Below are positions 1 through 37,760 of a stretch of 37,760 nucleotides of DNA, piece after piece. Numbering within the stretch: the stretch's first letter is position 1; each line of letters begins with the position of its first letter. The notes beneath the pieces were generated by a model that worked only from the letters and a program-made list of their open reading frames with translations, ran no database searches and had not been told where the DNA came from. A program made the position numbers and the translations under genes. Source of the stretch: Curvularia clavata (lineage: Eukaryota); assembly GCA_023920165.1 (NCBI GenBank), contig CP089276.1:4712001-4749760 (forward strand), in the 5' to 3' direction.

Positions 1-1571
1 GCACCTGGAGAGCTCCACCAGAAGCGATATATTGACGCGGCTGATTCTGCTTTTGTCGCTGGCGCTGATTTTCTTCACGTAGCTTTTTGTTCTCCTCTGC
101 GAGTATTACTGCTGATTGCATTGCAAGCTGAGCGCTCTTAGCAAGCTGGCGGATAGCAAGGCTTGTTGGACTCTCTGGCTGCCGCCGCAGTCGCTCTTGG
201 AGATAGCGCACCTGCTGCTGAAGCTGCTCTACTGTATGTGGTGTCTCTGTCTGCGCAGCTGCCTGCGCTGTAACGTTGTCATCTACAGTTGTCTGTGGTG
301 GAGACGGCGTCCGGACGACAGTTAGCGACGACAGAACACGATCTGGACAAGAAGGGACAAGACCTGTCGCCCGAAAGCCTGATTGGATATTCTGCTGCGT
401 AAATATAGTCGGCCGGATCCGTGTATAGGCTGTAAGGAAGTCTGTCTTGTCAATATGGTAGACGCCTTGGCGGGCGAGCTCCTCAATCTGACGTCCGTAC
501 GCGCGCTTAAGAGGAGAGTAGCAGCTCACGTCTAGAGGCTGGAGAAGATGGGAGGCATGTGGCGGCATACAGAGAGTGATAATCTTGTTCTCTGTACAGT
601 ACTGGTCGAACTCTGGCGTGGCGTGGCTACTATGGCCGTCTACAATAAGAAGTCGATAGACTCCAGCTGTCCGAGCCGCTGTATGCTGATTGAAATGCTT
701 CACCCACTCTAAGCCTAGCTCGTCTGTCGTCCAGCCGTTGTCTGACACGCCGACAGTCCAGTCGAGTGGGAGGTCGCGGTACCAGCTGCTCTGATGGACT
801 TTACCAGACAAGATTATGAACGGTGGTAGAGACCAGCCAGACGCGCTAACACACTCGATTACTGTCACCCACTCGCGATTACCTGGCTGTATAACGACTG
901 CGCGGCCGACTCTATCAGAGCTAGTTACGACTTTTGACGTTGCAGCGACGCCCATAGCGAATCCAGTCTCGTCAAAGTTGTAGATATCCTGGTCAAGAAC
1001 GCCGTACGTCTGGCGCGTCTCCTCTACTAGCTTAAACCACGCTGCGATTATAGCAGGATCCTCGCAGGAGGCGCGCTGACTATGCAATCGTCTAGTCCAC
1101 TTTGTCTGAAGCTCTGGCTGGCTTTGGATAAAGCGCGATACCCAGTTCTTACCAACAGGTGGTGGAGGTGGATCTTGGCCACGCGCGGCGAGTAGAGCGT
1201 CTGCCATTCGTCGCACGTCGATGATATGGGGTGGAAAGCCTCGTCGATCTAGCTCTAGAATCCATTGAACAAGAGACTGCTCTTCAATTGGCGATAGCTT
1301 GCGATTGACAGAGGCTGTCTCTGATCGCGGCTGGGTACCGCGGAGACGTCGTCGGAGCGTCGTTCGTGGAGCGTCGTATAGCATAGCAGCCTGACGCTGG
1401 CTTATTACACGTTTCTCTTGAAGCGCACGAGATGCTAGAAGTACTCTAGCTTCACGAGAGGTCTGTATAGAGCGTTGTTGTCGCGGCATTGTGGTGATTG
1501 TGTGGAGAGTCGTGTCAGGTTGGGTGGGGTGGGCCACTTACTGGGGTGGGCCGCTTACTGGTGGCGCACGT
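1..1571 (-). mobile_element. Fot1/pogo-family (Tc1/mariner superfamily) DNA transposon, copy 1; runs off the left edge of the window
   Basis: The terminus ends ...GGCGCACGT followed by TA (1572-1573). The TIR has the internally repeated GGTGGGCC(A/G)CTTACTGG motif. It is inserted into a RIP-mutated LTR. Confidence 0.92.
2..1489 (-). CDS. Pogo/Fot1 DDE transposase (HTH-CENPB plus DDE_1), 3'-partial
   Basis: Manual translation from ATG 1489: MPRQQRSIQTSREAR...YNFDETGF...DNGWTT...LLIVDGHSSH...HLLQPLDVSCYSPLKRAY. I found no stop in 496 codons. It is absent from the ORF track because its stop lies outside the window. Confidence 0.9.
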   Translation of the reverse strand, partial: MPRQQRSIQTSREARVLLASRALQEKRVISQRQAAMLYDAPRTTLRRRLRGTQPRSETASVNRKLSPIEEQSLVQWILELDRRGFPPHIIDVRRMADALLAARGQDPPPPPVGKNWVSRFIQSQPELQTKWTRRLHSQRASCEDPAIIAAWFKLVEETRQTYGVLDQDIYNFDETGFAMGVAATSKVVTSSDRVGRAVVIQPGNREWVTVIECVSASGWSLPPFIILSGKVHQSSWYRDLPLDWTVGVSDNGWTTDELGLEWVKHFNQHTAARTAGVYRLLIVDGHSSHATPEFDQYCTENKIITLCMPPHASHLLQPLDVSCYSPLKRAYGRQIEELARQGVYHIDKTDFLTAYTRIRPTIFTQQNIQSGFRATGLVPSCPDRVLSSLTVVRTPSPPQTTVDDNVTAQAAAQTETPHTVEQLQQQVRYLQERLRRQPESPTSLAIRQLAKSAQLAMQSAVILAEENKKLREENQRQRQKQNQPRQYIASGGALQV

Positions 1572-1764
1572 TAACTAAGTGCGAACATTTTACTAAAGAA
1601 GAGATGCTAGTAGGACTAGAGAAGCTACGTCCTCTCTAACCTCCTAACACGTAATAGAAATTAGAGAAGCTAGAGAGGATAGAATAGAAAGTAATAAGTA
1701 TAAGAATATGTTAGATTTTATTATTATACTTATTATAGTTAACTTAGTAAAGTATCTTTCTATA

Positions 1765-3619
1765 ACGTAGTTTATAAGCGAGTCGGTCATACAAGCGAGT
1801 CGGTCACCCCTCTAGCTTTAATCACCCACCTTAACTTTACGCGCAATATCTCCACACCACGCTTCTAAATTAACTTCTCACGAAGGTGATATTCAGCTTG
1901 CCCTTTCTTCTCTAGATAGTAATTAAATCTAGAGTACCCGACGCGCTGCTATAGCCTTCAATATTCCGAAATCAACACTAATCGACCGACGCGCTAGGAG
2001 GCACGCGCGGCGCGATTGCCAGCCTAATTTAAAGAAGCTATCGCAGCTAGAAAAGTAAGTAATTGCTAGCTATATAATCGATCTCGATCTACGTAGATTT
2101 GCGCCTACCTATACTGCTATGCGAGATATAGCTAATAAGCTGCTAGCTGCGCACGACGCTAGCCAGGTTGGCGTTCACTGGCCGCGCAACTTTGTCAAGC
2201 GTACAGACAGTCTTACGACGCGTTTCAATCGAGCGTATAATAGGTAGAGAGCCCTATATAAAGATCCAGTCTTAATTAAGAGCTAGTTTAAGCTTATAGA
2301 GTAGACGAAGGCCAAGTACGGTATCTACGACAAGGACGTCTACAACTTCGACGAAGCTGGCTTTTTAATAGGCAAGATTACTATTTAGCTTATCGTTATA
2401 GTATTAGAGAGAAGAGGCCATCCAAAGGCTATCCAGCCAGGTGGTCGCGAGTAGATAACGTTTATCGCTACGATTAACGCAGCTAGCTAGTCTATCCCAC
2501 CATTTCTGATCTTTACTGGCAAGTATTACCTATCTGCCTGGTACGAGGAGGCAGAAATCCCACGCGACTGGGCGATCGCAGTGCGCAAAAACGGCTAGAC
2601 GACTAATAAGCTTAGAGTTGAGTGGCTAAAGCACTTTATTAAGTATATAGATAGTAAGATTGTTAGAGTACACTAGCTACTTATCCTTAATAGCTATGAG
2701 AGCCACTAGTCACTTAAGTTCTAAGAGCTCTATAAGGAGAACAATATCTACACGCTCTGTATGCCGCCTTACTCGTCTTACCTACTCTAGCCTCTTGACA
2801 TTGGCTGCTTCTCCCTATTAAAGCGCGCGTATAGCTATAAGGTAGAGAGTCTAATATATAACCATATCAACCACATCACTAAGCTCGAGTTTCTACCAGC
2901 GTTTAAAGCAGCATTCGATTAATCCTTCACGCTAGCCAATATCTACTCAGCTTTCCAAGGCGCAGGCCTTATTCCTCTCTAGCTAGATACTATTCTATTA
3001 AAGCTTAACGTACAGCTACGTACGCCTACTCCTCTAGCTGCTCTCGCGGAAGCTCTCTAGCAGCCCTATACGCCAAGCAACGTACGCGAGCTTAAAGCTT
3101 AATCAACGCTAATAAGTAATCGCGTTTAATAGTATAAGAGCTCTTTGCCAGCTTTAATTATTACAGTAATTAATCAGCTTAAGAAAGGCGGGTAAGTAAT
3201 AATACTATTAGCTAAGCTAATGCGCGATCAGATCACTAGTCTTTAGAAGGCTAATAAGCTAGTATTAAAGCGTAGATAGCGTAAAAGAAAGCGAATACAG
3301 AAGTAAGGAGTACTTATAAAAAGAGCTGGTGAGGATATTATCGCTTAACGCGATGCTGATGAGCAGATTGCTTATAAAGAGCGTTAGGGAGGAGAGCGAT
3401 TAGATATTAGCGGCCGGGCTCTTGCGCGCTATAGTAGATGTAAAGAGACTGGCTATAACTCGCGTATATGTAAGAAAGATACTCTAGATAGTAATTAATC
3501 TACTATCTTAATATCTATCAAAACTATCTATATATAGTGGAGCTACACGCTTGTAAAGGTGCGCAAAGTTAGTAGGGTAACCAACTCGCTTGTATGACCG
3601 ACTCGCTTATAAACTACAT
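1765..3619 (+). mobile_element. Fot1/pogo DNA transposon, copy 2 (1855 bp), RIP-inactivated
   Basis: TIRs of about 44 bp (ACGTAGTTTATAAGCGAGTCGGTC...) and TA target duplication on both sides. Same length and family as 34831-36685. Confidence 0.92.
1846..3498 (+). pseudogene. Fot1-type transposase pseudogene
   Basis: Start ATG mutated to ATA. YNFDEAGF and PLDIGCF motifs are visible among many TAG/TAA stops caused by transitions. Confidence 0.88.
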
Positions 3620-3768
3620 TAGTTCTTTTATACTTAGATTAATACTAGTTATTCTATTTTCTAATAGAATTAGTTTTTATCTATTTTTACTATTTCCTAC
3701 TACTAAATTGCTAGACAACTACCTTACAGTATACTTTATAGAAACTAGTTTTACTCTAATCTAGAATC

Positions 3769-4039
3769 TGTAACCATGCATAGACCAAAACATACCCCAG
3801 CCAGGGCAGCTTATCAAGATCCGATTGAGAGCCGGGTCAGACCCGATGAAGACCCGCACCCAGGTATAAGTACCAGGTACCTTCCATAGATGTTCGGTAG
3901 ATTTTTGATATCCTTTCGTACCAGGCCTATGAGTGTCTACCGAATCCAAGGTGTTTCTGCTGTCCCACGCACTTCCATATGCATTTGAGTGACACTTCCC
4001 ACCGGAACCGATTCGACTAGTCTTGCTCGCGCCGTTACA
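3769..4039 (+). repeat. 5' LTR of element A
   Basis: TGTAAC...GTTACA, a direct repeat of 10694-10964, with TATA-like TATAAG near 3865. Confidence 0.97.
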
Positions 4040-4041
4040 TT

Positions 4042-4054
4042 ATATCAAAAATCT
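4042..4054 (+). other. Putative self-priming primer-binding site of element A
   Basis: ATATCAAAAATCT is the exact reverse complement of AGATTTTTGATAT (3899-3911) inside the LTR. No TGG-starting tRNA-type PBS is present. Confidence 0.75.
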
Positions 4055-4334
4055 CGTCCCAGCCGGTGACGGCCTTCAAAACAATATCGCAGCTTGTTTG
4101 TTGAGACCGCGCCCAAGCCCAAGTCCCTCCGGAACCGCTCCGGATACTTCACACCGTTACGTCCCACATTCACACACAGGCGGGATCCCTTCGATCTCCC
4201 GCCGACCGAAGCCTTTGGGTTTGGACCTCCTGTACTGATTGCAGTCAGGTTAACTTCGGAGAAGTCGCGTAGATTGCGCCAAGGTAGAGACTCGGAGACT
4301 ACCAAAAACCCATCAGCCACGAAGACAACCGTCG

Positions 4335-5525
4335 ATGGCTGACCGAACCCCATCCGGCTCAGGAGAGCTTTCCAGGAAGTCGCCGCGCTTCCAAGATTCG
4401 AAGTCAAGAGAGAAGACGCCTGGCAAACCGCCAGCCGTCGAAGAGGAAGAGGATTCGGAAGAGGATGAGACTAGCCTCCTTCGGGCAGAGATCGACAGGC
4501 TAAACGAACAAATCGCACGGCTGTCCCGCCAAAACACCGCAGCCCCAGATCAACCTCTCCCCTCCACCGAATCACCACCGACTATCGCTGAACCAACCGA
4601 AACTCAATTCGGAAGGTACCAGTCAGCAACCCCGGACCTGCTACGTGTCAAACTCACAGAACGTACCCCTTCCATTGATAACCTTAGTGATGGAACAGAA
4701 CCTACGTTCCGCCAATGGCAAGCGTCAATAGAGGACCGCTTAACAATCAACGCGGACCATTATCGGAGTGAACGCGCACGCATGGCTCTAGTCTGGGGAC
4801 ATACTACAGGTATCGCCAAGGGATACCTGGAACCACAGTACCTAGCCGATTCGGTGGAGGACCGGTTCCAAAACGCCGAAGATATGATAGCTACTCTAAA
4901 ATCATACTTCGTATCCGGCAACGAGCAAGCGGAAAGCCGCGCTGCTTTCCACCGCTTGCTCATGGACAAAAAGGAAACCTTCGCTGAATTTAAGGCAAAA
5001 TTTATAAGTGCTGCCGTCAAAGGATCCGTATCGAAGTCGGAGTGGTTTTTCTACTTATGGGAAAAAATTACCCCCGCCTTGCGTGTTCCAAACTTGGGAT
5101 TTAAACACCAGTGGAACAACTCCTTTGACAAGATGATACAACACCTTACTGCCTTCGATACCGAAAGAAGGAACACTCCTTTCGGACACGGTTCGGAACC
5201 CACTTCCAATAATTCTCGTACTCCACCAACGAAGCCCCGCGTCAGTCAATACCGGGACTACCGCCCAAACACTTATGGAGTCCGATCCGAACCAGCTCCG
5301 ACCCAATCTCGCGCTCATTCTAATACCCCCAGGTTCCCTTCAAAGACCCCCGCACTGGATAGCAAACCGACTACTAGCAATTGCTATAACTGCGGAAAAC
5401 CTGGACATTATGCGAATGAGTGCCCCATTCCTCGGGTTCGAGAAATCGAAGCAGAGAAGGAAGAATTCGAAGAAGCACACGAATACTTATCGGAGGAGGA
5501 CCGGGCGGGAAACCACCAGGCCTAG
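4335..5525 (+). CDS. gag: Gag of element A (396 aa)
   Basis: Retrotransposon gag-like helical core and C-terminal zinc knuckle CYNCGKPGHYANEC. Confidence 0.95.
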   Translation: MADRTPSGSGELSRKSPRFQDSKSREKTPGKPPAVEEEEDSEEDETSLLRAEIDRLNEQIARLSRQNTAAPDQPLPSTESPPTIAEPTETQFGRYQSATPDLLRVKLTERTPSIDNLSDGTEPTFRQWQASIEDRLTINADHYRSERARMALVWGHTTGIAKGYLEPQYLADSVEDRFQNAEDMIATLKSYFVSGNEQAESRAAFHRLLMDKKETFAEFKAKFISAAVKGSVSKSEWFFYLWEKITPALRVPNLGFKHQWNNSFDKMIQHLTAFDTERRNTPFGHGSEPTSNNSRTPPTKPRVSQYRDYRPNTYGVRSEPAPTQSRAHSNTPRFPSKTPALDSKPTTSNCYNCGKPGHYANECPIPRVREIEAEKEEFEEAHEYLSEEDRAGNHQA

Positions 5526-8500
5526 GAAAACTCTCCGCCCTAGGCATGAACAAGTACGATCTAGCTAAAATTGATTTATCCCACTTGTTCGGAGGAAAAC
5601 ACTTCCTAGTACCCACCGTTCTTTGTTCGAAAGGGTTTGGTGTCAGCTTGCACTCCTTAGTTGACACTGGAGCCCAAGGCTTTTTATTCTTAAATTCTGC
5701 TATTGCTCGTACCCTCTCCGGCTCCCTTCAGGTCCCCATCCGAAGACTTCCCTTCAAGATCACAGTCAAAGGATTTCAGGACCAAGTCCAAACTAGGGTA
5801 GACAAATATATTCGGTTACATATCCGAATCGATGGAAGAAAGATTTACAACTGTCCCTTCGTGATCATGGATCTAGGGACACAGGACTGCATAATTGGAA
5901 TCAAGTGGTTAAGACGTTTCCAGCTTAGGCTTGATACGAGCCGGAACCGGATCGTATGGCCGGCCAAGTACCCTCCAACATATGATCCCGCGCCACCTAT
6001 CCTTGTACAGTTGAAACAACCTTCCATCGATGCTGATGTGGAACGGGACATACAGAGGCGAGACGCACTATGGGAAAAGGACAACTACCGTAGGCAAAAC
6101 AGTCCTCGCAAAGCTCTCATGCGAAGAATTAGAGGATGCCTCAAACTTCCCAAGGTTCGTCTACCACTACCTGTTCCCGACCCTACTCCGGACCCTATCC
6201 GACCAACATCTTCACCCCGTATCGCCATCATTTCGGCAAATGCTTTCCATTATTCTATGAAGCGTAAGGAAAACGAGTTCTTCACGACAAGTATCTATGA
6301 GATCGATCGCATCTTAGAAGAGCGCATGAAGCCAGACGATCCCGAAAACGCCAAACTTGTTCGGGACCGACTTCCATCCGCTTACCATTCGTACCGCGAT
6401 GTCTTCAGCAAGACAGCGGCAGAGCTACTGCCCGAACATCGCCCATACGATCATAAGATTGTGCTGACCGAACCTCTTCCGAATCAATTCAGTCCTCTGT
6501 ACAAGCAGAGCACTGAAGAACTCGAAGCCACCAAGACGTTCGTAATGGAAAACCTTAGGAAAGGACACATTGACCCAAGCCACTGCCCCTTCGCCTCCCC
6601 AGTCCTTTGTGTTCGGAAGCCAAACGGAGACATTCGCATCTGTGTAGATTACCGCCGACTCAACGCAATCACCAGAAAGGATGCGTATCCGATACCACGC
6701 ATTGACGAGCTTCTAGCCCGCACCCACAAGGCGAAAATCTTCACCAAGCTCGACATACGTGCGGCATTCAACAAGATCCGAATGCACCCCGACTCGGAGG
6801 AGTACACCACGTTCCGCACTAGATACGGAACCTACAAGTCCAAAGTGTTGCCTTTTGGATTATGCAACGGCCCTGCAACATATCAACGCTACATGAATGA
6901 TGTGTTGATTGATTATCTAGACAGCTTCTGCATAGTCTACCTAGACGACATTTTGATCTACTCCGAATCGGAACCGGACCACCCCCGCCACGTACAACAG
7001 GTCTTGGAAAGGCTTAGGCAAGCCGGTCTCCAAGTTGACATCAAGAAAAGCGAATTCCATGTCACTCGGACCAAATACCTAGGGTACATTTTGACCAACC
7101 AAGGTCTAGAGGTGGACCCTGACAAGGTGGAAGCCCTTCAAGATTGGGTCCGACCTACCACCGTTACTGGTGTGAAGTCGTTCCTAGGGTTCACTGGGTT
7201 CTACAGGCAGTTCGTTCCTGAATACTCGCGAATTGCGAAACCTCTCCTCGCCCTCCAGAGCCCCTCAAGACCATTCGTATGGGATTCGGAGTGCGACCAA
7301 GCCTTTGAAAGGTTAAAATCTGCACTGCTGGCAATTCCCACCTTGTACCACTACCATCCAGAGTATGATACCAAGGTGGAGACCGACGCGTCCGATGGCG
7401 TTGTGGCAGGCGTTCTTTCCCAAAAGCAGCCAAATGGAAATTGGTGTCCTGTAGCATTCTTCAGCAAGGTCCTATCCGGGTCTGAGCTGAACTGGGAAAT
7501 ACACGACAAAGAACTATTCGCCATCGTAACGGCGTTTAGCAAGTGGCGACCTGAACTGCTGTCGGTACGCTCTCGTGTCGACGTGTACTCAGACCACCGT
7601 TCCCTTGAATACTTCATGACTACCAAAGTTCTGAATGCCCGCCAGGTGCGATGGGCGGAAGAGTTGGCATCCTTCAATTTCCACATCCGATACACCCCCG
7701 GAAAGGATAATGCTCGTGCTGACATCCTCTCCCGACGGGAGCAAGATGTGGGGAATCTGAAGACAGCCCAAATTGACAACCGTTCGCGGGTCCTCCTGGG
7801 ACCGCACCGACTTGACAACCGAATCAACTCCGAACTTGCTAAGACCTATGTAGCCCAACTCCAAGCGGAATCTTTCTCCTTACTTGTAGTTGAGCCCATA
7901 TCGGAGCCGATGTCCCTCGATTCGCTGGAGCTGATCGAGTCTATCCTACAAGAGAACCGAGCCTCGTTTGGGGCAGAGCGAAGGTCCCTTCCGGACAGAT
8001 ACCGGATCGAAAACGGACTCCTGCTCTATTCCAACCGCCTATGCATTCCTTCCACCTCTACCCTTGTGACTCGCCTCATTCGGGAAGTACACGACCAGGT
8101 ATCCTCAGCGCACCCCAGTGCAAAGAAGACCTACCAACTACTGTCCCAGAAGTACCACTGGAAGGGTATGGAATCCACCTGTAAAAGGTATGTGCGGAAT
8201 TGCATAGCCTGTAGGAAGGCCCATCCTAGACAGACCCGAATTCCAGGGATGATTCATCCTTTGCCAATTCCTGACCGGCCGATGCAGCACCTGTGCATCG
8301 ACTTTAAGGAATTTCCCCGAGACCGATCCGGTTACGACATGATCATGGTCGTGATCGACCGGTTATCTAAGCAGGCCATCTCCATCCCCTGCCACAAGAC
8401 TATTGATGCAAGGGGAATGGCCGACCTATTCGTTCAATGGGTGTACCGATTTGGCCACACACCTGAAACCATAGTCTCTGACCGAGGACCACAGTTCATT

Positions 8501-9442
8501 TCAAGCTTCTGGTCGGAATTCTGCCGAATCCTAGGCGTTAAGGTCAAGCTGTCAACCGCCTACCACAAAGAAACGGATGGTCAGACAGAGATTATGAATA
8601 AGTACATCGATCAGAGGTTGCGCCCATTCGTATCCTACTACCAAGACAACTGGAGTGGACTTCTACCTTTGATCGATCGTGCTCAAATTTCCCTACCACA
8701 TTCTTCCATTGGCATGTCCCCGTACCACATCCTATATGGTTCCGAACCCCGGCAGAGTTGGGACTGGAAACATTCCACCAGCCTTCTCACCCCCACTGAC
8801 AAACTCAACCATAAGGATGCATTGGAAATGGCTACCCGCATGCACGACGCATGGAAGGTAGCTAAGGAACAAATGGAGAAAGCCCAGGACAGGATGCGAA
8901 CCACAGTCAACCGCCATCGTCGTTCTGTTGACTGGGATGTGGGAGACATGGTCTTCCTAAGTACCCGGAACCTCGCGTCAGACCGTCCGAGTAGGAAGCT
9001 ATCCTCCAAATGGGAGGGACCCTTCAGGGTACTTGAGAAGGTAGGACATTCATACCGCTTGGACCTTCCGAAAAGGTCCCGGATCCATGATGTCTTCGCC
9101 CCGGATCTATTATGCAAAGATCCTCAAGACCCCCTCCCAGGACAAGAACCTCCAAAGCCCCCAGCAACTCCCATCCAAGGCGTGGAAGAATGGGAGGTAG
9201 AAGAAATCCTAGCAAGCAAGTTGTACCGCTCAAACCTAAAATACCAAGTACGGTGGGTCGGACATGACCCGGATCCTACCTGGTACCCAGCCTCAAACTT
9301 CATGGGAGCCCCACACAAGCTCAAACTCTTCCATGAACAACATCCCACCAAACCGGGACCCCCACGTTCCCTTGGCAAGTGGATCACGGCATGGGAACAA
9401 GGCACAGAGGATATGACTTCACTGCAGGATGACAAAATTTAA
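5420..9442 (+). CDS. pol: Pol of element A: protease, RT, RNase H, integrase, chromodomain; probably entered by frameshift near 5510
   Basis: DTGA protease, YLDDILI RT, ETDAS RNase H, HHCC and SDRGPQF integrase, and EEWEVEEIL...YQVRWVG chromodomain, in gypsy order. Confidence 0.97.
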   Translation: MPHSSGSRNRSREGRIRRSTRILIGGGPGGKPPGLGKLSALGMNKYDLAKIDLSHLFGGKHFLVPTVLCSKGFGVSLHSLVDTGAQGFLFLNSAIARTLSGSLQVPIRRLPFKITVKGFQDQVQTRVDKYIRLHIRIDGRKIYNCPFVIMDLGTQDCIIGIKWLRRFQLRLDTSRNRIVWPAKYPPTYDPAPPILVQLKQPSIDADVERDIQRRDALWEKDNYRRQNSPRKALMRRIRGCLKLPKVRLPLPVPDPTPDPIRPTSSPRIAIISANAFHYSMKRKENEFFTTSIYEIDRILEERMKPDDPENAKLVRDRLPSAYHSYRDVFSKTAAELLPEHRPYDHKIVLTEPLPNQFSPLYKQSTEELEATKTFVMENLRKGHIDPSHCPFASPVLCVRKPNGDIRICVDYRRLNAITRKDAYPIPRIDELLARTHKAKIFTKLDIRAAFNKIRMHPDSEEYTTFRTRYGTYKSKVLPFGLCNGPATYQRYMNDVLIDYLDSFCIVYLDDILIYSESEPDHPRHVQQVLERLRQAGLQVDIKKSEFHVTRTKYLGYILTNQGLEVDPDKVEALQDWVRPTTVTGVKSFLGFTGFYRQFVPEYSRIAKPLLALQSPSRPFVWDSECDQAFERLKSALLAIPTLYHYHPEYDTKVETDASDGVVAGVLSQKQPNGNWCPVAFFSKVLSGSELNWEIHDKELFAIVTAFSKWRPELLSVRSRVDVYSDHRSLEYFMTTKVLNARQVRWAEELASFNFHIRYTPGKDNARADILSRREQDVGNLKTAQIDNRSRVLLGPHRLDNRINSELAKTYVAQLQAESFSLLVVEPISEPMSLDSLELIESILQENRASFGAERRSLPDRYRIENGLLLYSNRLCIPSTSTLVTRLIREVHDQVSSAHPSAKKTYQLLSQKYHWKGMESTCKRYVRNCIACRKAHPRQTRIPGMIHPLPIPDRPMQHLCIDFKEFPRDRSGYDMIMVVIDRLSKQAISIPCHKTIDARGMADLFVQWVYRFGHTPETIVSDRGPQFISSFWSEFCRILGVKVKLSTAYHKETDGQTEIMNKYIDQRLRPFVSYYQDNWSGLLPLIDRAQISLPHSSIGMSPYHILYGSEPRQSWDWKHSTSLLTPTDKLNHKDALEMATRMHDAWKVAKEQMEKAQDRMRTTVNRHRRSVDWDVGDMVFLSTRNLASDRPSRKLSSKWEGPFRVLEKVGHSYRLDLPKRSRIHDVFAPDLLCKDPQDPLPGQEPPKPPATPIQGVEEWEVEEILASKLYRSNLKYQVRWVGHDPDPTWYPASNFMGAPHKLKLFHEQHPTKPGPPRSLGKWITAWEQGTEDMTSLQDDKI
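5507..5550 (+). other. -1 ribosomal frameshift signal of element A
   Basis: Slippery heptamer G GGA AAC (5507-5513) in the gag frame, followed by the stem GCCTAGG...CCTAGGC. Pol is in the -1 frame. Confidence 0.8.
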
Positions 9443-9540
9443 AGAAAAGGAAAAACAGAAACTTCATTGGGTATCAGTAACAAAGGAAACTCGGACCCGA
9501 ACCCCACAACCACCAACAAACCCCCAAAATGTCACCTCAC

Positions 9541-10208
9541 TCAAAGTTCAACATCAGAGCGCTCCTGCTCAGCGTCGGCCATCTCCTGGTCAACCGCACC
9601 CTTGTCCTCCTCTGAGGAGGAGGACAAACCAGACCATTCCTCCGACTCCTCGACCCGAGGGCCGACCCGGGCGCCACCCCGAGCCGACCTGGCCTCAAGA
9701 CGCGAAAGGCGCCTTTCCATGCCATTGACTGTATCGACCAACTCCGAGATGCTGTCTCGGATGTCCCTCAGGACCTGGTTCTGGGCGACGAGGAGCTGAT
9801 TGACTGAAAGCTCCTTCTCCTGGGACCTGACAACTTGGACCTTGCGGGCGATGTCCAAAGCGGCGGCAGCGATTCGATCAAGCAATACCTCCGTATCGGC
9901 ATCAACTGCAGGGCCATACCAAGCGATGGCACACAACTCGATGGCATCGATCAAATCGTGAAACTCCTCGAAGACGTACTCGGGAACCTATCCGGGTTAG
10001 CCAAGCTGCAAACAGTGAAGGAAAAGAGAAGCAAACTTACAGGATCGCACTTCTCCTTCTGCTGGGTGCAATAAAGACACTTCTTGGAGGAATCGGACGG
10101 GTAGGCGTAAGCAATGTCGAACTGACGGCGCGCCAAGGCGCGGACAGCTCGCAGACAGATGAAGCGATACGCATCCGGCAGCGCACCGGGCGGACAACGA
10201 AGAGGCAT
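9541..10208 (-). CDS. Antisense accessory gene of element A; two exons (10208-10041 and 9987-9541), about 204 aa; Cys cluster, coiled coil and acidic tail
   Basis: A 53-bp phase-0 intron (10040-9988) with GTAAGT donor, GCTAAC branch site and TAG acceptor joins ...KKCLYCTQQKEKCDP to VPEYVFEEFHDLIDAIEL... in frame. Confidence 0.8.
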
Positions 10209-10693
10209 AGCGAAAACGAGTGCGTTGAGTTGTAATTGACTTGTTTTGATTGAGAAGCGTGGAGGAGAAAACTCGGCGGCGACACTGTGTTGTTGTTGAT
10301 ATACACACTGGGGGAGCAAACAGTCTTGGCACACGTGACCTGGATAGCCGTTGGACCCTGACTACAAACGAATCGCCGGCGACTCGGAGCTCCGATCGAA
10401 GCGTCCAGGCCTGTCTGGCAGGTGAAGGCAAACGGCCTAGCGGCCAGGCAGCAAGGCAGCAGCGCCACGTGAGTACCGGAATGGTCACTGAGGCTCAGGC
10501 ACAGAGGCTCAAGTGAAGGACATGCACGGCCACGGGAGCCACACCGGAACCGGAGCATCCTATTGCCCGAAGTGGCGCAGTGTGGGGAAAATCTGGGGGA
10601 AATCAGGAACGAGGGACCCCATGGTGCAGGGAAGAAGAATGACAACCGGAACAGACAGCTGTGGGACCAGCTGTCTACCGGGAGGGGGGGTAA

Positions 10694-10964
10694 TGTAACC
10701 ATGCATAGACCAAAACATACCCCAGCCAGGGCAGCTTATCAAGATCCGATTGAGAGCCGGGTCAGACCCGATGAAGACCCGCACCCAGGTATAAGTACCA
10801 GGTACCTTCCATAGATGTTCGGTAGATTTTTGATATCCTTTCGTACCAGGCCTATGAGTGTCTACCGAATCCAAGGTGTTTCTGCTGTCCCACGCACTTC
10901 CATATGCATTTGAGTGACACTTCCCACCGGAACCGATTCGACTAGTCTTGCTCGCGCCGTTACA
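10694..10964 (+). repeat. 3' LTR of element A
   Basis: Reads identical to 3769-4039. Confidence 0.97.
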
Positions 10965-11895
10965 GAATCTAGACTAGATAAGTATATTCCTACTAACGTA
11001 GGACCCTATATAATATTTTAACTACCTATAGATTTAGTAAGCAGTTTAATAGCAAGTATCTAATTAAAATATTACTATATTACGCAACTTTAATAAGTAT
11101 ATTAATGTCTAGAGACCGGCTCCCGTATAAGATATTAATATGGCCAGTAGTATCTAGGGAGTGGGCAACGAACACGCCCTAAGGACTTCTGAGTAGGAAC
11201 TTGCTAATTTTAGATATAAGCACTAGACTTAGGTATAGCAGATAATTAAAATATGGAATATAGTTAATTAGCTTATAAATTAGCTAATAGCTATGCTAAA
11301 TAAAAAGATTATTAAAAAATCTAAGATAGCAACTTCTAAGAAATATAGCAGAAATTATAATAATCTATAAATATTCTTTACTACTATTAACCTATACTAC
11401 GAATTTAATAAAGTATTTAGTAATTAAAAGAAGATTTTTATAGCTAGTATATATATAAAAAGAAAAGCGGCTAATAAGATCTAACTATATATAGAAGACT
11501 ATCTATTATTAGTAAAGACTAAAGAGACTAGAGATAAGAATAAAGCCCTATTTGCAGATTAGAATAGCTTTAAGGAAGAGATAGAATATATCTTTAGAGA
11601 AATCAATACTAGAAACTAAGTAGAAAAAGCGATTATACGCCTAAAGCAGACTATATCTATTTTAGTTTATATAGCTGAGTTCAAGTAGCTATAAGCGCGA
11701 ATTAATTAGAATAACGCAGCTCTTCGAATGGTATTCGAAGACGGTCTAAAGGAAATTGTTAAAGACGGTCTAGTATACTATAATAAGCTAGAAATATTGC
11801 AAACTCTAATTAAGCTAGCTACGCGAATTAATAATAGAATTTAGGAACGAAATAAATAAAAGAAATGTTAATTCTATCCTAATATAGCTAATACT

Positions 11896-12402
11896 TGTTA
11901 CAAGTAACAGAAAGGATTCTCTCCTTGACAAGAGACAGCGAGGTTGGAAGCCAACCACGTCCACGTCAGAAGGTAAGTGATTGTGCAGAACAACGATCAC
12001 GTAATATAGCCTTCTACTAAATACAAATATCCTACTAAAAAAGAGATGCTAGTAGGACTAGAGAAGCTACGTCCTCTCTAACCTCCTAACATATAATAGA
12101 AATTAGAGAAGCTAGAGAGAATAGGACGGGAAGTATGTAATAGGTATAAGAATGTGTTAGATTTCATTATTATACTCGTTATAGTTAACTTAATAAAGTA
12201 TCTTTTATAGTTACCTTTTATACTTAGATTAATACTAGTTATTCTATCTTTAATAGAATTAGTTTTGTCTATCTTTATTATTCTCTACTACCAAATCGCC
12301 AGACAACTACCTCACGGTATACTTCGCAGAAACTAGCCTCGCCCTAATACGGAACCTAGGCTAGGTAAGTATATTCCTACTAACGTAGGACCCCGTGTAA
12401 CA
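11896..12402 (+). mobile_element. Solo LTR (B' subfamily, 507 bp), RIP-mutated
   Basis: TGTTACA...TGTAACA with TSD ATACT on both sides. Confidence 0.93.
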
Positions 12403-12489
12403 ATACTAAGAAATAACGCAATAACTAGAATAAGAACGGCGATACTATTATGACTAGGAAAGTACAAGAAAAGACTAGAGATAGAAAAC

Positions 12490-12880
12490 TAGACTGGTAA
12501 ACGGGTATTGACCCACTTTTCTTCTTTCATCAATGTCTCATCAAAGACTAGTCCAAATCGAGTAATTCTGACGTCATTTTAATGCCCTAAGCTAGCGCAT
12601 TCTATCATGTAATATAAAGCTAAGCCGTATCTAGCTTAGTTCAAAAGTTATTTAATAGCCCGTTTGTGAGCCCTAGGGCTGGGTTATGAGTCGGGTATAC
12701 CCCTATTTTTACTCCTTTTTTAGCTCTAGCACTAGTACTATCAGTGTTAAGCTAAAATAATATATTAGTAATATTTAGACTAGAGTGCTAGCTCTCTAAT
12801 GACGTCAGAATTACTTGATTTGGACTAGTATTGGCCAAGATAATCGATAGCCCTAGCTAAATACCCGATTTACCAGTCTA
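12490..12880. mobile_element. Non-autonomous hAT-type element/MITE (391 bp)
   Basis: TIR TAGACTGGTAAA(T)CGGGTATT, 8-bp TSD TAGAAAAC, and an inner inverted repeat of about 32 bp (ACTAGTCCAAATCGAGTAATTCTGACGTCATT). Confidence 0.88.
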
Positions 12881-13384
12881 TAGAAAACCCTAAGGAAAGG
12901 GCTAAGACAGTCTTTCTAAGAAGGAACGCTAAAAGCGTAATAATAAAGCATATCTCTGCTATAGTAAAATAGAATACTTCTACAAAGACTACCTAAAGAA
13001 TAAAGTTAAATAGGCAGTAGTAAAAATCAAGATACTAAAGCTATAGCCATCTACACTGCCACCTGATGACGACCTTGGTGATCTAGACCTCTACAATAAA
13101 GCACGTCTAGCTAAGAATGATAACTATATAATCGTTCTAGAGCTTCTTAAAGTAGACGAATATATAAACTAGAAAGTGCCGTAACTATCTAATGTTACAA
13201 GTAATAAGAAGGATTCTCTCCTTAACAAGAGACAGCGAGGTTGGAAGCCAACCACGTCCACGTTAGAAGGTAAGTGATTTCATAGGGCAACAATCACGTA
13301 ATATAGCCTCCTACTAAGTACGAATATCCTGCTAAAGAAGGGATACTAGTAGAACTAGAGAAGCCATATCTTTCTCAACCTCCT

Positions 13385-13891
13385 TGTTACACGGGGTCCT
13401 ACTGGTTAGTTGGGAATATACTTACCTAGCCTAGATTCCGGGTTAGGGCGAGGCCAGTTTCTATGAAGTATACCGTGAGGTAGTTGTCTGGCGATTCGGT
13501 GGTAGGGATTAACGGAAGATAGACAAAACCAATCCTATTGGAAGATAGAATAACTAGTATCAATCTGAGTATGAAAGGTAACTATGAAAGATACTTTGCT
13601 GAGTTGACCACAACGAGTGTAATAATGAAATCCAACACATTCTTATACCCATTGCTTCCGGTCCTGTCCTCACTGTCCTCACGGAATAACCCCTGTGTTC
13701 TCTGAAGTCCCTGAAGTCACTTTGGTCACGTGTGAGCGTGTCCTCACATACTAGCGTGGTTTCCCGGTCTTGGCCTGAGGCCAGTCATGTGATCGCCCTT
13801 CCGCGGGGATCATTACCTTCTGACGTGTCGCCCAATGGTCTCCTACCTGCGGCCATCGTCAAGGAGAGATCCTTCTTTGTTACTTGTAACA
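13385..13891 (-). repeat. 3' LTR of element B
   Basis: Direct repeat of 20296-20802. Confidence 0.97.
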
Positions 13892-16800
13892 TTATCCCCC
13901 CTCTTAGGGTTATCGTCCCGATACCCTGGATTATCGTTTTCCCGTGCGTCGCTTGGCGCTGGTGGCTTGGATAAGTATCGAGGTATGCCCGTTGTGTCGT
14001 AGGCGCTTCTTCCTCCATGCCTTCCTAACCATGCCCAAGGTTCAACCAACTCGTCGTGTCCGTAACCAGAATTCGACTCTTCAGCGTCGGGCCCGCGCTG
14101 ACCGTATAAGGGAACAAGGCCGCGAGATGACTTTTCGGTGTAAACGTTGTGAAGAGAAGAATCTTCGTTGTTTCGTGGACACAGCATCTGGTCGCTGCGC
14201 TGGTTGTATTTCGGTTTCCGCTGAGTGTAGCCTTTTTGTTTCTGAGGAAGAGTGGGAGAAGGTCGAGGCTGAGAAGCGGCAAAAGCGTCTCGAGATTGCT
14301 CGTGCTGAGGAGCGCCAGCTTCAGGCTGCGATGGAGACTGCGCGACTTCGGCGCGAGCTCCTAGAGGTTGAGGCGCGAGAGCGAGAATTTGCTGATCGAG
14401 ATCATGCCATCTTGAGCCTTCAGGATCGTGCGCAAGAGCAGGCCGAGGGGAGCTCCGCCCCTGGTACGGACCATCCGACAACCGAACCATCGCTACCCGG
14501 ACTGTCGACTGACTTGGGCTGGTTACAGGCTGACGTTTCTTACGACCCTTTTTCACTTGATTATTTCCTTTCCCTCGAGGGTCCGTCCCTCGCTTCCGTG
14601 GATGTTTCCGATGGTACTCGCGTACCAGTGACCTGCAGTTCGTCAAGTTTCCTTCAGGTTCCCAAGTGTTGTGGCTATCTGGCCATCCTTCCCACCTGAC
14701 CAAGTACTTCCACTGACCGCCTATTTTCTGTAGGTCCTTGATTTCTTCGACCGTATATTCGTCGTCCTCGAGCTCGATATCGTCCATTAGCTCGGCTTCT
14801 GGGGGTGCAGGTTCTAGCAGTTTCTTGTGAAAAACGTTGTGTATGCGCATGCCTGGTGGTAGCCGTAGTTTATAGTTTACGGGTCCCATTTTCTCTAGGA
14901 TTTCGAATGGTCCTAATCGGAGATTGTCCAATTTCTTGCTTGGTCGTTTAGTTTTCAAGTTTTGTCGTGACAAGAAAACTCTGTCCCCCTTTTTAAAGGT
15001 TGGTCCCTCAATCCTTAGCTTATTCGCAGCTTTGGACGTCGTGAGGTTCCTATGAGCGATGTTCCTGCTCAATTCTTTATGCAATTCGCGCATTAGTCGG
15101 GCTTTATCGTCTGCTCCGACTGCGATACTTTCAATATCCTTTGGATCTCGATGAGCAACCGGCTCATATCCGTAGTTCGCGTAGTGTGGCGAGTACTTCG
15201 TTGTCGCCGATCTTGAACTATTGTAAGCCAATTGTGCTGTCGGCAAGAGTTCAACCCAGTTGTCCTGCAGCTTGTTGGCGTAAAATCGCAGATACTGTTC
15301 TAGCGTTTGGTTTGTTCGTTCCGTTTGTCCGTCGGTTTCTGGGTGGAAGCTAGTCGATAGCTTCTTCTTAACTCCCAGTTTTGCTAAGAACGTTGACCAG
15401 TATTTCGATGTGAACAGCTTATCTCTGTCCGTTATGAATTCTTCGGGCATCCCGTGCTCTGATATTAGTGCTTTGGAAACTTCGTACGCGCATTCCTCTG
15501 CCGTAATTGTTTCTTCTGTGGGCACAAACTTTGCCCCTTTGGTCTGTCGACACATTATGACCAAAATGGTGTCGCAGAGTCGAGCCGATCCTGGCTCTAA
15601 CGATTTCGGGAGCTTCACTATGAAGTCCATCGTTACGCTGCTCCATGGTCGCGTTGGTGGCGGTAAGGGTTGTAACAGGCCATAGGGCTTATGTCTTTTG
15701 GGCTTGTTCTGGTGACATGCCACACAGTTGCCTACAACTTCCTGCACCTGCGCCCTCAAGCGCGGCATATAAAACGCCTTATTCAGTCGCCTGACCATTT
15801 CGTCGATGCTTGCATGTCCGTATTCTCGTGACTCATGCAGTTCTTTGATGAGATCTTTTCTCATGTGCGTGGGTACGTAGGGTCGACTCTCGTTCCGCGG
15901 CTCACCTTTGTTCTGTAGCCCGTTGAGTTCCTTTTGTCCGTCCAATGGTACCCATTCATTCGCTTTTTGTTGCCATTGCTGTTGCAACGTTTCCACTTGC
16001 TCGGCTATCTTGGCTAATCTAGCCAGATCCGGCTGGTTGTACCTCAAGCTGCCGTCGGGCATTCTCTTGAGTACTGCGTCGTGTGGCTCTTTGTGGCCTT
16101 TTCCGCGTAAATCGGATCTTCGGCTCAGAGCATCCGCGGCTCCGTTGAGCGATCCTGCTCGATGCGTGATTTTGAAGTCAAACTGAGCTAACATCTCAGC
16201 ATATCGGACTTGTCTTCGGTTGAGTTTCTTCGTTGTCATAAAACTCGTGAGGTTCTGATGATCGGTAAAAACCTCGATCGTGTGTGGAAGTCCTAACAGG
16301 TATACTTCCCATTGTTCAAAGGCATCGACTACTCCAAGTAGTTCCTTATCGTGAACATCGTAGTTCAACTCTGCTTCGTCGAACTTTCTGGAATGGTAGA
16401 ACACGGGTCTCCATTTCCCATCTGGGCACTGCTGTGACAATACAGCTCCGAGTGCGTAATCAGACGCGTCAGTCTCGAGTCTGGTTGGTCGTTGAGGATC
16501 GTACATCTCTAGTACGGGTGCCTCTAGGAACGTCTGCTTGAGCTTGTCGAAAGCTTTCTGTTGTTCCTGTTTCCATCTGAAACCTACTTCCTTCTTCGTG
16601 ATCTCCGTAAGGGGTGCTGTGATCTTCGAATAATCTTTTATGAACTTCCGGTAGTAGTTCGCTAGCCCTAGGAAGGACTGAACATCCTTAACTGTTTTGG
16701 GCGTTTTCCAATCCCGTACAGCCTGTACCTTTTTTGGGTTCATTTTCACTCCTTCGGTCGAGATGATGAATCCGAGGAATTCCGTTTCCTGCGTGTGGAA

Positions 16801-18354
16801 TTCGCATTTCCCTGGCTGCAGATATAGCTTGTATTCCTTGAGCTTTCTGAGCACTTTCTTGACATGTTCGATGTGTTCTTCGAGCGTTCCCTTGGAGTAC
16901 ACTAGTACATCGTCCAAGTAAGCTGTTGCGAAGACACCAAGGTATTCGTGGAGAGCGTTGTTGATGACTGATTGAAAGGTCGCCGGCGCATTCGTTAGGC
17001 CGAACGGCATGACCGTATACTCGAACAGTCCATACTTCGTCTTGAACGCTGTTTTCCATTCGTCTCCTTCCTTGATCCTGATCCGATAAAATCCTTCTCG
17101 GACATCGAACTTCGTGAACCACTTGGCTCCCTGGAGTCGATCCATGAGCTCTGTTATGAGTGGTAGTGGGTACCGATTCTTTCGGGTTACCGCGTTCAAC
17201 CTTCGGTAATCGACACATAGTCGCCATTTTCCGTTAGGTTTCTTTACGAACAATATGGGTGAGGCCATCGGGCCTGACCCCGGTCTGATGAATCCTTTCT
17301 TAAGATTCTTCCGGAGGTATTCCTTGAGCTCGGCGTCGTGCTCGGGCGATATAGGATACATGCCTCCTGGCGTCAACTTTGCTCCATCCTCGAGGATGAT
17401 CTCGTGATCCCAATCCTGATGTTCTGCTAAGTCTGTTGCCTCGTTTTCTTCGAATAGTTCCTTGAACTCATTCGTTCTGTATTCTTTAGGAATGTCCAAC
17501 AATACGTCTTTGGGCTTTTCCTGGGGTAAGGGTCTGTCCTTCTTGGGCACGACTCGTCTTAACCAAATGACTCCTACTTGCTGAGGGTCCTTCGCATAGA
17601 TTCTCGCGATCTTATGCGGTGAGATCTTGCCGAATCTCCCATCCCGGGTTGTGCACTGATTCGTCGGGCGTATCTCATGTCGTACTCCAGCAACCCTTTT
17701 CGCAGGTTCTCGGCTGAGTATCGTTCTGTTTCGCCAGTCGATGGCGGGGTTATGGGCATCCAGCCAGTCATAACCGATCAATAGATCCGTTTCTCCTAGA
17801 TCCATAATGCTAATGCTCATTTGACTCTTGGTATCGGACACCTCCAGTGTCACCAGTTCTGTCTCGAGCCTTATCGTGCCTTTGCCGTATGCTACGGGCG
17901 TTTCTTCGGCCGATATTACCTGTAGCGGACGCTTCTTGCTCCGGTATGGTATTTCGTACTTCTCTACCACTCGGGGTGAGATCATTGTTCGTGCGGCACC
18001 GCTGTCTACGATTGCCTGTAATTTGTGTCCCTGTACATACACGGTCGTTACCAATTCCTTTGGGCGATCATCGGTGTAATGTACTCGTCTTAGGGTCGTT
18101 TTAGGACTGCCTTTACCAGCGTGACCCTGTCCCTGGTGGCATCCTAGTTTTTTGACGGTCCCCTGGACCCAAGCTTCTTTCCCTTTCTTTTCCGCGGAAA
18201 GTAGCCATGGTTCTGTTTTGCGTCCAGGTGGATTCTGCAGTTGTCGTCTGTGCAGAAGGTCCAGTGTTCGTTTGGGTGGGGGATCATTTCTTCCAGCGTC
18301 TCTGGCAGGTTGATCTCCTTTGTCCCGTGCATCCTGCACTTGATCGTCCGGCAT
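13843..18354 (-). CDS. pol: Pol of element B (protease, RT, RNase H, integrase, chromodomain) with a long C-terminal extension ending inside the LTR; probably entered by frameshift near 18150
   Basis: DSGA, YLDDVLV, ETDAS, HHCC, TDRD and EYTVEEI...YLVRWEGW..HNTWEP motifs. Confidence 0.97.
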   Translation of the reverse strand: MPDDQVQDARDKGDQPARDAGRNDPPPKRTLDLLHRRQLQNPPGRKTEPWLLSAEKKGKEAWVQGTVKKLGCHQGQGHAGKGSPKTTLRRVHYTDDRPKELVTTVYVQGHKLQAIVDSGAARTMISPRVVEKYEIPYRSKKRPLQVISAEETPVAYGKGTIRLETELVTLEVSDTKSQMSISIMDLGETDLLIGYDWLDAHNPAIDWRNRTILSREPAKRVAGVRHEIRPTNQCTTRDGRFGKISPHKIARIYAKDPQQVGVIWLRRVVPKKDRPLPQEKPKDVLLDIPKEYRTNEFKELFEENEATDLAEHQDWDHEIILEDGAKLTPGGMYPISPEHDAELKEYLRKNLKKGFIRPGSGPMASPILFVKKPNGKWRLCVDYRRLNAVTRKNRYPLPLITELMDRLQGAKWFTKFDVREGFYRIRIKEGDEWKTAFKTKYGLFEYTVMPFGLTNAPATFQSVINNALHEYLGVFATAYLDDVLVYSKGTLEEHIEHVKKVLRKLKEYKLYLQPGKCEFHTQETEFLGFIISTEGVKMNPKKVQAVRDWKTPKTVKDVQSFLGLANYYRKFIKDYSKITAPLTEITKKEVGFRWKQEQQKAFDKLKQTFLEAPVLEMYDPQRPTRLETDASDYALGAVLSQQCPDGKWRPVFYHSRKFDEAELNYDVHDKELLGVVDAFEQWEVYLLGLPHTIEVFTDHQNLTSFMTTKKLNRRQVRYAEMLAQFDFKITHRAGSLNGAADALSRRSDLRGKGHKEPHDAVLKRMPDGSLRYNQPDLARLAKIAEQVETLQQQWQQKANEWVPLDGQKELNGLQNKGEPRNESRPYVPTHMRKDLIKELHESREYGHASIDEMVRRLNKAFYMPRLRAQVQEVVGNCVACHQNKPKRHKPYGLLQPLPPPTRPWSSVTMDFIVKLPKSLEPGSARLCDTILVIMCRQTKGAKFVPTEETITAEECAYEVSKALISEHGMPEEFITDRDKLFTSKYWSTFLAKLGVKKKLSTSFHPETDGQTERTNQTLEQYLRFYANKLQDNWVELLPTAQLAYNSSRSATTKYSPHYANYGYEPVAHRDPKDIESIAVGADDKARLMRELHKELSRNIAHRNLTTSKAANKLRIEGPTFKKGDRVFLSRQNLKTKRPSKKLDNLRLGPFEILEKMGPVNYKLRLPPGMRIHNVFHKKLLEPAPPEAELMDDIELEDDEYTVEEIKDLQKIGGQWKYLVRWEGWPDSHNTWEPEGNLTNCRSLVREYHRKHPRKRGTDPRGKGNNQVKKGRKKRQPVTSPSQSTVRVAMVRLSDGPYQGRSSPRPALAHDPEGSRWHDLDQQILALAPQPLGARAEVAQSPSQPEAGAPQHEQSRDAFAASQPRPSPTLPQKQKGYTQRKPKYNQRSDQMLCPRNNEDSSLHNVYTEKSSRGLVPLYGQRGPDAEESNSGYGHDELVEPWAWLGRHGGRSAYDTTGIPRYLSKPPAPSDARENDNPGYRDDNPKRGDNVTSNKEGSLLDDGRR
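14031..14699 (+). CDS. Antisense accessory gene of element B (222 aa): Zn(II)2Cys6-pattern domain, coiled coil and acidic/hydrophobic tail
   Basis: ACCATG start. CKRC-EEKNLR-C-FVDTASGR-CAGC-ISVSAE-C matches C-x2-C-x6-C-x8-C-x2-C-x6-C and is followed by an E/R/K-rich helix. Confidence 0.85.
   Translation: MPKVQPTRRVRNQNSTLQRRARADRIREQGREMTFRCKRCEEKNLRCFVDTASGRCAGCISVSAECSLFVSEEEWEKVEAEKRQKRLEIARAEERQLQAAMETARLRRELLEVEAREREFADRDHAILSLQDRAQEQAEGSSAPGTDHPTTEPSLPGLSTDLGWLQADVSYDPFSLDYFLSLEGPSLASVDVSDGTRVPVTCSSSSFLQVPKCCGYLAILPT
18104..18153 (-). other. -1 frameshift signal of element B
   Basis: Slippery A AAA AAC directly before the gag TAG, then TGCC-ACCAG...CTGGT-aaa-GGCA with loop GGAC able to pair with downstream GTCC (possible pseudoknot). 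Confidence 0.78.
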
Positions 18355-20234
18355 TCCTTAGCCGCGATCGTGCCGTGCAGATGGTGATCTGCATGTCTTG
18401 CCGCGATTCTCTGTTCTCGGTGGAATCGGCATTTCTCTATGCAGTTGATCCAGCAGAGCTGCTCGTGAGCTCGTTGATGTTCTTCCTTGTGGATGTGGCA
18501 ATCCAGCATGGGGCAGTCGTTTGCCCATAGATGCTTGTGATTAGGATCATGCTCGTCCAACTTGCATTGTTCTTTAGCATCTGAGTGGAACATACAAAAC
18601 CTCCTTTTGCATTCGTTCCAGGCGATCATTTCGTGATCGTCGTGTTGCTTCCATGGTGCGTGGATGGTGCAATCCAATACCTTGCATGCTTCACTTCTTA
18701 AGTGTGCGTGGCAACATTCTTCTGCGTCGTACTGGGACAGTCTCGATTCTTCGGCATGGAACTCGCAGTAGTCTATACTGTCGCATTCGATCCAGTGCAG
18801 CTTTCTATGTTCGTCTTCGCGGTCGTTTTCTGGTTCCGGTAGCTCGTCCTTAAAGTACGGTTGTTCCTGGGCTGCCTGGGCAAGTACTTCCCTGGCCATC
18901 GGCCCTGTGACTGCAATTCTTCTTCCTCGAAGTGGGCAGCCATTGCCGTGGTGTGCTGGGTCTCCGCACATCCAGCATAAGTTTTGTGCGATCCGACGCT
19001 GGGCATCTGTGTCCTTCACGATCCAGTCGGATGGCTGTGGTGGTTCCCATTTCATGTGTTTGTCCGCTCTGACGAGCTCCGGGACAATCACATAATCCGT
19101 GTTCTCAGCTAGACGTGCTTCGTCGTAGAGGTCTAGATCGCTGAGGTCGTCGTCGGAGGGTAGTGTAGATGGCTGTGACTTCAGCATCCTGATCTTTACT
19201 ACTGCCTGCTTGACTTCGTTCTTCGGGCAGTCTCTGCGGAAGTGTCCTACTTCGCCGCATCGGAGACATGCTTTGTTGTCATAACGCTTCTGGCGTTCTT
19301 CCTTGGAAAGGCCGTCCTGGCCCTTTCCTCGGGGTTTCTTGTCTCTGGTCTTTTCTTGTACTTTTCCCGTCATGATTGTATCGCCGTCCTTGTCTCGGTT
19401 GTTGCGTTGTTTCTTGGTGTTAGCCATGTTGGGTCGAAATTGCCGTTTCTTTTGTTCGTTTCGTTCCCAGATCCTATTGTCGATTCGCGTGGCCAGCTCA
19501 ATCAGAGCTTGTAACGTTTCTGGCTTATCATGGTGTACTAGACCGTCTTTGACAATTTCCTTCAGACCGTCTTCGAATACCGTTCGAAGAGCTGCGTCGT
19601 CCCAATCAATTCGCGCTTGTAGCTGCTTAAACTCAGCTGTGTAAGCCGAAACGGACGTGGTCTGCTTCAGGCGTGTGATCGCTTTCTCTGCTTGGTTCTT
19701 GGCGTCGACCTCTCCGAAGACACGTCCCATTTCATCCTTGAAGTTGTTCCAACTTGCGAATAGGGCCTTGGTTTCTTCCTTGGTCCCTTTGGTCTTTATT
19801 GACGATAGGTAGTCCTCCACATATGGTTGGACCCAGTTAGCCGCTTTTCCTTTCATATGCGTACTGGCCATGAGGATCTTTTCCTGATCACTAGGTACCT
19901 CGTTGAATTCGCAGTATAGGTCGATGGTGGTGAGGAACGTTCGTAGGTCGTTACGGTTTCCGTCATACTTTTCGGGAGTTGCCATCTTAGGTTTCTTGAC
20001 AACCTTTTCGTTTGGCGTAGCCATCAGCTGACTCATAAGCTGATTAACCATATTCTGCATTTCGATCATCTGCTGTGCCTGAGCCTGGTGCTCGCGTCTG
20101 AGATTGGCAAGTTCCCACTCAGGAGTCCCTGGGGCATGCTCGTTGCCCACTCCCTGGGTGCTTCCGGCCATGTTGATGTCCTGTGCGGGAGCCGGTCCCT
20201 GGACGTTGACATACTCGTTGGAGTTGCGTGACAT
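18144..20234 (-). CDS. gag: Gag of element B (696 aa) with two CCHC knuckles and seven His/Cys repeats
   Basis: PEKYDG...LKQTTSVSAYTAEF core, CLRCGEVGHFRRDC and CWMCGDPAHHGNGC. Confidence 0.95.
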   Translation of the reverse strand: MSRNSNEYVNVQGPAPAQDINMAGSTQGVGNEHAPGTPEWELANLRREHQAQAQQMIEMQNMVNQLMSQLMATPNEKVVKKPKMATPEKYDGNRNDLRTFLTTIDLYCEFNEVPSDQEKILMASTHMKGKAANWVQPYVEDYLSSIKTKGTKEETKALFASWNNFKDEMGRVFGEVDAKNQAEKAITRLKQTTSVSAYTAEFKQLQARIDWDDAALRTVFEDGLKEIVKDGLVHHDKPETLQALIELATRIDNRIWERNEQKKRQFRPNMANTKKQRNNRDKDGDTIMTGKVQEKTRDKKPRGKGQDGLSKEERQKRYDNKACLRCGEVGHFRRDCPKNEVKQAVVKIRMLKSQPSTLPSDDDLSDLDLYDEARLAENTDYVIVPELVRADKHMKWEPPQPSDWIVKDTDAQRRIAQNLCWMCGDPAHHGNGCPLRGRRIAVTGPMAREVLAQAAQEQPYFKDELPEPENDREDEHRKLHWIECDSIDYCEFHAEESRLSQYDAEECCHAHLRSEACKVLDCTIHAPWKQHDDHEMIAWNECKRRFCMFHSDAKEQCKLDEHDPNHKHLWANDCPMLDCHIHKEEHQRAHEQLCWINCIEKCRFHREQRIAARHADHHLHGTIAAKECRTIKCRMHGTKEINLPETLEEMIPHPNEHWTFCTDDNCRIHLDAKQNHGYFPRKRKGKKLGSRGPSKN

Positions 20235-20295
20235 GGTGATATCTCAATCGGACGCTTGGTGTTAAACCGCTTACCGAATCCGTGGGTGGTCAAAG

Positions 20296-20802
20296 TGTTA
20301 CACGGGGTCCTACTGGTTAGTTGGGAATATACTTACCTAGCCTAGATTCCGGGTTAGGGCGAGGCCAGTTTCTATGAAGTATACCGTGAGGTAGTTGTCT
20401 GGCGATTCGGTGGTAGGGATTAACGGAAGATAGACAAAACCAATCCTATTGGAAGATAGAATAACTAGTATCAATCTGAGTATGAAAGGTAACTATGAAA
20501 GATACTTTGCTGAGTTGACCACAACGAGTGTAATAATGAAATCCAACACATTCTTATACCCATTGCTTCCGGTCCTGTCCTCACTGTCCTCACGGAATAA
20601 CCCCTGTGTTCTCTGAAGTCCCTGAAGTCACTTTGGTCACGTGTGAGCGTGTCCTCACATACTAGCGTGGTTTCCCGGTCTTGGCCTGAGGCCAGTCATG
20701 TGATCGCCCTTCCGCGGGGATCATTACCTTCTGACGTGTCGCCCAATGGTCTCCTACCTGCGGCCATCGTCAAGGAGAGATCCTTCTTTGTTACTTGTAA
20801 CA
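20296..20802 (-). repeat. 5' LTR of element B
   Basis: Direct repeat of 13385-13891, with TATAAG on the minus strand near 20553-20558. Confidence 0.97.
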
Positions 20803-20902
20803 CTCCTAGCACGTAATAGAAATTAGAGAAGCTAGAGAGAATAAAATAGGAAGTAATAGATATAAAAATATATTAGATTTTATTATTATACTTATTATAG
20901 TC

Positions 20903-21418
20903 TGTAAGAAAGTTGTAGGTAGGTAAATAGGATAACTTTCTTAATTAACTAAAATAGCTTATTAAGAGGTGAGAAATAGATATAAAATATCTAGTAAGTG
21001 GTCAAAATGTAGGTAATAAGTAGATATATTGGAGCTAGGTTATCAAATAACTATAGACAGTCAGCGTCTTTTATAGACAACTAACGGAGATAGGCGCTGC
21101 GTCTATTTCCTATCTTGATTTCAAATCAACTACTAGACTAAAGTATAATTAGATTAGTTTTTTATCTTTTTTTATGATTTATAAGATTTTATTATAGACT
21201 AAAATCTTTATAATCTAGCTTGCTTAGCAAGCTAGATCTAAAATATAGAATAATGACGTCTTATATCTAGATAAGAAAGCGGAGAAATACTTAAAATACT
21301 CGGCAGTTAATAGCTACATCAAATGTAGAGCTACAAGAACAAAAACAACTAATTTGAATAGCTAATCTTTTATAGAATAATACTAAAATATAATATAATA
21401 ATTATATTATAATTTACA
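20903..21418. mobile_element. Solo LTR (516 bp, RIP-mutated, family not seen elsewhere in the window)
   Basis: TGTAA...TTACA with TSD TAGTC on both sides. Confidence 0.85.
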
Positions 21419-21522
21419 TAGTCAACTTAGTAAAGTATCTTTCTATAGTCTTTTTATACTTAGATTAATACTAGTTATTCTATCTTCTAATAGAATTAGT
21501 TTTATCTATCTTTATTATCCCC

Positions 21523-21869
21523 TGTTAAAGTAATGGGTGACTGCTAGTACTACTAGTAGTAGACTTAGACAGCCTGATCGAGAGACTCTAGATAGACGAG
21601 AGATTGCTAGGGGAGAGAGTTGATAGACACGATTGACTTTTGTATAAACTGCTCTGGTTTCTATCTACTAGCTATTCTACTACTATATATATTGGCTGGA
21701 GTAGATTCTAGAAGAATCTATCTAGTAGTAGCTTGCGTAATCTTTGGCGTCATAGACAGATGTCTATAGATCGATTATAGTCTTGATAGATCGACTATAG
21801 ATTGTAGAATCTGGGTGTGACTGAGCACCCGGATACTGTAGATTAGCTGACTAGCTTAGATCTACAACA
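21523..21869. mobile_element. LTR with non-matching flanks (probable recombinant solo LTR)
   Basis: TGTT...AACA ends. It shares the GGGTGTGAnnGAGCACCCGGAT hairpin with the copia LTR at 36934. The flanks TCCCC and GTGTA come from different host elements. Confidence 0.65.
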
Positions 21870-22639
21870 GTGTAGTCTTCTTCTAAATCGTTTTTTTCTA
21901 CTACTATAACTAATTACTTTCTAGTCGTCTTCTTTTATTACTATCTTTATTAACTCTAAAGATAAGTTAATTTTTATAGTAGTTCTATAGAACGAAGAGT
22001 GTTTTAGTTAGTTATTAGCGGTTATTTCTAATACTAATAAGTTCTTAGTAGTCTCCGTATTTCTACTTTAGCGCACTCTACGCGACTTTTCCAAAGGTAA
22101 TCTACCTCGCGGGGAGCGTAGAAGTTCTAAACCTAAAGGCTTTGGTTAGTAGAAGATCGATAGAATCCTGCCTAGAGTAAATGTCGGATATAACGGTATA
22201 AGTATCCGGATCGGTTCTAAAGAGACTTAGGACTAGGGCGTAATCTCGCATAATAGATGCGATATTGTTTTGAAGCCGTTACTAGCTAGGACGAGACTTT
22301 TGATATAATATAACGGCGTAGGTAAGACTACTTAGATTAGTATTAGTAGATAGTATCACTTAGAGGCATATAAGAGTGCGTGGGACATTAAACGAGCCTT
22401 AATTCGAATAGACATCTATAGGCCTTTTACGAAAGGATATTAAAAGTCTATAAAGCTAGCTATAGAAGGTGTCTTAATAAATACCCGTCCTTAGTCGGAT
22501 CCGAGTTGGATCTAACTCAAGAACTAATGACTACTAAAGGGAGCGGCGGATATTTGCTCCGACCTAGCTCCGGGACGGGTCCGATACTTGTCAGTGTTGT
22601 AACATCGTTATAATAGACGGCGTATTGGTGCTCGTTACA
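21870..22639 (-). mobile_element. RIP-mutated 5' remnant (LTR 22309-22639, leader and start of gag) of a relative of element A
   Basis: 22081-22320 aligns with the reverse complement of about 4030-4270, including the PBS and leader. Confidence 0.82.
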
Positions 22640-22816
22640 AATAAGAACGCCGTAGGCTGGTAGATAAGTAAGCATAACTAGTTGTATATATAAAAGTAAA
22701 ATATTCTAGTAGTAGACTATATAGTTAGGGTAGAGTTAGTAATAGACATATATAGAAAATAACAAACCAGTTGCCCTAGCAGCAATCGGACCGTACGGGG
22801 AGAGCGTAAGCAGAAG

Positions 22817-22849
22817 TTAGGGTTAGGGCTTAGGGTTAGATTAGGGTTA
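22817..22849 (+). repeat. Degenerate interstitial telomeric tract
   Basis: TTAGGG TTAGGG C TTAGGG TTAGA TTAGGG TTA, same polarity as the terminal array. Confidence 0.85.
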
Positions 22850-22907
22850 CCTAGCGTCGCGCGAGTGCGCACCCGACGTCTGTGCGCCGGCCAATCAGCT
22901 TACGCGA

Positions 22908-23336
22908 TGTTACGAACCTGAAGGAAGGAGGCACGGCGGTTAAGTTAAAGAAGCCTCGACGACCAGTCGACCCAGCCATATGTAACGCGGGGGTACGCAT
23001 CACGTGACCTCCTCGGTGGCGCAGTACCGAGGAAGGGACTTGGCGGTCTCCTCGTACATAAGCCATCGAGGAATACCCCTCGCGCATGAGCCACCGAGGA
23101 ATGCTCGGGCTCCTCTGACCGAGGGTTGCGAGCACCACAAGTATATAGCAATAGGCATCGAACTCTTATGGCTTGATACATTCAACTTAAGTTACGAGTA
23201 CAGTACCTACAATACAATATTTACTGCAGAGACACTTGTTTATATTACCCTGTTGCTTCATCCGCGAAAATTAACCTAAGAAGATCTTGACACCAGAAGC
23301 CTTATATTACTTCCACTCGAGATCATACTCTTAACA
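22908..23336. mobile_element. Solo LTR (429 bp)
   Basis: TGTTA...TAACA with TSD CGCGA on both sides. Confidence 0.85.
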
Positions 23337-23385
23337 CGCGAGTGCGGCCCCCGGGTGCGCACTCGCGCACAACCATATGGTTAGG

Positions 23386-23494
23386 GCTCATAAGGGGCGC
23401 GCCTGCGCGCCGCTGGCGAACAAGACAGAGCAATCAATACAATCAATTATCCATCCATTATTCTACCGTCTTTGATAACCCTTACAATCTGACA
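23386..23494 (+). repeat. 3' fragment of the copia LTR family
   Basis: Near-identical to about 37080-37194 and ends TTACAATCTGACA. Confidence 0.88.
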
Positions 23495-23525
23495 TCAACC
23501 TTCATCTTTGCCCACTTTTCAACCT

Positions 23526-24041
23526 TCAATATCCATCACCCCACATGGTCAACTTATTCGTCTTGTTCGCAGGAACCGCCTGAACCACATCCCAATGCTC
23601 CTGTACACAAGTCCCATTCCACCTGAAAATGTCCACAACCACAGTCTGCGGATATTTCCCCTCCTGATCCGGCTCCTTGGACGTCAAGACCATATGCACC
23701 CAACCCTTGCTATTATCGAATGCCGTGCGATACACTGCGACGTCATTCTTAATAAAGTAGAATGAGAGAGTCTCCTGTAATTTGTAGGGACCTGGGGGTA
23801 GGGTGGGGTTGTGCTGAATATAGGTTTCGGCGTAGTAGGTTGGGACTGCGCTAAAGTTTTTAACCGTGTAGATTGTGTCAACGTAAGTAGTGAAGAGGGC
23901 GCGTTGGTCGTGGTCGGAAATGTGCTTGGGTTGGCACCATGATGAAGACGATGGAGGAGTTGGGTTGTTGGATGCTAATACTGCTGGAGGTGGGGAGAGG
24001 AGTAGCGAGGCTAGCAGAATGGGGAAGTGGATGAGATACAT
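23526..24041 (-). CDS. Secreted SnoaL-like (NTF2-fold) protein, 171 aa
   Basis: Hydrophobic signal peptide, with YIQHNP and DIFRW...EHWDVVQ motifs. Confidence 0.85.
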   Translation of the reverse strand: MYLIHFPILLASLLLSPPPAVLASNNPTPPSSSSWCQPKHISDHDQRALFTTYVDTIYTVKNFSAVPTYYAETYIQHNPTLPPGPYKLQETLSFYFIKNDVAVYRTAFDNSKGWVHMVLTSKEPDQEGKYPQTVVVDIFRWNGTCVQEHWDVVQAVPANKTNKLTMWGDGY

Positions 24042-24192
24042 TCTGCTTTTTAGTGACCGCGGCGGAACAATTGAGGGAATAATAATTCAAATTTAGAAGA
24101 CTCGACGGGCGTAGGTGTTAAGTACTTGAATGATCGCCGCTTGAGCCATCAGATCCTTGATGACCGACGGAAACTCGGAATGCGGTAGACAT

Positions 24193-24269
24193 GGGCAACG
24201 AGTTTGATTCGTAATCACGGGCAATGAGTTTGATTCATAATCACGGGGAACGAGTTTGATTCATAATCA
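24193..24269. repeat. Three tandem 26-bp repeats in the divergent promoter
   Basis: GGG(C/G)AA(C/T)GAGTTTGATTC(G/A)TAATCAC three times, the last lacking the final C. Confidence 0.9.
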
Positions 24270-24703
24270 TCAGCGCTGAATATTTCGGAGGTTCAGGCAT
24301 TAAAGTGAGGCCGGGGTCTAGATGCATCGGCAAGATTTACTGTATTCATAGGTTAGCAATCAACTATTGAACAGATTCTTGAAGCAATTAACATTATCCA
24401 TGAACACTAAGACACATCTCTAAAGAATAAGAGCTTACTGAGATTCTACATTAAGAACTCTAAAGATAGGTTTATACGTGTCGAAGCTTAACCAGAGACT
24501 GTATTCAGCAGCTGCTTGCATTTCAATCCTATTGCTTGTACAACCTTGCTGAAAGACACAGGATATTAACTCAGGTGTAGAAATTTGTGCGTAGACTCAG
24601 AGAATAAGACTACAACATGCCGGAGAACTTTCCAAATTCGGACTAGAGCTGATACCCCTGCTCGCCGAGGTGGGCAAGGACTTTTGAAAGGCTCCTCCGT
24701 ACA

Positions 24704-24891
24704 CCGCGCGCGGAAGGGCACATACATGCATTAGACAGGGTTAGACCTAGTATTCTGAAATTAGTCTAAATTCTTCTCTAGTAGATACTTAGGCGCTAGC
24801 ATCTTATACTATGACAAATCCTTAGCACGGATATAAGGCGCCCTTCCTCCACCTCGGATTACGTCACCCGCGCGCGTTCTTGTTTCTGGGG
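24704..24891 (+). repeat. 188-bp repeat, copy 1 (upstream of the transcription factor)
   Basis: Reverse complement of 31115-31302 with about 15 differences, nearly all transitions. Confidence 0.93.
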
Positions 24892-25034
24892 GCGAGCGTA
24901 ATCGCGATTTACAGCTTCCAGCTCTGCAGTCGTGAATCTGTTGGCATTATCCAATTGTTCATGCCTGTCACACTTTGTTCTTTCCTTAATCAACTAAGAC
25001 ATTCGCATCTTCAGCAATCAGTCGACCATTAGCA

Positions 25035-26942
25035 ATGCACGACTCCGTTGTCAGCTGCTGGACCTGCCGCCTCCGCCGGAAGAGATGCGACGGCTCAATG
25101 CCCGTCTGCGGCGCCTGCGGCGAGCTCCAGATCACCTGCCATAGGCAGGCGGCTAGACCTGAGTGGATGGATGGCGGGGAGCTCCAAGCCAAAATGGCCA
25201 CTGAGGTCAAGGCTGAGGTCAAGCAGGCTGCCCAGAAGCGTCGCGAGCTCCACGGCCCCGGCGGACGCGCATTGTTGCCGCGCGGGTCCGTGGCTGCATC
25301 ATCAACCACATCAGCGGCTTTTTCGAGTGCTGGCAGACAGCGTAATTCCGAGCCAGGTTTTGGAATGGCTGGCCTCCAGGCCACAACTCCCGTCGCGGCC
25401 GCCGCGCCATCTTCATCGTCATCGTCATCAGCTCCTCCGTCGTCGGCGGAAACCCTCCCGGGCGTTTCCCCTGCTGCTAGCCTCCAAGTCCGAGGTCGCG
25501 ATGAAATCGACTTGAGCTTCGTCATGTTCTACACCGACAAGGTTTTCCCTCTCCTCTTTCCTTTCTATAGCCCATCTTTGCTTGATGGTGGGCGAGGCTG
25601 GCTGCTCGTCCAAATCCTGAAGAACCCGACACTGCTGCACACTACGCTTTGCCTTGGCCTCTTCTTCTTCTCATCCATTATCCAGGAACAGTCGCCTGAT
25701 ACTGAGGCAACATGTAACATCCTCACTCGAGAGGAGCTCGGCCGGTCAATAGAGAACGCCTTCGACACACTTCAAAGAGACTTCCAGCTGCTAGACGGCC
25801 CAATCGATAGTCCATCCTTGCCTCTGTCTAACACTGACGAGAACGCACTCGTAGCAAAGTCTAGGCTACTGGGAAATATCGTTCAGCTCCTGCGTTTCGA
25901 GGTTGGCACAGGATATAGCGTCAATAGCGTACCTCATCTTGAGGCTGCCATAGCTCTTTTCGAGGGCATCTTCCACGACTACGGCCTTGAGATGGACGAG
26001 GCTGGAAACGCCCGACCCAGCCTTTCCCTCGTCCTTGAACGTATGGCCCGCCCGCCGTGGTCTCTCAGCCGATTAAATGGCGAAGCTCCCAGAAATGCCG
26101 ACCAAGCAGCTTTTCGCTTCTTCTCCACCGTACTGCTTGTTGACGACATAGTCATAAGCACTGCTCTAGCAAGGTCGCCCCGACTACAGGAGTATCATCG
26201 CGCCCTTCTTGGCCCAAGTGCACGTGATGCCAACATGGGTATGGGCGACGCAGGCGACGGCGCTCTAGATCCTGCGAGCATCATTGGCTGTTGTGCTTGG
26301 GTTCTGCTCCTGGTCGGAGAGATTGCTGGGCTAGATGCTTGGAAAAAGGACCAGCAGAAACATGGTCGGCTCGACATGATGCAACTCTGCTGCCGTGCCA
26401 ACACGATTAAGCAGGCGCTCCACAAAGGCATAGAAGAGCTGTCGCTCCTCAGAATAACCCCCGAAGCGAACGGCAGTGGTAGCAACATAATGAGCCCGTC
26501 CATCAGGTACTGGCAGCAGAGCGCCGTTCCGCCAGAGAATTCCCGAGCAAAAATCACAGCAATCTGGGCGCATGCGGCCCTGATCTTTTTGTCCGTTGTG
26601 GTGTCGGGCTGGCAACCCTTTTCGCACTGCACCGTACATGCCGTCGGCTGTGTTCTGGAGCTGCTAGGCCAGGTAGATGCCACTGAGAACGTTGCCGTTC
26701 TGAGGACACTCGCTTGGCCCTTCTGTATCGCAGGGTGTCTGACTCAGCCCGCGCAATTCGGATATGTAAAGGCTCTTGTCGAGGATCTAGGCCGGCTGGG
26801 TTCGTTTAGTTCCCTGCGACTCGCCATGGATGTCGTTGAGCAGGCATGGAGCCGCAGTGCCCCTGGCGCCGATGGAATTTCTATGGGTTTAGATCTGACA
26901 GTATGTCTAAACAGCTTGGGGTATGCAGTATTGTTAGTGTAG
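25035..26942 (+). CDS. Zn(II)2Cys6 transcription factor with a C-terminal fungal-specific TF domain (PRO1/NosA-like architecture), 635 aa
   Basis: CWTCRLRRKRCDGSMPVCGACGELQITC...PEWMDGG, plus IIGC..W and LAWPFCIAGCL motifs. Confidence 0.93.
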   Translation: MHDSVVSCWTCRLRRKRCDGSMPVCGACGELQITCHRQAARPEWMDGGELQAKMATEVKAEVKQAAQKRRELHGPGGRALLPRGSVAASSTTSAAFSSAGRQRNSEPGFGMAGLQATTPVAAAAPSSSSSSSAPPSSAETLPGVSPAASLQVRGRDEIDLSFVMFYTDKVFPLLFPFYSPSLLDGGRGWLLVQILKNPTLLHTTLCLGLFFFSSIIQEQSPDTEATCNILTREELGRSIENAFDTLQRDFQLLDGPIDSPSLPLSNTDENALVAKSRLLGNIVQLLRFEVGTGYSVNSVPHLEAAIALFEGIFHDYGLEMDEAGNARPSLSLVLERMARPPWSLSRLNGEAPRNADQAAFRFFSTVLLVDDIVISTALARSPRLQEYHRALLGPSARDANMGMGDAGDGALDPASIIGCCAWVLLLVGEIAGLDAWKKDQQKHGRLDMMQLCCRANTIKQALHKGIEELSLLRITPEANGSGSNIMSPSIRYWQQSAVPPENSRAKITAIWAHAALIFLSVVVSGWQPFSHCTVHAVGCVLELLGQVDATENVAVLRTLAWPFCIAGCLTQPAQFGYVKALVEDLGRLGSFSSLRLAMDVVEQAWSRSAPGADGISMGLDLTVCLNSLGYAVLLV

Positions 26943-27460
26943 TTGACCAGTCCATATATGAAAGCCCACGAACACGATCAACATGACGTGCAATTTGGCT
27001 CGACATGTTTCTCCAAAGCGCTTGGTCTGCGCTCCTGGCTTGGCATGCGAAGACTAAGGGCCGCGCGCGTGTTGCGCGCGGAGCCTGCTTGTCTCAACTC
27101 CACCACGCCTGCGCCTTTACTTAGCCCTGTTCTAATTCCCGCGCGCAGACCTTTGTTCCCGTCCCCGCGCCGCAAGCGTTCGACCCTTGCATAGCCAAGC
27201 AATGTCTCAGCTTGCGCGCCATAGTCCTTGCCTATTCTTGCATCAGGTCGCATTCGTCGAAGGGTTTGTAGCTGACGCAGTGCCGATCATCTATTGTGGA
27301 GACAAGGGGCCTCGTAAGCGCTCATCAGTGTCCGTATAGATAAGTAGCCTTCAACCTTTCGTCCGTCTCGCCGCCATTAAAGTCACTCTCCACTTGTTAT
27401 TACGACGCCTCACTCTAGTGCCCTACGCAGCCACGCCGTCAAATAGCCAATACATCAAAA

Positions 27461-28239
27461 ATGACGGATCAATACGCTTACAAGTATCCGTCACCCTTGA
27501 CCGGATATGAAGACGCTCCTCCGCTGTCTTATACCGAAAGCCAAGACAAGAGCATGCCGAATCCTAAAAACACGGCGCTGAGCAAGACCTACGACAAGTT
27601 CGAATACCCTCTAAACAACGGCGATAGAGGCGGATTGCGAGTATATCCATTTCTTGGGGGCAATTGGCTGCAAGGAACTGATTTGTTTGAAATAGTGATG
27701 TTCATGTTTATTACTTTTTGTCGAATCCGGAACAGGTTAGGTTTGCTAAAGAGCTGCATACCAGAATTAGATTGCAGTGTGAGTCCTCAATCTATTCTTT
27801 ATCCCTTCTACATCAGCGATCCCGCATCGGAAGCCTGATAATGCACATGTGCTGATCTTCCAACTCTCTAACACTAGTCCCCGAGCTCAGAATCTACCGG
27901 TTTTGGGATCGAGCCATCGGCCCGCATCCAATCGCCATGTTTGAGGTGAATGTGTTTACCCCAGCGCAGTTCGGGTCGTTCATTCCCTGGTTGATCATCT
28001 GGCGCGGGCCCCTGTCTGTACTTGTACATCCTAATACGGAGGAGGCGGGAGTGAACGCACTCGAGGCCGAGCTGCGCAACCACACGCAGCGTGCCACCTG
28101 GATAGGCGACAAACTCCCCATCGACCTGACGCTCTTCTACCGTGCCAAGGAAAACCTTGAGATGATGGATGGCAGTCAAGTTGACAATTGGGTCAAGATG
28201 GGACGTGCCGGCGAGAAACCTTCTCACCTGTTTGGTTGA
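27461..28239 (+). CDS. DOPA 4,5-dioxygenase family protein; exons 27461-27636, 27696-27778 and 27878-28239 (about 206 aa)
   Basis: The spliced product reads GGFDVHVYY...FPELRIYRFWDRAIGPHPIAMFEVN...WRGPLSVLVHPNT. Intron 1 is GC-AG and intron 2 is GT-AG with a CTAAC branch site. Confidence 0.88.
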
Positions 28240-29025
28240 ATAGGCTAAAGTATTTATTTTGCGTAGTGCTACATGCGAATCAAGCATTAGGGCTATGGAC
28301 GCAGTAGATTGCGCGATAATAGTTCAGTGAGAACTTAAGAAAATATACTGAACACTTCACGTTGGTGTGTAGTTGCTGGGGATGATAGCTATGTGTATCA
28401 TAGAAGAATCCTATAAAACGACGGGTCCACTGCTTTAGCCATATCATTTATCTAGTAGTAGTTTGAGAGTACGCTGCGAGGCAGGGACAACCCAGCCGGT
28501 GCACTGGGTTATGACATCGACAAAAGCCCATGACGCGTTGGTGGAGGGTGGCCCAAGTTGAATGAGTCACACAGCCTTAATGGACAGTCTTCCGACTATG
28601 CACTGCTACTATTTTTTTACATCTAGCGACCCGATTGGACCATCTTCACAAAGCTTACCGGGAGAGGCAAGATGTCGCACTGAGCGTGCTAATTAAAGCA
28701 CGCAGCTTGATGACTAAGTACAGTTGTCTCTTGAGGCTCGTTATTATGCCTGGTCTGCGACACTAGACTTGTTTAAAAAGGGCGAGCAGTTTATACACGG
28801 ATATCTGGTACGGACACAAGCACTGGCTGATTCAACTTACATGTAGTAATGCTGACAAACTGCCTTAGGTGAAGCAGGCATGGTAAAGGACTTATTTCAC
28901 TTTTACCTGACAAGCTTCAAGCCCAAAGTTGCAGCATCTCCAAAGGTTAATGAAAGGATTAGATGAAAGGGGATGCATTCTGTCCTAGTACATCTTGTAG
29001 AGCTGAATCTAACTGTACTGGTCGC

Positions 29026-30050
29026 TCAAGAACTAAGCCAAGTCCGCAAGAGTTCCTTGACATTAGCCCTCGGGAAGCCAACGCTGTCATTGAAAAAGCT
29101 TTCTGGTGTAATGGCTGGCTCAGAAGAGTCGTCCATCAAGTAAACCCTGATAGCAGAAATGAATGCATTGATCATGTCCCCCTTCTTCATTGCTTCGCCA
29201 CTGGCAATTGCCTCATCGGCCGTTTTGGCATGCTTGATATTCCATTTGGTACCCGTCAGTTCCTCGACATAGCCGAGTATTTCATTCTGCGTGAAGTAGA
29301 ATTCGCTCAGCTGGATGTACCTGTTTACCGTCTGCTCTGGATTCTTCAATACCGCAGCAATGGCGCGACCCATGCCCCTTGGGGTGATTGCTTCCATGCC
29401 CTTGTTACCAGAATCAAAGATGGTGGCGGTTTTTGTCGACTTGTCGAACCCTAAGGTGCCAAAATCCAAACCCTAGATCTTTGTCAGGCTTGAAGCCAGG
29501 AACGTCGAGTTGAGGAAAACTCTTCTTACGAAGTCGGTGGCCATGCCAGTTGCGATGCCTGTCCAGGTCGTGCCAGAGCTCGATTCGGCTTTGGATTTGA
29601 TATATTCCAAGGCGGCAACTCTTGTTGACAGAAACATTGCAAACGGTGAACTTTTAAAGCGAGAGTTCTCCGAGTGCGTCCCAAATTCCGAGGGGATGAA
29701 GCGCTGAACTCCAGCGGCAACGGCTGCATCGACGAGTTTGTTCTGGACTTCATATGCATATCCATTGATGACGCACACGACGGCATCCTGGCCAGAGAAG
29801 GCGTCTCGAAGAGCATCAGGAGAGTCATAGTCGATTTTGAGGGTGGATGAAACGCCTTCGGGAGACTTGGAGGTGGACGTGGCGCGGGAGACGGCCGTCA
29901 CATCAAATCCAGCTTTGACAAGTTCCGTAGTGATGACCTTGCCGTAATTCCCGGAAGCCTGAATGCAAGTGTCAGCAGGTGAGGGACCAAGCCACTGGAA
30001 TTATGAATGTGAGAACGTACACCGACGACAGCAACTTTAGTGATGGCCAT
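29026..30050 (-). CDS. NmrA-like/isoflavone-reductase-family NAD(P)-binding oxidoreductase; exons 30050-30021, 29958-29530 and 29472-29026 (about 301 aa)
   Basis: VAVVGASGNYG Rossmann motif, AAGVQRFIPSEFG family signature, and two canonical GT-AG introns with CTGAC branch sites. Confidence 0.9.
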
Positions 30051-30647
30051 GGTGTAGATTGGTTTTTGGGCGTTTCAATGTTGGAGGATGATGATATCGA
30101 ATTTGAGCCAAGTTGACTGGCAATATCGCGGCAATATATAGTTGAGGAACACCCAACCTACATAGTTACGCTTTATAGAGCGTGTATGCTTGATGTCCGT
30201 CTTGTTTGACTGGAACGGTCTTTCGCATCTCCCCAAGCTGAATCGAGAACTAGGTGATTGATTGGTCAGCATTTTCCGCGCGCAAAAAGGAAAGTGCTCA
30301 GATATTCGCGCCGTATTGTGAACCCATTTCTATTGGATACGCGATGAGTATAATTATTACACAGTGGGGTGAATTCGGTAGATTGTGGACAAGGAAGTGA
30401 TAATCTTATTGATTGAAGTCTTGATTTTAGCGTCATTTTAACTTCAGTATTAACCACTTCGGGACCTTTCCGCGCGCGGGTTTGTGAAGATGCAGCGCGA
30501 CAGTAGCCTCGCTCTCGGGCCCTCGTGCTGGGACCTTTGCCAAAGTATAGATTACAGATTTTGGAGCATATTGGAGTAATCGGTGATAAAGTGCTCAGTC
30601 CGTATCCATTCAATAGGTGGATTGCGCAATGCTGGGAAGGCTACCGG

Positions 30648-30929
30648 TGTCAGACTGTGAGGGGTTTTCTGATTAAGGACAAGTTTGGATCACTGTGATA
30701 AAAGACTGTAATAATTGATGGTAGAAACTGATCGTTTTGATTGCTCTGATCTCTGCGCCAGCGGCGCGCAGGAGCGCCCCTTATGAGCGCTGTCGCTGTG
30801 ACACCAGTAGTATCAGGTGTGGCTCATATATCGGCCCTACCGAGGGTGAGCTTGGCGCTTGGCTCCGACTGGCTGGGATCACAGAATCCGCATGCTTGAT
30901 CACACCCGGATTTCATCACTTATCTGACA
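30648..30929 (-). mobile_element. Solo LTR (282 bp), diverged relative of the copia LTR at 36934
   Basis: TGTCAGA...TCTGACA with TSD ACCGG. It shares the GCTCATAAGG..GCG..CCTGCGCGCCGCTGG block. Confidence 0.88.
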
Positions 30930-31114
30930 ACCGGACTCGCTTAAGTTTCCGCTTGCGATCTTCACGGTTGAAAAGAATATCCCAGTTGGGCTCTAGCGAA
31001 AACGCTTTGACCAGGCGAATTTCGTGGTCAGCAGAAAAGCCAATCTAGGTCATGGTCAGTTTTCCACGTCAGGGGCTCACAGAAGGATGGGGCCCAGTAG
31101 GTGCGCACCCGGGG

Positions 31115-31302
31115 CCCCGGAAACAAGAACGCGCGCGGGTGACGTAATCCGAGGTGGAGGAAGGGCGCCTTATATCTATGCCAAGGATCAGTTATAGTAT
31201 AAGATACTAGCGCCTAAGTGTCTGCTAGAGAAGAATCTAGGCTAATTTTGGAATACTAGGTCCAACCCTGTCTAATGCATGTATGTGCCCTTCCGCGCGC
31301 GG
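31115..31302 (-). repeat. 188-bp repeat, copy 2 (inverted)
   Basis: Reverse complement of 24704-24891. Confidence 0.93.
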
Positions 31303-31482
31303 CATCTGGTTCTCCCTGCTAGTAGTCCCCTGGCTTAGTTTAAATCCGAACTCTCTCTTTTGTCTTATCCCTTTATTCTATCACTCCTTTCTCTCTAATT
31401 ATTTCTTATCCTGGTTAGGAGAGATCAGGGAGAATTTCCAATCCTCTGAGACTGGTACCAAGTTACACTTATAGCATCAATC

Positions 31483-32259
31483 ATGTCTGGAAACAGCATT
31501 CTTGTCTTTGGGGCTACAGGGCCTGCAGGCATCTGCCTCCTCCGCGAGCTTCTATATCGAAAACACCAGACGATAGCCTTCGTACGGTCGCCATCCAAGA
31601 TTCCGCAAGATCTAGTATCAAACTCTTTCCTCGAAGTAAGCATATTTATCTTGCTTTTTTCTATCTAATTATGGCGTGGCGAATCTCTGACCAGAAATGG
31701 TGATAAATAGCTGGTCAAAGGCGACATCACCGACAAGACAGCCCTCTCCAAGGCCGTCGCCAGCAGCAAGGCCATTATTTCGCTACTTGGTCCTAACACC
31801 CGCACCGTCCCTAACTCGAACATTTACGCGAACTTCTATGAGATCGTACTTGGCTTGATGCGTGCACATGGCGTGTCGCGCATTTTAGCCATGGGAACGA
31901 TCAGCTCGTACACGCCAGACGACAGGTTTAGTGTTATGCGAGGCATGGTTGTCAATATGTTGCGCGTGGTTGCGAACTCGTCTTACCGGTCGACACTCGC
32001 TATCGGCGACAAGTTCCAAGCTGTTGGAGGAGAAATCGAGTGGACTGTCTTCCGCATCTTCACTGTCGTAGGCGAGTCGGACGAAGCCGCCTGGAAGGCT
32101 AGCCGCGATGCCAAGGTCTTCGCAGGATATGTCGGCCACCCGGGCTCGGGTACCTCGATAAAGAGAGGTACACTGGCGCGCTGGCTCGTGGACGGCGTGG
32201 AGCAGGGCATGGGCGAGTGGGTGCGGGCTCTGCCATTAGTGACAGAGTATAAAGAATAG
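31483..32259 (+). CDS. Atypical SDR / NAD(P)H-binding (flavin-reductase-like) protein; exons 31483-31635 and 31711-32259 (about 233 aa)
   Basis: ILVFGATGPAG, VRSPSKIP and IEWTVFR motifs, with a 75-bp GTAAGC...TAG phase-0 intron. Confidence 0.88.
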
Positions 32260-32639
32260 TACTTGTTTTTTCCATTCATTCTATAGCATTAAGGGAGCGC
32301 TTAGGACGGTCTTAGGAAGGGATATGTCGAAATTTTGGAGGCCTAGGTGATATCTAGTGTAGAGTTTTTGCGACATGGTTTAGACTAGAAACAGTGAAGA
32401 AGTAAATATCATTTCTATAGTTCGAGACACTGTTAGTTTATAACGCACACCTAGTTAGATGCTAGATTACATGATGTGTAATGACTGATTATAGATAGTG
32501 ACGAGTGATTATATTACATAATTTAGTACCTAACTAGGTGTATATTAACGTACCCCACTGTTATAGGCGGATAGGCCTAGCGAACGAGTATACTTCTACC
32601 CATCGTATAGAAGCTAAAAGATAAAAAAAAGAGAAAACA

Positions 32640-32769
32640 ACTAAGTATAAACTTCTCTTATACTTACTCGCTTCTAATCACGTATTTATATAAAAGATAA
32701 TTACGTAACTATTCTTATAATAGATTTAGTTTATCTATTTTACTAAAATTAACTTTAATAACTTCTTTC
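32640..32769 (+). repeat. RIP-mutated fragment of a B-family LTR
   Basis: Approximate reverse complement of 33180-33290; the left boundary is uncertain. Confidence 0.55.
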
Positions 32770-33066
32770 TGTAACGGCGCAGGGGCGAGTCGGATCTGTC
32801 TCGGACGTAGGATCACTCAGAGGCATATGGGAGTGCGTGGGATCTCAAATGGCCTAAATTCAACAAGCTACCTATAGGCCTAGTATGAAAGAATATTAGA
32901 AAACTACTCTATAGCTATAGCTACTCTACTTATATTTATACTCGGACGGTGCCCTGCACCAGCCCGGTATTAATCTAGGCCCAAGTCGGACATGGATCTA
33001 AATCTGTATCTAGGACTAATCTGCTGAGGTCTAAGTCTTCTACTGGGGGCAGGTACTGGTTCTGTT
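32770..33066 (-). repeat. Truncated LTR of an A-related family
   Basis: Near copy of about 34428-34724, cut off by the LTR at 33067. Confidence 0.88.
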
Positions 33067-33553
33067 TGTTACACGGGGTCTACACGGGGTAGAGGAATAC
33101 TTGCCTAGTCTCGGTCTGGGTTAGGGCGAGACGGTGTGTCGAAGTAAACCGTGCGGTAGTTGTCTAGCGATTCCGGTAGAAAGAAGTTATTAGAGTTAAC
33201 TTTAGTAAGATAGACAAATTAATTCTATTATAAAGATAGAATAACTAAGTATTAATCTATATAAGAGAAGAACTTATAAGAAGTTAACTACAACAAATGT
33301 AATAATAAGACCTAATATATTCTTATACCTATTGCTTCCTATCCTGCTATCCCGTCTATCCTATCTTGGCGGGATAGTTGTGATAGCATTGCTATCCCAT
33401 GCTGCACTGCCACCCCGGATAGCCAGCCTTGGCGGGATGGCATATCACGTGACCTCTGCCCCGCGGAGGTCCTTACCCATTGACGTGGTCGCCCGATGGT
33501 CTCCTACCATGCGGCCTTTGTCAGGAGAAATCCTTTCTTTGTTACCTGTAACA
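33067..33553 (-). mobile_element. B-related LTR (third subfamily, 487 bp) with non-matching flanks
   Basis: TGTTACACGGGGTC...TGTAACA with ends similar to the B LTR. Flanks are CTGTT and TAGAG. Confidence 0.85.
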
Positions 33554-33687
33554 TAGAGACGACCTATAGTAGTTCCTTAGAATTAAGGTAATTAGAAATC
33601 GACCTAAATAATTGATCCACCTTTCTTAATTAGCATACTGCGAAAAGATTAACCGACTAGTCGACGATTAGATAATACGATACGATA

Positions 33688-33881
33688 TGTCACGGCGTGG
33701 CCGTGAGAGACCTGCTGGGGACGTACGCACGGACTGGTAATGGACCGTGCCCGTGGTACGTGCCCTAATACGTGTACTTAAGATTCTGTTCTGTTGTCTA
33801 TACGTAGCTCTTTGAGCTACGTTTTGTAATCTAACTGATACCTACTGTTCCGCACCCACTGCACGAGTCCGTCCCCTGACA
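33688..33881. mobile_element. Solo LTR (194 bp)
   Basis: TGTCA...TGACA with TSD CGATA. Confidence 0.85.
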
Positions 33882-34427
33882 CGATACGCCGATAGCAACT
33901 AGCGAGCTTATACCAAAAGAAGGGCTAGCTACACCGTCTAAGATCAATCGATACTAGCGGAAGGTTGGCTCTCTTCTCTACGCCGCTATCAATACACGGC
34001 CGGATATCGCCTTTGCGACGTCGAGACTTGCCAGATTTCTCTCTAACCCTAGTTAGGATTACTAATAAGCCGCGGATCGAGTATTATTTTACTTCTCTAA
34101 AATTAAATAGCTAATATTACGATCAAATAGGGGTATTTCTATAGAGATTGCTAATATCGTATCTTTTATAAATAATACTTTATATTACAAAAGCTTCTAA
34201 GGCTACGGGATTAAACTTTTCGACGGACTAATCGCCTAGCGATCTAATAAGTAGGACACGGTTACGACGTTAAAAACTAAAACCGAGCTTCTAGTACTAT
34301 TATAAGTAGCTAAAGAAGCTAATTTTACGTTAAGATTAATTAAAGAGCTTAAGATTGACTTACTAGATTAGATCGAAATTTAGTGTAACAATTAATAAAC
34401 AATCTAGTTAGTTACGTAGGAGATATT

Positions 34428-34760
34428 TGTAACGGCGCAGGGGCGAGTCGGATCTGTCTCGGACGTAGGATCACTCAGAGGCATATGGGAGTGCGTGGGA
34501 TCTTAAATGGCCTAGATTTAATAAGCTACCTATAGGCCTGGTACGAAAGGATATTAGAAAACTACTCTATAGCTATAGCTACCCTACTTGTATTTATACT
34601 CGGACGGTGCCCTGCACCGGTCCGGCATTGATCCGGATCCGAGTCGGACAAGGATCTGAATCTATGTTTAGAACTGATCTGCTAAGGTCTGAGTCTTCCG
34701 CTGGGGGCAGGTACCGGTTCTGTTCCGGGGCTTCCCCGGGTCCGATACCACGCCGTTACA
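34428..34760 (-). mobile_element. Solo LTR of an A-related family (333 bp)
   Basis: TGTAACGGCG...CGCCGTTACA with TSD ATATT/ATACT (one transition). Confidence 0.88.
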
Positions 34761-34830
34761 ATACTAAGACTTTAGACTAAGCTTTAATACGTAGATATCT
34801 ATAACTACTAGCTAAGATAAGAAGTCGCTA

Positions 34831-36685
34831 ACGTGACGGATAAGCGAGTCGGTCAGGCAAGCGAGTCGGTCACCTCACTAACTTTGCGCACCTCTACAAG
34901 CGTATAGCTCTACTATATTATATTGGTTTTGATAGATATTAACGCAATGGATTAATTGCTATCTAGAGTATCTTTCTTGCATGTACGCGAGTTATAGCCA
35001 GTCTCTCTGCATCTACTACAGCGCATTATAGCCCGGCGGCTGACACCTGATCGCTCTCCTCCCTGACGCTTTTTATGAGCAATCTGCTCATCAGCATCGC
35101 GTTGAGCTATAATATCCTCGCTAGCTCCCTTCGTAAGCACTCCTTGCTTCTGTATCCGCTTTCTTTTACGCTCCCTACACTTTGACGCTGCCTTATTAGC
35201 TCTCTCAAGATTGGCGATCCGCTCGCGTATCAGCTCAGCTAAGAGCATCATTATCTCTACCCCCTTCTTAAGCTAGCTAATCGCCGCAATAATCGACGCT
35301 AGTAATGAGCTTCTATGCCGTCGAACACGATTACTTATTAGCGTTGATTGAGCTTCAAGCTCGCGTACGTTGCCTGGCGTACAGGCCTGCCAGAGAGCTT
35401 CTGCGAGCGCAGCTAGAGGAGTGGGCGTACATAGCTGCACGTCAAGCTTTGATAGAACAGTGTCTAGCTAGAGAGGAATAAGGCCTGCACTTCGAAAAGC
35501 TAAATAGATATTGGCTAACGTAAACGATTGATTAAAGGCTGCCTTAAATGCTAGTAGAAACTCGAGCTTAGTGATATAGTTGATGTGGTTACGTATCAGG
35601 CTCTCCACCTCACGGCTATACGCGCGCTTCAATAGCGAGAAGCAGCCAACGTCAAGAGGCTAGAGTAGGTGAGACGAGTGAGGCGGCATACAGAGCGTGT
35701 AGATATTGTTCTCCTTACAGAGCTCTTGGAACTCAAGTAACTGGTGGCTCTCATAGCTATCAAGAATAAGTAGCCGGCGTGCCCTAACAACCTTGCTATC
35801 TATATGCTTAATAAAGTGCTTTAGCCACTCAACTCCTAGCTCGTTGGTCGTCCAGCCGTTATCGCTAACTACGATCGCCTAGTCGCGTAGGATCTCTGCC
35901 TCCTCGTACTAGGCAGATAGACGATACTTGCTAGTAAAGATAAGGAATAGTAGAATAGACCAGCCAGCTACATTGATCCCAGCGATAAACGTTACCCACT
36001 CTCGGCTACCTGGCTGGACAGCCTTTGGCCGGCCTCGTCTCTCTAAAGCTGTAACGATAAGCTGAGTAGTAATCTTGCCTATTAAAAAGCCAGCTTCGTT
36101 AAAGTTGTAGACGTCCTCGTTATAGATGCCGTACTTAGCCTTTATCTACTCTACAAGCTCAAACTAGCTCTTAATTAAGACTAGATCTTTATATAGAGCT
36201 CTCTGCCTATCGTACGCTCGATTAAAACGCGTCGTAAGACTGTCAGTACGCTTAACAAAGTTGGCTGGCCACTTTTGCCCAACCTGGCCAGCGCCGCGCG
36301 CAGCTAGCAGCTTATCAGCCATATCGCGTACAGCAGCGTACGTGGGCGCAAATCCACGTGAATCAAGATTAAGTATATAATCAACTATTACCTCCTCTTC
36401 TAGCTTAGTTAGCTTCTTTAAGTTGGGCTGGCAATCGCGTCGCGCGCGCTTCCCAGCGCGTCGGTCAATTAGCGTTAATTTTGGAATATTAAAAGCTATA
36501 GCAGCGCGTTAGGTACTCTAGATTTAGTTTCTATCTAAAGAAGAGAGAGCAAGCTGAATATCTGCCTCGTAAGAGATTGACTGAGAAGCGTGGCTTGGGG
36601 GCATTGTACGCAAAGGTGTGGTGGGTAATTGAAGTTGGTGGGGTGACCGACTCGCTTGCCTGACCGACTCGCTTATCCGTCACGT
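34831..36685 (-). mobile_element. Fot1/pogo DNA transposon, copy 3 (1855 bp); transposase pseudogene at 36604-34952
   Basis: Perfect 44-bp TIRs, TA duplication, RIP-type stops, and a C-terminal CSRCRETGYNSRTC knuckle remnant. Confidence 0.93.
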
Positions 36686-36933
36686 TAGTAGATAAATTAA
36701 TATTACTTAGTTATACTTAATTATTAGAAATAATAGCAGACAAACTTACTAAAGCTCTGTTAGTAAACTTATAGTAGCGATTTCTAAATTAACTAAGACT
36801 AAAAGAGAGTAGGACTTAAAAAGTAACCTAAGAAGTAGCTCTACTCGAAATCTAGAATTAAATTAATCGTCTAGCGATCTAACTAACTAATAGTTTAGCT
36901 TATAATTCTAATTAGCTTTAAGCTAAAAAGGTG

Positions 36934-37194
36934 TGTCAGATAAGTAATAGAATTCGGGTGTGATCGAGCACCCGGATTCTGAGATCCGGGCCGATCAGAA
37001 CCGAGTGCCAAGGCCTACCTTTAGGCAAGGCTAATACTCAGCCGCCTACCTGAGACAAAAAGCAATAGTTAGCAACTGCGCTCATAAGGCGGCGCGCCTG
37101 CGCGCCGCTGGAGCGGAACAAGATTAAGAGCAATTAATACAATCAATTATCCATCCATTATTCTACCGTCTTTGATAACCCTTACAATCTGACA
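36934..37194 (+). repeat. 3' LTR of the copia relic (261 bp)
   Basis: TGTCAGA...TCTGACA directly after the RNase H remnant and purine tract. Confidence 0.88.
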
Positions 37195-37276
37195 CTCAGT
37201 TAGCTAACCCAGCCCTACATCTACCCAACTCTTGGCAGCCCTACCCCAGCCCTACCCTGACCCATTTACCAGTCTA
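37195..37276. mobile_element. Right end of another member of the hAT family, into which the copia element probably inserted
   Basis: Ends ACCCATTTACCAGTCTA, compared with ACCCGATTTACCAGTCTA at 12880. Three subterminal CAGCCCTAC repeats. Confidence 0.7.
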
Positions 37277-37432
37277 CTATGGACATAATCTTGCCAGTGA
37301 AACCGAGCGCTTGTGCCTTTTAGCTATATAAACCCCAATATTGGTTGCAGCTGCAAATCTTTTAATTAAAGCAGGTAGTTGTTCAATCTGTTCATGCTAA
37401 GACTTTCTTGAAAATGTCTTCTTCGGCCGCTT

Positions 37433-37584
37433 TAGACTGGTAAACGGGTATTGACCCACTTTTCTTCTTTCATCAATATCTCATCAAAGACTAGTCCAAA
37501 TCGAGTAATTCTGACGTCATTTTAATGCCCTAAGCTAGCGCATTCTATCATGTAATATAAAGCTAAGCCGTATCTAGCTTAGTT
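37433..37584. mobile_element. Left 152 bp of the hAT MITE, truncated by the telomere
   Basis: Matches 12490-12641 with one G>A difference. Confidence 0.95.
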
Positions 37585-37703
37585 AGGGTAGGGTTAGGGT
37601 TAGGGTTAGGGTTAGGGTTAGGGTTAGGGTTAGGGTTAGGGTTAGGGTTAGGGTTAGGGTTAGGGTTAGGGTTAGGGTTAGGGTTAGGGTTAGGGTTAGG
37701 GTT
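37583..37703 (+). repeat. Telomere, about 20 TTAGGG repeats
   Basis: Direct tandem array; the second unit is TAGGG. Confidence 0.98.
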
Positions 37704-37760
37704 AGGTGCTGTCACACGAGTATGGAAGTCGTTCTTTAACCTTAGCAATACGTAACTGAA
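37704..37760. other. Sequencing artefact: Oxford Nanopore native barcode (probably NB13) plus adapter
   Basis: AGGTGCTG + 24-nt TCACACGAGTATGGAAGTCGTTCT + TTAACCTT + AGCAATACGTAACTGAA matches my recollection of the native-barcode flanks and ligation adapter. Confidence 0.92.

Follow-up and report, generated by a model that had tools for sequence, protein, structure and literature searches.

Conserved antisense protein genes at the 3' ends of two different chromoviruses in Curvularia clavata

Two complete chromoviruses at one locus

The window analysed here, a stretch of 37,760 nt of Curvularia clavata DNA (contig CP089276.1), contains two LTR retrotransposons in opposite orientations, each with an additional gene on the strand opposite to gag and pol. 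Element A lies on the forward strand and is bounded by two 100% identical LTRs of 271 bp (5' LTR 3769..4039, TGTAAC...GTTACA; 3' LTR 10694..10964), flanked by the target duplication GAATC (3764-3768 and 10965-10969). Its internal region comprises, on the same strand, gag with a zf-CCHC domain (4335..5525), pol (5546..9442) with Pfam matches for protease, RT, RNase H, integrase and a chromodomain at aa 1216-1264 of 1298, and a polypurine tract (10680..10693). Element B occupies the reverse strand, again with identical LTRs (5' LTR 20296..20802; 3' LTR 13385..13891), which measure 507 bp, their identity extending 207 nt past the first repeat listing, and with the target duplication CTCCT (13380-13384 and 20803-20807). 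Its gag (18144..20234, reverse) matches the Pfam families Retrotrans_gag, Ty3_capsid and zf-CCHC. The pol gene (13843..18354, reverse) encodes 1503 aa with a chromodomain at aa 1200-1250 and ends 46 nt inside the LTR; the polypurine tract (13892..13905, reverse) precedes a conserved block that contains an inverted repeat, TATCG..CGATA.

Both elements combine a zinc-knuckle gag, an ordered pol, a C-terminal chromodomain, TG..CA LTRs and a 5-bp duplication; they are complete Ty3/gypsy chromoviruses and recent insertions. With their antisense genes, both are intact and probably active. Pol A and pol B share 36% identity across 1046 aa and the LTRs have their termini alone in common, which bears out the initial annotation of this DNA, where the LTRs were described as unrelated and the pol genes as strongly diverged. 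In both elements the additional gene takes the position known as aORF-3R/brtn-type: antisense, between the end of the integrase-chromodomain region and the 3' LTR, in a complete element. The initial annotation had described each gene as an open reading frame of 204-222 aa antisense to pol that starts near the 3' LTR. Slot and orientation stand, but gene A consists of two exons beside pol and gene B lies within pol, and the distance from the start to the LTR edge, 140 nt in B, is 486 nt in A.

Antisense gene A: a spliced gene between pol and the LTR

Gene A is located on the reverse strand, wholly inside the gap between the pol stop (9442) and the LTR (10694). It is spliced and not a single open reading frame: exon 1 (10041..10208) encodes 56 aa with a Cys domain (C18, C44, C47, C54), a phase 0 intron of 53 nt follows (9988..10040, GTAAGT...GCTAAC...TAG), and exon 2 (9541..9987) encodes 148 aa plus the stop, with three helices and an acidic tail. 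The spliced product of 204 aa in total is identical in every residue to P0121, which is annotated in Curvularia clavata as a hypothetical protein. Family A comprises 55 representatives spread over Dothideomycetes and Leotiomycetes, and near-identical paralogues on several contigs are found in Curvularia clavata, Exserohilum, Plenodomus, Diplocarpon rosae and Pseudogymnoascus; the presence of gene A across its element family is judged solely from this protein family and its multi-copy paralogues.

The position of the intron is conserved. The motif occurs in 69 family members, of which 34 have the junction in spliced form while 33 continue into the intron at exactly this point. Contigs of runs X1 and X3 cross the intron unspliced, a picture that sense genomic RNA or DNA would give equally. 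What allows the intron to persist in the element is solely its location on the strand that escapes splicing in the genomic RNA.

The AF2 model of protein A has a pLDDT of 80.6, reaching 91-97 in the Cys domain, and Foldseek together with a wide structural search returned generic helical matches only. The copy in the window has four conserved cysteines, not six; six are present in 25 of 69 relatives with the spacing x2, x10-13, x7-10, x2, x6, and none of 24 family members matches Pfam Zn_clus at E<=1. An assignment of protein A to the Zn2Cys6 binuclear clusters was therefore rejected on the number of cysteines, their non-canonical spacing and the missing Zn_clus matches.

Antisense gene B: a reading frame overprinted on the end of pol

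Gene B is carried on the forward strand as an open reading frame of 222 aa (14031..14699), which encodes a basic N-terminus, a six-Cys cluster (aa 37-66), a helix (aa 72-140) and a conserved acidic-hydrophobic motif around aa 161-177. The chromodomain lies on one side of it and the LTR edge, at 13891, on the other, and a pol tail of 253 aa overlaps it fully. A search for relatives yielded a Pleosporaceae family of 160 members at E<=1e-3 with 49-87% identity, distributed over Bipolaris, Exserohilum, Pyrenophora, Alternaria and Stemphylium, often with many copies per genome. Seven of seven related metagenome loci carry the gene as an open frame that covers the end of a polB-like pol on the opposite strand, at a distance of 134-155 nt from the edge of the LTR. 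The gene is intact in all eight elements (window plus metagenome loci), and its divergence parallels that of pol: 78% identity against 77% for pol at locus L002, 49% against 58% at L006.

Substitutions in gene B are concentrated at third codon positions: differences per codon position amount to 0.27/0.24/0.46 for aa 1-190 and, within the Cys cluster, to 0.19/0.13/0.50. The median dN/dS is 0.21 (21 pairs), compared with 1.29 for the pol frame of the same DNA. Each of the six cysteines is retained by at least 90% of the 20 relatives in the alignment; constraint on the protein and on its cysteines, the other check that had been suggested, is thus evident for B. Genes A and B are real and under purifying selection, and the initial proposal of antisense genes in the slot between pol and 3' LTR of two different chromoviruses is upheld in the sense of real, conserved protein genes. 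That both are element-borne protein genes is regarded as highly probable.

The pol frame opposite gene B (aa 1251-1503) is free of stops. Across the gene, none of the eight elements contains a stop in the pol frame where 3.8-5.7 would be expected, which gives P(0 stops) = 0.0005-0.0055 per B-type element. Of 75 at-risk codons none has a stop-making ending, whereas elsewhere 336 of 572 do. Since the pol frame, unexpectedly, remains stop-free in 8/8 elements, the region is dual-coding, and a stop-free pol frame facing a selected antisense gene gives a clean example from nature of a eukaryotic mobile element with long antisense dual coding. A literature search found no report of an antisense gene overprinted on a pol tail.

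A candidate intron of 96 nt (14638..14733, forward, GTTCGT...ACTGAC...TAG) overlaps the end of the open reading frame. One GT..AG junction on the antisense strand (14637->14734) is present in a B relative, in a single contig with a short side of 30 nt from run X2, whose RNA nature is a guess; X3 is the sole run recorded as RNA, and all data are unstranded contigs. The splice signals of gene B are conserved in 6/6 covering sequences. Codons 203-222 of the open reading frame (62 nt of 14638-14699) are therefore probably intronic, and a spliced transcript would give a protein that stops at aa 204.

Cysteine clusters and predicted structure

In protein B, the cysteines C37, C40, C47, C56, C59 and C66 follow the Zn2Cys6 spacing (C-x2-C-x6-C-x8-C-x2-C-x6-C). 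The copy in the window scores 12.9 bits against Pfam Zn_clus (PF00172), for which the curated cut-off is 21 bits; of 60 relatives, 14 match at E<=0.01 and three exceed the cut-off (21.4-21.8 bits). The helix at aa 72-140 is predicted with a pLDDT >90. A modelled homodimer reaches an ipSAE of 0.55 versus 0.00 for the best control, the mark of this tool being reached by 21 of 30 solved homodimers and by none of 23 solved monomers; the partner pLDDT is 87 and contacts agree to at least 98% between runs. In the model the helices are antiparallel, with residue 89 facing 106 and 96 facing 96, which would place the Cys clusters at opposite ends. In Gal4 the dimerisation helix is parallel and brings the two clusters onto one DNA site.

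No match to the profile of B was obtained in the PDB at E<=10, nor by Foldseek at E<=0.001 (best 3.0), and CGG-N-CCG sites are absent from the LTR and the upstream region of element B. A Gal4-type activator layout had been proposed for both proteins. It holds for B as far as the Zn2Cys6 spacing, the long helix and the acidic-hydrophobic motif are concerned, but the searches returned no structural match to Gal4/Ppr1 for A or B. The common layout from which that proposal started is present, as both proteins contain C-x2-C-x6-C and long helices and have a tail that is acidic or disordered. A kinship of the two proteins is not supported: the hhalign probability fell from 39.8% with small alignments to 2.8% with larger ones, and homology between A and B is not demonstrable by this comparison.

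Relation to known antisense genes and transcription factors

Antisense genes in this slot are an already published kind. An additional antisense gene, brtn, was described for Boty-like Ty3/gypsy chromoviruses from Botrytis cinerea and Sclerotinia (Zhao et al., 2011, Virology 417:248, as cited in PMC8365987, PMC7264820, PMC4227169 and PMC5987419). The initial annotation had allowed for an earlier description or for homologues listed as hypothetical proteins, and both are the case: brtn dates from 2011, and homologues of A and B are annotated as hypothetical proteins. The likeness to brtn is one of position, a fungal chromovirus (gag, PR, RT, IN, chromodomain) with an antisense gene in the gap that separates pol from the 3' LTR; the window differs in presenting two protein families that are not demonstrably related, one of them overprinted on the pol tail. 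No Botrytis or Sclerotinia protein occurs among the 120 B matches listed or among 30 of the 55 family-A representatives, and brtn is reported as missing from the current B05.10 annotation (PMC8365987). Plant aORF-3R genes (maize Grande gene23, rice RIRE2, Silene Retand, PvRetro13) share slot and orientation and are conserved within families, but belong mostly to the non-chromovirus Tat/Retand lineages; some of their products are nuclear, and a regulatory role has been proposed (PMC7264820). The same review describes no clear resemblance of these proteins to known ones and no zinc-cluster motif, and draws a general comparison with retroviral antisense proteins (PMC7264820).

Gal4-type Zn2Cys6 factors (PF00172) resemble protein B in their six canonical cysteines, the adjoining predicted dimerising helix and the acidic tail. 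B, however, has a length of only ~200 aa, lacks the middle homology or Fungal_trans domain and pairs in antiparallel fashion in the model, while A departs from these factors in its four cysteines, other spacing and lack of a Pfam match. A possible functional counterpart is HBZ of HTLV-1, a small nuclear dimerising regulator of established function that is expressed from the 3' LTR side antisense to gag-pol. As a bZIP protein, HBZ has no Cys cluster and is unrelated in sequence to A and B.

Possible functions

The preferred reading, to which a probability of roughly 55% is attached, is that each chromovirus carries its own opposite-strand third gene of the aORF-3R/brtn type, encoding a regulator of the element or of the host. 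A short mRNA would be driven by an antisense promoter in or beside the 3' LTR, and its product would be a small nuclear protein that binds zinc via the N-terminal Cys cluster. The long helix would pair, the acidic tail may recruit partners, and the protein would regulate either host genes or the element itself, the latter by way of LTR transcription or chromatin state. The initial annotation had put forward a transactivator, a copy-number control or an anti-silencing factor as candidate roles. That B in particular is a zinc-cluster nucleic-acid-binding dimer is given slightly less than an even chance, and it is considerably more doubtful that A does the same job through an unrelated or very distant fold. 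Similarly tentative is the fuller scenario in which the antisense gene gives B-type elements of Pleosporaceae a zinc-cluster regulator of their own that dimerises and binds nucleic acid. The gene, fully overprinted on pol, would share its DNA with a pol extension that is itself translated, so that a single stretch yields protein from both strands and pol translation is physically coupled to expression of the regulator. The A-type chromoviruses, an unrelated second lineage ranging from Dothideomycetes to Leotiomycetes, would have occupied the slot on their own with another kind of Cys-domain protein.

The proteins might instead serve as cofactors of the life cycle: they could help to export or package the genomic RNA, to assemble particles or to target integration, and the Cys cluster would then bind RNA or another protein. 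Transcription factors are not alone in having zinc-binding Cys clusters and long helices, the antiparallel dimer model suits a scaffold better than a Gal4-type DNA clamp, and the LTR of element B is devoid of CGG-N-CCG sites; moreover, an accessory protein of a nematode LTR element is reported to be required for genomic RNA export (PMC10309623). The exact Zn2Cys6 spacing and the repeated Zn_clus matches of B speak against this role, as do the acidic-hydrophobic tails, and it is considered unlikely. Such tails are typical of activators. The antisense RNA itself could also be the working product, forming dsRNA with the sense transcript that leads to small RNAs, or causing transcriptional interference, with the protein secondary. 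Pairing of sense and antisense RNAs would follow from the way in which genes A and B converge on pol or overlap it, and abundant small RNAs are reported from Botrytis LTR elements including the brtn-bearing BcGypsy1 (PMC8365987). An RNA-only role would not, however, preserve the proteins, and the low dN/dS, the invariant cysteines and the confident fold of A indicate selection on them, which makes this alternative improbable.

That the genes are fragments captured from the host, which the element merely transports and does not use, appears still less probable. Gene capture by retroelements is known (PMC7264820), and B is similar to the N-terminal module found in host Zn2Cys6 factors; the window itself encodes one such factor (25035-26942). 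Yet the profile of B fails to align with the N-terminus of that factor, no host gene gives a closer match among the 120 B matches listed, and B has diverged in step with pol, to as little as 49% identity, and is still intact in 8/8 elements. As for chance open reading frames opposite or beside pol, long antisense frames can arise opposite real genes and B does overlap an open pol frame, but change in the antisense frame of B is biased to third positions, with a dN/dS of 0.21 against 1.29, and family A is conserved down to its intron site. The codon-position bias and dN/dS of B and the conserved intron site of A refute this explanation, whose residual probability is negligible.

Implications

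Antisense extra genes have stood in the maps of LTR retrotransposons for 25 years, and we know of no function for any of them. The window offers two intact elements with such genes, tied to two populous protein families that are expressible and testable. Should B be a zinc-cluster regulator, fungal retrotransposons would have a transcription or chromatin factor of their own, comparable to the antisense regulators of complex retroviruses. If, in addition, the pol extension opposite B is translated and the A-type lineage filled its slot independently, fungal chromoviruses would generally need such a factor, for example for LTR control or for blunting genome defence. A regulatory role of B would bear on the means by which elements evade genome defence or turn it to use, and on the small RNAs that such elements yield in plant-pathogenic fungi.

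Two chromoviruses of opposite orientation

The window contains two complete LTR retrotransposons in opposite orientations. Element A is bounded by 271-bp, 100% identical LTRs (3769-4039 and 10694-10964, + strand) and encodes gag (4335-5525, +) and pol (5546-9442, +); its target duplication is GAATC (5 bp), and its polypurine tract lies at 10680-10693. Element B lies on the reverse strand, with identical LTRs at 13385-13891 and 20296-20802 (-), CTCCT flanks, gag at 18144-20234 (-) and pol at 13843-18354 (-); its LTRs measure 507 bp, corrected from the 300 bp of a first listing. Both elements are recent insertions. In Pfam searches, the two pols are alike in presenting protease, RT, RNase H, integrase zinc and core domains, a Tf2-type SH3 domain and a C-terminal chromodomain, and zinc knuckles are present in both gags. 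Over 1046 residues the pols share 36% identity, and the LTRs have only their termini in common, in line with the initial annotation, which had described unrelated LTRs and strong divergence; A and B are two different chromoviruses. Scanning the window against Rfam and for tRNAs returned no matches.

The surroundings contain further repeats. AT-rich blocks at 11000-13384 and 20803-22000 (GC 0.30-0.35) carry diverged repeats, and such copies in AT-rich surroundings are located at 1641-1739, 12087-12185 and 20803-20901, as well as at 11896-12087 and 13193-13384. They look like old, mutated repeat relics, unlike the two pristine elements, and element B is inserted inside one of them. Direct repeats outside the elements pair 32770-33066 with 34428-34724 (90% identical) and 482-771 with 35603-35892 (73% identical).

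The antisense gene of element A

Each element carries a third gene, antisense to pol and placed towards the 3' LTR, and we put the probability that these genes A and B are genuine element-borne accessory genes at roughly 0.9. The presence of an antisense ORF in the same slot of both elements had been observed in the initial annotation and stands; the gene models required revision, with gene A split by an intron and gene B overlapped by pol. Exon 1 of gene A (-) starts with an ATG at 10208, comprises 56 codons and ends with C-x2-C-x6-C-D-P. It is followed by a 53-nt intron (10040-9988, -) that has GTAAGT, CTAAC as branch site and AG at its end, and by exon 2 (148 codons, -), which begins at 9987 and reaches its stop at 9541. 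The entire gene is situated in the interval that separates the pol stop (9442) from the LTR. The spliced product of 204 aa is identical to the database entry P0121, an 'uncharacterized protein' of Curvularia clavata; that homologues might already be annotated had been allowed for in the initial annotation. A second ORF on the same strand (10037-10702, -, 221 aa), upstream of and overlapping exon 1, was rejected as a gene: it differs in frame from gene A, is without family match, has a low-complexity look and is probably due to chance.

An exhaustive phmmer search yielded 55 family-A representatives at E<=1e-3, 16 of these at E<=1e-10. According to the names of 30 of the 55 and one further set of matches, the family is present in Pleosporales (Curvularia, Bipolaris, Exserohilum, Plenodomus, Didymella, Clathrospora, Zopfia, Polyplosphaeria) and Leotiomycetes (Diplocarpon, Cadophora, Stipitochalara, Pseudogymnoascus). 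Identical or near-identical paralogues occur on separate contigs of one species, the pattern expected for a mobile-element gene. A contig scan for family A in other contexts, with a single protein as query, found none.

Invariant residues of the family include C47, C54, S41, K43 and P58, and C-x2-C-x6-C is found in 69 of 90 distinct sequences. In 34 of the 69 the spliced junction comes next; 33 have C-x-P-V-[S/N/R/G/K/C] (P-V-S in 27) and then diverge or end, as expected from translation into a GTnAGT intron, and two match neither pattern. Since spliced and read-through members depart at the same point, the intron site is family-wide. Retroelement introns persist only on the strand that is not spliced in genomic RNA, and by this logic the retention of the gene A intron fits its antisense placement.

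The antisense gene of element B

Gene B is a continuous ORF of 222 codons (14031-14699, +) that starts 140 nt from the LTR edge and is wholly covered by pol on the opposite strand. Here, pol extends for 253 residues past the chromodomain end (residue 1250) and stops 46 nt inside the LTR. A word-indexed search identified 160 relatives of protein B at E<=1e-3. Among the 120 matches listed, identity is 49-87%, named relatives belong to Bipolaris, Exserohilum, Pyrenophora, Alternaria and Stemphylium, often with many per genome, and several bear the UniRef name 'Zn(2)-C6 fungal-type domain-containing protein'. Scanning metagenome contigs added seven loci (L001-L007) with a B relative, four of them with near-full pol and gag. 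All seven relatives are encoded antisense to the end of a polB-like pol; an antisense position between integrase and LTR had been proposed as a check in the initial annotation. In addition, the spacing of LTR edge, polypurine tract and ATG is constant in B-type elements (134-155 nt), and identities of gene B and pol run in parallel (78% vs 77% in L002, 49% vs 58% in L006). Gene B is a genuine gene and part of the element.

The 3' end of gene B may be shorter than the continuous ORF. One contig of sequencing run X2 joins 14637 to 14734, leaving out 96 nt that carry GT..AG on the antisense strand (depth 8.7, 30 nt on the short side; the RNA nature of X2 is a guess). All 6/6 covering sequences preserve both splice sites of this candidate intron, donor and acceptor, together with an (A/G)CTGAC branch site, the spliced frame ends C-S-P-stop in five of the six, and the unspliced ORF of L004-L006 meets a stop one or two codons past the donor. 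These conserved signals and early stops point to a working protein of about 200-204 aa. The last 20 codons of the 222-codon ORF (203-222) lie opposite the chromodomain, to which their conservation is probably owed.

Several further features were observed. A block of about 35 nt adjoining the polypurine tract of B-type elements (13905-13940, +) is conserved in 7/7 aligned sequences (the window and L001-L006) and includes TATCG..CGATA as an inverted repeat, with TATCG present a third time; this block could provide the context for plus-strand priming, form part of an antisense promoter or be bound by a protein. On the L002, L003 and L004 contigs, the pol end is followed by one LTR and by gag-pol again, which means either that both LTRs of an element present in many copies were collapsed in assembly, or that the element occurs there in tandem or as circles with one LTR. 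Some database copies, P0095 and P0122 among the relatives, contain Cys-to-Tyr and similar changes of G-to-A / C-to-T type, compatible with repeat-induced point mutation of individual copies.

Selection on gene B and the overlapping pol tail

In the overlap, codon position 3 of the antisense ORF faces position 2 of pol. Pairwise differences at antisense positions 1/2/3 amount to 0.27/0.24/0.46 over residues 1-190 and to 0.19/0.13/0.50 in the Cys cluster. The initial annotation had named dN/dS near 1 as an argument against a functional gene; Nei-Gojobori estimates for the window and six loci (21 pairs; L007 left out, its protein being identical to that of L006) had their median at 0.21 for the antisense frame (range 0.05-0.34) vs 1.29 (0.96-2.43) for the pol frame of the same DNA. 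It is thus the antisense protein that selection preserves.

The pol frame is nevertheless free of stops across the whole of gene B in 8/8 sequences. When synonymous codons of the antisense ORF were redrawn from its own codon usage (2000 draws per sequence), 3.8-5.7 pol-frame stops were expected per 570 nt and zero stops resulted in 0.05-0.55% of draws; the other two minus-strand frames contain 2-8 stops, matching expectation. In seven sequences (L007 omitted), the stop-making ending was used at 0/75 codons where the synonymous choice would create a pol-frame stop and at 336/572 elsewhere (pooled Fisher p 7e-27, over sequences that are related to one another). The position of the pol stop varies, being 40-292 nt inside the LTR in six of eight B-type elements and coming 57 nt before the LTR in the other two, and is past the antisense ATG in all eight. 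Hydrophobic residues make up 17% of the pol tail vs 32% of the pol core, and P, S, G and R are abundant. Selection thus acts on the openness of the pol tail and not on its sequence. The tail may be a disordered extension, or the passage of ribosomes through the stretch may be what counts. One idea is that an open tail avoids a long 3' UTR; against this, element A tolerates about 1250 nt from pol stop to LTR.

Cysteine clusters and predicted structures

The six cysteines of protein B are spaced x2, x6, x8, x2, x6, which by sequence corresponds to the Zn2Cys6 pattern, and each is conserved in at least 90% of rows among 20 aligned relatives, with C-to-Y exceptions in P0024 and P0095. Conserved basic residues adjoin them, and a conserved acidic-hydrophobic motif lies downstream (around residues 161-177). 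Zn_clus is the commonest weak Pfam match of these relatives (17/20 at E<=1); in a second set, it was matched at E<=0.01 by 14/60 and at the curated 21-bit cut-off by 3/60, and the window's own protein B scored 12.9 bits. An ordinary Zn2Cys6 transcription factor is encoded by a host gene of the window (25035-26942, +; Zn_clus 28.8 bits, Fungal_trans_2 E 3e-38) and serves as canonical comparator; the B profile gave no alignment with its N-terminus. In family A, six cysteines are present in 25 members, with first-half spacing unlike Zn2Cys6, the window's branch retains four, and of 24 tested proteins none matches Zn_clus or DUF3716 in Pfam at E<=1.

In the AlphaFold2 model of protein B, a single helix (72-140) is confident, the Cys region moderately so, and the C-terminus is disordered. 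Protein A is modelled confidently (pLDDT 80.6, pTM 0.60, Cys domain 91-97), with three helices followed by an acidic disordered tail. The shared C-x2-C-x6-C reported initially is recovered, in B within its six-cysteine cluster, and both proteins have long helices and an acidic or disordered tail. A two-copy model of B residues 30-145 reached ipSAE 0.55 in three runs vs 0.00 for the highest-scoring of three controls (partner pLDDT 87, at least 98% contact agreement between runs), on a scale whose mark is passed by 21/30 solved homodimers and 0/23 solved monomers of a microbial calibration set; for eukaryotes, the tool cautions that a pass may stem from memorisation. Modelled contacts pair residues 89 with 106, 96 with 96 and 70 with 120, and hence the helices in antiparallel fashion, unlike the dimerisation element of Gal4, which is parallel.

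Searches of the PDB gave no sequence or fold match for B and only helical ones for A: sequence profiles returned nothing for B and designed helical repeats alone for A, and the best Foldseek hits had E 3.0 (B) and E 0.33 (A, generic helical matches). A wide structural search with A gave generic helical hairpins (best Z 8.3), inside the tool's stated noise for helical models. CGG-N-CCG is absent from the element B LTR; the upstream region and LTR of element A contain eight such strings by raw count, some overlapping. Of the Gal4-type layout proposed at the outset, B shows the cysteine spacing, a long helix and an acidic-hydrophobic motif; apart from its borderline Zn_clus hits, no PDB sequence or fold match supports a relationship to Gal4, the modelled B pairing is antiparallel, and Zn_clus is not matched by the family-A proteins tested.

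Expression

Four runs (X1-X4) were available as assembled contigs without strand information. Contigs of X1 and X3, the latter the only run recorded as RNA, cross the gene A intron unspliced, as sense genomic RNA or DNA would also yield. The B junction in X2 is the sole sign of antisense transcription among the four. Parts of the stretch are without contig cover, and depth differs between genes. One X4 contig joins 9432 (pol A end) to 10822 (mid-LTR), skipping 1389 nt, with or without other sequence in between (short side 27 nt); its source could be a relative in which the gene-A region has diverged or is absent.

Relationship to other antisense accessory genes

BLASTP found no similarity between proteins A and B. 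A profile comparison aligned C-x2-C-x6-C and the helix start of A with the second half-cluster of B at 39.8% probability (20 and 21 sequences), which fell to 2.8% as the alignments grew (34 and 91). Homology is accordingly not claimed, and A and B are treated as two families filling the same slot. An ESM Atlas search returned unnamed Ascomycota clusters only.

In plants, antisense extra ORFs in the stretch from pol to the 3' LTR have been described for Grande, RIRE2, Retand and PvRetro13, with a suggested regulatory role, in the review PMC7264820. For fungi, brtn is an additional antisense gene of Boty-like chromoviruses in Botrytis and Sclerotinia (Zhao et al. 2011, Virology 417:248, as cited in PMC7264820, PMC8365987, PMC4227169 and PMC5987419). 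Judging from these citing passages, a gene of the same kind had been published, which bears out the reservation of the initial annotation on prior description, and with plant aORFs and brtn known, the present finding is not a new class. At title and abstract level, nothing relevant was found on antisense Zn2Cys6 genes in LTR retrotransposons or on LTR elements with dual coding or gene overlap, and the term 'antisense' is absent from surveys of fungal LTR elements (PMC3248453) and Cochliobolus transposons (PMC4112212). The proteins of A and B may act as regulators. What is new is that the slot is occupied by two populated protein families, with a Zn2Cys6-type cluster in B, a family-wide antisense intron in A and, in B-type elements, selected dual coding with the pol tail.

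Follow-up and report, generated by a model that had tools for sequence, protein, structure and literature searches.

The 37,760-nucleotide stretch of Curvularia clavata DNA analysed here (hereafter the window) contains an intact long terminal repeat (LTR) retrotransposon, element A, which almost certainly carries a real spliced gene antisense to gag and pol. That this gene is expressed separately from the element's own genes is supported, at the level of sequence, by a conserved intron position, by purifying selection and by a conserved layout in its relatives. The general layout is already known from brtn of Botrytis and from the antisense ORFs (aORFs) of plants; what is new is the intact copy, a variant of the encoded cysteine motif with four cysteines, and the presence of a similar gene in another element of the window. 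The product may be an element-encoded nuclear regulator acting on the element's own DNA or chromatin, a reading to which we assign a probability of about 50%.

Element A occupies positions 3769–10964 on the plus strand; its two 271-bp LTRs are identical, GAATC is duplicated at the target site, and both gag and pol are open (Table 1). Its LTRs, gag, PR-RT-RH-IN order and C-terminal chromodomain are those of a Ty3/gypsy chromovirus, the chromodomain scoring 24 bits on the Chromo profile against a cut-off of 25.1 (E 3.7e-5). A search with its pol found no described element among the best 120 matches, and Rfam gave no match over positions 3700–11100. The antisense gene starts with an ATG at 10208 on the minus strand, and its coding frame lies antisense to gag-pol between pol and the 3' LTR, the position that characterizes an aORF-3R. 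Its two exons join to encode 204 aa plus a stop; the unspliced frame hits a stop after 85 codons. An identical 204-aa protein from Curvularia clavata, labelled "uncharacterized" in its source, was found in the protein collections (P0001), and represents a gene prediction rather than proof of expression. The preliminary description of this DNA had proposed a 53-bp intron (GTAAGT...GCTAAC...TAG) joining two ORF fragments in frame, a model that proved exact, and some 480 bp between ATG and LTR with a TATA-like motif near 10300, where we measure 485 bp and place the TATAT at about 10303–10299. The intron pattern occurs once in element A, at the antisense gene, and not at all in the second element (element B, below), both strands being scanned in each. 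Across the intron stretch, no splice donor motif was found on the genomic (sense) strand, so that reverse transcription would copy the intron. The preliminary description had further held that an intron survives reverse transcription only if the genomic RNA stays unspliced, which antisense orientation ensures. This orientation does suffice, but to make it a requirement would be too strong: an intron in sense orientation also persists where the genomic RNA is left unspliced, and sense splicing has been described for Bagy2 and retroviral env (PMC7264820).

Table 1. Features of element A and of its antisense gene, in window coordinates.
Feature	Position	Strand	Description
5' LTR	3769–4039 (271 bp, TG...CA)	plus	GAATC directly before
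gag	4335–5525	plus	CCHC zinc knuckle
pol	5420–9442, -1 frame	plus	protease, RT, RNase H, integrase, chromodomain
Spacer	9443–9540 (98 bp)	none	between converging stops of pol and antisense gene
Exon 2	9987–9541 (447 nt, 148 codons + stop)	minus	helical hairpin, long heptad helix, acidic tail
Predicted long helix, residues 118–159	9679–9804	minus	heptad repeat 122–153, likely coiled coil
Intron	10040–9988 (53 nt, phase 0)	minus	GTAAGT...GCTAAC (10001–9996)...TAG, directly after C-x-P codons
Exon 1	10208–10041 (168 nt, 56 codons)	minus	putative zinc-binding domain; most conserved part of family
Cysteine motif C18...C44-x2-C47-x6-C54	10047–10157	minus	A21 and Y34 at positions of cysteines 2 and 3
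Putative internal antisense promoter	10209–10693 (485 bp)	minus	TATAT at -95, then CT-rich tract
Polypurine tract	10680–10690	plus	sequence
3' LTR	10694–10964	plus	identical to 5' LTR; GAATC directly after

The 1251-nt region holding the antisense gene has 24 matches in the same genome, nine of which (window copy included) are intact, and the gene is open in all nine of these young copies. The sole difference of the eight others within the region lies at 9921, where the window copy encodes W79 and the others R79; sequencing run X1 carries the majority base at this site. The 3' flanks differ among the intact copies, two of which form a tandem pair. The element A family has multiplied recently, with every young copy keeping the intron. 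Thirteen further copies show RIP-type changes that hit the intron donor; of the remaining matches, one (L024) does not cover the donor and another (L014) was left out, having aligned to the neighbouring L004 copy. The preliminary description had taken the intact splice signals as an argument for a real gene, and the gene is indeed supported, via distant relatives; the signals by themselves prove little, because the eight other intact copies differ from the window copy at one base. Splice-site conservation among the genome's own copies was likewise discarded as evidence, being uninformative when nine copies are near-identical, and therefore silent on selection, and thirteen are damaged at the donor. 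The same genome also harbours a RIP-damaged sister family (L055–L057) with an LTR 77–78% like that of element A, an antisense gene at the same place and, within it, a 52–53-nt intron remnant at the same position.

A search over 1.84 billion proteins returned 55 matches to the antisense gene product, including a mutated copy (P0002) and one match that looks spurious (P0034). The junction after C-x-P could be classed in 46 of 56 sequences: 19 are joined, 20 run on into sequence starting with V, six read through a V-starting in-frame insert and then rejoin, and one is of another kind. In a scan of metagenomes, six loci were confirmed among 443 candidates (L058–L063). The preliminary description had made the gene depend on splice sites being conserved in the family, and a GT-AG intron of 45–54 nt does lie at the same codon in all six loci. 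The intron cores match that of the window at merely 17–23 of 44–45 bases, and the exon 1 proteins share 44–64% identity with the window gene. Pol was found on the opposite strand, tail-to-tail with the antisense gene, in five of the six, the sixth contig being too short. Comparison of exon 1 between the window gene and the six relatives gave pN values of 0.21–0.40 and pS values of 0.69–0.79, the distant pairs being saturated and chosen by protein likeness; L060 and L061, a pair from the branch that retains all six cysteines, differ by a dN of 0.004 and a dS of 0.144 over 120 codons. These values indicate that relatives of the antisense gene are under purifying selection, with the clean pair belonging to the six-cysteine branch. 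Overlapping frames on the sense strand are not kept open in the relatives. All six loci also have one or two intron donor motifs within the 160 nt before the ATG, in most cases with a branch-like site and an AG downstream, and no such upstream motif precedes the ATG in the window's own family. The distance from polypurine tract to ATG is 368–398 bp in four of the six. L059 and L063, and likewise L003/L004, are arranged head-to-tail with one shared LTR (pol, antisense gene, LTR, gag), as in tandem arrays or one-LTR circles. An ESM Atlas search returned unnamed Ascomycota clusters, at 0.88–0.90.

Expression was assessed from assembled contigs. No spliced joint of the window copy was found in the contigs of four runs (X1–X4), which are unstranded and drop rare forms, so that a spliced form could have been missed, and whose RNA origin is only guessed for three of the four. 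In X1, X2 and X4 there are contigs that run through the unspliced intron, as expected of DNA or genomic RNA, and X3 has no intron coverage. Among the relatives, the joined forms P0004, P0006, P0014, P0042 and P0066 stem from Logan or ENA assemblies, and the read-through forms P0007, P0009 and P0019 also come from sources of this type. One cluster at 90% identity unites the joined P0066 (ENA assembly) with P0067 and P0068, which start exactly at exon 2; this mixture fits spliced RNA of a four-cysteine relative, and could also stem from intron-less DNA copies.

The protein encoded by exon 1 is built around a family motif of C-x2-C-x11/12-C-x9-C-x2-C-x6-C. Among filled alignment rows, cysteine 1 is kept in 49 of 52, cysteine 4 in 50 of 52, cysteine 5 in 50 of 50 and cysteine 6 in 49 of 50. 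Cysteines 2 and 3 could be parsed in 45 of 56 sequences, with both present in 18, neither in 21 and one in 6, a count in which P0047 was mis-parsed, as it has both. A tree of 48 rows, constructed with the columns of cysteines 2 and 3 masked, fell into a group of 23 rows, of which 21 have neither cysteine, and one of 25 rows, of which 21 have both; the support for the split was 94/85, from few columns and with an unsettled bootstrap. Names were looked up for 30 of the 55 matches, and the four-cysteine branch included Curvularia, Bipolaris, Clathrospora, Polyplosphaeria, Plenodomus, Zopfia and Didymella, the six-cysteine branch Stipitochalara, Diplocarpon, Cadophora and Pseudogymnoascus; we take these genera to represent Pleosporales and Leotiomycetes, respectively. 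The preliminary description had read CLRA...Y for the first half of the cluster and CLYC-x6-C for the second, letters with which we agree, and had left open a variant or a degenerate metal site, to be settled by seeing whether A21 and Y34 are Cys elsewhere. They are Cys in the six-cysteine branch and not in the four-cysteine branch, which as a whole lacks cysteines 2 and 3 and keeps 1, 4, 5 and 6, so that the site is a variant and the notion of degeneration falls away. Judged from the alignment and tree, A21 and Y34 represent a stable variant in which cysteines 2 and 3 were lost about once. A Fisher test for their joint loss (p 6.6e-7) was rejected, as the sequences are non-independent and the tree holds about one event.

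Two of the six cysteines of Gal4 bridge two metals (PMC7614390). In the family of the window gene, conserved basic residues accompany the cysteines (R20 in 48 of 53, R23 in 43 of 53 and K43 in 50 of 52). In Gal4 the first and fourth cysteines do the bridging, and one complete site consists of cysteines 1, 4, 5 and 6; its DNA-reading loop sits between cysteines 2 and 3, and this is the stretch altered in the window protein, which speaks against a regulator that reads DNA. By analogy with this bridging pattern, we infer that cysteines 1, 4, 5 and 6 of the window protein would be the ligands of one zinc.

The fold was predicted for the full-length window protein and for exon 1 of a six-cysteine relative. 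The full-length model (pLDDT 81.9) has helices at residues 11–14, 19–26 and 45–50, a hairpin at 59–113, a helix at 118–159 and a disordered tail; 14 of the last 44 residues are acidic. The six-cysteine exon 1 model (pLDDT 77.6) has the same three helices as the window protein, and when compared to 48,161 chains gave Z values of at least 2 only for Gal4 (Z 3.0, rmsd 3.8, 40 aligned), Pho7 (Z 2.4, rmsd 5.9, 40 aligned) and Leu3 (Z 2.2, rmsd 2.2, 37 aligned), all three being Zn2Cys6 proteins. Using Foldseek, 10 of 11 rows for this model were Leu3, Pho7, Put3 or Ppr1, with no E value below 1.4. These matches to a Gal4-like fold are selective yet weak; they were obtained with a six-cysteine relative instead of the window protein, and could stem from cysteine patterns that the predictor had memorised. 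For the full-length model, Foldseek had no match at E 0.001, and what VIA-align found were just helical hairpins of a generic kind; a sequence search of solved structures gave nothing below E 0.97, and a homodimer prediction scored 0.03, no evidence for or against.

At the sequence level, Pfam Zn_clus (PF00172) matched none of 49 family members at E 0.1 and none of six further members at E 1, and the DUF3716 profile matched none of the 49 at E 0.1. The PF00172 pattern C-x2-C-x6-C-x5-12-C-x2-C-x6-8-C is absent from the window protein, which has four of its six cysteines. Profile–profile comparison of the family with host Zn2Cys6 motifs gave probabilities of 6–13%. On a profile of 28 host Zn2Cys6 motifs, the window exon 1 scored 13.9 bits, a value reached by 2 of 500 cysteine-fixed shuffles, and two six-cysteine members scored no better than shuffles (255/500 and 61/500). 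A strong basic cluster after residue 60 is absent from the window protein (3 K/R in 8, compared with 5 in 5 of 14 relatives). The six-cysteine branch resembles Zn(II)2Cys6 proteins in its two C-x2-C halves, in a last half of C-x2-C-x6-C and in a helix after cysteines 1 and 4, and the window protein in the coiled coil and acidic tail that follow the cysteine domain, an order as in Gal4-type activators. In contrast, the family has 11–12 residues between cysteines 2 and 3 rather than 6, and the window protein lacks both these cysteines, is just 204 aa long, has no middle homology region and does not match the Pfam profile of the cluster. The window protein is thus not a member of PF00172, although it may work like one. 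The six-cysteine relatives P0055, P0070 and P0071 are labelled "Zn(2)-C6 fungal-type domain-containing protein" in UniRef even though Pfam does not match them, and are probably retrotransposon genes annotated as host genes.

The second intact chromovirus of the window, element B (13385–20802, minus strand), has identical 507-bp LTRs and a pol 36% identical to that of element A. Its gag of 699 aa ends in several His/Cys-rich repeats that resemble the WCCH repeats of Pyret. Between pol and the 3' LTR it carries an intron-less antisense ORF (14031–14699, plus strand, 222 aa), found in 17 identical copies and overlapping a 250-aa C-terminal extension of pol. The ORF encodes C-x2-C-x6-C-x8-C-x2-C-x6-C, the exact Gal4 spacing, as well as an acidic tail and a helical stretch rich in charged residues. 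It had no match to Pfam Zn_clus, scored 17.2 bits on the host Zn2Cys6 profile (reached by 2 of 500 shuffles) and matched unnamed Ascomycota clusters in the Atlas at 0.94–0.96. Profile comparison of the element A gene family with this ORF gave a probability of 1%, and hence no clear homology. The window additionally encodes a host transcription factor of the ordinary Zn2Cys6 kind, without introns and with a Fungal_trans_2 domain (24990–26942, plus strand), which was used as a positive control. Elsewhere in the window, two inverted copies, 83% alike, of a 1.86-kb element with terminal inverted repeats lie at 1763–3621 and 34828–36689, a telomeric TTAGGG array at 37574–37706 is followed by about 50 other bases at the contig end, and positions 37433–37584 match 12490–12641 at 99%.

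Plant elements, and the Boty element of Botrytis and Sclerotinia, have been described as carrying antisense ORFs between pol and the 3' LTR (PMC7264820). The Boty gene, brtn (2011, Virology 417:248), is cited in PMC7264820, PMC8365987 and PMC4227169. Boty and element A are alike in being Ty3/gypsy elements of fungi that have a chromodomain and harbour an additional antisense gene after pol and before the 3' LTR. No Botrytis or Sclerotinia names occurred among the 30 of 55 protein matches looked up. Brtn is said to have three exons, reportedly shown by RT-PCR, whereas the window gene has two coding exons, the two genes being compared by description. With the plant aORFs, the window gene shares position, orientation and presence in all intact copies, and some of the plant products have coiled coils (PMD-CC), a feature of plant aORFs also noted in PMC4408406. 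The plant products contain PMD, transposase-28 or SMC-like domains, in contrast to the cysteine motif and Zn2Cys6-like predicted fold of the window protein, and the window gene further differs from the plant aORFs in an intron conserved across its family. An own promoter and a nuclear product are features of the plant system's gene23, the protein GENE23 being nuclear (PMC7264820). PMC9409477 and PMC2133132 contain nothing further on the topic. In the literature available outside subscription papers, neither this family nor any retrotransposon gene resembling Zn2Cys6 was found described.

Under the regulator reading, the antisense gene is an accessory gene of the retrotransposon that would have its internal promoter between LTR and ATG, and its transcript would be spliced to give the 204-aa protein. 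The N-terminal domain would descend from a Gal4-type Zn2Cys6 cluster, from which the four-cysteine branch would have lost cysteines 2 and 3, leaving four that would hold one zinc; the nuclear product would bind the element's own DNA or chromatin, and raise or protect its transcription. Two candidate binding sites were rejected: TCCGA/TCGGA was counted 30 times in the non-coding parts against 10.6 in shuffles, but pol holds it just as often (5.5 against 5.0 per kb), and a CGG-N4-CCG palindrome at -186 recurs in merely one of six relatives. We tentatively extend the regulator reading to fungal chromoviruses of at least two distant lineages, which might encode an antisense Gal4-derived regulator of transcription, a fungal counterpart of the retroviral Tat, Tax or HBZ; one branch might have trimmed the two-zinc cluster to a Cys4 finger with one zinc, the lost cysteines being precisely the two that serve the first zinc alone.

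Instead of reading DNA, the same protein could be a factor that binds other proteins and is stabilised by zinc. It could then act against silencing (heterochromatin, RNAi or RIP) or, in the manner of retroviral accessory proteins, help with nuclear import or the assembly of particles. Accessory-protein roles of this kind have been proposed in a review (PMC7264820). The loss of cysteines 2 and 3 and a spacing that is not that of Gal4 are consistent with such a factor, as are the helical hairpin and coiled coil that make up most of the protein, and the nine RIP-free copies that stand beside many mutated ones. However, young copies escape RIP between sexual cycles, and the RIP-free state is expected of them anyway; the basic residues R20, R23 and K43 are strongly kept and the fold matches are to DNA-binding domains, which makes a purely protein-binding role somewhat unlikely, if a serious contender. 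A fragment of a host transcription factor, captured and now decaying in this lineage, would account for the weak likeness to host Zn2Cys6 motifs and for the two of six cysteines that are missing as marks of decay. The four-cysteine form, however, comprises 21 rows of one branch, spans several named genera and keeps its other four cysteines; of the 52 matches within the same genome, those that are full-length and open belong to copies of the element, and the three distant loci extracted lie in a sister retroelement, so that a decaying capture appears quite improbable.

The RNA rather than the protein might matter, pairing with genomic RNA and limiting copy number, with the protein secondary. 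Along its whole length such a transcript would be complementary to genomic RNA, and a role of dsRNA is discussed in PMC7264820, but the strong amino-acid constraint seen in the dN and dS of the six-cysteine pair and in the pN and pS of exon 1 makes RNA action as the main function very improbable; an RNA effect may exist alongside the protein. Even a chance ORF with chance splice signals in the 3' untranslated region of the element could be imagined, given that no contig holds the window copy spliced. In Markov simulations of the 1251-nt region, however, the intron pattern appeared in 90 of 5000 and a spliced ORF of at least 200 aa in only 2 of 5000, and the 55 protein matches and the shared intron site in six of six loci likewise speak against chance; because of this conservation the explanation is already refuted, and we give it next to no credence.

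What additional antisense genes do in LTR retrotransposons has yet to be settled (PMC7264820), and the antisense gene of element A, intact, in a young family and with a specific structural hypothesis attached, lends itself to a direct test. Genome annotations also take up such genes as "hypothetical" or "Zn(2)-C6" proteins of the host. If the gene does encode a regulator of its own element, fungal chromoviruses would rank as "complex" elements able to govern their expression in the face of RIP and RNAi, and zinc-finger biology would gain a novelty in a natural derivative of the Zn2Cys6 cluster with one zinc.
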